The notes under the pieces: generated by a model
The model's database searches: none
Seen by the model: the letters and a program-made list of their open reading frames with translations, nothing else
Told to the model about the DNA's origin: nothing
Shown: one piece after another, positions 1 through 64,000 of the stretch
How positions within the stretch are numbered: position 1 is the first letter of the stretch
Layout of the letters: each line of letters begins with the position of its first letter
Translations under genes and position numbers: made by a program
Origin: Prorocentrum cordatum
Taxonomy: Eukaryota
Assembly (NCBI GenBank): GCA_963575745.1
Contig: CAUYUJ010000270.1
Span: 62,001 to 126,000, forward strand
Length of the DNA stretch: 64,000 nt
Reading direction: 5' to 3'

Positions 1-59
1 ACACACACTCTACTCACGCGGATAGAAGCGCCAAAAGGAGCTCACACTTCTGTCTCTTC

Positions 60-480
60 GGGCGCCACCGTATGTGGCGGGCCCAAGCCCACTTCGGCAC
101 ACCCCTCACAGGAGCGCGCCCATTCCGGTACACCCCTCACGCGGATCGTGGCCCTGCAGGGAGCTTAACCTGTGGCCCCAGTGTGTGCGACCGCATGCGG
201 GGCAGCACCATGTCGGCACACGCGGATCGTAGCCCCAGATGGAGCTCCACCTGCGGCCTCACAACCGCATACAGGCCGGGCTCACTTCGGCGCACCTCCG
301 ATGCGGACCGAGGCCTCACAAGGAGCCCCTCGCATACTAGCACGGGCTCAGTGGGCCTGGCCGCATGCGGGGCGTCGCCTGTTTTGCCCATTCCCCTCTC
401 GCGGCGCGCAGTCCGCGGGGAGAGGGCCAGATCCTGCGCTACACGCAGCTGCAGAGAATTGGGCATCTCGCCAAACTAAT
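60..480 (+). repeat. Dispersed intronic repeat; inverted homologue at ~15260-15720
   Basis: CGGCGCGCA.TC....GGAGAGGGCCA...CCT.CGCTACACGCA and repeated CA(C/T)TTCGGCACACC sub-units recur on the minus strand at 15260-15720. Confidence 0.65.
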
Positions 481-641
481 TCTGACACACCTGGAATGAA
501 TACGGGAAAGAATTGTACGATGCCCCAAAGCAAGTGTTGTCCAAAACCGACAGCGCCCGCTGTTGGGCAGCGGCCCGTGGTCCCAAATGGACAACTGACA
601 ACGTCCGCGAACCGATCGCACCGATCATTTTCCCGTGGAGC

Positions 642-1046
642 CTTTGCCGTGCAGTCGTCGGAGGCGGTGATCACGTGCCGACCTCGTGGGGAGAATGCGG
701 CGGAGCACACACCCTCGGCATGCCCCTCCAGCACGCGTAGGCAGTCCCCGCTGGGGGCGGACCAGAGCGTCGCCGAGCCGTCCGAGCAGGCCGTCAGCAC
801 TTGCCGCCCATCGGGCGAGAAGGCCGCAGAGTTGACCACGTCGGCCCCGCCCCTGCCCAGGGTGCAGCGGCACTCCCCCGTGGCAGCGGACCAGATCTTC
901 GCCGTTCCGTCGTCGGAGGCGGTGAGCACCTCCTCGCCATCGGGCGAGAACACGGCAGAGCAGACGCAGTCTGCGTGGCCGCTCAGCGTCCGCGAGCACT
1001 CCCCCGTGGCAGCACACCAGAGCTTTGCTGTGCCGTCGTCTGAGGC
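642..1046 (-). CDS. Exon 4 of UBL/WD40 gene (about three WD40 repeats); gene continues beyond the left edge
   Basis: Translation ASDDGTAKLWCAATGECSRTLSGHADCVCSAVFSPDGEEVLTASDDGTAKIW...VITASDDCTAK. Ends AAG|GC (donor 641-640). The 5' boundary is 1046 (seamless join) or 1039 (canonical AG). Confidence 0.9.
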
Positions 1047-1927
1047 GGTAATGGGGAGCAGAGAAAGCACACATGACCCATCCTTCGGGGATTGACGAAA
1101 CTGTCCCTGGCCCACGGTGTTCCAAGTTTTTCGCTCCATGTTGGAGCCCCATGGGGCCCTCCGAATCCTGGCAGGAAGGGATTGAGACGGGGGGGGAGGG
1201 GCAGGGGCGAAGGCGAGGGAGGAAGAGAAGGGAGAAAAAGGAGAAGGCGGAGGTGGACCCAGACCATCGACGACCAGAGTTGTCCGAGAGTCAGCGGCCC
1301 CTGGAATTTTCGCCGCTTCCCTGGAGACCAGCATTTCGTCCAACATCGTCCTTGATGGTCACGGCGCCCGACGGGGGCCTCCAGACGCCGAACACGGCGA
1401 ACATCCTCTGTCGCAGTTTCGGCTCGAGCAGAAAGAGCTGGGCCACAAGCGTCACCCAAGGGCTTCAAAGGTGCGTCCTGGCGAGAACTTCGAGGCGGTC
1501 GCCGGGCGGGAGGGGCCCCGGCAGACCAGCAAGGGCGAAATAGCCTCGAGGTCCCGTTCCTCCAGGACCCCCGTTTGCTGCGTTCTTCCAAGAGCGCGCA
1601 AGAGCGTCAATCTTCGATCATCGATGGACGGGGCGTCTACTCTCTACCTCGCCGATCCCCGGCTGCCCGATCCTCTGGCACAGATCGGTGCACATGCCTC
1701 CGTGGCCAAACCAAGGGGGCGCACAAACCGATCCTAGGCGCAGGGAAGGACCCAGCCAGGATCGGCAAACATGAGTGTAGATGACGTGCCCCAAATGTTC
1801 GGGATCCCCAAACGGTGCGGTGGCAGAGCGTGCGGTGACCTCGGGATCCCAAGTGGCCGTAGCGCACGGACGATTGGCCCTGCGCTGAGCCCGCTTCGAA
1901 ATACGTTCCACCCAAAAGACTGGCTTC

Positions 1928-2770
1928 CGAAACCTCCCAACGCCGATACAGTGCCCCCATGCCTCCAAAGACGGCCCCTGAGCATTGGCTACGATAACAC
2001 CTTGGGCTCTGGATGGCGTGTCCTGAGCGAGCTTGGCCCCTGTCTGAATGAGCTTGGCGAGACCGTTCTCGCGCACGCGGTGCCGATGCAGTCTCTGGAG
2101 TGCGACGAAGGCCCAGGACCGCCATGCGGCCGCCTGGTCGGTCACCGGAAGCTCGCGATATCGTTTGGCCTGCTTGGTTGGCTGCTGGACTAACTCAATC
2201 CTTTCAGCCCGCGACCACCCTTGCGGGTCGGCATAATGACGACCAAAGATCGCGCGCGCCGTCGCCTGGGCCCAAGATGCAAAACGACTGCTCGCCCCCG
2301 AGACATACGCCCCCCTCCCCCCCCGATGAGCGTGCGACTCAGCAAGACATGAGACGAAATCGTCCTTGGTTTGAAACACGAAGCTGACTTGAGCTGACTG
2401 GTGACGCAAAACAGGAATCAGGAATAGAGATGGGAACTCCAGGCAGCATCGCTCCATCAGCCTCCGCGGGGGGGTCCAGCCCAGGGGGGGGGCGCCATAC
2501 TATGCTCATCATTCGGCCAATCGCGGTCATGCATGCTCATCAACAGGATCACAGACTTCGTCTGATTGATCGCCCCACGACGCAAGTCTAAATCCAACCA
2601 GTCTTGCTGGCAACCAGGAGTCAGAGCGCGGGGCGCGCTCGCGAAAAGAGATCGCTGCACCGACGGGTGGGTCATCGAGGAGTCGGGCACCAGGATGCGC
2701 CTCAGGGTGCTTGGAATATGCGTTGGTCTTGAGCCAACGTCGAGTTGTCGAGCGGGGACGCAGCGGGCAA
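1928..2770. repeat. ~840-bp direct repeat A' (paired with 6803-7645)
   Basis: Long colinear similarity, e.g. CCTCCAAAGACGGCCCCTGAGCATTGGCTACGA and GCAAGTCTAAATCCAACCAGTCTTG occur in both copies. A shorter degenerate copy lies at ~8250-8390. Confidence 0.9.
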
Positions 2771-2844
2771 TAATGATGATAATGATGATGATGATAGTGA
2801 TGATGATGATGACGATGATGATGATGATGATGCTGATAATGATA

Positions 2845-3025
2845 ATGTCTCCTTTTTCAGCTAGCGGGAAACCGCTGCGACAAGGCGTTGGCCACACAGG
2901 GACTCTCCGAGCCGTGCTGAGAGCTCGCCGGGTAAGCCTTCTAGGGCCAAACTGACTACGGATACAGGCATGAATCGACCACAAGCGCCGTCACGACAGA
3001 GCGGCTGTTGTTTTCTCTTCAGCCG
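2845..3025. repeat. PLE pseudo-LTR copy B' (paired with 6620-6803)
   Basis: ATGTCTCCTTT..AGCTAGCGGGAA.CCGCT...CTAGG.CCAAACTGACT.CGGAT...CTCTTCAGCCG is shared with 6620-6803. Both copies abut (ATG)n. Confidence 0.75.
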
Positions 3026-3244
3026 CCGGCGCCGTTACGACAGAGTTGCTGCAACCGCCAGGCGCCGTTGCGACAGACTGCTGCGATCGCCAAGCGCCGT
3101 TACGACAGAATTGCCGCTTGTTTCATGTGACAGAAACGAGAAAAGAGAAACGTCCCGCCGTCCAACCCTTTGTACACCTCCAAAGAGAATCAGCTCAGAC
3201 TGGTACGTCATACAGTCACGTGTTCGCAGGCGCCGTCAAAGATC

Positions 3245-5200
3245 TCACGGTTGAAACCTTTTTACCACCGTTGCGAGATGGGCCCCGCCAAGCTTCCAGG
3301 CTACTCGGATCCTGTAGCCTAGAAGGTGGGACCATGACTTGTTCAGACGGGCGACGGCTCGCTGAACTCCTGAGCGCCCAAATTGTGGGAAATACGGAAT
3401 GACCAGAAAGATATATGTCGGTCCCCCGCTGGTCTTCTTGGAGACGCCAGTGCTGGAACTACTAGCCAGTGCGTGCACAGAGGATTCGTCTGCCCCGCCC
3501 TGCCTCAGGAGGGGGCAGAATCTCGAGAGCTCGTCGCTCGCATCGGACTTATGCCTTGACAAGCGAAAGAAGCGCGTCAGCATGGAAAAACGGCCACGCT
3601 CGGTGCACCTCTGGGTGGTGCATAGAAGAGTTGCTTAATGGAACCCATTGGCTTGTTCTCTTTGTGTATACACTATAGTTCAACATCCCACCACTGTCGA
3701 ACGATCGAGGGCACCATGCCTTCACATCCAGGTATGTGGCATACTCCGAACTACAAGATTCCAGCTCCACGCGGAATGGCTTTGGTTTGTTGGACAGATC
3801 ACGATAAAGTCTGTCCACGTCCTGTGCGTCACCGTCGAAAAATACAATGATATCGTCTTTGAACCCTGAAATACAGTTTGATCCCACATTGCTCCTGTAC
3901 TGTGCGTCGTCTACGACTTGAACTTCGCAAAGGTGGTGAAATGCTCCATGGCACCTCGCCACTGCACGCGCACCCCATGCCAGAGCCACATTCTACTTTG
4001 AAGTAAAATTGCACATCATGTAGCTGAACGAACTGGTCGTCGAGGACACAGGACAAAGCCTCGCGGAACTGGTTCTTCAAGCTCCCGTCGAAGAACTTCG
4101 CGCGCTCCGCTTGAAATAGTCATTGACTTCGATATTCATGATCCTGAGTTTTGGGGAGAATCGAACATGCCGGATCTTGTCGACAAAGTCCGCTGAATCA
4201 CGAAGTAGATGAGGGAGAGTCCGCAGCTTGTCCCTGAGGGCCCAGAAGACAAAGTTGCACATGGGTAGCATTGGGGAGCGCCGCTGCATGCAGTGCAGAG
4301 CTCTGTTGACGTTTTTGCCCTGCGGTTTGTGTTTTGACCGTGCAGCTCATCTTGTACACGACCCAGTGGAATGGCTCATCACAGCATGACACCAGACTCT
4401 TATATAGGTGCTTGTCTGGTTCACCTCTCCCATATTCACATATTTCTATGGCTGCGTCTCTCAGCTCCTCTACCACCGCCTGCGGGTCGAAATCTGGACC
4501 ATGAGAATAAAGTGATACGTCCATTCAACACTTTCCCATATGCTGTGATCAGCTGCCCTTTTTGTGACTAAGGCAAACCCTCCGTCTTTGTCTGTCGGGC
4601 TGGCGCCCCATACGCCGTGCTTCAACTTTGTCAAAGCATGCGTGACGGTCTTGGGGGCGATGAGAAGCCCGCCCAACCGGATCCGTGCGCGCGCGAAAAA
4701 TTCCATACATCACAGCATCAATCTCGAATAAGAGCCTCGGCAGATACATCCATGAGCTCGTCGCGCGGCCTTGCTCTTTCTGGTTTTACTCTGATGTGCT
4801 TCCATATTGGGTCTTCCGCTTCAATGCGGCATTGCGAAGAGCACGCCAGGTGACTGCAGTGGTGCCTCCAAGCCAATTTATGTCTGACGTCCAAAAGACC
4901 TCTCGTAATCGATTCCAAAGACGGGGAACGGCGAAGCCCAAATATATGTTTGCGATGATGTCGCAGAACGTATTCTACCGCCCACGAAACATCCAAAGGT
5001 TTAGGAATCCTGCTGGTGGACGCGTTCGCGTCAAAAATGCACGCGCCTGGCTGCCCTCGCCCACGCTTCAACAGCTGGCCAAGTTGAACTTTCTCCAACC
5101 CCCGAAGCAAAGTGAGGAATCACCCCGTCGTTTTACAATTGTGCGCGCAGTTCTTGTGGCATTTCCTACTTGCGCTTTCATTGAAGTGTTCTGAGCTCTT
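3245..5200 (-). pseudogene. PLE reverse transcriptase ORF, frameshifted
   Basis: Chain of overlapping minus-strand ORFs (4718-5110, 4470-4706, 4198-4524, 4077-4289, 3829-4080, 3549-3989, 3245-3583) carries the RT palm and thumb motifs. It stops at 3245 with no GIY-YIG motif seen. Confidence 0.8.
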
Positions 5201-6420
5201 CTTGGCAGAACGTTTGATGTTCACCAAGCGCGCCCAACGTTTCGCTTTCCTCCTCCCTTGGAACTACGACCGCGCCCCTGGCCACTCGCAGAGCGGCCCC
5301 TGCCTCTGTAAGCACCGCGGCCACGAGCTTTCGGCGCATACTTGGCATTGGAGTCGTAGCCCTTGCCCTTGTCCTTGCCGCTCGACTTTCCATATGTTCC
5401 TTTGGTCTTGCCCTTCGGGTGGTCCTTGTCTTTACCCTTTTCTTTGTCGTAGTTTTTGCCTTTGCCTTTGCCCTTTCATTTCTGGTCCTTGCCTTTCTGG
5501 CAGTCGCGATCCTTGGCCCCAGTCCCGCTGGGGGGACCTCGTTTCTTGGCATATATTTCAATATATCTTCTTCCTCAAGATCGCAGCCATGATACATTTC
5601 GTACTGTCATTTCTTCTGGTACCACGTCGCCGGCACTGAGGGCGCGGCTCTTGCTTTCCATTTTGCTTTCAACGCTTTTGCGACACGGTCATTCACGACC
5701 ATGTCGAATAGTTGGCCAGGCGACTTCTGCATAACCCTTTCAGCAACCTTTTCCGATTAGCCTCGGCTTTTGCGATCTTGCCCAACTGCGCTTGTTTCTT
5801 CGCCGCCGCCTGTGCCACAACTTTCGCGTGGACCATCGACAACTGCGGTGCAAGACGCTCTGGCTTCAAATCGCACTCAGGATCAGGATCGAGGCCAAGA
5901 AAAATAAAAGGCGATTTCCTATCCTTCTCGAGATTCAGACACTGTTCCAAACATTGTTCGCGCTTGCATGTCGATTTCAAGTGTTCTGGCTGCGACTGCA
6001 ACGCTTGTATGTCAATTTCTTCGTTGGCCTTCAGACATGCGCAATACAACTTGCGCTTGGCATCGCGCGCGCTCATATTTTCCAAACCAACTTCAAGCAA
6101 TAACCACCTGAAGTTTGAACCGCATCGAGGAATATGCTCTCGAATGACACAGAGAAGGGACGGGCGCCTGGAGGGTATTCCTCGCGCCCCAATGCATCTC
6201 GCTGGTCGCGAAATTTCTCCAACCGGCCACCGCGCTTCTGAAGGGACGCAACCGATGCCAACAATGACATACTGGCCTTCTTGATCAAAGGCCTCGTCTC
6301 CTTGGACGGGGCCGTCAATTGTGTTTCAATATATTCACGAATCACTTTGTTGTCATTCTCATCCAGGACCATCTCCAAATCGCATTCTTCACCTGCTGGA
6401 TATCTCCAGCTCCACCGAGC
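5200..6420 (-). pseudogene. PLE upstream ORF remnant (helical/coiled-coil, followed by a GK-rich tract)
   Basis: ORFs 6073-6621 and 5693-6100 are charged and helical (AQAAAKKQAQLGKIAKAEANRKRLL). A KGKGKGKD-like tract lies at ~5370-5500, directly upstream of the RT. Confidence 0.5.
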
Positions 6421-6619
6421 TGGACCGCAACTCCCTGCGGTTGTCCACGCCCTTGTGCTTCTCTCCTTGGACTGCGTTCTCGCCCTGCCTCGTCGTTGCG
6501 CGCCGGCCGGGCAGGGGCAGCCCCCTCGCGGAGAATTCGCCGAAGTCTCTGAGACCCCGCGCCCGCCGAAACGGATGCCATGCCGTCTGAAAGGAGTGCA
6601 ATGCACAAAATCAGACAGC

Positions 6620-6803
6620 AATGATGATGTCTCCTTTGCAGCTAGCGGGAAGCCGCTATGACAAGGCGCTGGCCCCGCAGGGGCTCTCCGAGCCCTTCTG
6701 CGAGCTCGCTGGGCAAGCCTTCTAGGCCCAAACTGACTGCGGATGCAAGCACGAATCGGCCGCGAGCGCCGTTGCGACAGAGCGGCGGATGGCCCTCTTC
6801 AGC
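6620..6803. repeat. PLE pseudo-LTR copy B (paired with 2845-3025)
   Basis: Direct repeat of 2845-3025, preceded by a short ATGATGATG. Confidence 0.75.
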
Positions 6804-7645
6804 CGAAAACTCCCAGCGCCGATGCAGTGCCCCCAAGCCTCCAAAGACGGCCCCTGAGCATTGGCTACGAAAACACCTTGGGCTCTGGATGGCGTGTCCT
6901 GAGCGAGCTGGCCCTTGTCTGAATGAGCTTGGCGAGACCGTTCTCGCGCACGCGGTGCCGATGCAGTCTCTGGAGTGCGACGAAGGCCCAGGACCGCTAT
7001 GCGGCCGCCTGGTCGGTCACTGGAAGCTCGCGATATCGTTTGGCCTGCTTGGCTGGCCGCTGGACTAACTCAATCCTCTCCGCCCGCGACCGCCCTTGAG
7101 GATCGGCATAATGACGACCAGAGATCGCGCGCGCCGCCTCCTGGGCCCAAGACGCAGGGCGACTGCTCGCCCCATGGACATGCGACCCCCCCCCCCCATG
7201 AGCGCGCGACTCAGCAAGACGTGCGGCGAAATCGCCCTTGGCTTGAAACGCAAAGCTGACCTGGGCTGACTGGCGACGCAAAACAGGAATCAGGAATAAA
7301 GATGGGAACTTCAGGCGGCATCGCCCCATCAGCCTCCGCGGGGGGGTGCAGCCCAGGGGGGGGGGGGGGGGGCGCGGTGCTATGATCATCATTCAGCCAG
7401 TCGCGGTCATGCTCATCAACAGGATCGCAGACTTCGCCTGATTGATCGCCCCAAGACGCAAGTCTAAATCCAACCAGTCTTGCCGGCAACCAGGAGTCAG
7501 AGCGCGGGGCGCGCTCGCGAAAAGAGATCGCTGCACCGACGGCTGGGCCATCGAGGAATCGGGCACCAGGATGCGCCTCAGGGCGTTTGGAATATGCGTT
7601 GGTCTTGAGCCAACGTCGAGTTCTCGAGCGGGGGCGCAGCGGGCG
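6803..7645. repeat. ~840-bp direct repeat A (paired with 1928-2770)
   Basis: Same shared strings as copy A'. Homology begins exactly where pseudo-LTR B ends. Confidence 0.9.
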
Positions 7646-8869
7646 GGAATGCTCGAGGTGGGCGGGCTGGACAGTGGAGGCAGCACTCGGGCACGCGGAA
7701 TTATGCGGAGTCGGAATGCAAGGACTGGCGACGGTGGTACAGCGCGAAACTGGTCGCGGCGGTCCGACGCGGGCTTTCGCCAGAGGCGCTTGGCCAGGCG
7801 GCGCCGACGCTGCTCGTCGACGAGGCGCAGAAAGCCTGCGAACACCTGGAGCTGACTGAGCTGAAGCAGGAGGGGGGCGCGGGCGCGTCGGGGGGCGAGT
7901 TCAGAGTTGCCATCGAGCGTGGAGAAGCTCCTTCAGAGAGCACAGGGCGAGCTCGCACGGTTTTTGCGAAGGCCCAGCAGGAAGGGCCGGCACTTGGCGT
8001 GGACAGGAGAGCGGCCGCGCTGGCCACGAGCCAACGGCAGCGAGACTTCAACAAGATGTCGGCCGCACTCCGGGCATGCAGGCGGAGATCCAATCCTACG
8101 ACCACAAGGCCCCGAACCAGGAGCAGGCGCCAAGAGACGAGGATCGAGGAGCGAGGCTGGCCCGGTCATCGGGCAACTAAAACGTTCAGCCAATGTGAAT
8201 TGCAATGTTTCACCTGATGCGCCTCACGCGCGCGCAAGCATACCGCTCGGCCGCCTCGCCGCCCCAGCTCAAACCGATTTAGCCGGCCATCGGGGGCCGG
8301 GGCGCGGGGCGCGCCCGCGAGAGGAGATAAGGATAGATAGGTCATCGAGGAGTCGGGGGCCAGGGCGCGCCTCAGAGAGTTTGGGTTTTGCGAGATGAGG
8401 AGGATGACGAAGGGCGCGCGCCCGTCTGCGGAGTCGGTTCGTTTCCAGAGCGCCGACGCGCCGCTGCGCACGCGCGGGCTCAGCCATTGCGCGGCGCCGG
8501 CGGCCTGGAAGAGATTGGCGTTCTGCTCGCAGCAGTAGGATTTGATGAGGTCGATGCCCGCGGGCGCAGAGATGGGGCGCAGCGCGTCGACGGACCTGTT
8601 CCGAATCGCGGAGCAATCGTGCTCCAGGTGGTTGTTCTTCATGCAGTGGGCCCAGGTCTTTAATAACCCCCCGGGCAATACTTGGAAAATGCTGACTTGT
8701 TCCACCAGCTTATAAACGGATTGGGGCCCCGACAATAGTTGGAAATTAATTGTTCTCGCCGTCGTCGTCGTCGACGTCGCCGCCCTCGTCGTCGCCTTCC
8801 CTCTTCCTCGGATCTACGAAACGGAGCCCAGAACGGGGGGGGGGGGGAAGGGAGGGAGGGGGGGGAGGG

Positions 8870-11800
8870 ATGAGGAGGAGAGGAGGAGGAGGAGGAGGGG
8901 GAGGGGGGGGAGGAGGAGGAGGGAGGAGGAGGAGGAAAAGGAGAAGGGGGAGGACGGATGGGGAAGGACGAGGGAGGGGAAGGAGGAGGAGGCGGGACGA
9001 GTTTCCATTTCCCGCCGAGAGCGTTGGGGGGGGGGCATCATTGAAGACCCTCTGCGGTTAAGGATTGCGGGCGGCAGCTGGGGCATGGGCGCGAGTTCGT
9101 CGCGCCCCTCGTCTTCGCACCGTCGGTTGGCTTCTTGCGGAAGAGTGGCGTCGCTGTCGTCATTGTGCCCGTCGGGGAGTCTGATCAGCTGGCGTCGGGC
9201 ATGGCGTTCAGCTCTCGCGCCTTCCAATGGTTGGCGGACGTCTGATGGCGCGCGCAGCTGCTAGAAAACTGCAGCCATGGGCCCTTCGCTTTCCGGCGCC
9301 GCCGCCGTCGCGCCAAAGCGCCCCGGCGAATGCGTCGAGTCAGGTCTCCGAAGTATAGATCGCCGCCAACGGTGCATGGCATGCTGTAAGATGGGCGTTT
9401 GAAGACTCGAACGATGTAAATGTCGCGCCGTTCCTTCCAATCGCGGCGTCGGTCCATCGTCGGGTCGTTCAGGCCGGGCGAGCACCCACTCCAAAATGCG
9501 ATGCTGTTGAGGCGCGCGACGGGAGTCGTCGGCGGCGCGGTCAGGGGCAGGAGCGCCCGGCGCCCGAAGCGGGGGGTCGGGCGCGCGGGTTGCGCAACCA
9601 GCCGACGGGCGTCATGCCTGAGGGCACTTCGGGACAGTAGAGCCTATGGTGTCTTCTTAGGGGCTACGCTGGAGTTAGGCCATGCGGCGTTTTCGGCTTA
9701 TGCTGAAGCTGTCGGTCGTCATTTCGCCGTGGGCGGCGATCCTCATTGTTGGTGATGCCGTCGTTTGGCCGGGCTGCCCCGCCCAGTTCTCTGCCGTGCC
9801 CCGGGCGCTGGCGGTGGGCGATTGTGAAATGTCGCGCCGCGCTTCGGTCGTTCCCCAACAGGGTAGGCGGAAGCATGCGTGGAAGGGGCCCTTGCCCACG
9901 GGGTCGGACTTGCCGTCGACTGCGGACTGGAAGCGCTCGCTGAAAGATCGGGGTGGCCCAGCAATCGGCGCGCAATTGCCCGTTGATAACTTTGACCAGG
10001 GTAAGCATTCTCCAGCAGTCTGGCGAAGCAACAGATACGACGCCCCAACCACGCAAGGCGCGCGATGTCGCCATCCGCGCAGCGGCCGCGACCAGCCCGG
10101 GCGTCTGCGCCACGCCACGCGCGCATGGCCAGGATTCCCACCAGCGTGCTGGCAGACAGAACGGCGCGCATCAGCTCGTGGAGCGCGTGGGTCTGCTTGG
10201 CGAGGAACATCGCGATCGGGGGAAAGAACTGCCCGGCTGTCCGAGGTTGGACATTGTCGCGATTGCCGGGGCGCTGTAGAGTTGGGCGCAGAATTGGGGC
10301 GGGCGGTTAGACGCCGCCAGTATCCGGAGACGCGACCGCCGCGTGGCCGCGGGCGTCTGCCATTGACTCGCGCGCGACGCAGCCAAGACGATGTGCGCGC
10401 CCAGGCACTTGGCCGCACCGCTGATAGTGAAGGTGGCCCTAGTCGTGGCGGTGCTTGTCAATCAGCTAGGTGATCGCTTAGAGCTGTCCACAGCGGTGCC
10501 GGGGCGCATTTCTTCGACTGAAGGGGAAGGCCTGCGACGTCAGCACCGGCGCACATGCGAAGTAACGGGCGAAGCAGATCGCGAAGGACAAGGAGCACAA
10601 CCGGCGTCATCGGGGCATGCGCAGGCAGTGCTGCCGCCACACTGCGGGTGGAACCTCGAACTGATCTACTGCGGAGAATTGGCTTGAGTGCGGTGTCGGC
10701 GCCAAGGGGAATCGGCTCAAACGCGAGCGCCCATATAGATCCACTTCGAGGACACACTTGTGCAACTCCGCCGTCAGCGAAAAAGAGTGGGCGGATCGCA
10801 TTGCCCAGCAGTAGGAAGGCGAGCTGATTGTGGCAACAGGCGTGAAGCAGCTGCAGGAACGAGCCAAAAATGCAGGAGGCTGGGAAACGCCGCAGAGAAG
10901 TCCTCACTCAGGAAGCAGGGCTGCAACGCTGCAGAATCGTGAGGGGTGCTGACCTTGGGGCAGCACGCCTCGATTTTGACTACGTTGGTGAAGCATTGCT
11001 GTCCAGGGACACATCCCTGGACACGTTGCGCGCCGCTGACGGGGCGGGGGGCAGGGCTTCTGGCTGCAGGCAGGGGCGATGATCTTCACGTCGCCGTTCT
11101 TCGCTGAAAGCGGGCGGAGCGCGCCAGAATCGCGTGGAAGTGCGATCTGGTCAGGGGCGGGGTCGGCTGCGTGCTCGGCCGCAGCTTCGAGGTCCTGCTC
11201 GTTGGGATGGCAATGTCGATCGTCTCCATCATGGGGGAGACCTTGTCCAGGTTCTGCATCGTGTCCTGTGCCTTGTGCCCAGCGCGCGTGGATGGCGCGA
11301 TGAATGCTGATCGGGTCAGTCTCGACGCGGGAAATGCCAGCGGCGACAATGCGACAATCTTCACGCCATTGAGGACCAGCTGCTTCGCGAAGGACTTCCA
11401 AAGTTCTCAGCGCCGCAGCATGCGAGATGCCCGCTCTCGCCAGCGGTCGCCGCCGCGAGAGCGATGGGCAGCGCGTGCTCGTCGTGCTTGGGCTGCTGCG
11501 CGCTCGTCGCTCATCGGCCGCGCCAGGGTGGCCCGCGGCGGCTTCGATGCTGAATTTCGGGAGGTCGCGGATGCAGATGTTCGCGTTGGGGCTCGCGCTC
11601 GGCGCGTCGTCGTGGACCTGCAGGCGCCCGGCGCCAAGGTGCGGGTCGTCGATGAGCAATCTGGCAAGCGGCGCATCCCGATGCTAAACAGCTCTCGCGA
11701 TGCTTTGCATGGCCATGGAGCTCGCCTCCTCGGCGAGTTCCCCGCGCTTGTTTTTCAGGACATCTGGGTGGAGCTTCAGTCGCCCCGCGCGCGGGCTGCG

Positions 11801-14047
11801 CGGCCGCGCGCGCGCTGCCCTTGAGACCCCTTCCATTTAGCCGCTGCGCCGAGGGAAGAAGTCCATCGCAGTTGTCGAGCTCGGTGACGTAGTGCTTGTG
11901 GAAGACGCCCTTGAAGATCATGGGCGGGGTCGCTCTGTCAGATGGCGGTCGCTGATCTCGCGGGCGGGCGCGGAGATGGGGGGCCTCGCGGTCGCTGGAG
12001 GACGCGCCTATCTTCTAGACGGGCTCGTCGTTCGCGGCGATCGCGGCCTCCATGTGCGGGACGGCGTGCGCTTCCGAGGAGATGGAGGCGCGGTCGATGA
12101 TCGCCTCGCCGTCGTTCGCGCAGCGCCAATGAGTGGTCGCTCGGGTTGTCGCCTCGATAACGCCCATGGAGATGTCGCACCAGAGTTGCGTCGGCTGCCG
12201 ATGTAGCGGAAGCGAGGCGACGCCCGCAAGGAGCGCCGCGCTGCGCGGCGGCTGATCAGAAGAGGCCGAGGCCCCTCACCGTGATCACCGTGTACTTCGC
12301 GGGGCCTGGGCGCACCAACGGCATGGCGGTTCACCGCGGCGCCATGGAGTCACGTCTGCTGGTCGTGGATGGGTCGTCGCTGCGCACGCTGAATTTTATG
12401 CTGCGCCATCGCTTCGCGTTGCCGGTGATGTTCGCGATGGCGATGCGACCTGGCGCGATTTCGCTGACATCATGCATGCGCTTCTTATCCGAGTGGCTGT
12501 CGCAGCAGTCAGTGCTAATAAGGGGCCGGGCAAACCATGCCCCCAGCGGCTAGTTTGCAATCGATACCCGGATGATGCGCTGCATGCTGGTTGCTGTTGG
12601 CCGTCAAATTGGGCATGTCGCTTGCGCCGTGGAAATCCCGGAGCCAGATCAAGCTGGGCAGGCGGAGGTAACGGCCAGCAAGCGGCGGTTGGCACCGCGA
12701 CGCGATTGGGAGATGCCACAGATGGATTGGAAACCGCGTCGGTGCCATCCTTGTTATTGCCGTCGCGCCTTGGTACCCATCCGTTGTCAAAACCACGACA
12801 CTGCCGCCTGCGGGTTCGCGACAGTGGGCGAATTCGCCCGCGAGCTCTTGATGAGCAGCGGGCGCGACGCCAACAGCAGCTGCCGCGTCGGACCACTGCG
12901 CCTCTTCGTTGCGTCGTTTGGCTTCGCGCCGATGTGCAGGCGGACAGTCGACAGAGAGGTGGCCGTCGTTAGGGTGGGCTCTGCGCGAGATGCCATCAAA
13001 ATTGTCATTGATAATCAGGAACCTGGAAGGTTTCCCGGGTTGCACCCCCAGCCGCACAAGCTTCGGGCTCTTGTTGGCACCGACGTACAGGGGGACGGTC
13101 TGGTCACCCGAACGGGCAGAGAACTGACGCCAGTCGCGGCCGAAACGAAGATGATGATGGAGCCTTGCCGCGCGGGATGACCACCGCGTCGCCTCCGAGC
13201 AGCGTGATGGAGACTCGCGTGTTAGGGGCGTTGTTGCTGAAGCGAACGCAATTGACGTTCACCTCGGCTGCACCGAGCCAGGGCTGGAGGGCCTCGCGGA
13301 GCTCGGCCTTGGTAACGTATTGCATGCAGCCGCGCAAGCACGTGCCGATGTGGCCAGGTCTGTCCCAGGCCGTCGACGGCGGCAAGGTCGACTGAGGGGA
13401 CCTGGGCCCCGGCCTGCGCGATGGACTGCTGGAGATTGGTGATTGCGGTGCGTAGGTCGGCGGCACTCTTGCCGGCAACGGCGAAGCGATTTTTGACTTC
13501 CGCGAGCATGGACTCTGTGTGCTCTTGCCGCTCAGTGACCGAGGCCGTGACTTTGCATACGTGTGCCATGAAGTGGCTCTGCGCTGCCATCGTGGGCTCG
13601 CTGGTTGTCTTCTTAAACTGTTTGAATGTTTGGTCAATACGTTCCTCGAATATGGTTTCCATTTCGCTTCGGGTGGGCTCGATCTGACCATTGTTGATCT
13701 CGGCAGCAGAATCTTGCCATGGATCTCGTTGTTGATCACGATTTGATTGTTGCTGTTGCCGAGAAAGCGCTCCCGACTGCCACGAATCCGGTGACGCTCG
13801 GCACTACGAGGAAAAACTTTGGTGGAGAAGCCCATGTTGTCAGCTGTGACTGCGGCGCCGCGGGGATGCCGTCAGGAAACCGCTGTGCTAGGTTCGCGCC
13901 ACCACGAACCAATACCGCGTGGATGAAGAAGAGGAGGAACCGTTGGAGTCCCCGACAAAGGTGTGAATGGATGGGAACAGGCCGCGGATAAACGGCGTCC
14001 GCTTCGTTATCAGGAGAACACATCATATTGAGCCAAAATAGCTACGA
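8870..14047 (-). mobile_element. Non-LTR retrotransposon (LINE; ORF1 + APE endonuclease + RT, possible RNase H), full length but decayed, SL relic at 5' end
   Basis: Coiled-coil ORF1 at 13222-13835. APE-like THW...IIDRASISS...SSDREAPI at ~12140-11975. RT motifs: LRPLSAKNGDVKII (~11120), QGCVPGQQCFTNV (~11010), LSEDFSAAFPSL (~10900), GVAQVCPRSGSIWALAFEP (~10760), CAGADV (~10550). (CCT)n tracts at both ends. Confidence 0.8.
14027..14047 (-). other. Relict dinoflagellate spliced leader
   Basis: TCGTAGCTATTTTGGCTCAAT versus the established SL DCCGTAGCCATTTTGGCTCAAG: 18 of 19 identical over 14046-14028. Confidence 0.85.
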
Positions 14048-14624
14048 GGAGGAAGGAGGAGGAGGGGTTTTCGACATGCACCGCAGCAAGGCGCCACCAC
14101 CATGCAGCTGGGCTGGGTAGCGTGGCGCGAGGAGCTCCCGCTCCAGAGTCGCGAAAGCGAAAGACTGGAGCGGAGAGCAGGCGACAGCGCCAGCAACGAG
14201 CCCACGCGGCTTCCGCAAGTTGAGAGAGGAAGACCATCAATCCAAAAAGCCGACAATCCACCCAAAAAGCTCACGGGCACAGTGCAGCCATCGTGCTGGA
14301 CAGGATGGTCACCCTCGGCCGCTTCGGGTGGCGGCATTTCAAAAGCTTGGCCCAGGCGTCTGGTGTCCTGGGAGTGCCGTCCTTGTTGACAGGAGGGCCG
14401 AAAGAGGAGGAGGGGAGAAGATAGGAGAGGAGAGGAGAGAAGCGGAGGAACGGGAACGCGGAGCGACCCTGATTCGAAACGAAGACCCAAGACCACAGGA
14501 TGGTTGGATGGTTGGTACAAAAATCGGCGCCTGCGGCGGGCTTCTTCCGAGGCTCGCAGACTGCCGACGACCCCGCCGCCCCCTCACTCTTCTCCTGAAG
14601 ATCGCTCCCTCTCTGCTCCCCACG

Positions 14625-14780
14625 GGTGAGCACCTGCCGGCCGTCAGGCGAGGCCACGGCGCTCTTCACGGGCGCCGCGTGCCCCCGCAGCGACTGCACG
14701 CACCGCCCGGACCCGAGGTCCCAGAGCCTCCCCTGCGCGTCCGCGCAGGCACAGAGCACGTGCAGAGGCGGGGTCACCAC
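14625..14780 (-). CDS. Exon 3 of UBL/WD40 gene (VVTPPLHVLCACADAQGRLWDLGSGRCVQSLRGHAAPVKSAVASPDGRQVLT)
   Basis: Acceptor CAG|GTG at 14782-14781. Clear WD40 motif (LWD...L.GH...V.S...SPDG). The 3' boundary is ambiguous (14624/14625) because of the TIR-bounded interruption. Confidence 0.85.
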
Positions 14781-15259
14781 CTGCGTGGGCGAGCCGGCGG
14801 AACCGACCCACGGCGACGACGACGCCAACGACGACGACGACGACGACGACGTCGGCGACGACGACGGCGACGACGACGACACCGGCGACGGCCACGACAA
14901 CGACGACGACGACGACGACGAGGTCCCAAGTCCACCGAGCACCGCCTGGACGCCAGATCCCAGGGCCTCCCCTGCGCGTCCGGCCAGGCACGGAGGGCGC
15001 GCGGAGGTCACCATCCAGTCCGTCGTTGCTGAGGTTCGAGGATCGAGGTTTCTTGCCTCAGGGGTGCAGTAGGTACGTACGATTAGAAATCTTGCAATCA
15101 GAAATCTGGGGGCAAGTTCTTCGTTGATCCCTGGGGCTATCGGAGGACAAAAATTGTTCGAGGAAAACTTGCTGGCAGGCCGGATTTTGTTATCCGATGT
15201 GCCTGCTTTTGAAGGGGGTCGTCGTCGCCGTCCCCGTCGCTGTCGCCGCGGCGTGGTCG

Positions 15260-15720
15260 TCGCAAATTTAACCTGCCGCAGATGAGCAATGCGTGTAGCG
15301 TAGGGCGTGGCCCTCTCCTCATAGATTGCGCGCCGTGGGAGGGATACAATTCGGGCAAAGGGAAAAGGAGGTTGCCGAGCAGGCTGAGCTTCCTGTAGGG
15401 GCAAGATCCGTGTGAGGGTGTGCCAACATGGGCAGGGAAGCGCAAGGACACGATCCGTCTGAGAGGTGTGCCGAAATGGGCGGAAGGACCGCATGCGGGC
15501 GCCCTCGCTGGTGCCGAAGGTGGGTTCCCCCTAACTGTGGTGCGCAATACGTGTGAGGGGTGTGCAGAAATGGGCGAAAGGACCTCAGACCGCACGCGCG
15601 CCCTCACTGGTGCCGTAGCTGCAACTCCCAATGAAGCACGATCCGCTTGAAGGGGTGTACCAAAATGAAGAGAAAGACTACGTGCGGGCGCCGTGACTGC
15701 TTCCGTAGGTGGCGCTCCCT
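15260..15720 (-). repeat. Dispersed intronic repeat, homologue of 60-480
   Basis: Reverse complement shares GGAGAGGGCCAC.CCCTACGCTACACGCA and CATTTCGGCACACC with 60-480. Confidence 0.65.
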
Positions 15721-16119
15721 GTGGGGACGCTAAACTTGTGAGGAGTGCGGTGTGTCGAAATGCCATGCGGCCAACTTTTTAAGAGGATTGCGATAAATTG
15801 CGACGCTAGTTGTGAAATTCTGAGTTAGGGCCCATGAAAGCCCGTTCACTAAAACCTGCTCGGTGAACAAGCGGCCCCGGGCGAGGTGTCGAGATCCCCC
15901 CAGGCCCAGCCCAGGAAAAGATTGCGACGTCATCCACAGCCTCGCGGTCTGGACTCCTGGGCCATGACCCCATTGCGGCTTTGCACGGATGCCCCGCACA
16001 CAGCGTGTCTATGGGATCGCGTACCCTTGGGATCGCGCCTCGGTGTCCAGACCGCGACCGCGAAGACATTGATATGGATATACTCGCCGATCGCTGCTGA
16101 TGGTGAAACAGCCCAGACC

Positions 16120-17383
16120 GAGCCACGACAACGATCTCGCTGACAACGGACGACGGACGACGATGACAACGACGACGAGAAGGTGCCATGAAATGCCCGC
16201 GAGCCCAGAGCCGTGCCCGCAAACGGCGGGATCACAACCTAGTGGCGCCCTGGTTAGAGCGAGACCCAAACCACCCTCGATACCTGATCGGAAGACTTTC
16301 AGATGGTCTCCGGGAGACCGTCGAAAGGTCTCCAGACGCCTCCGGGGACCTCCGCGGAGGGGCTCCAGACTGGGGGCCTGGAAGTGGACCCGTCAGACCT
16401 GGAGCCGAGCCGACCCGAGATGGACCTGACGCGAGCCGAATCGGCCCGCCAGCCGAGAACGCGACGACGGCGACGGCGACGGCAACGGTAATCGCGACGA
16501 CGAAGACGATCACGATTGCGACAACGACCCCTCTCACAGCTCGACCCCGGCCAGGTCTTCGAATGGTATCCTGCCGTGACGACGGGGAGCCTCCTGGAGG
16601 CTCCGCAATGACAGGCCTCGGACCTCGATGCTCGGACGACGATCCGCGCGGCGATCTGGGCCGAACTGGGCGGGCCCTCCCAGGGACAACCTCGACGATG
16701 ACAACGGTGTTGACGAGGCCGACGAGGACGTTGACGCTGCTTTTGACGTTGACATTGACGCTCACGGTCGACGACGACGGCGAAGACGACGTCGTCACTC
16801 ACGACGACGACGATGACGGCGACGATGACGACGGCATTGACGACGCCGACGACGTCGATGTCGACGCTGCCCTCGACGCTGACCTTGACGAAGACGCTGA
16901 TGCAAGACGACAGGACCGATGAGCAATGGAGATGGTGGCGCCGACGACGACGGACCACGACGGACCAAGCGGCGAGCCCAGGCGGCGCCTTCGGCGGCCA
17001 TCGGCGGCCCCGAGAGGTCGGTTTGCTACATGGGTCGGTCGGCGTTCGGACCATCATACGGGCATTCGGCGGCCGTTTAGGACAGTTCTAGCATTAGGTC
17101 GGGCATGCCCCCCCACAGGCGAATTTTGGACGAAAAATGCAATATACAAAAAAATATCAAAAAATTGCCAACAAAGATTCGACAATTCGTCGCCATACTA
17201 TTTTCTAACTGTTTTTGAATATTCCTCCTGTAGAGGGACAGGCCCGACTTAATTCTAGCACCTCAAGAACGCCCTCGGCGAGGTGCATCTGCTGGAAAGC
17301 ATTCCGATGCGAACTAAACAAACAAAACACTTCCGAAAACTTCGGCGGATTTACGCGGCCACCGTCCGCCCTGAGCGGCGCCA

Positions 17384-17414
<31 letters not shown>

Positions 17415-18510
17415 AGACGACGACGAAGACGACGGCGACGGTGACGGCGACGACGGTGACGCCGCGGCGACGGCGATCTGCGACGCCGCGGCGGCGTGCC
17501 CTCCAGCGTGAGCGCCGCGCCCGCGGACGCCCCGAGCTCGGCGAGGGTCGTGCCCTCCCGCAGCTCGGCGCCGCCGAGCAGCAACGACCTGGCGACGACG
17601 ACGACGACGGCTCAAGATTGCCCAATATAGCTTCCCGCATGCCTCCAAGCGGCGCCAAGATGGCTCGAAATAGCAACGGAGCCTCCCAAGGACACCCCCG
17701 TCCGTCAGCGGCGGCGGCGGCGACGGCGGTGACGACGTGGGCGTTGGCGTTGCGACGCCGTTGACGGCGACGACGGCGTTGACGTTGACGACAAGGGCGC
17801 TGACGTTGACGACGACGACGGCGATGAAAACGACGACGAGAACAAAGACGACGACAAAGACGACGACGACGACGACCGAGGCGATGAGGTCTCTTGGCAA
17901 CCTCCGCGGAGGTCGCCGGAAGGCTGGACAAGCCGCCAAAAAACCTCGATCCTCGATCCTCGATCTTTGATCGGCGACGACCCAAACCTCTGACGTCGTG
18001 GGTTCTCTCAAGGCGTGGTCCCCAAGCTCTCGACCCCTTCATTGGGACCGGATTTTAACCCCGATAACAGCTTCTGGCCCCCGAGTTTTCGACTCCTTCA
18101 AAGGGCCCTGTGCCCAGAAATGGCCCTCGGCAGGACGCCGGAAGATGCGAAAGACATCCCTCGGCGGCAGCGGTGGCGACGACGGCCTGTGACCCTTCCA
18201 TAGCGGGTGGGCGGAACACTTTCCTCGCGGATCGATCATTGACGGTCCTTGGTCCCGCAAGCGCCCTCCCCACCCCCAGGGGCGGAAATAGAGGACAACT
18301 GCTCACAGAGAACAGACTACCACGTCGGGGGTTTGATACGGCGACGAAGGCGAAGATGACGACAACACCAAAAACCTTGAATATTCGATGTTCGACCCTC
18401 GGACGACGACGAAGACGACGACGACGGCGACGACGATGGCAGAGACGACGGCGAGGACGACGGCGAAGACGACGACGACGACGAGGACGACGAGGACGAC
18501 GACGACGGCG
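16120..18510. repeat. Degenerate (GAC)n/(GTC)n microsatellite field with TCGATCC(TCGA) motifs, surrounding exon 2
   Basis: Many GACGAC tracts (16460-16960, 17385-17480, 17590-17880, 18400-18510). Similar tracts lie at 14810-14920, 20230-20480 and 48330-48875. Confidence 0.85.
17504..17588 (-). CDS. Exon 2 of UBL/WD40 gene (C-terminal half of ubiquitin-like domain: SLLLGGAELREGTTLAELGASAGAALTL)
   Basis: Acceptor CAG|G at 17590-17589, donor CTG|GA at 17503-17502 (GA donor, known in dinoflagellates). The LLLGG.EL....TLAELG......LTLVV pattern is ubiquitin-like once joined to exon 3. Confidence 0.8.
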
Positions 18511-18592
18511 GAGTCACAGGCCCCAAAGTCGACCCCAGGCCTGATCTTGGGTTGCGCTCTGACAAGAATCCCACCACCCATTCAGGGCGTAG

Positions 18593-20133
18593 TAATTAAT
18601 GAGTTGGTTCTTCCAATACTTGTCTACCTCTTGAGGGAAAAGCCCACCTTTCCCCCTCCCCCATATCCCTGGGTCTAGGCCGGGCGTTACGCGAGGCATT
18701 GGAGCGTTCAAGATTGCCAAACGTGGCCCCAAAACGGCGCCGAGTAGCCCGAGATGGCCGCCGAAATCGTACAAGATTGCGGCACATGGCTCAATATAGC
18801 TTCCACGATTCCTACAAGAAGCGCCATGAACGTCCCAAGATGGATCCAAGTGGCCACGGAGCCTTTCAAGGACCCCCCCGGATGTCCCACACCCATCCGA
18901 AACCTGTGGGGAATCAGTGTGTTTTGTGTTATCGCTCTTTCGCTCCGGATGGGAGCAACAGGCCTCAAGATGGCCCCAAATTGGCCAACGAAAGCACCAA
19001 GAGGTGCCCAAGACCCAAGACGGCTCCAACAGCGCCTCAATATCGTCCCAAGGTGGCCCGAGAGGAATTATTTCAGTCTCCGACTGGGGGGGATTAACAC
19101 GACCCCCCCTTCTTTGGTCGATGGCTTCCAAGATGGCCCCAATAACGGCCCCCAGGACCCAAGAGAGCCGCAAGAGGGCCCCGAGAGGGCCCCAAGAAAG
19201 CGCCAAAAACCTCCAAATCGGCCCCATGATTGCCCAAGTAAGCTGCCAGCAGGCTCCCACATCGAAAATATCCGCGAAGGTTGATCCCCATCTTCGGTTT
19301 GACAACTGCCCCCCCTCTTTGTTCCACTGCGTGCTCCAACGCTTTCCTGGTCAATACAACCCGCCTAAACATCGTTGCCAAGTGGTGGGCTGGTGGGGAT
19401 ATTTTTTGTTCGCGAGCGACACAGAGCAACTGCCTGCACGCCGTCAAGAAGCGAAGTAACAGAGCCACGATCTAAAGTACGGCCAAAGAGGGAGCCACAG
19501 CCACCGGAGCGCGCTACGCAGTCGCTCGGGCGGCGGAGCCCGAGAAGCCCAGGAGGTCCGCCAGGCCGAGGAAGACCAAGAAGAGGGCCTCGATGCACAC
19601 CAAAATGGTGGGTGAATTGGGGCGTCAGAGCCAAGATGAAGAGCCAAAACAGCCGTCATGCACGTGCTCGCCATACGCGCAGCGAAGAAGCAAGCAGAAG
19701 GCTAGACGAAGGTCACCGACCGCCAGCTGACACACGTCGTGAACGTCAGTGCGCGCCGCTGCCAGCCGTCACTCGCATGTGGGGTTGAAGCCAGTCGTCG
19801 GCGGTCGCAAGACCCGTTGCCGGAGGGCGTCCACTAGCCACTGCGCACTCGACAACGGAGTGGCACTGGTGGGGGTACTTTTTGGTCAACAGGCTCGCGA
19901 GGCGGGCCGAAAGCCGTCCGAATACTAGTCGGGCCGCGACTAGGCAGCAGGAAAAGAAAGGCAAGCGAAGCGAGCGAGCGGGCAACCACTCAGAAAAAGA
20001 GCCAGAACCGATACTCCCAAACCCGGTGGCGTTGGAAATCCCGGTGGCGACCAGCAAGTAAGCGCAGCCAGAATGGCGCGGCGGCGCGAGCATAAACAGT
20101 GCTGGTGGGGATACGCGAAGCGTCAATAAATTC
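18593..20133 (+). mobile_element. Unclassified non-autonomous element: CCAAGA-rich body, internal cassettes, GCTGGTGGGGATAC-GCGAAGCGT-AATT end
   Basis: Starts and ends at AATT. Same head (CCCCTCCCC..CCCTGG) and tail motifs as the copies at ~21230-24284, ~27030-27370, ~33870-34146 and ~49740-51255. Confidence 0.5.
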
Positions 20134-20481
20134 GACGGGAGTCCAACCGTGGCGATGACGCAACGCGGGAGGCTCAAATAGCAAGAAAGACAGCGACAAA
20201 AGTCTCCAAGAGTCGATCTTCGATCCTCGGACGACGGGCGACGACGACGACGACGACGATTACGACGAACGGTGACAACGACGCCTCCTCGCCAGAGTTC
20301 TCCTGAACTCCGGGGTGCCTCCACCTCCTGAGGTCCCCTTGAAGCCCCCGGAGACCTCTGGAGGCCACTGGAGGCTCCAAAGCTTTTCTATGTTGAGAAA
20401 GGAAGAACGCAAAAATCCGACGACGACGGCGGCGTCCACGACGACGGCGGCGGCGACGGCGGCGACGACGACGGCGACGGC

Positions 20482-20606
20482 CTGTGGCAGCCCGGCGCCG
20501 CTGCGCCCTCCGGCAGCGCGGCCAGCACGTCGTGGAGGCCCCACCCGGGCGCGGCGTCCAGCGACGCCAGCTCGCGCCCGCCGCACGTGAGCACGGACAC
20601 GCGCAT
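20482..20606 (-). CDS. Exon 1 of ubiquitin-like-domain/WD40-repeat protein gene (MRVSVLTCGGRELASLDAAPGWGLHDVLAALPEGAAAPGCH...)
   Basis: ATG at 20606 with GC3-rich codons. Ends CAC AG|GC (GC donor at 20481-20480). The phase-2 junction joins exon 2 (AG|G) in frame, giving ...GCHRSLLLGG... Confidence 0.8.
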
Positions 20607-21229
20607 CGGGCGGGCCCGCCCCCCCCTCGCAGGAGGCGCAGCTCCTGCGGGGCCCTCGTGGGAACGAGTTGAGCCCGATTCAGCAGCTTAGGCGACGACG
20701 TGTGAGTCCTACCCCTGCAGGTCATAAGTCAAAACAAAGCCTGGCTGAGTTTGCGAATCTGGAGGATGTCTGCAGCCAAATGAACCCCAACGGGGTGTCC
20801 GACACCCCAGCGTCGATTCGATCCCCAGGGGTGGGGTTACCATCCAGAACCCTGAGAATCAGAATCGAAGGCGCTTCTATGCTCACGGTGAGCCCCCCCG
20901 CCGCCGAAGACAAAGCCAGGACCAGGACGGGATCGGACTGAGACAGATGGGAGATCTTTGAGATCTGGCGGGGACGCGGCCGCTCCAGGGCCCTCCGTCC
21001 TGGAAGGCCCGGTCCCCTTGAAAGCCCTCGCGGCAGGAGTTGAGAATTGAGCCCGATATTCAGCGGATTATAAGCCAAATGAAGCCAGGCTACGCCCCGG
21101 ATTCAACCGGCTTTCAACCAGAGTACTCGGCGAGGTTTGAGCGGGACTCAGCGGCATTAGACTGGAGTTGAACCAAGAGTCTAACCAGGCCGACGCTGAT
21201 TCCTTCCAGCCCTCTGGGCGTAGGGGGTC

Positions 21230-24200
21230 TAGAGAGCTTCCTCTTCCAACCCCGTTCCTCCCCTTCGGGGAAGGGTTTACTTACCCCTCCCCCCGACCCT
21301 CTCCCCTGGACCTGGACGCGGCGCCCCGCGAGGTGTCAGAGGGTACTTCTTCGCCCAAGATGGCTACAAGAGGGCCTCACAAGATGGCTCAGGATAGCCC
21401 GAGACGCCTCAAGTCGGCTCCCAAGATGCTCCAAGAGGCCACAAGAACGGTTCAAGATGGCTCCAAGAGGCCTCCGAGACCTCCAAGGAGGCCTCCAAGA
21501 AGCCAGAATCCTTCCAACACCTGGGAAACATCCATGTGTATTGCTTGCTCGCCTTTTCGCTTCTGATGGCGATTCGAGGCCTCAAGATATCTCCAAGATG
21601 GCCCAAGAGGGCCCAGGAGAGACCCAAGAGAGCCCCAAGACGGCTCTAAGAGCGCCCAAGAGCGCTCCAAGAGCGCCAGAAGAGGCGACTTTTGGGGCTC
21701 CCCAGGGAGGGGGCGGGGGGCGGCGAATTAGGAAATCCCTCTTATTTCATCGATCTCCTCCAAGATGGCCCCCAAGAGCGCTCCTAAGGATCCCAAGAAC
21801 GCCCCAACATTGCCCCAAGAGGCGCCCAGACGGCCCCAAGAGGCGTCCAGGAAACCTCCAAGAAGCTTCCAGGAGACCCCCGGGAGGCCTCAAGAGGATG
21901 TCCGAGGCACCCAAGACGCTCAAAGACGGCCTTGGGCTCGCCAAGATGCCCCTCCTCCTCCTCCTCCTCCTCCTCCTCCTCCTCCTCCTCCTCCTCCTCC
22001 TTCTCCTCGTCCACTGTCTCTTCCTCCTTCCTCCTCTTCGCCCTCCTCCTCCTCCTTCTCCTCCACCATCTTTCTCCTTTAGGGTATCGGACGGCTTCCC
22101 CCGCCCTTTGTTCATCTGCGTGTTCCCCCACTTCCCTGATCGCCTCAACTCCCCTGGGCATCGTTTCTGGAAAGGCTGGCGGGGATACTTTTTAGTCAGC
22201 GGCCGCAGGCGAGCGCGCCAGCGGCGAGTCCAGTCAGAGCGGGGCGTCCAAAGACGAATTAACCCAAAGCGGTGGGCCGGAGCCTCACGCAGCACCTCAG
22301 CGGCCGAGCCGACGAGTGGGAAAAGGCTGGCGGTAAACTGACGAGCGGTACTGCCACGGTGCACGCATGCAACGCGTCGGAAGCAGCTAACGGCCAGGGT
22401 GACCAGCGTCCAAGGACTGCTGCTGACGTGGGAATTAGTTGCAAGGGCGCAGGCCCCCGGACTACTACGAAGGTGCCAGGGTGGCCGCAGCCAAGTGAAC
22501 CGACTGTCGTAGCTGGTGGGGATTCTTTTTAGTCAGCGGCCGCGGGCGAGCGCGCCGGCGGCGAGTCCAGTCAAAGCGGGGCACGCAGCGACGAATTCAC
22601 CTGAAGCAGCGGAGTGTGGCCTCGCCTACACCGGCTAAACGGGGCCTCGCGCAGCAGCTCAACGGCGGACAGGCGAGTGGAGGGGGCAGCTTAAACTGAG
22701 TCGTACTGCCAGCGTGCAGGTATGCATGGCGTCGGAAACACCAGGAAGCCGGGACAAACGACGACCAGGGTCAGAAGCCGAGGATTAATGCATGGGCGCG
22801 AACCCTGGACAACTGGGCGCGTACCACAGTAGCCGCAGCCAGAAGGACCGTCGGTCAAGGTCGAATTGATGCCGAAAAGGGCGAGAGCGTTGGCAGGCTG
22901 CGAGAACCCAGGGTGGCCGAAGCCGCACAGTCGCTGGTGGGGATACGTTTTTTTTGTCGCCGCGAGCGAAAGCGCAGGCGGCGAACAGGGTGTCCGGGTC
23001 GACGGGCAAACCTAATTAGCTGCAAGGCGCAGCGCGAGCCGGCCGGGCCAGCCCTCAAAGGCAGCAGCCGTGGCAACGGCGGCGCGGGGCTGGCTGGCTA
23101 AACTGCAACGCCCAGGGAAGCTCGAGCATCATGCAGACCTGTGGCAAAATGCAAGGGAATTCTGAGTAGCGCCGCGGCGCCAGTCCACCACGGTGTAGGT
23201 GCAATGACGAGGCAGGCAGAGAGTGGCCTACACTCACTATCCGCACAGACACTGTAGTGGGGAAGGGCTAGGTACACACTGGTCATGTCGCCAGAGGGCG
23301 CCAAGGGCCAGGGCCGCGTCGACGGCGTAAACCTGCCTGGTCGGCTGGGACGGGTCGAGGATGGAAGCACAGCGTCCGACGGAAGGCTGGACCACTCCGA
23401 GACGCCACACACGTATCCTGTGGTGGGCGCCAGTCCCGAGCAAGCAGCCACGAACCGGCCAGGGAAGCGATGGCGTCCTGTGGGCCCGGCTCCTGGTCAC
23501 GACGTGAGCGCCGAAGAAAACCGCGTATTGCGCGGAAAACAAGCCTGACTGGCGGGGATGGACGTCGCCAGCACGGCAGATAGTGTGGGCACCAGGGGGC
23601 GACAGCGCCAGGGGCCGATCACCCACATTGCGATGGCTGGTGGGGATACTCTTTTTTTTTACAGCCGCAGGCGGAAGCGCCAGCGGCAGGCGGTCACGGT
23701 CGGGCTGCGGCCGCGACAAGGGGGGCGGGCGCGCGCGGAGCCGCGGTCAGGCGGCAGGCAGCAGCGACCCAGGGCGTCTGAGCCAAGGCGTGCGTATCCA
23801 GGGAGTCTGCAGGGCAGCCCCTGAAAGGAACATGCAACGGCGCATCCAGGGAGTCTGAACAGGCACCGAGGAAGCCGAGCGCAGCCAAAATGGCGCGTAA
23901 GGCGTTCCCAACAGTTCGAGTAAGAACGGGTGGGGAATGGTCCCGAGCGGGACGTCAATTCAGGGAGTCTGACGGGTAGGCACAGACTGCCTGGTGACAC
24001 AGTCCAGCGGGGAAGCCCTGACGGCGGCAGCGGACCATCGCGACGTCAGAACACGCATCCAGAGAGTGGAACAAAGTAGCCAGGGAAAGAACCTTCCACA
24101 ACTGAGATGCGCCTGAACCCTTAACCAGCGACTGGTAAGGGCAACGCAACGTGCACAAAGCCACACGGTGGAGACACGGGTAGCTGGGAGTGCACCACCA

Positions 24201-24284
24201 AAGTGACTCAGCGCCACACATACGCGTGTAGAGTAGCACCCGAGGGACGGGAGCTGGTGGGGATACGCGAAGCGTCAACAATTC
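21230..24284 (+). mobile_element. Same family with four stacked cassettes separated by GCTGGTGGGGATAC
   Basis: Motif at 22175, 22512, 22933 and 23636, each followed by a T-run, and at 24253 followed by GCGAAGCGTCAACAATT. Confidence 0.55.
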
Positions 24285-24499
24285 AACCTCCGAGGGGTTG
24301 CAACCTAACTCCCCCGATTGAAATAATAATCGAACATCGAGGATGGAGCAGGTTGGAAAGAGTTCTGCTACGATTCTCTGCTCCTGGGGGCCGTTTCTGG
24401 CCCTGAGGCCGTCAGAAGTTGGAACAGCGTGAATGACTTACCAAGATGCGCGGGAGGAGGGGTCTGGGGGGCCTGGTGATGAGAGGATCTTGCAACGTA

Positions 24500-26960
24500 A
24501 GGAGGAGGAGCAGGAGGAGGAGGAAGAGGAGGAGGAGACTGCCGCTGCCACAGGCCTTCTCGTACCCTCCATGGGTATCGCCCTGTGCCTTACTAGGACC
24601 TACAAGCACTTGGGGAAGTGTCAAGATCAGCACAAGAGCTCGCGCATCGTTGTCATCAGCAGCGGCCCCCCTCTGGGAGTGCTGAAGCGCACGGTTTCTC
24701 CCAGGAAGCAGGTAGATCTTAAAGGCAAGCTGATGTATGTTGTTTCTCTCTGCTCGTCGCAGTTGCTCTTTGCTGCCTTGAGTTGGCCACGCCTCAACAT
24801 CATTAAGCAGCACAACTACTTGAATCCCTTTAGGTAGGCAGCTAAGCTTGGATATGACTCCGTAGCGGGCGACGCTGCTCCGGACCATAGCGTGCCCATT
24901 GCCTGCTGCATTTTGCCTGTTGACCTGATATTAAGGTTGGGGACATTGCGATTCCTGCCCAGGTTCCTCCGATCGGCGCCTCAGTGCTTGTTGGCCTTGC
25001 TTGATGAGACTCGCCCCAACCCAGACTCCTGGACAGCCCTGTGCTGCGAGGATCTGGAGTGGCCGGGAATGCATATGAATCGTGACAAGGAGCACCTCCC
25101 CACAGGTCCACCATCTTGGTGGATTTAGATGCTGAGGGCCAACTTCGGGAAGAAGTTCTGACGGCAGGCCGAGAGCGCTGCCAGGTCGAAGTTCCTAGAC
25201 GACCAGCGTCATGAGGAACTCAGGGAGAGATTGAGGCGGTCCTGTGCGTCCAAGGGTCTTGTTCCGCCTGGCTTCCTTCGGCCGCCGCCAGCGGAGGCTT
25301 TGCATCCCTGCCTGGACTGCGGGGCGGTGTTGGCAACCAAAGGGTGAACGGGCCTCCCATCGCTCTAAATGCCACCCCAACTTGGACCCAGCTCCCATGT
25401 ATGTATCTGCCACCATATGGCTTGCTTGCGGCATGAGCTTTCGCACGCATTTAAGACTACTCAAACATGTCAGGCACGGATCGTCAAAATGTTCGGCCGA
25501 CATTACGGCCCCACCGAATGGCCCCGCTTGAGAGGCGCTGCCGCCTCTATTGGCCTCCCGACTATAGTGGACCAAATCTCTTGTCAGGCTGTGAGTGGAC
25601 AGGTGGAAACACAAACACACACACACAAATACTTTGACCCCCCTTCCCCAGCTACACTGCACTCTCTCTCTCTCTCTATATACACAAATATAGCTATTAT
25701 CCGTGACGCCCCCAGAAGGGAAGGCGATGTCCAGGCATGCCTGGAGAATGCGAGTGCCATAGCGGGTAGCGATTGTGTAGTGTTTTCTCTGAACCTCCTC
25801 GAGAGTTTCCGGAATGACCCCGAGGATTTTAGAAGCGATGTCAGACTTATCGCGGTATGAATCCTGACTGGTAAAGTAGTGGGGCTCTTTGCAGACCCCC
25901 CGCAAACCTCGTGGGACCCCGCCCCCCGTTGCAAAGTCAAGGGAGGGGGAAGAGAAGAACTCTGAGGAGCTGTGAAGAGCAGTGGGGCATCTCTGCTAGG
26001 TCGCCCTCCGAAAGGAAGCGCCTAGAGCTTGAGAGCGCGTGCCTTCGTGCAGCGATAGAGCTTGCATGGTGCTCGGCCTCCTCGGGGCTGGCGGCACTAG
26101 TAGCATTGAGACCCCTCGTCCAACATGCTCATCACCCGTGCGTATGGAATGCCCCCGAAGTCAGTTGTGTGCGCTCTTTTTGGCGGCCGTGCCTCCGACG
26201 CTCTCGTCGAGCTGTGTGCCAATCGGGAACTGTCAATGCCTTGTGTTGAACGCTGCACATGCAATTCCACCCCCAGGCAGCAGCCAGGTGACTACCACTT
26301 TGCTGCTGTGATCGCCGCAGCCGTCTCGACTTGCTGTGCCCCCATGCCTCTTGGGGATGCATGGCTAGAGACTGACGTTGCCAATTTGTACTTCCCTCTG
26401 GATTTGTATTGCGAGGGGGACTGAGGATGGCCGCCATTGCTTCATTTGTTCTCTCTGTCTCTGCTTTGCCTCTCTCACCGCTCACGCTGCATGTGTGGAC
26501 ACGTCTGCAAGGTTGTGGGAAGAAGAAAGAGCAGGTGGGTTGTCAAGTTTTGTTTCGAGGACCCAAGGGCGCCCCAATACAAATACTTGATCGTCGGTGT
26601 TGGCTGTGGTTGTTGTGCGCCCACCGGCCAGTGCAGGCGATCCCTGTCGAGGGTCTTGCTGCCGCCAGCGTGCTTGTTGGGGACGCCGTCTTCCTTCCTG
26701 TTGGTGGCTGGCCATCAGGAAAGCGCCTGCCGCCAGGAGCAGAGCGCAGCTCTTTCTCTTGGGGATCTTGCCGCCGCCAGCCCCGGGCAACTTGCCGATG
26801 CTCCTGAGGACGGCGGGGGGGGCATCAGCATCGGGCATGCGACCGCGGGCGCGCGCGCCGAGGGCGAAATGGCTGAGCGCGCACCTGGGGATGTGCGCGG
26901 ACCAGCGGCCTCCACTTTGCCGCGGGCAACATGGAGACCTTGAGCCAAAATGGATACGGA
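24500..26960 (-). pseudogene. SL-headed, intronless, decayed insert (candidate retrocopy or non-autonomous retroelement); product unknown
   Basis: Starts with the SL relic and has (CCT)n tracts at both ends (26961-27004, 24500-24538). It is unique sequence with short broken ORFs and no recognised domain. Confidence 0.5.
26939..26960 (-). other. Relict dinoflagellate spliced leader (full 22 nt)
   Basis: TCCGTATCCATTTTGGCTCAAG matches DCCGTAGCCATTTTGGCTCAAG at 21 of 22 positions. Confidence 0.92.
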
Positions 26961-27479
26961 GGAGGGGGAGAAGGAGGAGGAGGAGGAGGAGGAGGCTGAG
27001 GAGGTGGGACCGTGAAGAGAATACGAGCACTCGAATTTCGCTAGCAATCTACCTCACCAACTCCTTGAACCCCGTCAGCCCTTTAGAGCGTATGTGGTCT
27101 AGGGCGGCTTCTCTTCCAACCCCCTTCCCTCCCCTTCGGGAAAGGGTATACCCCTTCCCCAACCCCCTCCCCTGGACCTGGACGGGGGGCTTCGCGAAGG
27201 GTTGGAGCGCCCAAGGTGGCCCAAGATGACTCCAAGAGCGCCTGGGAGAGCCCAAGATGGACTCCAAGATGGCTCAAGATAGCGCAAAGTGGCTAAAGAT
27301 GACTTCCAACATGCTCCCGGAGGCTCCAAGACTGCCCCAAGACGGCTCCAAGTGGCCCCAAAGGGAAGCTAATTCAAGCTCCCATCTTTTCCCGGGAAGG
27401 GCGCGGGACCAAGGTTCTCTATTCGGAACTCACATCCAGAAACGACGAACGCAGGGCCGGCGGAATTACTTGCGGTAGA

Positions 27480-28050
27480 TAACACGGTCGCGCAGGGCTG
27501 GCGGAATTGAATGTTGAGAATGTCCCTAGCGAAACGCTGGTGTTGCAGAAAGTGTCGAGAATTTCTAGAGCGAAGCGTTTGTTTTTTGTATAGATTGTCC
27601 TCCCCAGGGGACCAGAATTCAGAGGATCTCTCAAGTGAAATGCTTGTTTCCACGTGCCCAGGTCTTGAGGATGTCTCGAGCGAGACGCTTGGTTTCACGC
27701 GTCCAGGTTGCCCAGGCGGATGTCTACCAGGAGGATTTGTTGAGGATCTATCGAGCGAGACGCTTGTTTTCACGCGCCCAGGTCGCCCAGGCGGATGTCT
27801 TGCACGAGGATGTGTTGAGGAAGTCTCGGTCGAGACGCTTGTGTGCACGTGTCCAGGCTGCCCTGGCGGATGTCTAGAATGAGGATGTGTTGAGAGTGTC
27901 TTGAGCGAGACACTTGTTTTCACGTGTCCAGGTCGCCCAGGTCGATGTCTAGCATGATGATGTGTTGAGTTCACGCGCCAAGTCACCCAGGCGGACGTTT
28001 AACATGAAGATATGTTGAGGATGTCTCGAGCAAACCACTTGTTTTCATGT
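27480..28050. repeat. Tandem repeat, ~65-75-bp unit (GAGGATGTGTTGAGGATGTCTCGAGCGAGACGCTTGTTTTCACGTGTCCAGG...)
   Basis: About eight degenerate units. Related units at 32200-32320 and 41930-42100. Confidence 0.85.
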
Positions 28051-28079
28051 GTCCATGTCAATCCGCCGAACCCTTGGGG

Positions 28080-31000
28080 TCACGGCGTGTGAGATGCTTC
28101 CCCCTCCCCAAACCCCTCCCCTGGGGGTCCAGCCGGTTTGGGAGAGGGGGGGAGGGGCAAAGGTGTCGGCCGCACACTTGGAGCCTCAAGAGGCCTCAAA
28201 ACGGGCCAAAAAGGTTCAAAAGGGTCCCGGAACGGTCCAAGAGAGCTGCGAGTCGACGAAAAATCGTTCCCAAACGCCGAAGATTGCCTCCTGACGGCCC
28301 CATCAGCCCTCAAGACTCTTGAACAACTATTACGAGGCACCCCACGAAGGCCCTCCAAAAGCAAAAATCGTGCCTTTTCCCAAGGGAAAACGTACATTTT
28401 CAGCACACTCGCCTTTTGGTCTTCCACGCGGCCCAGAACGGGCCAAAACCCTCCAACATCGACCCTTCACAGCCCAAGAGGCTCCCAAAAAGGCCCCGCG
28501 ACGGCTTTCAGGCGAGCCACGAAGGCTCCAGAAACCATAGCAACTCCCGGGACAGCCGCAGGACGGTCCCAAGAGGGCTGAAAACGGGCCCACAAGGTCC
28601 CGAAAAGGAAGGCGATTCGGTCCAAACCGCCCAAGATTGCCTCCAGACGGCCCCTCAGGCCCCAAAGACGTTTGAAAACGCGTCCACGAGGCGGTCCAAA
28701 AGAGCCTCCAGAAGCAAAAACCGTCCCATTCCCGCAGGAAAACATACATTTGCCCCCAAGAGGCTTTTAAAAAGGCTCCACGACGGCTTCCGGGTGCACC
28801 ACGAAGGCCTCAGAAACCACAGCAACGGCCCAGGACAGTCGCAGGACTGTCCCACGAGAGCCCCACAACGGGCCAAAAGGGACCCCAAAAGGCCTTCTGG
28901 ACGGCCCACAGGGGACGATTCGGTCCAAACCGCCCCAGCTTGCCTGCAGACGATTCCCCATAGGGCAAAAATCGCCCCATTCCTCAGCGCATTCGCCTCT
29001 TGGGCTTCCACGAGGCCTATAACGGCCCAAGAAGCATCCAACATCGACCCCCTACAACCCTAAAGGGTTTCAAGAGGGTTCCGACGGCCTCCGGGCGCCC
29101 CACGAAGCCCCAGAAACCATAGCAACGGCCCCAGAGAGCCGCAAGACGGTCCCAAGAGGGCCCCAAGACGGGCCACGAGGGTTCTGAATAGGCCTCCTGG
29201 TCGGCCCAAGTCGTTCAAGGGTGCCTTAAGTCGTCCAACATTGCCTCCCGACAGCCCTACAGGCCCCCAAGACGCCTCAAGACGCTACCCAGAAGCGTCC
29301 CAAGAGGCCTTCCAGAAGCGACGACCGCCCCATTCTCGATGGAAAGCACATTTCCAACGCGTTCGCCTCTTGGCCTGTCACGCGGCCCCTGAGACCCCTT
29401 GCGCGCCCCGACACGCCACAAGGATGCGGCCCAAGAGGCCCTCCACAAGCAAACATCGGCCACAGCAACCCCAGAACTCCCCAAATCAATTCAAGGAAAC
29501 TCCATATGCCCCCAAGAGGAATCCCAGACGGCCCAAAAGGTCCCCAAGAGGGCCCCAGCAGCCACCGAGGAGGGCCCCAGGACGGCCCCAAGGGGCTCCC
29601 CCGACGGCCCCAAATGGCTACGACTCGTGAAGAGATCGCTCCAAGACGTCCGACACTGCCTCCGGATGGCCCCGGAAGCCCCTAGCGCGCCCCGACGCGC
29701 CACCAGGACGCGTCCCAAGAGGCTCCCAGAAGCAAACCTCGGCCCGTTCCCAAAAGGGAGCGCCCAAGTTTAGCACTTTCACTTCTTGGCCTGTCACGCG
29801 GCTCACAGCAGCCTCAAAAAGCCCCCCGAACCAACCCAAGGAAACCCCATATGCCTCCAAGAAGGCTCCCAGACGGCCCAAAAAGGCTCCAAGAGGGCCC
29901 CCGAATCCACCAAGGAAGGCCCCAGGACCGAAACCCCGAGAGAGCGCCACTCGGCACCAAAGAGACCCCTACGGGGTTTCACGATGCACCCGAGAGATCC
30001 CGGGACCCCGAGGCTACATTTCGACGACGAAAACCATGAGAAACATGACAAGACGAAGACCCAGTGACAAAATTCTTCTCTTGCCCTCACGCAAAACCCG
30101 TGGGGCAGCAGTCAGAGTAAGCAGCGACAGTCCTGCTGCCAACATGCCCACGGAACGCGACGAGGCACCAGGCCCACGGCCTTGCCACGCCCAGAGCGGA
30201 CAGTTCTCCAAGATAGGACACACCCCGGGGAGAAAGGCAGGGGCAGCTGGAAGAACGAAAAGGAGGGCGCAGCAGGAGGGGCGAGAAAGAGGACGCCGTC
30301 GACGTCGCCGCCGCCGAGGTCCATTTTTGCTTTCGGGCTTTCATTCACAGCCGCAGGACGGTTTCAAGAAGGCCTCGCAATTGGCCAAGAGGGTCCCCCA
30401 AAACCTCCTGGACGGCCCACGAGAACTACGAGTCGAATGCCTCCTGGCGGTCCCACAGGCCCCCAAGACGGCCCAAGAAACCGCTCGGAGACGTCCCAAG
30501 AGGCTTTCCAAAAGCAGAAAGCGTGCTATTTCCCATGGACAACATACATTTCCAGCGCGTTCGCCTCTTCGGGTTTCACGAGGCCCACAACAGCCCACGA
30601 AGCCTTCCAGATCGACCCAACACGACCCCAAAAGGCTGTCAAAAGGGCTCCAAGACAGCCCAAATTGGCGCCAAGAGGCCCCAGAAGCCACCAAACCACC
30701 CCAGGGCGGACCCCTCAAAGCCCCCAAATGGGTCCCACAAGGCTCCCCCGACGGCTCCAGAGTGCAAGCTCCGACTCGTGAGGAAATCGCTCCTAGACGC
30801 CCGCAATTGCCTCCAACTGACCCCTGAGGCCCCCTAGACGCCCCAACACGCCACCAGGGCACGTCCCAAGAGGCCCGACAAAACCAAACCTCAGCCCCTT
30901 CCCGAAGGGAAACGTCAAAGTTTGACACATTCGCTTCTTGAGCTTTCACGAGACCCGCAGCAGCCAAAACAAAAACAAATCAGCCCAAAAACACCCGCAT

Positions 31001-31270
31001 GACTCCAAGAAGGGTCCCAGACGGCACGAACGGGCCCCAGCTGGGCCCCCGAAGCCACAGGGGAGAGTCCCAGGACGGCCCCAAGAGGGTAAGAGGGGAA
31101 ACCCGAATGGAGAATTCGAGCACATCGCCCCGAGAGAACATGAAAGGGCCCCTAAATGCACCCAAGAGGCCCTGACGGGGATCCACAATGCCCCCGAATG
31201 ACCCCGGGGCCCAGAGGCGGCCCTTCGACGACGAAAGCCACGAAACAAACTAAAAAGATCAAGACTCTGC
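28080..31270. repeat. Strand-biased CCAAGA/GGCCCC-rich complex satellite with higher-order repeats
   Basis: Recurring CCCAAGAGG, ACGGCCC, TTCGCCTCTT. Block ~29250-30040 recurs at ~30440-31250. Confidence 0.75.
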
Positions 31271-32329
31271 AACAGAAGCCTTCTCTTTCCCCACGCAGAA
31301 ATGGTTCGCCATGGGCCCCCCGGACCATTCCCGGAATCCAGTCGCAACCGTGTTCCCACATGCATCCAGCCGCGGCGACGGGGGAGGGGCCCAGAACCCC
31401 TCCCGAACCACAGCAAACCTCCCAAGTTCGACGGGCTACTCCGCATAAGTTCGTTCCCCGAACCTCTCCCCGGGTCCGCCGATGCAAATTCTCGCCCCTG
31501 GTCCGTCCGGCTTTGAAAGTCCCGGGGCCCAGCAACGGCCCCCCGAGACCGAAACCGATCAAAAACAAAAGCTGTTCAAACAAAAAACCCTGGAAAGAAG
31601 GGAGAAGGACGAGGAAGAGGAGGAGGACGAGGACAACAAATAAGATGATTTCGTCGTCGCCGCCGATGTCTCGCAGATTTTCGTGGTCTTTCGACCACCC
31701 GAGACACCTCCACGAATTCAGCCTCCAGGGACCATTTTCGGGTGCCCGGGACCACCGCCGAGGTTCCGGGATGAGGATCGACCTCCTGGCCGGTGCCACC
31801 CCTTCGCAAAGGAAGGAACATGGGATGGATCGAGGCTCGAGGCATGAGACTCCTAGTTCTTGGGCGCTCCGCCCCCTCTGGGCCTTAGGAAGCTCCTCGT
31901 CGACACAGCTGGGTCCACTCTCGAGCTTCTGGCCCGACGCACCCCCAGCTGGGTCTCACCGATCCCCGAACCTATCCTGGGGGTGGAAAAGGAGGCCCCG
32001 TGAAGGCCCCAAGAAACGCACAGAAGACCACGAAGAACTTCAAAACAAACCCCTACAAGGCCTATACTTGAACTCGACTCGCTACGTAGGACAGGCCGAA
32101 ACCCCAAGATTGGCCAGCGATCGCGCGCGCTCCGCGAATTCAGTCTTTCACTCTGGCTGCCGCCGCAAGGGGTCGGTGGTGCGGCGTAAGCCAATGAATC
32201 ATGAGGATGTGTTGCGGATGCGTTACGCGAAACGCTTGTTTTCACGTGTCCAGCTCGCCCACGCGGATGTCTAGCATGAGGATGTGGGCAGGATGCCTCG
32301 AGCGAAACGCTTGTCCCCAACACGTTCCG

Positions 32330-33850
32330 TAGCGCGTCCCCTTGACACGTCCCGCGGTGCGTCCCCTATGGCACATCCCCTGGCACGTCGCCTGGCGCGT
32401 CCCTCGGGACGTTCTGCGGCGCGTCCTCCTGGCATGTCCCCTCTCAATTAGGTTTGGGGCAGCTCCTATGTGCTCGGGCAGCCCGAGCGAAAAAATCCGG
32501 ATCAGTTCGGTCAGGACTCGGATGCAAAGGAGGACTCGGTCCACAACTCTATAGAGCACAATTGCGGCATGGCACATCGCAACTCTGCACGGCGCAGCAC
32601 AGCACAGCCCTTGGCACGATACATCAAGATCGATACCCTCAACATGGCAACCTGGCACGTTCTGTGGCACGTTCCGTGGCGCGTCCCGTGGCGAGTCCCC
32701 ATGGCACGTCACGCGACACGTCCATTGGCACGTCCCGTGGCATGTCCCGTAGCGCGTCCCCTTGACACGGGCGCGTCCTTCGGGTCGTTCCACGGCGCGT
32801 CCCCCTGGCATATCCCCCGTGTCCCCTTGATACTTAGCTTTGGGGCAGCTCCTATGTGCAGAGACAGCACGAGCTTAGGATCCAGATCAGTTCGGTCAGG
32901 ACTCGGATGCACAGGAGGACTCGACCTACAACGCTATAGAGCACAATCGCGGCATGACACATCGCAACTCTGCACGGCGCAGCACAGCACAGCCCTTGGC
33001 ACGATACATCAAGATCGATACACTCAACATGGCAACCTGGCACGTTCTGTGGCACGCTCCGTGGCGCGTCCCGTGGCGAGTCCCCATGGCACGTCACGCG
33101 ACACGTCCATTGGCACGTCCATTGGCATGTCCTGTAGCGCGTCCCCTTGGCACTGGTGCGTCCTTTGGGTTGTTCCACGGCGCGTCCCCCTGGCATATCA
33201 CCCTGTCACTTAGCTTTGGGACAGCTCCTGTGTGCAGAGACAGCTCGAGCTTAAGATCCAGATAAGTTCGGTCAGGACTCGGATGCACAGGAGGACTCGA
33301 CCTACAACGCTATAGAGCACAATCGCGGCATGACACATCGCAACTCTGCACGGCGCAACACAGCACAGCCCTTGGCACGATACATCCCGATACATCAAGA
33401 TCGATACATTCAACATGGCAACCTGGCACGTTCTGTGGCGCGTCCCGTGGCGAGTCCGCATGGCACGTCGCGCGGCGCGTCCCCTGGCGCGTCCCGTGGC
33501 ACGTCCATTGGCACGTTCCGTAGCGCGTCCCCTTGGCACGTCCCGCGGTGCGTCCCCATGGCACGTCCACTGGCATGACCCCTTGCGCGTCCCTTGGGAC
33601 GTTCCTCGGCGCGTCCCCCTGGCGTGCCCCCCTGTCAAGTAGCCCTGGGGCAGCTACCATGTGCTCAGAGAGCTCGAGCTTAAGATCCAGATCAATTCGG
33701 TCAGGACTCGGATGCAAAGGAGGACTCGATCCACAACGCTATAGAACACAATCGCGGCACAGCACATCGCAGTTCAATACGGCGCAGCACAGCACAACCC
33801 TTGGCACGATACGTCAAACTCGATACACCCAACATTGCAATTGCCCGTCG
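32330..33850. repeat. Tandem array of four ~380-430-bp units with TGGCACGTCC sub-repeats
   Basis: TTCGGTCAGGACTCGGATGCA.AGGAGGACTCG recurs at ~32505, ~32890, ~33267 and ~33696. Confidence 0.9.
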
Positions 33851-34819
33851 CCCAACCACATGTCTTGAAAACGCTACCAAGCCTTAGGTTTCTAGATTCC
33901 TTTCCGGGTTTTTGGGCTGTTCGATGTCCCCCAAACTGTACCCACGAGCGCCCCTCAAGTTCCCACGAGCGCCCCAAGACGGCCCCAAGAGGCGCCCAGA
34001 CGGCCCCAAGAGGCTCCCAAAAGGCCTCCAAGAAGCCTCAAGAGGATCCCCGAGGGACCCAAGATGCTCCAAGAGGCCCCCAAGGCGCCTCGCCTGGGCA
34101 TCATTTTTGGATGGGCTGGTGGGGTTACGCGAAGCGTCTAGAATCTCACACTAATCACTGACACTCCCACACCAACGGGTTCCAGTCCAAATCTCATGCT
34201 ACCATTGATCCGCATGTCATCGGAGAGAGGGACGGAATGGGTGGAAGCGGCTGGTTCGTTCGAGCAGGCTCGATTGACTCTTCCCCAACGCGCTCCAGTC
34301 CCGATGCCTAAGTACCAACATCGACTCTTGTGTCATGGGGGGGTGGAACTGGGCGCTTCGGCCTGGCTAATCACCGCTATCCTGATCATTGTCCTGATCT
34401 TTGTCCTCGCTCTCCTTCTCTGCATCTTTATCCTGACCCTCATCCTGCTTCTCCCCCTCATGTTCCTACTCCTCCTCGTCCCCCTCCCCCCAGACATCCG
34501 ATTGACTGATTTGCCCCAGAAATCACGGCCCCTTCCCCGAACCCGCACCGATCTGCGATGACGATTGCAAACGCAGGGCGACGGAACTGTCAAATCGGGG
34601 CCTCCTCCCTCCCCCCTAGCGGTCGCGAGGCGGGGCCTGTCCCCTGCGGGAGGCCCTTGCTGGGCAAGTCCCCGACGATCTGGGACTGTCCCCCCACCCG
34701 CGAAGCGGCGGCAGCCCCGCGCGCAGGGAAAGGGCGAGGAGGAGGAGGCACACGAGGAGGAGGCGAAAAAGGGTGAGGGGAAGGAGGGGGAGGGGGAGGA
34801 ATAAAAGAGGAGTCAGGGG

Positions 34820-35480
34820 AGGAATGAGGGAAATGATGGGGATGGCGATGCTGATGATAATCATGAGAATAGTGATGGTGATGAGGATGACGACGGCAAT
34901 GACGTTGGTGCTGAGAAATTACGACGACGTTGGAAGTGATGATGATGGTTGCGATGGTGTCGATGAGATCGAAACGGTGGGGACGGCGACGACGATGACG
35001 ACGACGATTATGGTGATTATGACGGTGTTGACGATGCTGATGATGGTGCTGTTGATGATGGTGATGATGCGAATAAGGATGCTGCTGGTGATGTGGCGGA
35101 TGATGACGATTATGGTGGTGGTGGCGACAACGATGAGTATGATGGTGATGCTGATGATGCGGAAAATGATGCCGGCGTGGACTGTGATAACGATTATTGT
35201 GGTAATGCTGCTGGTGATGATAATGATGAGGATGGTGGCGACGACGATGGTGACGACGATGATGCAAACGACGTCGAACGCGATACCGATGACGATGCTG
35301 GAGGGGATTAACATTACTATGGCGACGATGCTGATGATTATGATGATGGTGCACGCGATGCAAATTATGAAGATGATGCTGATGCTGCTGATAATGCTGG
35401 CAGTGGTAATGGGAATGATGGTGATGGTTGTGGTGATGATGATACGAGTGACGAAGGGGATGGCGATGAAGACGGTGGCC
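34820..35480. repeat. Degenerate (GAT)n/(ATC)n microsatellite
   Basis: Direct reading of the sequence. Confidence 0.9.
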
Positions 35481-35599
35481 ACTGTCTCTATATATAGCGT
35501 CCTCTGGGATGAAAACTCTGGCCGGGATGCGTGGCTGGAGGTTTGCCACACATTAATATGATGGCTACACCACCATTCCTGAGGCAATCCCGTCGCACA

Positions 35600-36680
35600 G
35601 GGAGCAATGCCCCTGCAGCTCGCAAGGCGCGCGCGCGGGCAGGCGCTCGAGCGGCGCAGTTGGCTGCGCGGGGGGGGGGGGGGGGGGGCTATAGATCTAG
35701 ATCGGTATGAAGTCCTAGTGCTGCGGCTTTTTCATCAGTCTCGAAATCATTCACTGGGATTTCGAGCGAACGAATCAAATTGGGAGGGGGATGTCACGCG
35801 CGGCAGGGCCGCGCGACAGAGGCAGCGCGGGCGCCTTACTATCGTGCCCGAGCGGCGAGCCGTCCACTGCCTGGGTGCCTCGATCCACGCGGAGAGCTCC
35901 TCCTCGAGCCATCCCGCGGGCATCGCCCCGGCGCGGGCGGCGGCGGGCCCCTCGTTGCGCAGCGCTGCGAGGATGCGGGGGCGCCGATCCCAATCTTTCA
36001 TGGCGAACAGGATATTGGCGCTCTTGGTCTCGAGCCGGATGAGTGCCACCGCGCCCTCGATGTCTGTCCTCTTGATCGAGCTGCCGTCTTCGGGCGAGCC
36101 GTTGGCCCGCTCCATCCAGGCGTTCAGGGTCTTCTTGCGCGCGCCTCCGATGTCGCGCGCGATGAGCGCCTCCACTGCGGCCGGCACGGGGGGTGCAGTC
36201 GGCGGCCGGAGAGTCCTGAGCGCGAGCCGCTGCGCCTCGTCGCCCTCGCGGCCTGTCTGGGCCCCTACTCGAAGGGCCCCAGCTCGTCCGAGATGGCCGC
36301 GATCGGCGGGCGGGCGGTCGTCGCGCCCACCGCGCCCGCCGCGGTCGCGAGGGCGAGGCGGGCGCGGCGGCTCGACTGCAGCGCGAGCTTGCCCATCGCG
36401 GTGGGCATCGGCTGCAGCTTCTTGTCTTTGCTGGCCCGCGTCTCGTCCGCGCGAGCCCCGCGTCGATTGCGTCGCCCTCCGCGCCGGCGGCGCTGAGGTG
36501 CTGATCCCCCCAGGGGCCGGGGGCCCCCTGGCCCGCCGGCGCCGCCGCCGACGAGCTCCGCGCTGCGAAGGCGGGCTTCTTGCGCGGCGGCGCGTCGGGC
36601 GAGCCGCCCTTGCCGCCATTCGGCAACGGGGGCGACGGGCCCCCTAGTCCGCGCTGCCCGACGGGGGGGCCCTCCCTTCA
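35600..36680 (-). pseudogene. Decayed ORF of unknown function between the LINE RT ORF and the (CAT)n tract
   Basis: Protein-like stretches across frameshifts: MGKLALQSSRRARLALAT, IEGAVALIRLETKSANILFAMKDWDRRPRILAAL, QPTAPLER. Confidence 0.4.
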
Positions 36681-39600
36681 TTGTCGCGCCCCGGGGCCCC
36701 TCGGCCCCCGTCGCCGCCGCCGCTGCCCCCCCCCCCCCCCCGCGGCGCCTGCGCTCCGCGCAAGTGTCGAGGTGGCCCCCTGCCCCGGCAACTGCAGCGC
36801 GGCGGCCGCGGGAGGGGGGTGACGGGCGGGGGGCTGAGGGCGCGCCGACTTCTTGCTGGCAACGCAGCGCTGGCTGTCGGCGGCGTCGAGCTCCTCTTGG
36901 CCGGGCAGCAAGGGCAGCGCGAGGTAGTGGAAGACGATGCGATGCGCGCCGAAGTGCGCGCCTGGCTTCCGCAGCGCCCGCGAAGGCGGCGGGGCCGCGG
37001 TCGGCCGCGGCGGGGGCAGCGAAGGGCGCCGCTCGCGACCTCGGCGTCGACGCGGTCGGCGCAACGATCAGAACTCAATTTGAGCCACATGGCGACGGAG
37101 GAACGCATTCACAATGATGTAATCGCAGGGCCTCGGCGCCCTGGAAGGACTCGCAGCACTTCGGTTTCGTCGGTGCACTCGAGCGCGGGCATGCTCGCAG
37201 GCTGGTCGGGGCGAACTCGCGTCAATGGCGGGCTTGATCAGGAACGCGACGCCCCTGGAGCCGCGATCTGCGGCGATGGCGCACAGCGTGGTCTACGTTC
37301 GAGAAGGTCGCATCGCGCATGAGGCACGAGTCAACGGCGATGGTCGCGAGGATCGGGCGCCAGCCATGCCTTATGGCGTTCGATTGGACCCGCCGGATTA
37401 CAAGTCGGCGGAGGTTTTCGGAACCGCTCGGCGCTGCCCCCAAGCGAGTTCACGAAACTCGTTTCCTCCTCGTCTGAATCCTTTCCGATGGAGGTGTTCG
37501 GCAATGGGCCAGGTTCCGGGGGGAGGGGGAGGTGTTCGGCAATGAGCAAAGCTCCGGGGGGGGGCATTTCCTGGAGACGAAGGTGGCGCGCATCTCCCTC
37601 GCGTCGCATTGCAGGGGCCGGTCCCTGATCGCCGGGTCGCGAAACAGTCTCGAGATGGCCATCGGGCCCCAGATGTCGCGCGGATCGGGCGCCATGGGAT
37701 GTCATGACAAACAATCGAGATCTTCGCGGAGCAGTCCTGACTCGGCGAGGGTCGTCTCCGCATCGGAATCGGGGCCCGCCTCCTTGAATTTGAATGCCCG
37801 AACATGGCCGAGAGAAAGTGGGCGCGGTGGTCGGGTTTGGCAACAGTGGACTGCTACCAGCAGGGTCGTCGGATAAACAATTTGACGGCAGCGGGGGCGA
37901 TGTCCAATTCCTCGAATGCCTGCCCATTCGCGAGAGACGCGTGGACTTCGTCGGCCGACGCCTCGCGGGCCTTCCCCAGGAGGAGAGCGCACGTCTGCTT
38001 CGCCAACGACCTTTCCGAGCACCTAGGCTCACTCCCCAATGGGGCATGGGGCTCCAAGCCCGACCGCGCCCCCCCCCCCCCCTCCGCCCCCCCCCGCAAC
38101 GTTGGGGATGAAGGCCATTCTTTTGCAGCGGGGGGGGCCAGGAGCGGTCCACAACTAACAGAGATTACACCAACCAGCATTCCCAGACCGCATTCGTTCG
38201 GCGATGTCTGCTGCGTTGCTATATCTCCTCCGAACTGGGTCACGTTAACTTCGGGCGCGCCATGGATGGCCAGCTCCGCGTCTTCTGCGTCCCGGGCGCG
38301 GCGTAGACGTACTAACGAGTCTTGTTTATCTACATTGTGAGCGTGCCATTCTAGAGCTCTGCGTTAAGAATGTCGTTGTCTAGCTCGTCTAAGAGGGGGG
38401 CGTGCTGGGAAAGGGGCCTCGGGCGCGATGGAAACCTCGATCAAGTGGTCGATGACCCCCCCCGTGGACCCGGCCCTGGACGGCGTCACTAATGTGGCAG
38501 ACCGGATCTAACGGGGTGCCCGTAATGTCGGCGAGCGTTTCGCGCCGCGTTCGACTGGTGAATGATAAGGCCCCCATGAACAGCTCTGGCTCGTTGGAAT
38601 TCCCCCCCCCCCCTCCCTCCATAAGCCGAGCGCAGATGGGCGCGTCCGCAGCGTCGATGCGGATCGCCGCCCCCGTGCGCCGCAACTCCAGCACGCGCGC
38701 GAAATGCCTCGAGGGTTGGCGGGCAACCCGCGCATCGAGGAATCGCCAGGTAGGGTCAGTACCGAACGCATTACGCACACCATAGGACGTGATCATGCAG
38801 GCGAGGAATTGGCGTCGGAGTTTCCACTCGATAGCTTTCACAATGGGCACGGGGACACCCCGACGACGTCTCCGAGCTCCGCCGCGCGCCCAATCGGGGG
38901 GGGCTCCGAGCCGCGCGCCTTCAAACCGATTCTTAGATAGAAGCGCCACCGCGGGCAGAAACAATGGATCGTTCTCGGACAAGAAGTGATGTCTCTCACG
39001 GGGCCGCCTGCGGGTCGCTCGGGGTTCTTGGGCACGAAGGCCCCGCGGCTCGTCGCGGCTCGTCTCGGAGATCCATCGAACGAGCGCAAGCAACGAGATC
39101 AGGACCGCGGGGCCCTCGGCAGCCACGTCGTTGGAGATGGCGCCCAGCTTCCTCTTGCCGGGGGGTCGCATCTCGATTCGGGCGCTATCCTATTCCAGGC
39201 CAGCCCAGTCCGTGGGCATCAGGAGGAGGGTGCACTCAGCATCAGCATGTTCGACGCCAAGTCGTGGGGTGCCTGGTTTCGCAAGGACCTGGGGGCTGAG
39301 ACCCATCATGGTGAATTCCACGGGCCAGCGCCAGGCGGGACTTGCATAGACGGCGCCGTTGTGTCCAGATCCTCCCCCCATGAACCGAAGGTCATCTAGC
39401 GCGGCCGGCGGGCTCTCTCCGATCAAACCGATGGGGTGGGCGTCGGAGGGCGGGGTGGCGAGGAGAGCCTCAACTGCCTTGGTGTCCCGTAGCCACATGC
39501 CGTCGTGCACTTCTCTGGCCGATGACCCTCCTGCCGCGCCCGAAAGAGAAAACGCGGCCAAGGTGCCCATGCTTTCCGGAGTTCGGTTTCAATAGTGTAC

Positions 39601-42600
39601 TTCCACCAATCATCGTTCCACCTCTGAAATCTATGTATGCTGCGTGTGACCTGCTGAAAATATGTAGACGGCACGTGTTCACGTTGCTCGCGTAAACGTG
39701 CTCGCTGACGAAGGAGTGTAAGGCGCCCCGCTGTTGCAGCTTTTACCCATTGCGGTGTACTGCCATGTTTGGAATAGCACTTCTCGGCCATGGAACGCAT
39801 GCTGTAACTGGCTACCGCCGCGTGCCGCGTGGGATCATCGTCATCAATGGTCGTGTCTAGGATAAGGACAGCCTGTTGTCGGTTTGTGTGCAAGTCCACA
39901 GGGGATTCGCGCCTAGCTCGTCCAATCTGTAGCCCTGATGCAAGCAGGTCCCACTCTCAGACACATGATCCCAGGTCTTGAGGAGAAGGAAGGGCGGTGA
40001 CCGTGACCTCCATGGCATTGGGGTATGTGATCTGACATGTGCGGAAGTACCTGCAATCTTCCGTGGCTGCGCCAATGCACAACCATGCGGGCGGTGTGAC
40101 TTAATACCCCGCGGCGTCGTCGTCTGTAACAGTCCCGTCCTGGCGTCCAGGGCTCAAATTCATGTCACCGAAAATCATGGGGGCGACCCTGGTCGGCGTG
40201 CCGTTATTATCGTCCAGGACCCCAGTCAACAAGCGTTGGTCGACAATTTTCCAGTGGCGAACGCGTGCAGTTGCTGATGGACGTGGCTGGAATTACGCAA
40301 AGATGAACCTAGGTCTGAAGGGTTCCTGAAAAACGTCCACGGAACCCCTCTCTCCTAGAGTTCGGTGTGGGGGGTGATTATGATGATGTCTTTGGCCCTG
40401 AAACTGTTCGCCGGGAGACCGATCGAACATCCCGCCGACGCATTGGTCATACTCCCCCGAACCCATCCAACACGTACGACAAAAAAGGTGTCGGTGTGCC
40501 TTTTCACATGTATAGGGGTCCCAAGCATGGCGCGGAGCTTGGTCCCAGCGTCGGAAACCTCCGTGAACGGGTTCCACCCCGCGACACGCAGCTTGGTGAC
40601 CATGGCACGCGCGCAGAAACATGTATTTCAATGCCCATATACGGCAGGTTCGTGTCGTGTCGACCCAGGCGTTGGTTTCTGACACCGCGGGGATCGTTCA
40701 ACCTTGAACGATCGGCCATTTCCGCAACGTCCAATCGTTCAACATCGACCGATTCTGGGCCGCCGCCGGCGTTCAACGTTGAACGCCGGCGGCGGGGTCG
40801 CCGCCGGTCGACACGACACGACCCTACCGTATGCCTCTGTCCATCTACCCCGCTAAATTTTGGAAAAGGGGGGAAGCGGAGAAGGAACGGCTGGGCCGCC
40901 AGGGGGGGAGGGAAACGTGAAGACGAAGACGAGGGGGCAGGATGACTAGAGGACGGAAGGTTCTACCCTGAGGGCTGCATCGTCGGGAGGGACGGGCGGA
41001 TCGCTTCGCCCAGGCCACCCGTCTAATATTCGCGCTCGGCTTGGCCACCAAGCGGGCTTGAATGAAAGGGCAAGATGAGGAGAGAAGCGCCAGGCTCACT
41101 TGTTCAGCTCGATGCGGCACGCGCGCGCGCTGGGTCCAGCGCTGCAACGTCTGCGACGTTTGGCCTGTCGGGCCAGCCATCTGGTGGCTTGCCTCCCCTC
41201 CCCTTGGCCAGTCCTTGGCCGATGGGCCTACGCTGCAGAGAGGGGAAGACAGGTTCGTGGAAATGAATAGACCCCCCACCACCCCTGTAGCACAGTGATG
41301 CTCGGAGTGGGCAGGTAAAAACATGAAATGGAACGGGCGGGTCGAGCGGGTCGCTGAAGCGTCAGCAGTCCGTGTGAATCGCGAGGATTTCTTGAGCGAT
41401 AGCGCGAGCGCGATTCCCAAGTTAAACGTTAGGGACTCCAGAGCGAGAGCGTGTTCCTGAAAGTCCAGGGCGCGGCGTCTGAATACATTGCGAACAGGTC
41501 CCGCGCAATTTGGATAACTTGTGAAGAGATGCCAAGCGGGACCGTTGAATTCACATCTCCGGGTAATAATGATTGTTGGCCCCACCCTGTCTGCTGCACA
41601 GTGTTTTTTTCAAACGTTAGCACAACGGGCACCTGGCCCCCAATATCGAGGTTCCGACCCTGGACTTGAAAAAAGCCACTCCCTTCCTTCAACACTGGAA
41701 TGCCCAAACTCCCAATTGCGAAAAAAACCAAAGTGGAATTGCCAAGCTCCAGATTGGAATCTTGAACGGGACCAGCAAGCGAGGATCAATCTTGCGGTTT
41801 TAGTCCAATGCTGGTTTTCGGGACCTCAATATTGGACCAAAACTTCAATCTTGGATTGCTTTTTCAATTCTGAAGTTGGGATCCATATCATATTGAACTT
41901 TCGCTCGGCCCAGTGAAACTGTCATCTGAGGCATGTTGCGAGGATGCCTCGAGCGGGCGCCTCGTCCGCAGCAAAGTGTGATAATGTCTCGAGGGGGGGC
42001 TGGTCCCTGCCCAAGTGATCGGATCTCCTGAGAGGGACCCTCGTTCCCAGGCAAGCCGCGAGGGCATGTCGAGCGGGAGCCTCGTCAAATCCCACTCCGA
42101 GCACCTCACTCGTGTGCCTCCTCCTCCCCCCCCTCTCCTCCGCCGTCCCCTGGCCGAGCTCGGCTCTGGTAGCCGGTAGGCTGCTGCTGCTGCTCCTCCT
42201 CCTCCGCCTTGCCCTCCTCCTCTCCCTGCTGCTGCCGCCGGTTTACATGAAAATCCAGGCCCGCCAAAGCAGTCACCAAATGTCTCGGGTGACTGTTCTG
42301 GGGCAGGCCCCTGTTCAAGGCGACGGCCTCCTCATCCTCCTCCTGTTCCTCCTCCTCGTCCAATACCTCCTGGACCTCCTCTGCCTCCTCCTCCTCCACC
42401 TCCTCCTCCTCCTTCTCATCATCCTCGCAATCGCAATCGCAATAAAAGGGCAAGACGAGCAGAACACTAAAGACAACTAAAATGGGCACAACGGTCTACA
42501 GCACGTACCTCGAATCTACGTCATACTGATGGGCCCGCCCGCCCGACCCGCCCGGCAGGGTCCTCCCACCCGACCCGCCTGTATGTCTCTGCCGCTTGTA

Positions 42601-42859
42601 GCCCTACTCCTTGCCCTCCTCATGCAAATCTCTCTCGTGCTCCATCCTTCCTCACCCCTTGTTTCTTCCCTCCTCCCTTACTTCTTTCTCCTCTTGGAAG
42701 AACTGCGCCAACTACAAACGGCAGGTACGGAAAATAATATCTCCCTTAAAACATTGTATGGACGGCACAAACGTTTCCAACACAAGTCCGGACAACTCCC
42801 CGGGCAGCCTGGACAACTTCTCAGAGATGGAGACCACAAGTGCCCTAGCATGTAAGTAT

Positions 42860-43085
42860 GGCCAACGCTTGAGCGAGAGCACCGTTCCCTACCAGGGATG
42901 TGGCCAGTGCACTGGAGAGAGCACCATCTTCAATCAGGGATGTGGCTGGCACTCGGGCGAGAGCAACATCCAATGATCGGGCGACAGCTCACTTCCCAAT
43001 TGAGAGTGCAGTCACCGCTCAAGCGACAACACCACTCCCGTTCAGGGATATGGCCGGCGCTCCAACGACAACACCATTCACCACC
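42860..43085. repeat. ~42-bp minisatellite (CAGGGATGTGGCC.G.GCACT...GAGAGCACCA)
   Basis: CAGGGATGTGGC at 42893 and 42935, CAGGGATATGGC at 43043. Confidence 0.6.
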
Positions 43086-43329
43086 TTCCCCCGATTCCGA
43101 GTCCCGTGTCTGCTCATCCTTGGGTCAGGGCATCTTTGTGAACAGAGTAACAAGGTTGTCTCAGGCAAAACTGGCTGGGCAACCTATCGCGCAGCATCTC
43201 AGAAGCCATAGTTTCGAGGATGTCTCAGGTGAAACTGGCTGGACAACCGAAAGTCAGGACATGTTGGTACGAATCCCCCCCCACTTTGGTGCTGATTCCA
43301 ACCACTCTTGTGCCTCACAGGCGATTCTG

Positions 43330-43640
43330 AACGGCGTCTTCCAGGTGTCTTGCGGGCGTCTTTCAGGCGCCCCTGAGAGCCTGAGAGGCGTCTTACGGGC
43401 GCCTCTGAGAGGCGTCCCACAGGCGTCCCTGAGAGGCGTCTTACAGGCGCCCCTGAGAAGCGTCTCACAGGCGCCTGAAAAGCGTCCTGCAGGCGCCTCT
43501 GAGAAGCGTCTTGCAGGCGCCTCTGAGGAGCGTCTTACGGGTGCAGAGGCGTCTCAAAGGCGCCTTTGAAATGCGTGTTCCTTACTGGCACCTCTGAAAG
43601 GCGTCTCGCAGGCGCCTCTGGGAGGCGACTTACAGGCCCC
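43330..43640. repeat. ~23-bp minisatellite (GCGTCTTACAGGCGCCTCTGAGAG)
   Basis: About a dozen consecutive degenerate units. Confidence 0.85.
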
Positions 43641-43804
43641 AGGCTCGAGCCCTCGGCTTCTTGCAGGTTTCAGGCTCTCGCCGTTTGTTGCTCAAATCCT
43701 CTGCTCGAGCCCTCTTCCTCCTCCCCCTCCTCCTCTGGCCGTGCCCCATGGCTCCCACATCCGAGGGTCGTCGTCGAGGACCTTGGCAAGCGGCGCCGTC
43801 GCCG

Positions 43805-44070
43805 AAACCCTCAATCCCTTAACCCCTTCAACCCTTAAGCCCATAACCCCTCAGACCTTTAAGTCCTTAAGCCCTGAAGCCCTACACCGTTAAATCCAAA
43901 AACCCTTAAGCCTTTGCGTCCAGCTCTGAAAACTCTTGAAATCATGAAATCCTTCAGCCTGAAGTCCTCAAACACTTACACCCTTAGCCATTAAAGCCCT
44001 TAAGCCCTTAAGCCCTCAAGCCTGAAACCCTTAAGCCCTTACACCGTGAAGCTCTCATACCCTCAAAGTA
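43805..44070 (+). repeat. Degenerate telomere-like tract (AAACCCT / AAGCCCTT variants)
   Basis: AAACCCT, AACCCTTAAG and AAGCCCTTAAGCCCTTAAGCCCT resemble the (CCCTAAA)n plant/dinoflagellate telomere repeat. Confidence 0.5.
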
Positions 44071-44859
44071 TGATCCCAAGGCAACCCTTGTCAGGAATCT
44101 CGCGGGATTGTAAACATTCGAGCACATACCTGCCAGACGGAAGAAATAGGTGGAAACATGAAGTAGGAAGGCGGATCAAGTAGATTGGGGTCGGGCCCGC
44201 CAAGGGAAAAGCAAAACACAGCAACCCATATCGAGTGTTGACGTACGAAGGAGTCTTAAGTAGAGTGGGATCTGGCTACCAAGAAACAGCTATGTGCAAC
44301 GAGTGGCGTGGAAACGACGTTTATGGTTTTGATATGTATTAACATCGACCGGTAAGTACAACTGTACGTGGCGGGGCCAGTTCGAAGTAGTACACGTTTG
44401 GTTTTTAATCCTGATTGGAAAACGTATTAGTTGGTTGGGATTCGTCCAACATGCGTCCGGGCTCCCCCTTGCTTTTCTTGTAAAGGACCCCCCCACACCC
44501 TTGCCAACAACGGCAGAAAACGGCCTCTTCAAGTCACTCGAACGCTTTTGCGCGGAAGCTGAAGGGGGCATCGCGCTAGTCAAATCCCACCAGGCTTTTG
44601 GGCGACAGGTGGTCTAACGAGGGTCTCCTTCCTCGTCCACAACCCCTCCTCCCTTCGGGGAGGGAACACCTCCCCCTCCCCTCCCTGGCGTTTTTCCCTA
44701 CCTAGGCTCTGCCTAGAAGGGTTCTTGCTCGCTTGGCTTAAATGGGCCGGGCAGTGCAAACCGCCTCGGGCGGTTCCCCCAGTCCCCTGGGAGCCAAGCG
44801 AAAGCAACAGCAAAGGTAAAAACAAACGCGCGGTTCCCCCAGTTGCGCTCCCTGTGTGC

Positions 44860-45872
44860 CAAGCAAAAGCACAAGCAAAGGCAAACGTGAATGCAAAACA
44901 CGAAGGCAAAGCAAAAGCAAAAGCACAGCATAGCATAGCAAAGCATAGCATAACGCAGCATAACATAGCGCAGCATAGCATGGCATAGCATAGCCTAGCC
45001 TAGCCTAGCCCAGCATAGCATTGCGTAGCATAGCATAGCAAAGCAGAGCAGAGCAGACCAGAGCATAGTATTGCATCGCGCAGCACAGCATCCACTATTG
45101 TGGGGAGGTTGTGGTCACACCACTCTGGTGAAACCGCACATTCCAGCTCCGATGATGCCCGCCGAAACAATGCTGAACAGCTTGTTGCACCGATCTGGGA
45201 GTTGCTGCTGCTGTACAGTTTCGTAGGAACGTTCGGTGTAGCAAGTGTTGCACAACCTTGCTCAATGCCAAGTCGTGCGGTGTAGGCGGGATCCGGAGCA
45301 TTCTCAAGCACACCCGGTGAGCGAATGCAGAAACATGCGTGTGTGTGTCTGTGCGCAAGCAGAGCAAAAGCAAAACCAAGCAACAACACAAACAAAAGCA
45401 AAGCAAAAGCAACAGCAATAGCAATAGCAAAAGCAAAAGCAAAGGCAAAAGCAAAGGCAAGCAACAACAAAACCAATGCGAAACTGTAGATGTAGATGTA
45501 GATGTAGATGTAGGTGTAGGTGTAGATGTGGATGTCGGTGTAGATGTAGATGTAGATGACGATAAAGATGTGGGTGCAGATGTAGGTGTTGATGTAGGTG
45601 TAGATGTGAGTCTCGCTGTTGATGTAGATGTAGATGTAGATGCAGGTGTAGATGTAGATGTAGCTGTAGATGTAGGTCTAGATGTCTATGTAGGTGCCGA
45701 TGTACATGTAGGTGTAGATGTGGATGTAGATGTAACGAACTCCCCAGTGCCCCGCCCTCATCTCCGTGCCAGCTTGCTTTTGCTGCTGTCTCGGCGACTT
45801 GCTGCCTGCTTCTGCTGCTGCTTCACTTACGGCGTGGCGTCGGCGTTTCTGGCGCTACTGCTACTACTACTC

Positions 45873-45910
<38 letters not shown>

Positions 45911-45958
45911 GCTACTACTGCTACTACTGCTACTACTGCGCTACTGCTACTACTACTC

Positions 45959-45996
<38 letters not shown>

Positions 45997-46024
45997 GCTA
46001 CTACTGCTACTACTGCTACTACTG

Positions 46025-46064
<40 letters not shown>

Positions 46065-46135
46065 GACTACTACGACTACTACTACTACTACTACGACTAC
46101 TACGACGACTACGACTACTAAGACTACTACTACTA

Positions 46136-46182
<47 letters not shown>

Positions 46183-46206
46183 ACTACTACTACTACTACT
46201 CCTGCT
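44860..46206. repeat. Compound microsatellites (GCAAAA)n, (GCATA)n, (GTAGAT)n, (CTA)n
   Basis: 44860-45065, 45355-45470, 45486-45733, 45855-46206. Confidence 0.9.
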
Positions 46207-46306
46207 NNNNNNNNNNNNNNNNNNNNNNNNNNNNNNNNNNNNNNNNNNNNNNNNNNNNNNNNNNNNNNNNNNNNNNNNNNNNNNNNNNNNNNNNNNNNNN
46301 NNNNNN
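46207..46306. other. Assembly gap (100 N)
   Basis: Run of N between (CTA)n and (CCT)n. Adjacency across the gap is not guaranteed. Confidence 0.99.
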
Positions 46307-47110
46307 TCCTCCTCCTCCTCCTCCTCCTCCTCCTCCTCCTCCGTCCCCCGTCCTCCTCCCCCTCCTCTTCGTCATGATTATCCTTCTCCTCCTCTCTTCC
46401 TCGTCCTACTCCTCCCCGCGCTCTCGCCTTTACGGGTGTCTGAAAGCCAGGACGGCCAGAGAAGACCACCAAACCAGCCGGACCCGGCCCAAAAGGGCCT
46501 GGAGACGCATCGAAGATGGCTCCAAGAGGGCCCTCCTCCTTTTCCTCCTCCTCCTCTCCCTCCTTCTCCTCCTCCTGAAAAATCCTTATCCGCCTCCTCC
46601 ACCTCCTCCTCCTCCTCCTTCTCTTCATCCTCCTCCTTCCTTCATATGCCCGCAAAAGGCCTCCAGAAAGCCCCACAAATGCTCCAAGAAGCCACAGAGA
46701 GATCGCAACAGCCCCCCCAAATAACCCACCAAGGCCTTTAACAGGTCCCCCAAAAAGCCCTACAACATACCCAGCAGAATTCCGAAATGTCTCGTCGTCG
46801 TCCTCGTCCTCCTCCTGATCCATCTCCTACTCCTCCTCCTCTTCCTCCTCCTCCTCCTGCTCCTCCTCCTCCTCCTCCTCCTTTTCGTCGTCGACGTCCT
46901 GCGGTCCTCCCCTTCCTCCTCCTCCTCCTCCTCCTCCTCCTCATTCTCCTCCTCATCCTCCTCCTTCTCCTCCTCCTCCTCCTCCTCCTCCTCCTCCTAC
47001 CGCTCCTCCTCCTACCGCTCCTCTTTCTCCTTCTCCTCCTCCTCCTCCTTATCCTCATCCGCCCCCATCCCTCTCCCCGCCCCCTTCATCCCTCCATTCC
47101 CCCTCCTCAT
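46307..47110. repeat. (CCT)n microsatellite field
   Basis: Direct reading. Similar tracts at 21950-22070, 42120-42430 and 47500-47900. Confidence 0.9.
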
Positions 47111-48370
47111 GCCGCGGCACTCCCGACCAAAGCACACTGGCGGGTAGGACCGACAGATTCCTGTGACACCGACCCCGTCGGCGTGTGTGAGGGCTTCTCT
47201 GGTCGGGTCGTCGTCTCTGTCGTCTCCTCGTCGTCTCCGTCGTCATCACAGTCGTCTCGTCGCCGACTCCGTCGTCCCCCCTGTCTTTGCCCTGAGCCCT
47301 ACTCCTCGAGCGTGCTATCTAAAGCGAAAATAAACAACATCGTTAGTGGAGACGACTGGAAGCCCCTTTCCCTTCAATCCCTTCCCCGCGAGGAGAGGGG
47401 TCCGGAGAGGGCCCGGGGGAGGGTCCCCGAAGGAGGTCGCCCGCATACGTCTCCCCCTTGCGCGATCCCGAGCCCCATCCCCCCCCTCCTCCTCCCTCAT
47501 CCGCCTCCTCCACCCTTTCTCCTCCTCCCACTCCTCCACTTCTTCCTCCCCCCCCCTCGATTTCATCTTCGTCGTCTTCAGGGTCGGCGGCACCGGCCGT
47601 AAGGCCTTCGCAATATGCAGCGGCTTCGCGGGTGCAGCGCAGTTCCTTTCCAAAGCGGGGCTGTCGCTTGGTACTTCCTGGGACTTTTGAGCCCCACAAG
47701 ACGAAGCTCCCGCCCGACTTGCGGGCCAATGGGGCGTTCGTCTTTCAAGGGGGGCGCTCCGCGCCGTGAGAAGGAACGTTTGTAGGGACTCATGAGGCGG
47801 GGACTTGGGACGGGAAGGTGCTTTGCAACATCGTTGATGCATCCTGTGTTTACTCTGGCTCTATTCTTCCTCCTCCTCCTCCTCCTGCTCCCTCCATTCC
47901 TCCCTTTCATCCTCTTCATCCTTGTCTCAAGGATGGGGCGGCACGGTGAGCTCTTACCTCATGCAGGATCCTTCTCTGGAGGACCAACCACCGCATCAAC
48001 AAACATGTCGCTGAGGTCCGCGCTGATTTCTTGGATCGGCGCTGGATCCCCCTCGATGGCGCGCGGAGCGCACAAAGGGCGGTGCCAGAGGCGCCGCCAG
48101 AGGGGCCCAACGCCGATCCAAGGAACCCGCGAGGACCTCAAAAAGAGATTATGTTTATGCTGTTTTTGGTTCTTCGATCCTCCTTCTCCTCCTCCTTAGT
48201 CTAATGCGCCATGGGAGGCCGAGAGGAAGGCAGCGGGCGAGGGGGGTGCAGGTGTGCCGCAGCGGGGGGGGGCTCCTGCAGCGCCGCGGCCACGACCGCC
48301 AGCTGCTCCCAGACGGCGGCCTCCAGCTGTCGTCGTCGCACCCGCCGTCGCCGTCGCCGTCGTCTCCGCG

Positions 48371-48405
<35 letters not shown>

Positions 48406-51400
48406 CAGTATCGTCGTCGCCGTCGCCGTCGTCCCTGCCGTCGCCGTCGTCGTCATCGTCGACAAGGTCGTTGTCGTCATCGTCGTCGTCGTCGACAATA
48501 TCGTCCTCGTCGTCGCCGCCGTCACGGCCCCGCCGTCGACGTCGCCGCCGTCCCAGTCGTCGGCGACAACATCGTCTTTTTTGGCGTCGTCGCAGTCGTC
48601 TTCATCATCGGCAATATCAGCGTCGTCGCCGCCGTCACCATCGCACTTGTTGTCGTCGTCGACAGCATCGCCGTCGTCGTCGTCGTCGCCGTCGATCGGG
48701 AGTCGAGGTTCGAGGGTAGAAATAAATGTTTGGGCGTTTGTTTGGAGGTCTCAGGGGCACCCTCCTCGTGGCCACGGTCGCTGTCGTCATCGCCGTCGTC
48801 TCCGTCGCCGTCGTGGCATGCCGTCGTCATCGCCGTCGACGTGGTCCTCGTCGCCGTCGCCATAACCGTCGTCGGCGGCAGGCAAAAAGGCGTCCGAACG
48901 AATCTTAACTGGCCAGGCGAAACCAGATCTCGGTTGAAAATAGCCGCCCGTGCAAAAAGCTAGGAAGGCCGGTATCGACAGACCAAGGCACTTTCGCGGG
49001 ACCCGGACAGTCGGCTTCGTTAGACCCGGTCGGTTTCGCGGGACCCGGGCGGGCAGTTGTGCTAGACCCTGTCGGTTTCGCTAGCCCTGGTCGGTTTCGC
49101 TGGACCCAGGCGGGTCCCCCCGGGGTGGTCCTCCTGGAGCGTCCTCGTCGCCACGGCTGGATCTGCATGAGAGTTCTGGTCAAGACGCACCCTGGGACAG
49201 GTCTGGGGATCGATTGACGGGCGGAACACGATGCGCAGAAGGCGCCCACGCACCACCACCTTGCCTGGCCAGGGCCACTCATCCTGGCATGGTGCATACG
49301 CCCGCCCACAATGGCCCCAGCCAGGCACGGTGGTGGTGCATGGATGCTTTCGCCCCAGGTCCTGGACATCCTGGATGCACAAAAAACGCACGTCTTGAGA
49401 AAGCGTGTGATGCTTCCGCTGGCCTTCCGCCGCCTTGCGCCGGCGGAGGCGGCCTTGTTTACTTCCGCCGGCTTCCGCTGGCCTTCCGCCAGTTTCCGCC
49501 GAGGAAGAGATGCAATCTTCTCGGTCCTCGAAGGCGTCGCCCAATCTGGAACACACCATAGATCAAAGAACACGGAACAGGAGGATGAGAAAGAGGGCGG
49601 AGGAGGGGGACGCGGAAGGACGCGGAAGCAGCACGCGTGGTCCCGCGGGCGCCGCGGGCCTCGATGCCCAGCACCTGCTGGCAATCAGAGGGGGGATCCA
49701 CCAGGGGGCCTTCGGAGGGGAATAGGAAGGCGCCAGCTATAACTACACCAGCCCTCTGGGCGCAGGTCGTCCACCCCCATCTTTGATCGATGGCCTCCAA
49801 AATGGCCCAAAGGGTCCCTCCACGGCCACAAAATTGGCCCCGGGAGAGCCCCAAGGGGGGCCCAAGATGGGGGGCCCAAGAGGGTCCAAAAGGCTACTTC
49901 ACAATTGTTTGCGTCCCTACTTCACTACATGCTGTTACCTACGTCCCTCCTCGAGGCAGCTTCTCTGGGCATCGTTTCTGGATGGTCTGGTTGTGGGAGA
50001 ACAAAAAGCCGACACCAGCACCAAGAAAGTAGTTGTTTCACGAAGTGTCGAATTGCGTTTTGGACCAGCGCGAGCCCGCCCTGGCCTGAGGAATCGCAGA
50101 GTGGGCGAGGAGGACGGGGGAAGGGAGACGTCGCGCAGCACGCAAGAGGGAAAGCAGGAAAGAACAAGTGCAAGCGAGAAACGAAACTAGCAGGCGCCCT
50201 CGGCAGAGGAGGGAGAGAAGAGGGAAGGCTGCGGCATCCCCCATGGCTGAAGCTTCACTCCCCCCACCGCCGCCCTCCACCACGCCTCCCCCCGCCCGCC
50301 CGCCCCCCTCTCATTCCCCCCACCCTTCAACCACCCTATGTCCGCCCGCGTCGCATCCCTGACCCTCGTCTGGCCCGACACCAAAGCCCGACGAGTTCGA
50401 ATCCACCGCTCTCCGCGAAAGAGGGCGGTGGCCGCCCTTCGCGTCCTGGGCATAAGACCGTGGCCCCCTCTAGACCCAAGCCCGCAGCCCGTGGCGACCT
50501 TCCGAAATCGTCGAGAAGTTCAGCTCGCACATGGGGCCGCCGTTCCAGTGGGGGTCTTGGTGGTGGTGTCGGTTTTTTGATGTTGCTGGGAACCAGAAGC
50601 CGGCACCAGCACCGAGACGCCACTGAAAAAGTTCGGAGCGCTTTCCCTGTGGGGGCTGAGCGACCCAACGAAGCCAAGAAAGCTTGAGATGGCTCGCATT
50701 GCTCTCCGACTTTGCAAGCCATGGTGCTTCCATGATAGAAGAACGTCCCATGCAGCTCATGGCGTCCCTGAGGCCCACGGGGCTTCCATGGCCCGCGGGG
50801 CTTCCAAGGCTCAGGAACCAGATGTGGCCCTGACGAGTCAGGGAGCCCATGGTGCCCGCGCGGCATGCTGGGCCAGCGCGGCGCGTTGGGCTTATGCGCG
50901 CTGCGGCGCACGTTCGGCCCATGAAGCCCTTGGTGGGACTTGTGGGGTTCATGGGGCTGGCTGGGTTCGCACGGCCCGCGGGCCTCGCGCGGCCCATGGA
51001 AATCCCAACGCTCACTTGGGGAATTGGAGACGGCCCATGTTCCCACGCGCTCAGAGCTGGCATTCATCAGCGCGGGACACGCGAGCCCGAAGACACGGGC
51101 GACGGCATGCAACAGAGGTTGCAATGTGTTCTTTTCCAGTGGCTTCTTGGTGTTGGTGTCGGGTTCCTGTGCGCCGAGGTTGGGGTACTTTTTTGGTCAG
51201 CGGCCGCAGGCGAGCGCGCCAGCGGCGAGTCCAGTCTGGTTGGGGTACGCAAAGCGTCAAGAATTACACCTAGGACCCGGGATACACCCTCCTGGCCTGG
51301 CCGAGAATCGGGGACACACTAACCCAGGTCAACCCAAACGCGGGTCGGCCAGGGCCCCAGACTATGTTGCGAACCCCGGCCGGCCGCCTAGCAGCTCCCA

Positions 51401-52809
51401 AGCCCGGGTCGGCGGAAAGTATGAGACGGCCACACGTGGTTCCCAAACCTGGGTCAGCCAGAGGGGATTGGCTGACCCCCTCTAGCGCCGACCTCCGCCC
51501 CAAAGGAAGGCATATACGCAGATCCCAGGCCCAGGACTGGCATGACCACGACCGGTGCGAGTGTAGAGTTGGCGGCCCCAGTCTGCACCCAGACCTCCGA
51601 CGTTCGACTTTGTCCTTGCAGTGGGCCTGGAGCCCCAGACCCCATCCGCGGGGCCATTTTTTGTCGCCGCGGGTGTTTGTCGATTGTCCGACATCTATCA
51701 ACGAACGCAGGTCCTGCTTTTTCGCGACGCCCGAGGGTCTGGGGAGCGGCAGGCCCGGGGCCTGGGGGCCTGACGCCGCGGCGTGAGGTCTGAGGATCTG
51801 GAGATGAAGAGGCCTTGTGTCTGAAGGTGACGGCCTGTCGGTCTGAGGCCTGAGGGCGAGCAGGAAACCTCAGGATGATAATGATGCCTTGACTGGATTG
51901 GCTCAGGATGCGTCCCAAGCTTTCCTAAATACGTATCTAGCGGCCCTCGGCTTTTGGAACCGGTGCGGAACAGCAGGAAACCTTGCACATCTGGGATGTA
52001 TTGGAACAGCGAACGGCGAACAGCAGTCAACACTCTGTCAGCACGCAATTCATCCCGTTCCTCTTCCCGCAGGGAGCTCCAGACGGCCCCGGCGGAGGCG
52101 TCCAAATAGCGACCCCGCGCCCACTTCGGCACGCCACTCCTGCGTTTCCTGTCGCGGGGAAGGGGCCGCCTGCGCGGCAATGTCGGCACCCCCTGCAACG
52201 TTTCCTGCCACCGCGCAGGGATGAGGGAAAACTCTGCGCAAAACCGCACACGCGCGCACATCGCCGGACAAACCCAATACATGGTTATGGGGCTACGGGC
52301 TATAGCGCCAGTCTCGCTGGAACCTACGCACAACCAGACGTTTATACGCAAGTCCGCGCGATGTGACTAGCGAACGACCGCCGCCTTCAGCCGCGCGAAA
52401 AAACTCCAATAGAAAAAAAACATGTAAACACCGACGTCAAACGCGACGTCCAACAATGTAAAGAAAACCTACCAAACACGTACACTCATGTTGTATCCCT
52501 CGAAGTTCTGACGGGAAAACAATGCAGGGGACGGTTTCGATTGCGATGCCACACAACGCAGGCGTCAGGCGTCAACATGAGCACTTACTCGTGCACCGGA
52601 CGCTGTCAGCTCAACAGGGAGCTACGCGCGACACCCCGAAAACGGCGTGACACACACACACACCCACACACACACGCAACCGATACACTCGCGGTCGGCA
52701 TCCACACGGGACAATGCGCTACGAACAAAGCAGGCGCGCGCGGCGGGTACCCCGCGCGAGCGCGGGTCACCCGGCATCCGCCCAGCAACCCCGACCCGAT
52801 CGAATCTTT

Positions 52810-53295
52810 TACGAACACGACACGGACTGTATAGGCTCGTATACACAGTCGGTGCGGAACCTACAAGATCCTATACAGAGTTGGTGCGGGCTGTATAGGA
52901 CCCTGCACAGATCCGACACGGGCCGTATAAGATCCTGTACAGAACCGATACGAACTGTATAGGTCGTATACAGATCTGACACGTGCTGTGTAGGATCCTG
53001 TACAGAGCCGACACGGACTGTATAGGCTCGTATACAAATCCGATATGGGGTGCGCAGAATCCAGATATGGGATGCACACACCAATGCGGACTCTAGAGGA
53101 CCTTATCCAAAGCCGATATGGACTCGATCGGACCCTATACAAAACCAACACGGTATGCATAGGATCCCATACATATCGGGCACGATCAGTGCAAAACCCT
53201 ATAGATATTCAATATGGACGGCATAGGATCCTCTACAGATCCGGTACGGAGTGTATAAGATCCTGTACATATCTGGTACGGACTTTATAAAATCA
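52810..53295. repeat. AT-richer minisatellite (ACACGGACTGTATAGG..CGTATACA/GATCCTGTACAGA)
   Basis: GACACGGACTGTATAGGCTCGTATACA at ~52819 and ~53010, with shorter internal periodicity. Confidence 0.8.
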
Positions 53296-56200
53296 TACAA
53301 ACGGGCAGAGGCGCCCGTCCTTCAAAAGCCAGCCGCCAAGACCACCGCCGGGGGCGCCACAACAGGCCTGGTCTGTGGTATCGGTTTGGATGCTATGCAA
53401 CGACAGATATACCCTGAGATCCGATGTCACGAGAAACATCATACATAAGAACCCAGCCGCAGCCATGGACCCAATATTCCTACTGCATGTTTAAAGCCCG
53501 ATCGATCCCTGAAGCTCCCTGGATCTGAAGCACGGCAAAATCGCCCGTCGTGAAAATGGCGACGTCAGGATCTCAGTGGACCCCCCCGCTCGATCCACCT
53601 GCCAACGCTCATTGAACAACGTCTCGAAGTGCGACCCTGCGCGACCGAGACAAGAAGGCGATGCGCGCCTCCGCCCCCCCAAAAACTGCTCGCGCTGTCG
53701 CCTCGCGGGGCTCGCCCCTCTGCTGACTGTCGCAACCTTGGCAGAGAGCCGCCCACCCGCGAAAGGCACCTATACATCTACACCATCATGCCTGGCCTTG
53801 GCCGTCCTCTGGGCCCCAGGTGCACACACCCTCCTGGCCTCGACCAGGAGGTATTCACCAGCCTCTGGCCCAGGGTGGTCCTAGCTGGGCACAGTGGTGG
53901 TGCGTGGATGCCTTGTGCGGACCCTCAGGGTTGTGCTGCGCGCCCCAGGAAAATCGTCACTGACGACCGCAGCTCCATCGCATGGTGTCACCCAGGGGAG
54001 GACGAGCGTGCTCCCGATTTCGCTCCAGCTCCTGCTCCCTTTTCTGCTGCTCCTGATCCTCCCTCTCATGCTGCTGTCCTCCTTGTCTTGCTCAGCATGT
54101 CTGAACCGCCTCCCAATCGTTCTCCTGATCCTCGTCCTCCTCGCGCGCTCTCCTCCCTTGCCGGCATCCTCCTAGAATCCGTAAAGTCGCTGTTCCTGTC
54201 TCTCCCTACGCCTCCTCCTCCCCGCCCGCCTCCTCCCCCTCCTCCGCCTGCTCCTCCGCCTCTTCCGCCTCTTCACCCTCCTTCTTCCAGCTTGCCAGGG
54301 GGGGGCGAAGAAGACGAGCACGGGGAACCGCGCACACAGGCGGGACGGCCTGAGCACTATGCCGAAAGGCCTGCCGTTCGGGTCCATGGCGTGTCTTGGC
54401 GCCCCCCTGTACCCGACGCTCCCCGCTTGACCCCACGTGGCCCCCCTATGCGCGGGACATCCAGAAGACGGACAAGAAGGATGAGCAGCAGATCCCAGGG
54501 CCCACAGAAGGCAAGGTTACGTATCTTCATAATGTTTCGCTTGCGCTCAGGTTGAAGAGGTGACCACCGCCCTTCCGTGTTGAATTTGAGGCATCACCAA
54601 CGACAAGGTTCGAGGCATGCTCGCGCGCGAAGATCCCATTACGCAGAATATTGTTATCCACCGGCATGATCATATGGAGCTCCGCCGCGTCAGCCGAAGA
54701 CGACAGAACCAAAAACAGCATAGGTAGGGAGCCCATGAGGAATAACATCAACGGCCCCCATCAACCCTACCCTGGCGCCCAACCACCGCGATTGGAGCGC
54801 GCCTACGCAAACCGCACGCACGCGGTACACGGGGACCAGGCAGTCCCGCCACACACCGACAGCCCCATCGCCCTGTCCACAGAAAGTCCCCAACCCGCAT
54901 CTGCGCATGGATTCACACTATCTAAATGAACGAGCTCCATGCACCGACGTAGTCGGCCAATAAGGAAATACCCCTTTTATAAGATATCCGATGCTGATTG
55001 CACATCTTTGCATGTCGCTGCGCTGCACCGGCTCGTGGAAATAAAGCTTTGAATGTTTTCCCAGGAAGGCGAAAAGCGCACCCACAGCGCCCTGGGGGGC
55101 GTGCAAGTAATGATGCCTTGCGCGCCTTGTCGCAAGGAGCTTGGCTCCTTCAAGGCCCGATCAACGTTGGAAAACAATGTCGATGCATGGATTCCCATCC
55201 CCGAACCATTTCGCTTGGGCGAGAAATGCCTTCGAAGGAGGGCGCACCGCGGGCTTCTGGGTGGGACCCCAGTGCGAGGTCTCGGGTTCCAGGGCAACGC
55301 CCCGAAGACCTCTTCGAGCCCCAGGGGCTCGTTGGGGGAAGGGGGGCCGCTCGCAGAGAGAGGAAAAGGAGATAGAAATCGGCGATTGGCTGCTGAGCAC
55401 GACAATATACCTTTCCTTGTCAACCTCGGCGAATTGCGGCTGCTGGAGCTGGCCTTCCTTCGATCACGGTCAGAGGCGAAGGAAGCTTGGCTCGGCCAGA
55501 GCTTGTGGGGGGGGGCTTTCCCCAAGCCCACGCTGTTGCTCGCCATTCACCTGAACTCCTTGTACTGGGCTGTTCAAGGATCTAGGGGCGGGGGGCTTTA
55601 CTGCCACAGGCCTGGGGCCCACTAGATTTTGAAAGGGTCGGAGGGGGACGACGAGAGGCAGACCACAAGGTCGAAAAGCGTATCCCCCTTGCAGTGTTCC
55701 CGTGCCGCGAAGGCGTTATTGGAGGAGTTCTCAAAGTGCGCACGCTTGTCCGATTGCGTCCGTCGACGGTTTGCTACAGGTGGACTTCTCTCAGTTTGGG
55801 ACCCCCTTGGACCAATGATGGATCGGGCAGATGGGAGCGCGCCGCGCCAGGAGATAACGGATCCAGGTGGCAAGCCAAAACTTTAACAGGCCCGTGCTGC
55901 GGGGAGGTCTCGCCCCCCCCGCTACCTTCCGCCCGGGTTCCCCAAGGTATTGGGGTCCTGCTCCTGGCTCGGGTCGGCTGCACGTAAGAGTGACCCCGGT
56001 GATCTTTGGTGCGCGGTCTGCCGACCATTGCATGGGATGATTCAGAGCGGCCCGTGTGCTTGGACTTCGCCCCCCCCGCCCCCCCCCCCCCACGCCGGGC
56101 GCCCTTGCCGCCCCTTGCTCCTTCAACTTATGATGCTGAAACTACGCAGCTCCAATACAACAAGGATGGGGGGCGTGCGGCTTTCAAACTAGAGCCCTCG

Positions 56201-59200
56201 CCGTAGCGCCACGCACACTGACCCTAAAAACTTGCAATAGTTACAAGGATGGAAAGTCTTTCCTCTGAGAATCGGGGTAAGATGACAAAGGAACTAAGGT
56301 CTCGTGTTGACTCTGCTCAGTAGTAGAGGATACGGGATGAGACATCGATGAAACCACAAGTAACCGTTAAGCAACTGTACTCAGGAATGGGAAGTGAGGA
56401 GGCTGGCAGGCCGACGACACGACAACGACGAGGGAACGACCCCTCGGCGCGCGCGTGCAAGCCCGCACGCTCCTTTTCTATCCTGTGAGCACAGACAGCT
56501 GCGGTGCAGTGCCGCAGAGTCAAGGTGTGGCAAGGCAGGCAGCGAGTGGCAAGCGCAGTAAGAGGCGGAGAGGAGCATATTTACTCCCCCCGCGGCGGGC
56601 TTCGTTGGGCCCATCCAGCCACAGCTCGCCTGGCCTGTACATATATACAGCCATCGGAGCGAATCCAAAAAGCGTTTTACCGCTCGACGGTGGTTGCCAG
56701 GGAGCTGAGGGCCGAAGAAACCCGGAGATTCCCACCAACAGTTAAATAACGTATCTCTGCCGATGCGACTTTGTCGCTCAGTTGAGCCCGCGGCGACTTG
56801 GTCGCCCGGGTTCTGCCTGCTCTCACTTCTTGTTCCAAAGGTATCCCCGCGATGGCGGAGGCGGAGGTCTCGGATGCGAAGATGACGAGCCCCCCGTCTG
56901 ATCCGCGGCCCAATAGGGCGAACGTGACCTGCATCCCTTGCCACGGCCAGCGTAGGGCGCTGACCCGTTGTCCTTGTCCTTGTTCTTGCTCTTGGAACCC
57001 TTTCCTTTTCTCGGAAAGCGGTAGTTGTAGTCATTCAGGTACACAGTATGCCACGCGCGTGACTGGTCCTCCCTGGGGCCCATCCAGGATATCACGTCCC
57101 GGTGAACCCAATATCCATCCAGTACATCATTTGTGTAGTGCGGGTAATGCACCGAGAGGTCGTAGCAGCCCCGCGCCCGGCATCCATGGCTCCGCCGCGC
57201 GCGCGCGTCGGCCTCGACCCATCCCGCGTGTCCCTGTCAGACGAATACCATGAGTGCTCATCTCCTGCCGCGGCGGTTTGACCGCTGGCAGAGTAAGGAG
57301 ATTCACTAACGTCGTCATGGGCCCGATCGTCTTGGACGTCGGGTCTGCGTGGAGAAGGTGGCGGATCGGGGCGATCAGCTGTTCTGGGCCTCGCTTTCGC
57401 CAAAGCAGGTCCCTCCGTATCGGCTTGGCCGTCGGATGGCCCATCAGCGCCTCCACTCCCACGAACACTCATCGCCTTTTGCTTTCTAGCACATCTAATA
57501 ATATCCCTCGCGGCAGTAGCAGCGAAAATGCCGAACTTGCCGCAGGCGCCACGAAAGCGGCCTTCATCTTTATCTTGGAGCCCAGTGGCTTCCACGAATG
57601 GGTATAGCCAATAAATAGCTTCTTGCAGCTTCATGCCTTGACGACGGATATCGGCACGAGACTGTTTGCCCAAGTTACGGGCCCATTCCTCAATGAGGTC
57701 GTCTGTCTCAATCGCCACGCGAATGCGGCAATCAAGGGCGCATGCATCCGCTCGACGCTTGTCATCGTCGTACTCTGCGCCGGTGCCGGCGGCAAGAAAG
57801 CGAGCCCCAGGGTATGCGATGTAATGTCCCTCGGAGATGAAGCAACTAATGATCTCGCGGACAATCGCAATCACGAGAATAATGAGACCCAACTCCAATT
57901 CTGGAACAGGAATCTCCCAGTTCCATCCATTGGTGGTCCGCGCGCCGTCTGGAACATCGTGCGTTATTTCGCCCGACAATCGTAACCTATCAGGTTCATT
58001 TGTGTCCGGGCGATAGCTGGTGTACTCCATGACGTACTGAGCCGACACATCTTTGGCTCCGTCCTCGGTCAACGTGATGCTCAACGATCTGTCTTCGCGA
58101 TGAGAGTTGGGCTGATCAAGATCGATCCTCCCGTCAATCATCTGCTCGGTCTTGGACACGCAGACTGCAGTGAAATCAAGGATCATGTCTACGTTCTCCT
58201 CACCCGCCGTCACGGATGGACCGGCGGCAGGTTTGTCATGCTTGCACACTGATATGAGAGGGTGTTCAGAACATATTATGTTACGCCTGCTGACGGACTG
58301 AGAAGCACGACGAGGACGTGCCACAAAATTATTTGCCCAAGCAACCGGTGGACGTCCGCGAAGGCTGGGCCCTGAGACGTCCATATCGTTGCCCTGGGCA
58401 ACGGGCAGCCAGGGCGCTGTTCCATCTTCTGCGTCTTGCAGTGTCCGAAGCGTTGGCACGAAGATATTGGCATTACTCATGTTGCGCTCCCATTCGAACC
58501 AACCCTCGAAAGGTACAAAGCGTGCGCCAGGTTCCTCTGGCCACTCAAAACAGCCAGAGCGAGACAAGACATGGGACGTGCATACTGGTCAATATCTATT
58601 GCCCAAAGTAAGGGCCACCACTCTGTGATCGTTGGAGCCTGAGTTGCCTGTCTCTCAGCCAAGTGCGCGAGCCATTTAATGAATCGCCTCTTCAGAGGTT
58701 CAAGGTACTGAAAGAAAGGACCGTGACGCGCCGGCGGCTGGGCCGCGGCGCGGTCAGGAATCCAGGCAGGAACACCACCCGGGCGGCTGTTTCCAAAGGT
58801 CTGACCCGAAGCAGCCAAGCGAATATAATGATTATTCGTTGCCCACTTGCGCTCCAGCTGCAGATTGATGTTGATGTTGTAAACTACATCAGCCGAAGCT
58901 CTCCGTTGTCTATTTACTCGCACGCCAACATAACGATCACGCTCATGAGGGACGGTATCAACGCCGATAACGTGCGACAGAATGCCATTGTTCCAAAGCG
59001 AAGTTGAAATGGTCCTGCGTCGGTATGACTGAAGCAAATAATCGTGGGCAACCTTGTACTTATACTTGATCGGATTACTGCAAGAGGGGCAATGGCCAAA
59101 GCCAGTTCGCACCCAATACCAGTTAGCGCAGAGGAACCGACCGTCGTCCTCCCAGGGGACAGACTGAATAAAAACTGCTGTCTCTGGAGGCAACGGAGGC

Positions 59201-59379
59201 CCATAATCTGGGCGCAAAGACAAAGTCTCGTCAGTATGAATCCAGCCGAGCATCGAGGCGTTATCAAAATTTACCTCATACGATGTCCACTCTTGACTGA
59301 ATTGACCAAGACATTCGCTTGTCTCTGCTATCCAACCAGTCGTTGACTTTGGCGAGGGTGACGGGTTTGTCGATATCAG

Positions 59380-60190
59380 TGAACCTCGGCACCTCACGGG
59401 ACACAAGGGTCCCGTCCTGGCAGATCCGGTACGACAAACGGGTGAGCACTCGGCCATTGAAAACAAGAGCCAACGGCCAGGATTCTCTGTGAGTCGGGGG
59501 CTGGTCCCACAGACGGACTGTGTCCACTGCGGGCCATGCTCCGATCGACGGTGGCTCCCCTGGCTGCGGGTCACTGCCCGTGGCCTCGTGCTTCCGCACA
59601 CGAGCAGGCTCGCCATGCCTCCGCTGGCTTAGCCGCGAAGGAAGATGATCTAGGCCTCGCATGCTCGGATCCTTCTTGGTCGGGAGAAGCCTCAACAAGT
59701 CGTAGTCCGCCTCGAGGCAAAGCCCCGCGTCTCTTTTTGGGAACTTAACTTCTCCGACCATGGATTCCACCAGTGTCTCCATATTGGTGATATGGAGGAG
59801 GGGCCCATGACACCTGGCTATGCCAGGGTCATAAGGCGCACGCATTCTTTCAATTGAAGCAACAAAAGTGGAATGTCCCTGACATGCTCTGTAGAAAACT
59901 GGAATGGGAGAGAACATCCTCTCCCTTGAGAGGGCCAAGATTTGTAGTCACGCCACATTGTATAAACGGTCGTCTCCTTGATGGTGGCGCTGTTGTCAGG
60001 GAGCACTCCGAGGACCTCAGCAGTCCCCGGCTGCAACGCGGCTAGGCCGTGTGCAGCAAGTGCATATAATGTCTGATACCCAAATCCATCCTCGGTCATC
60101 TTCTCAACCGGGTCTCCAAAGTAGACCCAGCCTCCCGAAGACCTCGCGTAATCAGAACAATGCCTCGCGAGATACGTCGCGCAATCTCCG
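59380..60190 (-). pseudogene. Tpt1/KptA-like RNA 2'-phosphotransferase domain, split by a frameshift near 59938
   Basis: Motifs in canonical order: YLARH...GGWVYFGDPV (~60175-60110), FYRACQGHS (~59900-59870), LLHIT (~59795), MRGLDHL (~59660), DGTLVSREVP (~59415). Compare the Tpt1 motifs LRH, GW, IRAxQGHS, LYHGT, RxHVH, NGVWL..VP. Confidence 0.7.
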
Positions 60191-62759
60191 ACGCGTTGAG
60201 CGAACTCGTCTACTCGGCAACTTTGAGGTCGCCAAAAATCCGCACTGCCTAGGGCAGCCGGATTATTGCGATCAGTGACCCCAACAACCAATGGGGTCAA
60301 AAACTTAAAAGACTGAGGGTCAAATCCGCTGGGAATATCATCGGAGTCCAACTCAGCACGGAGAAGCTCTCGCACCTGATCGAAAGTGCCCTCCTCTATG
60401 AAAAGTTCGCTCAACAGTACAAATATGGGATCTTCAACGAATTCTGCAATGTATTTGAGCGTACTATTCGACATATTGCGAATGGCCTCGGCCCGCGGGG
60501 GCACTGGACCAGTAGTGTGGGCCTCTCGAACCCTCCGCCTTCGAACGGAGGGCGTGCGCTGAATAATTCGAGTGTTTTCATCCGGCGGAATATAGAGCTC
60601 TCTGCCCTTAAAGCGGGCAGCGTGCCCGACATTAATCTCCTGGTCATCCTCTTGGGGTGGAGCATCCGTCGGTTTACGCTGTCGCTTACCGGGGGCAGGC
60701 GGCAGCCTGTCTCTGCAGAAGAAGTTGGCAGAGGCTGGGCCAGATCGGTAATGCTCTTCCTCAATGGGAATGAGCTCAGGGTCCGCTTCATACGGGAAGC
60801 CACTGATTTGGGTAAGATCAGGACTGGCCTCAAGGGGACCCGCCGCGCCTGGGGCGCCCGGGGTTCGATCCACAGAGGGGGGCTCCGCCGCGTTATCTCC
60901 ACTTGAAGCGGCAACTGGCGGCGGTGCCGTAGCAGCGGGTTCATCCTCCTCATCAGAAGACCCCGGCCTGGTAGGAGAAGACTCGGCAACCTCGCAAGGC
61001 GCAGCGCGTGAAGCAGCCGCAGCGCCCGAGTCGACCATCATATTGTCTTCCTGCGCCGGTTTGGCCTCCGCTCTGGCTGGGCCAGGCGGAGGCGCAGGCA
61101 AGCTCGCCGTCGCGGCTGGGCCGGGCGGCGGCGCAGGGGGACGATGAAGTTTGCTTCCACTCGCGACAGATTCGCCCTCAGCGCGTGGCTTTGAACGTTT
61201 GCTCTTGGCGGCGATCACAGGAGTAGGAACAAAATCTGGTGCCGCCTTATGGATCTGCTCAACACCGACGGTTGCAAACTTCTTCCATGATTCCGAGTAT
61301 GTTCCAGGCTCGTGTTTCCCATTTATCTTCGCCTTCTCGTAGATCCTCTTTGCTGCGCTAATATACTCTTCAATATCTCGCAAATCCTCGGGACATTCGG
61401 CCTCTGGCGGCCAGTCAGCAACAGTGCGGCGCCGCTGGTAAAAGAAATCTTTCTCTTTCCTCAGTGCTCTACGCGCTTGCCTGCCGTTGAAGTGCGCATT
61501 GGAGATCCCCCTGAGAGTTCGGAGAATGAGGTTTGCAGCGTCGGACCCCCATGGTTGCGGTGACTCCTCTGACGAAAAATCTCCATCCGTCTGCTTCGGA
61601 ACAGATGCCGCAGGAGTCTCCGGCCTCTCACTGCCTCCGTGGCGATCAGAGCTCACATCCTCGGCAGTCTTGGCTTCTGTCTCAACTGCCGCTGCCTTTG
61701 CGACGGAGCTCTCCGCCTTCGCAGTCTGGCCCGTCCCAGCGCTGCCTTGGGCAGGCTGGGGAGATCCCAAGTCTCGGCGCCACTGAGGCGCTGCTTTGGG
61801 CGTGGCCTCAGCTTTCTGATGGCTATGGTCAGCTCGCGACGATCGATCAAAATTCCACCTGTTAAGCTGGAGAGGAAGCTGGGGATCGCGAAGACTCGGT
61901 GCCCAAGGCTTAGGCGGGCCTTCCGCTGTCTCCGCGCCCCCCGGCCTGGCCGGTGGCTGTGCGACTTTAAATGCAGAAAGATCATCAGCTCCAGTATCTA
62001 GGCGCGCCATCTTGGCAGGCGGAAGCTTCGGCGCACGCACCTCTGGACTCGGACGAGGTGGAGGCGGAGGCTTCTTCGGCACGCGTTCCCTCTGCTCTGG
62101 TGACGGTGCGTCCTTCGTCGGCGCGACGTTCGGCTTCGCGACCGGCGGCGGCGCCGTCGCATCGGGTGGCGAAGGTTTATTCGGCACCTCGCTTGCTGAT
62201 CCAACTGGTGACGGCCCCTCCCTCGGGGGGGGAGGAGGCATATATACATTTTCGCAAGTGCATCGGCTTTGGGAAGTGGAGGCCACGCCTCCGCCACGGC
62301 CTTGCCGGGCGGAGACTTGGGCGCTCTCCCAGCCTGGGAAACAGGCTGTCCCAAAGGTGGGAAATCTTCGGTGCCAAGCGAAAATGATGCGCCGGACGGC
62401 TGAGCCGTCGGCTCCTGCTGCTGATCACCCGTCGACGATTTGGCTTTGGCCTCCTCTTCACTATCCCGGGCGAGCGTCTTGGGCGCCTCCGAAGCCTCGT
62501 CTTTGTGCAACGGATTGATCTTAGTGAGCCTGACTCCTTTCTTCTGGAGCCATGGCCAAATATCATCGAACTTACCATCGTTCTCAAAGTGAGGCTGCGA
62601 TCTTTCTGCCGAACGATGGGCCCCAAATTTGGGGCCCACTGGCTCTGGGCCTCCCGGACTTGGTCCGCGGCGTCCTCCCTTGCTTTGGCGCGATATCGTT
62701 CGACCCCGAAGTCTTGCTCCAAGGGCCATTCATTTTGTCGAGCGACATGTTGCAAGAAG

Positions 62760-63200
62760 ACATAAGCATTCGTAACATGAAGCGCCGCAGGAGTCCAATG
62801 GTAGAGGCGAAGCTCATACAATACCATCTCCAATGGTTCGCTGACGAACTGATCTGGGTTCCCCTTGATGATTGTGGGCTTTGAATAGAAAACGATCTCC
62901 GCAGTTGCCCAGATGCCGTCTCCAAAAGTCTCTTCTGCAACAGAATATGTTGCATGAGTGGAAGGATTGTTGGTGCACGGAAAAGAATACACACCAACTT
63001 TATGCTGCTTGATACTCCCTCCATATTGAGGATTGGATGTAAGCAACTGACGGCTCTCCAAAATCGAATGGAGGGCGGTCGCGGACGTGCCGTGATTCCG
63101 TCTGGTCCAGCCTAAGGATGGGTCTTGGACCTCCCCAAGCTTTTCGTCCGTTACATAGAAGGGCAAAGTAAGCTGAACGCAGTGATTGATGCCCGCCCTG
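62760..63200 (-). CDS. PARP-like ADP-ribosyltransferase-fold domain within the polyprotein
   Basis: NHGTSATALHSILESRQL...KVGVYSF......HATYS...WATAEIVF matches the HGT / GVY / Y spacing of H-Y-E clade ART domains. Confidence 0.6.
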
Positions 63201-64000
63201 TGGGTCGTCGTTGACAACTTCGCCGAATTCAGGCGATCAGCAACAGTGAGCTTTGGGTCCGCACATGATCGATCGGCCTTAATCACAAAGAAACGTGCCC
63301 AATTGGGAACCACATAATTAGGTTCTAAGACTGGGGTCTTCGCGGGCTTCTGCAGCATCTGCAAGCCCAACCACGCCTCGCCATTTGCTTTCTTTGAATC
63401 ATGTTGAACTGTTTACTGCGAGCCGGGTTTTCCCCTTGTGCCACTCGTACAACGCGGCCTTCCTCCCCCAGGTACTCATTCATTGGCATCATGCGTCTAT
63501 AGAGCTCACCGCTCGCTACAGTGAATGGTCGGGGGAAATCGTAAGGAACTGGTTCCTTGTCGGACGCGATTTTGCAAGGCAGCTTCTGAATTTTCTGGCA
63601 TGCCAAATGCGCAGGCCAATCTTGTTCCCAGTCTTCAGGGCGATCAGGATCGCCACCTAACCTCAGGCGCCGCGGGAACTTAAACTTTTGGCTGAGCTTG
63701 GTTGCTTGGCCAACAGAGCATTTCATGCGGAGAGCTTCCTCCGCTGCTTCACCAAGTGCCTCAGCATCCTGAACGCCCTTTGCAGGGGCCAGAACGGGTC
63801 CGCGGGACGGCTGGGCCGCGCGCGCTACAGTAACATCACCCGAGGCGGCTGGGCCGCTCGGTGCAACAACAAGTGCTGCCTTCTTCAACTCATCAACTGC
63901 CGGGCGCATGCGCTCATCATTTTGCACCCCTTCGGTTGGCAATCGAAGGCGTTCCCCCCTTGGGGGCATTCCCGGACAACAGGGCTGACCACGCAGCAAG

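Follow-up and report, generated by a model that had tools for sequence, protein, structure and literature searches.

A 13.6-kb stretch bounded by inverted and direct repeats is absent from transcripts of a WD40-repeat gene of Prorocentrum cordatum

The introner elements of Amoebophrya are defined as non-canonical introns whose ends carry an inverted repeat (IR) of 8–20 nt and a direct repeat (DR) of 3–5 nt, with the direct repeats located 1–4 nt from the inverted repeats (Farhat et al., 2021, PMC7789003). The nonconventional introns of Euglena carry an analogous boundary code, which has been dissected experimentally (PMC12501133). Within the sections of the literature cited here, large numbers of non-canonical introns with both kinds of repeat have been found only in Amoebophrya and, as a different form, in euglenozoans. 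The relevant part of a 2024 review assigns GT/GC/GA-AG boundaries only to core dinoflagellates (PMC11453091), and dinoflagellate gene-finders are restricted to G[T/C/A] donors (PMC10666404). The IR/DR ("IE+") pattern has been counted in 2.4% of P. cordatum introns (Dougan et al., 2023, PMC10666404).

In the 64-kb window (the whole stretch of P. cordatum DNA analysed), a WD40-repeat gene on the minus strand is interrupted by a 13.6-kb stretch whose ends carry inverted repeats of 13 nt and a duplicated 3-nt sequence (Table 1). Read on the minus strand, the exon ends in ...GTG CTC ACC and is followed by CG and the first arm; at the far end the perfectly complementary arm is followed by TT, the second ACC and GCC TCA GAC. 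The perfect inverted repeat, its symmetric 2-nt offset and the ACC direct repeat are all present as the preliminary description of this locus had reported, and so is the TCA codon where the sister WD40 repeats read TCC. The terminal dinucleotides CG and TT between the arms and the duplication are mutually non-complementary. The break in the split repeat corresponds to position 28 of 39 of the Pfam WD40 model. In the 64-kb window, exact matches to the arm 13-mer are confined to the two ends, one at each and in inverted orientation; a third site, with 2 mismatches, is at chance level. The sub-terminal parts of the stretch are likewise unique in the window.

Table 1. Features of the interrupted gene and of the 13.6-kb stretch (positions in the window; contigs from public runs X2, X11 and X14 are named where individual runs are meant)
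Feature	Position	Strand	Evidence
Upstream exon of the same transcript	17504–17588	-	Contigs X11, X14 and X2 match 17503–17591, 0 other letters; edges ambiguous by 1–3 nt
Ordinary dinoflagellate intron, 2,723 nt	14781–17503	-	Joint 14779 to 17503 in X11, X14
Exon, 52 codons, ending ...SPDGRQVLT, WD40 model positions 1–28 of 39	14625–14780	-	No mismatch to contigs; WD40 (Pfam), E 1.6e-5
First copy of the direct repeat, ACC (Thr codon)	14625–14627	-	Sequence; joint slide = 3
5' arm, 13-nt perfect inverted repeat; CG (14623–14624) is the 2-nt gap to the direct repeat	14610–14622	-	
Stretch missing from mRNA, 13,578 nt (register 0; slide of at most 3 nt), GC 60.5%	1047–14624	-	Joint 1046 to 14625, 4/4 runs
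Putative dinoflagellate spliced-leader relic, 2 mismatches	14027–14047	-	Motif match
Repeat copy B: block Y 6620–6805, block X 6803–7644	6620–7644	.	Self-comparison
Repeat copy A: block X 1927–2768, ATG microsatellite, block Y 2838–3025	1927–3025	.	Self-comparison
3' arm, inverted repeat; TT (1050–1051) is the 2-nt gap to the direct repeat	1052–1064	-	
Direct repeat copy 2, ACC	1047–1049	-	Sequence; joint slide = 3
Downstream exon: remainder of the split WD40 repeat (ASDDGTAKLW...) and three more repeats	642–1046	-	No mismatch to contigs (641–1046); WD40 (Pfam), E 8.7e-31

Transcripts join the two sides of this stretch directly. Four public runs from four studies each yielded one contig, at depths of 6–12, in which 1046 is linked straight to 14625; X1 is registered as polyA RNA-Seq, and X2, X11 and X14 have no recorded library type. 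The joint skips 13,578 nt, permits a 3-nt slide and reads VLT|ASDDG, and the exons agree with the contigs without mismatch over 650 nt (406 + 155 + 89 nt). In X11 and X14 a single contig spans both this joint and the removed GA..AG intron upstream of it, and these contigs therefore represent processed RNA with the exon structure of this locus. The contigs were built with k=31, whereas the exon end and the sister repeat have only ~11 nt in common; as the letters after the joint are moreover specific to 1046–1023, the contigs were not joined via a common word. Additional exons between the two ends, which the preliminary description had named as evidence against its reading, are absent from the contigs with this joint in all four runs. 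The upstream intron has GA..AG boundaries followed by G, in a register permitted by a 2-nt ambiguity, and the longest inverted repeat in its 30-nt ends is 5 nt. Within it lie (GAC)n arrays and a degenerate second version of the exon that follows (14939–15007). The downstream exon ends in AAG, followed by a GC donor.

The joint can be read in four registers (CG..CC, CC..AC, CC..TA and AC..TT), and a G[T/C/A]..AG boundary is absent from all of them. Precise removal at non-GT/GC/GA-AG ends, proposed earlier on the ground that it restores the WD40 motif, is thus the joint found in contigs of 4/4 runs; mapping of RNA, suggested as the means to discriminate the two junctions, gives VLTASDDG and not VLTHDG. 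The latter product belongs to an ordinary spliceosomal intron with the canonical pair C|GT at 14623 and AG| at about 1040–1041, to which the inverted repeat would be a mere passenger. Both sites are present, the frame is kept as had been noted, and annotation would pick this intron, as dinoflagellate gene models permit only G[T/C/A] donors (PMC10666404). No listed joint has those ends, however, and all four runs contain the other one. We consider this explanation highly improbable for the interruption as such, though VLTHDG may be made as a rare isoform.

Template switching is known to leave short direct repeats beside a stem along with non-canonical ends. A reverse transcriptase that jumped across the hairpin base between the two ACC repeats on unspliced RNA would create a false intron of this appearance, and the stem is a strong one (arm duplex energy -27.9 kcal/mol). 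Every run, however, gave contigs in the joined state at the depths mentioned above, the joint restores an intact WD40 repeat, and nearly every molecule would need to undergo the jump over a 13.5-kb loop; such an artefact of cDNA synthesis is very unlikely. Least probable, and likewise very unlikely, is that the assembler wrongly placed the 13.6 kb within the gene. The window does contain a 100-N scaffold gap (46207–46306), but there are no Ns in 1–20000, and a misjoin would not give the two edges perfectly matching 13-nt inverted arms plus a duplicated 3-nt sequence.

A perfect inverted repeat of at least 13 nt within 30 nt inside both ends was found for 3 of 39,846 random position pairs in the 64-kb window, and a junction slide of at least 3 nt for 5.8% of random pairs. 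When any inverted repeat of at least 13 nt with a direct repeat of at least 3 nt at equal offset is considered, the real window contains 5, compared to a mean of 2.05 (range 0–5) in 20 block shuffles. The pattern by itself is therefore not rare somewhere in 64 kb; what goes beyond chance is that it coincides exactly with the break in the WD40 repeat and exactly with the RNA junction. The 76-nt ends cofold at -71.8, versus -59.0 ± 3.8 in shuffles.

The interior of the stretch contains a 21-nt match to the dinoflagellate spliced-leader motif, which we take to be a relic of it. A CCT-rich run lies before the match and ATG ATG directly after it, and this arrangement suggests an mRNA copy that was retroposed into the intron. 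A second presumed relic of this motif (26939–26960, 21/22 positions) and the GA..AG|G intron are dinoflagellate nuclear traits, and the nearest named eukaryote proteins to the window are dinoflagellate. Two repeat copies of ~1 kb (copy B versus copy A: block X 90.9%, block Y 83.5% identity) also lie in the interior; as a clean LTR pair they are ruled out by their different block order. Pfam domains of reverse transcriptase (RT), integrase or transposase were detected neither in the 79 ORFs of at least 110 aa overlapping 1–16000 nor in 73 ORFs inside the stretch (67 of 65–109 aa and 6 longer ones scanned again; E up to 0.1), of which 7/73 gave sub-threshold noise matches only. The scanned ORFs accordingly lack the transposase, or the RT and integrase, that an autonomous DNA transposon or retroelement encodes. 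The earlier suggestion that the stretch had been inflated by nested retroelements agrees with the relic and the repeat copies but finds no counterpart in coding domains, and retroelement nesting is weakly indicated. With 2/21 positions changed in the relic and repeats only 83–91% alike, the interior appears to be old; this is a soft argument, as the repeat copies may have been diverged at insertion and the relic is short.

The age of the interior bears on the possibility that a DNA transposon inserted into one gene copy, allele or strain variant and is kept in the RNA of that copy, the mRNA being derived from an identical, insertion-free copy with one ACC. Terminal inverted repeats (TIR) with a target-site duplication (TSD) are the exact trace of a DNA-transposon insertion, the predicted empty site equals the RNA junction, and the perfect arms and duplication resemble those of a young insertion. 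Duplicated genes are abundant in the dinoflagellate genomes described in the cited part of one study (PMC10666404), and a low-depth X2 contig (14683–14791) that differs at 2 letters may come from another copy of nearly the same sequence. On the other side, the exons show no damage and match the mRNA letter for letter over 650 nt in four studies, and the interior, a decayed patchwork with no transposase in the scanned ORFs, does not resemble an autonomous element that arrived recently. The 2-nt arm offset and the non-complementary dinucleotides are atypical of classical TIR elements of recent insertion, though typical of introner elements of the Amoebophrya type as characterized in the sections cited. 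With an old interior and an mRNA match of 650/650 nt, a duplicate dating from before the insertion is an unlikely source, since its exons should differ. Overall, we regard a dead gene copy as unlikely, though as the strongest of the rival explanations.

We favor, as reasonably probable, the interpretation that a TIR/TSD-type insertion now acts as an IR/DR introner element and, like those of Amoebophrya, leaves the RNA through non-canonical sites. The preliminary description had left open whether a DNA-transposon insertion became an intron or killed this gene copy; intron-like removal in 4/4 runs speaks for the former and against simple gene death, whereas the DNA-transposon origin is suggested by the terminal inverted repeats and the 3-nt duplication in the sequence. 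In the proposed sequence of events, a transposon-like insertion would have hit the Thr codon of a WD40 repeat, and the transcript would lose the inserted stretch together with one ACC copy, by which the original reading frame is exactly restored. The arms in the pre-mRNA may pair into 14 bp (13 Watson-Crick and one G.U), setting both junctions 2–5 nt from the base of one stem, such that cutting and joining would be measured from the stem and not from splice-site sequence, as has also been proposed for the introner elements of Amoebophrya. The reaction might be carried out by a spliceosome that accepts ends of this kind or by some other activity, and the interior would be decayed non-coding filler with at least one retroposed mRNA relic. 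Against this interpretation, the window has no second copy of the arm, the scanned ORFs encode no transposase, the arms lie 2 nt off the duplication, unlike classical TIR elements in which they abut it, and a 13.5-kb loop would be expected to make co-transcriptional arm pairing harder than in Amoebophrya introns of 40–1000 nt. More tentatively, it is possible that free-living, large-genome dinoflagellates, and not only the parasite Amoebophrya, remove transposon-derived introns by a boundary-sequence-independent, hairpin-measured route, even across a 13.5-kb loop.

If so, predictors would have forced IE+ introns onto canonical sites, and the encoded proteins would be mis-modelled by a few residues, like VLTHDG for VLTASDDG; some published gene models would then be shifted at such introns. 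An ordinary GA-AG intron and a motif-free IR/DR intron in one mRNA would mean that a free-living dinoflagellate uses the two routes side by side, and the gene would offer a concrete locus for studying the cutting of such introns (as lariat or as circle; stem dependence). It would also bear on the tolerance of exonic transposon insertions and their conversion to introns. If instead the gene copy is dead, the locus would be an ordinary transposon-disrupted one.

PIF/Harbinger and CACTA elements are TIR DNA transposons with 3-bp duplications. As these are generally described, the 13-nt terminal inverted repeat and the 3-nt duplication are alike, whereas the 2-nt arm offset, termini not of the CACTA type, a duplication other than TWA and the lack of transposase in the scanned ORFs are different. 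Similarities also exist with the introner elements of Amoebophrya A25 and A120, which in the sections cited also lack GT-AG ends and have inverted repeats linking the ends, direct repeats over the exon/intron boundaries, no transposase inside and a dinoflagellate host (Farhat et al., 2021, PMC7789003). By the definition of Farhat and Dougan, the stretch is missing from transcript contigs (4/4 runs), has a perfect 13-nt inverted repeat 2 nt off the junction in register 0 (the definition asks for 8–20 nt, no more than 30 nt from either end) and a direct repeat of 3–5 nt over the boundaries (ACC, 3-nt slide); boundaries other than GT-AG in all four registers place it with the non-canonical subset of Farhat. 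The elements of Amoebophrya form families of many introns; the case described here is one intron. It differs in length (13.6 kb versus the 40–1000 nt analysed) and in its host, which has a high-GC genome with long GA/GC/GT-AG introns, whereas Amoebophrya is a syndinian parasite (PMC7789003).

The IE+ introns of P. cordatum and other free-living dinoflagellates, as reported in the relevant sections, share the inverted repeat of 8–20 nt and direct repeat of 3–5 nt within 30 nt of the ends, and come from genomes with long introns (mean 4.7 kb) and ~60% GC, as in the window (PMC10666404). They were, however, drawn from gene models limited to GT/GC/GA donors (PMC10666404), in contrast to the non-canonical RNA junction found here. 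In simulations on the 64-kb window, ~1% of random pairs have an inverted repeat of at least 8 nt within 30 nt of both ends, so part of the 2.4% IE+ class may be due to chance, but not a 13-nt arm. Introners and Introner-like elements of Symbiodinium and Polarella are likewise DNA-transposon-like, with inverted repeats and a TSD of 3–8 nt (3 nt in one class), and made introns in coding sequence (Roy et al., 10.1101/2020.10.14.339549). In every class described in the part of that report cited, the TSD or the element ends are the source of the G[T/C/A] and AG that are supplied or recruited; our intron has this feature in no register. Compared to Introners in the sense of Huff and Roy et al., it thus has the TIR and the target-site duplication, with the arms 2 nt off the latter, but no canonical G[T/C/A] and AG sites in any register, the nearby canonical pair not being the joint seen.

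The Euglena code is experimentally supported in a different phylum, whereas the 13.6-kb intron is known from sequence and transcript contigs. The Euglena motif 5'-N3-C[A/G/T]G ... C[A/C/T]G-N5-6 | purine, as given in the cited section (PMC12501133), is absent from its ends: the stem begins with U-A (or G.U) after 2 nt, and the 3' spacer (5 nt, then G) conforms to it, but the trinucleotides do not. The short asymmetric spacers between stem and junction are nevertheless comparable, with 2 and 5 nt and a purine first in the exon here (register 0), and 3 and 5–6 nt and then a purine in Euglena (PMC12501133). Similar to our locus, the nonconventional introns of Euglena, as described in the parts of the studies cited, have non-canonical ends, pairing of the ends that unites the junctions (predicted for our locus) and direct repeats that blur the junction; an origin from MITEs has been proposed for them, and they occur together with conventional introns in one gene, as the 13.6-kb intron does (PMC12501133; PMC6221363; PMC3935182).

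Read on the minus strand, the WD40 frame ...SPDGRQVLT loses sense past the ACC at 14627-14625, which is followed by CG and then by a 13-nt arm (14622-14610). At the far end, 13.5 kb on, the complementary arm (1064-1052), TT and a second ACC (1049-1047) precede GCC TCA GAC GAC GGC, where the reading resumes as ASDDGTAKLW, with three more WD40 repeats after it. The window has exactly two occurrences of the 13-mer, one at each gap end and mutually inverted, and the inverted repeat (IR) stops at 13 nt, or at 14 with a G.U pair. According to Pfam, the upstream piece corresponds to positions 1-28 of 39 of the WD40 model (E 1.6e-5), and the downstream exon comprises the remainder of the split repeat and then three complete ones (E 8.7e-31). 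The sister repeats are uninterrupted (...VLTASDDGTAK(I/L)W), with TCC where the broken repeat has TCA, and the downstream exon, which ends in AAG, is followed by an ordinary GC donor. The preliminary description had listed the IR, the ACC direct repeat (DR), the 2-nt offsets and the TCA/TCC difference, and every element proved correct on re-inspection of the sequence; the canonical alternative that it had put forward (giving VLTHDG) is likewise present and in frame. For the exon at 17504-17590, Pfam lent no support to a ubiquitin-like reading; with 29 aa it is too short.

The downstream exon (645-1046) was present in 20 of the 24 listed public sequencing runs, covering seven studies; in runs X19-X24 the exon words were scarce or absent. 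Four of the 20 exon-bearing runs are on record as RNA, while for many others no library type is given; the contig sets of the latter are transcriptome-like, at ~100 million letters. Contigs of X1 (polyA RNA-Seq), X2, X11 and X14, from four studies, were compared with positions 1-20000 of the window. In all four runs, one contig per run joined 1046 directly to 14625, skipping 13,578 nt, with shorter-side flanks of 29, 70, 155 and 155 nt and with three letters (ACC) that fit either side of the joint. Exon and contig showed no other letters over 641-1046, 14625-14779 and 17503-17591, 650 nt in total. In X11 and X14 the contig with this joint also skips 14780-17502, an intron that in a register permitted by its 2-nt ambiguity has GA..AG with a G after it, as is ordinary in dinoflagellates, and whose ends contain no IR beyond 5 nt. 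As this GA-AG intron is skipped too and the exons are identical, the contigs represent processed RNA with the exon structure of the locus.

The RNA check that the preliminary description had called for thus identifies the precise VLT/ASDDG joint, seen in all four runs. The possible registers (alternative placements of the slidable joint) are CG..CC, CC..AC, CC..TA and AC..TT, none of which is G[T/C/A]..AG or AT..AC. The VLTHDG junction is absent among the listed joints; contigs drop rare variants, so that it may occur as a minor isoform. Extra exons inside the gap, which had been named as evidence against the proposal, do not appear between the ends in those contigs. The exon end and a sister repeat share ~11 nt, far below the 31-nt word of the contig assembly, and what follows the joint is sequence specific to 1046-1023; the joint therefore cannot be an artefact of contig assembly. 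Even taken together, template switching, assembly error and a major role for the canonical alternative are improbable explanations of the joint. Among the listed RNA contig matches, the intron interior is represented by short repeat-like pieces only, and none of the listed contigs crosses either gap edge unspliced, both of which are uninformative either way.

Past 641, the contigs continue with 188 letters that are absent from positions 1-20000 and then match 902-956, with nine other letters in X1 and X2 and none in X14. The exons downstream of 641 lie beyond the window start, and the differences between runs at 902-956 may reflect WD40 repeats collapsed when the contigs were assembled, or the presence of another copy of the gene. 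Within the GA-AG intron, a stretch of ~40 nt (17212-17252) is matched with 0-2 mismatches by pieces of several unrelated, highly covered contigs (depths up to about 215) from X1, X2 and X14, the three runs for which such pieces are listed, and looks like a short dispersed element common in transcripts. The same intron contains a frame-broken fragment 83% identical to part of the adjacent exon, 239 nt upstream of the original, with a (GAC)n array between the two; it is a decayed partial duplication of exon 14625-14780.

An IR of at least 13 nt with a DR of at least 3 nt at equal offset (0-3 nt) was found five times in the real window, whereas 20 block shuffles averaged 2.05 (range 0-5). Somewhere within 64 kb the pattern is thus not rare, and it is unconvincing alone. 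The coincidence is nevertheless real, because the WD40 break and the RNA junction fix the position pair independently: of 39,846 random position pairs, 3 had a perfect IR of at least 13 nt lying no more than 30 nt inside both ends, and 5.8% gave a joint slidable by at least 3 nt.

The IR/DR architecture, the exact loss of 13,578 nt from mRNA, the lack of a canonical register and the processing of an ordinary intron in the same molecules were all observed. What breaks the gene is a non-canonical, intron-like interruption bounded by IR and DR, and its precise removal is seen in RNA. We infer that it originated from a transposon: an element with terminal inverted repeats (TIRs) would have inserted at ACC, duplicating it. 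The arms could then pair in the pre-mRNA, which on either side would be cut and joined 2-5 nt away from the stem base, at corresponding positions of the ACC copies. The arm duplex comprises 14 bp (-27.9 kcal/mol), and cofolding of the 76-nt ends gives -71.8 kcal/mol, vs -59.0 +/- 3.8 kcal/mol for shuffles, with the IR stem in the predicted structure. We consider removal at the RNA level probable, with moderate confidence.

The junction is the same as an empty transposon insertion site, so that an insertion-free copy could also supply the mRNA, in which case the gene described here would be dead and the transcripts would come from an identical paralogue, allele or strain. Dinoflagellate genes are often duplicated, and a low-depth X2 contig (14683-14791) with two other letters may derive from a slightly different copy; however, an insertion-free duplicate predating the insertion should show exon divergence, whereas the exons are intact and identical to mRNA from four studies over their full compared length. 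The arms and the duplication are perfect, which speaks for a dead copy, but the interior looks old, with a spliced-leader relic changed at two positions and repeats 83-91% alike, and has no transposase. Moreover, the 2-nt offset and the non-complementary terminal dinucleotides fit the Amoebophrya type of element better than a young classical TIR element, although at 13.5 kb the loop far exceeds the sizes that were studied in Amoebophrya. On balance we regard a dead copy as the less likely reading, though the main rival, and prefer removal from the RNA.

The preliminary description had further proposed that nested retroelements inflated the gap. One spliced-leader relic and two ~1-kb repeats inside it agree with this, but a reverse transcriptase, integrase or transposase domain was found neither in 79 ORFs of at least 110 aa overlapping 1-16000 (Pfam) nor in 73 ORFs inside the gap (67 of 65-109 aa and six longer; Pfam, E up to 0.1), seven of which gave sub-threshold matches to other families. 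The ~1-kb repeats were considered as a pair of long terminal repeats (LTRs), a reading ruled out by their differing block order. Nested retroelements are therefore weakly supported, and the interior, which also contains microsatellites, is better described as old, decayed filler. The sub-terminal parts adjoining the arms are unique within the window, and Rfam gave no matches in the whole window.

Both relics were recognized by what we take to be the dinoflagellate spliced-leader motif. The more decayed one, with ATG ATG after it, marks a retroposed mRNA copy, and the near-complete one is probably located where such a copy has its 5' end; their common CCT-rich lead-in suggests a shared insertion context or element family. 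Most long 'inverted repeats' returned by the repeat finder stem from the (GAC/ACG)n and (GGA)n arrays. The related short repeats flanking the gene piece are of a dispersed or tandem type. The longest stop-free frame of the window may be non-coding, since long open frames arise easily at 60-65% GC.

Repeats, relics and other features located in the window
Feature	Position (strand)	Remarks
~1-kb repeat, two copies	1927-3025 and 6620-7644	blocks 90.9% and 83.5% identical, order differs
Putative spliced-leader relic, more decayed	14027-14047 (-)	2 changed positions, then ATG ATG
Putative spliced-leader relic, near-complete	26939-26960 (-)	21/22 positions; (CCT)n run before, as in the more decayed relic
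(GAC/ACG)n arrays, ~70-120 nt	14810-14921, 16769-16866, 17376-17493, 17808-17876, 18402-18507	scattered through upstream intron
(GGA)n array	8843-8992	inside 13.6-kb stretch
Exon-duplicate fragment	14939-15007 (-)	compared with 14700-14768 (-)
Related short repeats	1-360 and 15137-15778	'...HFGTPL...' and '...RSA...' recur in translation
Longest stop-free frame	59821-62424 (-)	868 aa, no Pfam match
Scaffold gap	46207-46306	100 N

Among the matches listed, the WD40 piece has its closest named eukaryotic relatives in Prorocentrum cordatum (58%), Alexandrium monilatum (49%) and Effrenium voratum (48%). Two protein searches reached at most 59% identity (best 120 of 7,989 relatives) and at most 63% (best 120 of 774); long multi-repeat bacterial proteins crowd both rankings, so that the absence of the gene's own protein among the matches listed is uninformative. 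In public metagenome contigs, an exact 30-nt word from the exon end had no matches. Of the 182 relatives that a protein-pattern scan found among 467 stretches, the 80 best do not exceed 56% identity and are bacterial in type, and the WD40 gene is not one of them. The spliced-leader relics, the GA..AG intron followed by G and the nearest named eukaryotic relatives point to dinoflagellate DNA. The GC content of ~60% is similar to the 59.7% given for P. cordatum in the accessible text of the genome paper (PMC10666404), according to which its introns are 4.7 kb long on average.

As far as the accessible parts of the cited papers go, the closest parallel lies in the non-canonical introner elements (IEs) of Amoebophrya, which have an IR of 8-20 nt and a DR of 3-5 nt that overlaps the boundaries and lies within 1-4 nt of the IR, and which lack a transposase; their authors favour a mechanism that differs from ordinary splicing (PMC7789003). 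When the same rule was applied to P. cordatum, 2.4% of introns were classed as IE-positive (PMC10666404), a class that may be partly due to chance, because in our simulation an IR of at least 8 nt occurred in ~1% of random position pairs; a 13-nt arm is not explained in this way. The P. cordatum gene models allowed GT, GC and GA donors only, summing to 99.9% (PMC10666404), so a non-canonical junction such as 1046 to 14625 would be forced onto the nearest canonical pair. A 2024 review, in its accessible text, describes boundaries other than GT/GC/GA-AG for Amoebophrya only (PMC11453091), and searches of the accessible literature gave no report of IR/DR introns lacking G[T/C/A]..AG ends in free-living dinoflagellates.

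The nonconventional introns of Euglena follow an experimentally dissected code of a 3-nt spacer, paired CAG/CTG, a 5-6-nt spacer and a purine (PMC12501133). The 13.6-kb stretch resembles them in geometry, with spacers of 2 and 5 nt and, in register 0, a purine at the start of the exon, but its ends lack the CAG/CTG motif. In contrast to Introners sensu Huff and Roy et al., which supply or recruit canonical splice sites (10.1101/2020.10.14.339549), it lacks this defining property. It does have the IR/DR architecture described for Amoebophrya, together with every testable feature by which Farhat et al. and Dougan et al., in the accessible text, define an introner element, and is thus probably an Amoebophrya-type introner element, notable for its host and its size.

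Follow-up and report, generated by a model that had tools for sequence, protein, structure and literature searches.

The minus strand at 56.3-64.0 kb of the window (the whole stretch of 64,000 nucleotides of Prorocentrum cordatum DNA that was analysed) is probably the 3' 7.7 kb of a decayed, frameshifted, high-copy and intron-free selfish repeat, which features a diverged member of the Tpt1/KptA family. As judged by profile comparison, this member appears to represent a new, divergent Tpt1-like clade inside a giant repetitive open reading frame (ORF).

The stop-to-stop ORF list features seven or more minus-strand ORFs which overlap end to end from 64000 to 56823 (Table 1), so that the tiling over more than 7 kb described in the original prediction holds. 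These ORFs are more than chance frames of GC-rich DNA, since they have protein relatives at 48-89% identity which are colinear and lack intron-like gaps. The motifs cited earlier were likewise recovered at their positions, from NHGTS at one end to the KGKG tail at the other. The extent of 56800 to 64000 assigned before is covered by ORFs, but the repeat reaches lower, to at least ~56345-56410: depth in DNA run X1 amounts to 556 in the bin 56411-56811, and variant sites at 56404, 56464 and 56547 occur in 6-19 contigs. The element's end was placed between ~56010 and ~56410, with depth falling to 0 across 55208-56009; the bin 56010-56410 also contains a G/C run to which unrelated contigs are attracted.

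Table 1. Features of the minus-strand element, listed in its reading direction (positions in the window).
Feature	Positions	Strand	Remarks
ORF	63325-63999	minus	Frame 1 of the long reading frame, open at its 5' end; runs on upstream beyond the window
ORF	62177-63412	minus	Stop-to-stop; next in the tiling
Conserved 'HGT..GVYSF' domain	62636-63394	minus	Candidate PARP-like ADP-ribosyltransferase (ART)
NHGTS	63083-63097	minus	Motif
VGVYSF	62981-62998	minus	Motif
Low-complexity linker	60700-62635	minus	Pro/Ala/Lys-rich in translation; at least one extra frame change
ORF	59818-62424	minus	868 aa; stop-to-stop
Conserved helical domain	60231-60684	minus	Upstream of the Tpt1-like module; from relatives' matches
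Tpt1/KptA-like N-lobe	59926-60230	minus	Winged helix; 'ARH' and 'GGW' motifs
YLARH	60160-60174	minus	Motif
GGWVY	60121-60135	minus	Motif
ORF	59276-59947	minus	Stop-to-stop
Frame change 1	59917-59944	minus	Inside the Tpt1-like domain; from relatives' tblastn pieces
Tpt1/KptA-like C-lobe candidate	59380-59925	minus	'RACQGHS', 'HG', 'LLRLLP', 'SQRR', 'DGTLVS.EVP'
FYRACQGHS	59870-59896	minus	Motif
RCHGPLLHIT	59786-59815	minus	Motif
ORF	58477-59628	minus	Stop-to-stop
RICQDGTLVSREVP	59387-59428	minus	Motif
Frame change 2	59295-59305	minus	Just past the Tpt1-like domain; from relatives and X1 copies
Cys motif C-x13-(H)CPxC	59080-59130	minus	C..W...G.HCPSC; possible zinc knuckle or ribbon
ORF	57092-58588	minus	498-aa frame; conserved C-terminal region without assigned function
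ORF	56823-57236	minus	Last frame; Lys/Gly-rich tail; stop at 56823-56825
KGKG tail	56970-57011	minus	Motif
3' non-coding part of the repeat	56345-56822	minus	From X1 depth and variant sites

The repetitive nature of the element is evident from both DNA and protein comparisons. In X1, 6,341 contigs match 56.0-64.0 kb at 80% identity or more (295 at ≥99%, 681 at 95-99%, 2516 at 90-95% and 2849 below 90%), and summed depth is 63-699 in all bins of 56010-64000, including 180-192 in the bins 63228-64000 of the 5'-open frame and 63-204 per bin in the linker, versus 0-4.6 in flank bins without simple repeats; these contig depths are uncalibrated as copy numbers, and dispersal as such was not seen. 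Among 1.84 billion representatives (clustering at 50%), a profile search yielded 103 family members at E≤1e-3 and 66 at ≤1e-10, nearly all of them fragments of 60-405 aa; ten of them, viewed by source, were from ENA (7), JGI/IMG (2) and eukprot (1), on contigs of 605-2306 nt. The ORF 59276-59947 alone has 20 near-length relatives at 48-89% identity, of which 18 carry the label eukprot Pyramimonas sp. and 2 the label ENA. The many diverged copies, as expected of a transposable element, show that the locus is one frameshifted copy among very many and not a single-copy spliced host gene.

The frameshifted state was confirmed at three junctions, with frame differences versus 12, 10 and 1 relatives. 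At frame change 1, 12 relatives continue without a break, their tblastn pieces lying in frame -2 above and in frame -1 below, and P0008, P0009, P0010 and P0020 run uninterrupted across it. The Tpt1-like N-lobe and candidate C-lobe stand in different frames in the window copy. At frame change 2, 10 relatives likewise continue, their pieces passing from frame -1 to -2 at 59300/59301, and other X1 copies feature small insertions behind 59298 and 59299. At the third junction (63391-63394), P0022 has pieces in both frames, its residues 1-33 matching 63489-63391 in the frame of ORF 63325-63999 before the frame changes. Likewise, other X1 copies carry an extra G behind 58550, where ORF 57092-58588 meets the preceding frame. 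The 36 listed window-private substitutions are spread over codon positions 1, 2 and 3 as 12, 10 and 14. The window copy is, to judge from these sequences, broken, and intact relatives would encode one very long protein.

The presence of a domain remotely homologous to Tpt1/KptA is supported by profile-profile comparison. When the family (115 sequences) was compared by hhalign with an alignment of 24 bacterial KptA sequences, the probability was 94.2% (E 1.1e-7) over 172 columns and KptA positions 1-176, and another master sequence gave 91.4% (E 9e-7, KptA 1-182); a master sequence in which the N-lobe motifs are missing reached only 20% (E 1e-3). When a KptA HMM was run over 123 family proteins and 704 window ORFs, 33 family proteins outranked the first unrelated ORF (best E 5.6e-4), and the N-lobe and QGHS segments were matched in colinear order. 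The N-terminal winged-helix lobe typical of Tpt1/KptA was found: Foldseek with the folded N-lobe placed KptA/Tpt1 proteins in all of the top 6 rows at modest Z values of 5.3-5.9. The C-lobe, in turn, did not fold (residues 240-398 of P0023, the predicted NAD-binding part, have pLDDT below 50), so that only the N-lobe half of the expected structural match was obtained. The original prediction of a Tpt1 domain stands as remote homology, but the match to the Pfam family PTS_2-RNA that it had expected was not found: PF01885 matched neither the 7 window ORFs (E≤0.1) nor, among the relatives, 22 A2 members (E≤1), 17 representatives (E≤0.1) or P0122 and P0123 (E≤10). PDB sequence searches with the family profiles were negative at E≤10, and the NCBIfam model 'RNA 2'-phosphotransferase' (NF002012) matched P0123 only, at E 0.023 and 14.5 bits versus a cut-off of 233. 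This last match was rejected as support, since its register disagrees with that of the hhalign alignment.

The motifs of both lobes are conserved within the family. In the N-lobe, the His is retained in 25/26 and the Arg in 16/26 sequences, and the three residues of GGW in 21/23, 21/23 and 20/23. The 'RAxQGHS' segment of the C-lobe aligns with KptA 'IRAvQGHS' (R 38/46, Q 34/45, G 40/45, H 33/45, S 32/43), followed by the His-Gly pair (H 35/49, G 44/49). The 'LLHIT' cited earlier is probably not the counterpart of the Tpt1 HGT, as hhalign puts HGT on the adjacent 'CHGP'. Regarding the catalytic Arg-His-Arg-Arg tetrad, 10 of 26 sequences have another residue in place of the first Arg; the window copy keeps the first Arg, the His and the third Arg. 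A candidate for the fourth Arg lies in 'LLRLLP' (38/49) and is missing in a divergent subfamily, its placement not being confident. The most divergent family members possess the most Tpt1-like N-lobe, with 'SLRHD..GGW'.

It is improbable that the likeness reflects a generic winged helix joined by a short chance motif, in a domain that is not an ADP-ribosyltransferase-fold enzyme. Such a reading would agree with the unfolded C-lobe, the silence of Pfam, PDB and HMMER database searches and the variable first catalytic Arg. Nevertheless, the hhalign score of 58, with both lobes in order, compares with 10.7-12.6 for reversed templates and 9.9-19.8 for 20 column shuffles (22 controls in total). Furthermore, HMMER too places the separate motifs LRH..GGW and RAxQGHS in register and in colinear order, identity to Tpt1 N-lobes is 22% as opposed to 3-17% for other winged-helix rows, and it is the most divergent members that show the 'SLRHD..GGW' likeness.

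The upstream 'HGT..GVYSF' domain had been called PARP-like, which is unproven. P0022 is the single protein relative of the ORF 62177-63412, with 62% identity across 254 aa. An H-Y-E triad can be picked out by eye in the window, with H in NHGTS, Y in GVYSF and E in AEIVFY or LYELRLY; the Glu of LYELRLY is Gly in P0022. PF00644 did not match the domain at E≤10, PARP was absent among the PDB matches of the ORF or the 2-sequence profile at E≤10, and the AF2 model from 2 sequences (mean pLDDT 30) was unusable for structure search. Apart from the motifs, a language-model lead remains: among ESM-feature neighbours, PARP clusters reached 0.92, 0.90 and 0.90, and unnamed clusters ranked higher, at 0.93-0.94.

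The other parts of the protein are conserved to different degrees. Within the linker, a third frame (61998-62729) has the look of coding sequence from 62640 to 62250. The helical domain region is matched by P0050, P0023, P0112, P0103 and P0073 (60684-60142), and the corresponding residues 1-125 of P0023 fold at pLDDT 85-97, structure comparison of this model giving no convincing match. The Cys motif is retained in P0031 (CPEC), P0123 (CPVC) and P0047 (CPSC), with a weak zf-dskA_traR match (E 0.019) in P0047 only. ORF 57092-58588 has a single relative, P0001 (70% identity over 296 aa, colinear with 58186-57314), and matched no family in Pfam, NCBIfam, PHROGs and PADLOC.

A large transposable element is the most likely identity of the repeat. 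Its mobility is judged from copy number alone, since the visible 7.2 kb contain no transposition-type domain and terminal repeats were not seen; no class is assigned to it, as the 5' part falls outside the window. Searches with Pfam, NCBIfam, PHROGs and PADLOC, covering the visible 7.2 kb of a frame open at 64000, revealed no reverse transcriptase, integrase, transposase, recombinase or Rep/helicase, and internal LTR- or TIR-like repeats are absent from 55000-64000, where the window holds only the 3' end. This would also suit a non-mobile host gene family that expanded and left many pseudogenes, e.g., a conflict or immunity family with variable enzymatic heads amplified by duplication, and eukaryotes do have ART-carrying selfish or host-amplified genes (PMC12957317). 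Still, such a family is decidedly unlikely: thousands of contigs at <80 to >99% identity cover coding and 3' non-coding parts alike, metagenome and eukprot relatives are themselves frameshifted or fragmentary, and the abrupt fall of depth to 0 below ~56010 looks like an insertion boundary. Least probable is the endogenised virus raised in the original prediction, here taken as an integrated and amplified polyprotein gene of a KptA-bearing RNA virus or a large DNA virus, for although the long intron-free frame combines several unrelated domains and most of the protein is without cellular family match, IMG/VR scans (which reach close relatives only), the BFVD fold search (E≤1e-3) and PHROGs gave no match, polymerase, helicase, protease and capsid domains are absent across the 7.2 kb, and diverged contig fragments numbering in the thousands within one genome suit a transposing element better than viral insertions.

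With Tpt1/KptA/TRPT1 (PF01885), the domain of this presumed transposable element shares the two-lobe order, a winged helix followed by the RAxQGHS-type strand and His-Gly, at a profile-profile probability of 91-94% and with these enzymes as best structural matches of the N-lobe. Cellular Tpt1/KptA proteins are stand-alone and comprise 180-230 aa, whereas the element's domain measures ~280 aa with insertions, is embedded in a frame exceeding 2,400 codons in a high-copy repeat, and stays below all Pfam, NCBIfam and PDB sequence thresholds, with a variable first Arg and a C-lobe fold that is only a candidate. KptA is also reported to be embedded in the polyproteins of two positive-strand RNA viruses, where it was proposed to process the virus's own RNA ends (PMC9503650). 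These resemble the element in carrying a Tpt1/KptA-type domain in a very long protein of a selfish entity. However, those viruses are free and have recognisable replicases, while the element exists in hundreds or more of genomic DNA copies with no viral hallmark in view. A further ART-superfamily enzyme on a selfishly amplified eukaryotic genomic element is AACRNL (PMC12957317), described as a Crinkler-like selfish gene which carries an ADP-ribosyltransferase and became amplified in the genomes of teleosts. Compared by description, its ART differs in being diphtheria-toxin-like and protein-modifying, in having spread via flanking hAT transposons and in lacking a Tpt1-type winged-helix lobe. 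Polyvalent proteins are giant, multi-domain, mobile-element-borne proteins of prokaryotes, in which nucleic-acid- and NAD+-related enzymes are strung together. ART-bearing examples from phages and conjugative elements are mentioned in PMC9503650. Given their prokaryotic nature and the lack of PHROGs and PADLOC matches for the element, this likeness is conceptual only.

In the proposed mechanism, a Tpt1/KptA member would sit about two thirds along the visible part of one very long protein, with a nucleic-acid-binding winged-helix lobe (Arg-His, Gly-Trp) preceding the Arg-x-x-Gln-Gly-His-Ser strand and His-Gly of the NAD+ lobe. In intact copies, this module may bind a 2'-phosphate or the phosphorylated end of an RNA (or DNA), and the phosphate would then attack NAD+. 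Either a 2'-PO4 that remains after RNA has been broken and ligated would be taken off, or a 5'-phosphate would be capped with ADP-ribose; both outcomes might heal the nucleic acid of the element itself or shield it, a role proposed for KptA in RNA-virus polyproteins. With low probability, the repeat could belong to an undescribed class of giant (over 8 kb) mobile elements whose single long protein brings its own NAD+-consuming nucleic-acid-end chemistry. If true, the element would provide the first case of a Tpt1 borne by a transposon. Its neofunctionalised Tpt1/KptA module, perhaps with a further ART-like domain upstream as partner, may cap with ADP-ribose or heal the RNA or DNA ends of the element in replication, or blunt RNA-cleaving defences of the host.

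The minus-strand element at the end of the window (~56.3-64.0 kb) is a high-copy repeat: the contigs that match it number in the thousands, are short and diverged and keep to the element, as expected of a large, old repeat family. From a public DNA sequencing run with one fifth of the sampled words (X1), 6,341 contigs aligned on 52000-64000 at at least 80% identity (295 at ≥99%, 681 at 95-99%, 2516 at 90-95% and 2849 at <90%). Their summed depth, which is not equal to copy number, was 63-699 in each 400-nt bin from 56010 to 64000 and 0-4.6 in the flank bins, simple repeats being left out, with none in 55208-56009. Two runs of other organisms from the same study (X2, X3) covered simple repeats only. 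The repeat extends beyond the stop codon (56823-56825) to at least ~56345-56410 and, at its other end, past 64000, while no second copy was found within the 64-kb window by blastn or tblastx. Near the apparent 3' end, a G-run of ~25 nt is located on the minus strand (56067-56104), with TGTAA ~150 nt upstream of it, either of which may indicate the end of the element or a polyadenylation site. Outside the element, a (CCT)n-like stretch is a simple repeat common to two organisms, and 32/64-nt tandem repeats immediately upstream of the flank resemble a satellite of their own. When the 140 ORFs outside the element with a length of at least 150 aa were scanned with Pfam, one gave a real-looking match at E≤0.001, namely WD40 repeats in what is probably a host gene exon.

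On the protein level, the comparison of a 22-member family profile with 1.84 billion cluster representatives yielded 103 matches at E≤1e-3, of which 66 reached ≤1e-10 and 21 ≤1e-30. The 103 representatives are almost without exception fragments (60-405 aa), and the ten looked up originated from ENA (7), JGI/IMG (2) and eukprot (1), on contigs of 605-2306 nt. Scans of JGI metagenome contigs with two further profiles (A4, A5) gave no relatives. Within the element, the proposed tiling of more than 7 kb by overlapping minus-strand ORFs (stop to stop, standard code) was borne out, as each frame overlaps the next without a break between the edge of the window at 64000 and position 56823, and an extra frame with a coding look lies between the second and third ORFs. 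Due to the G+C content of the window (~60%), long chance ORFs are common on both strands, and ORF length by itself thus proves little. All motifs listed by the original prediction were located at their places, i.e., NHGTS, VGVYSF, YLARH, GGWVY, FYRACQGHS, RCHGPLLHIT, RICQDGTLVSREVP, the C..W...G..CPSC (C..HCPSC) motif and the KGKG tail. The form C-x13-(H)CPxC is retained in three intact or longer relatives.

Features of the element and of the remaining window
Feature	Position	Strand	Remarks
ORF	63325-63999	-	5' open
ORF	62177-63412	-	411 aa
ORF	59818-62424	-	868 aa
ORF	59276-59947	-	223 aa
ORF	58477-59628	-	383 aa
ORF	57092-58588	-	498 aa
ORF	56823-57236	-	137 aa
Extra frame	61998-62729		coding look
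HGT..GVY domain	62636-63394	-	H..Y..E-like motifs
Helical domain	60231-60684	-	precedes Tpt1-like N-lobe
Tpt1-like domain, N-lobe	59926-60230	-	
Tpt1-like domain, candidate C-lobe	59380-59925	-	
(CCT)n-like low-complexity stretch	54005-54405		summed contig depth 35,334 (X1), 4,180 (X3)
32/64-nt tandem repeats	52802-53300		multi-copy in X1; depth 160 in bin 52802-53202
Dense microsatellite block	44900-48000		(AGCAT)34, (TGTAGA)42, (CTA)116, (TCC)86
Strongly negative GC skew	46001-48000		-0.41
385-nt unit, three copies	32394-33540		87% matches; between 12-nt 'TGGCACGTCCCG' arrays
DUF6350	17317-18054		sub-threshold, 22.1 bits vs 30.8 cut-off
Beta-prop_WDR3_1st	14274-15530		sub-threshold, 20.1 bits vs 154 cut-off
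WD40 repeats	351-1358	-	Pfam E 1.9e-30

Three of the frames have protein relatives. The 498-aa frame has one (298 aa, 70% identical, colinear with 58186-57314) and the 411-aa frame likewise one (62% over 254 aa), while 20 relatives with 48-89% identity belong to the 223-aa frame, 18 of them labelled 'Pyramimonas sp.' in eukprot and two deriving from ENA assemblies. When 121 relative or family proteins were compared with the window by tblastn, 12 relatives passed from frame -2 into -1 at ~59917-59944, ten from frame -1 into -2 at 59300/59301, and one (P0022) changed frame at 63391-63394. As several relatives run uninterrupted across these sites, the window copy is frameshifted, two of the frameshifts falling within the Tpt1-like domain or immediately behind it. 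The frameshifted state was hence confirmed at three junctions, and the claimed lack of introns also held, since the layout of the 121 proteins on the window featured no intron-like gaps. Other genomic copies carry small insertions or deletions at or near ORF junctions (58550, 59298/59299, 63248/63250), and some frameshifts of the window copy may be assembly errors. The sites at which the window stands alone against every other contig, a small, tool-selected sample of 36 out of ~1,560, are distributed over codon positions 1/2/3 as 12/10/14 and comprise 21 non-synonymous and 15 synonymous substitutions, a spectrum that fits neutral decay of the window copy.

Concerning the class of the element, the original prediction had considered a large mobile element or an endogenised virus. 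A transposable element is regarded as fairly probable in view of the copy number, the divergence spectrum, the decay and the sharp boundary at the 3' end. In the visible 7.2 kb, no reverse transcriptase, integrase, transposase, helicase, capsid or polymerase domain was detected, and no terminal repeats were found in 55000-64000, where the only repeats are two paired C-runs and an inverted pair of 29 nt, which is weak. That the copies represent an amplified host gene family appears improbable. An endogenised virus is just as improbable, as scans of IMG/VR with three ORFs and A5 and a structural search of BFVD gave no relatives and the capsid and polymerase domains are among those missing from the visible part.

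The Tpt1/KptA-like domain that had been predicted within this putative transposable element escapes direct recognition. PF01885 matched none of the window ORFs or relatives tested, the PDB sequence search with two family profiles (A2, A3) gave no match at E≤10, and the relative P0008 had no usable neighbour in the ESM Atlas. The homology claim is carried by profile comparison, for which E. coli kptA and 23 proteobacterial KptA genes found with PF01885 were aligned and compared by hhalign with a 115-sequence family alignment under three masters. With the relative P0023 as master, a probability of 94.2% was reached (E 1.1e-7, score 58, 172 columns, KptA 1-176), and with P0122, a metagenome relative of 591 aa, 91.4% (E 9e-7, KptA 1-182); P0123, a metagenome relative of 377 aa which is devoid of the LRH/GGW part, gave 20% (E 1e-3). 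Control scores were 10.7-12.6 for the reversed template and 9.9-19.8 for 20 column-shuffled templates, all with probabilities of ≤0.8%. The single E. coli KptA aligned with A3 only in the 15-column QGHS motif (probability 4%); a 24-sequence alignment was needed. Moreover, a plain KptA HMM run over 123 family proteins and 704 window ORFs placed 33 family proteins above the first unrelated ORF (best family match E 5.6e-4), with the N-lobe and QGHS segments colinear and in register.

Among the family members covering the respective sites, the Arg-His pair is present in 16/26 (Arg) and 25/26 (His), Gly-Gly-Trp in 21/23, 21/23 and 20/23, and the His-Gly pair in 35/49 and 44/49, and in RAxQGHS the counts are 38/46 (Arg), 34/45 (Gln), 40/45 (Gly), 33/45 (His) and 32/43 (Ser). 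The more divergent relatives look more Tpt1-like than the window copy ('...SLRHD..NTGGWASV...', '...IRVGVGHSV...', '...LHGAVLH...'). 'LLHIT' is probably not the counterpart of the HGT of Tpt1, which hhalign sets on 'CHGP' instead. The Arg of 'LLRLLP', conserved in 38/49 but missing in the divergent subfamily, is a candidate for the fourth catalytic Arg. The NCBIfam model NF002012 ('RNA 2'-phosphotransferase') matched residues 219-270 in the C-terminal stretch of P0123 (window ~59300-59470, E 0.023); this match falls on model N-lobe positions 9-60, a register that conflicts with the rest of the evidence, and probably arose by chance.

AlphaFold2 modelled residues 1-235 of P0023 confidently from the family alignment (pLDDT ~85-96) and left the C-terminal half (240-398) unfolded (pLDDT <50). 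In a Foldseek search of the PDB, KptA/Tpt1 structures appeared at ranks 2, 3, 9 and 36 (E 1.6-4), but no row reached E≤1e-3. According to these results, the structure points to a winged helix nearest to that of Tpt1. The predicted Tpt1-like domain thus stands as a remote homologue, backed by hhalign probabilities of 91-94% against controls, the HMM and the motifs, but not by a PF01885 or PDB sequence match, and we read it as representing a clade of the Tpt1/KptA superfamily that is new and has diverged strongly. Descent and motifs suggest that the NAD+ lobe is present as well.

The second domain of the original prediction, a PARP-like ART domain in the HGT..GVY region, was not backed by the tests: its motifs are present, but it matched no family model and no PDB sequence, and its AlphaFold2 fold from two sequences (pLDDT 30) was too poor for a structure search. 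In an ESM-feature search, clusters of PARP catalytic domains scored 0.92, 0.90 and 0.90, beneath unnamed clusters at 0.93-0.94, which makes PARP likeness a lead. PF00644, searched for a PARP profile, was found in 0/401 proteobacterial genomes and 0/14 controls. A second, more decayed Tpt1-like unit was also considered for this domain, as hhalign against KptA aligned 'HRAGINHCV' and 'NHGTS' (NHGTSATALHSIL) with 'IRAxQGHS' and 'HGT' ('HGT..sI'); this candidate was rejected because the score of 22.2 was matched by one of 30 shuffles and is not significant. Against the family's own Tpt1-like domain, the probability was 0.2%. Searches of the window ORFs and intact relatives against Pfam, NCBIfam, PHROGs and PADLOC gave nothing usable, and neither the helical domain nor the 498-aa C-terminal region matched these collections or solved structures. 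Neither single ORFs nor the profiles A2, A3 and A4 matched anything relevant among the PDB sequences at E≤10, and Rfam had no match in the whole window at gathering thresholds. Taken together, the original prediction was confirmed in part in its observations and supported in part in its interpretation.

Tpt1/KptA is a small housekeeping or repair enzyme, and its cellular forms stand alone, whereas the domain of the element is embedded in a long frame. To our knowledge, the non-tRNA roles of Tpt1/KptA, e.g., the ADP-ribosylation of nucleic acids at a 5'-phosphate, still lack a biological context. By homology, intact copies would bind a 2'-phosphate or a phosphorylated end of a nucleic acid through the winged-helix lobe, and NAD+ would serve as ADP-ribose donor for the predicted Tpt1-like reaction. 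The family has two known reactions, the removal of 2'-PO4 and the ADP-ribosylation of 5'-phosphates (PMC6333775, PMC12678800). The likeliest use of such an activity for a selfish element would be to heal or shield its own RNA or DNA ends, as Iyer et al. proposed for KptA domains within RNA-virus polyproteins; viral KptA is rare among eukaryotic viruses (PMC9503650). From teleosts, an ART-carrying gene is known which is likewise selfish and amplified but belongs to another ART clade (PMC12957317). Judged by the titles and abstracts of their hits, literature searches gave no paper on a transposon-borne Tpt1/KptA.

The family constitutes a sizeable unannotated protein group, forming over 100 clusters in marine data when clustered at 50% identity, which no curated model recognises and which is useful for the annotation of repeats in prasinophyte genomes and marine eukaryotic metagenomes. 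If an old and large family of selfish elements has retained a diverged Tpt1-like module, this would supply a context for the non-tRNA roles of Tpt1/KptA: a genetic parasite would carry its own predicted NAD+-dependent end-processing enzyme, in parallel to the rare KptA domains of RNA-virus polyproteins.
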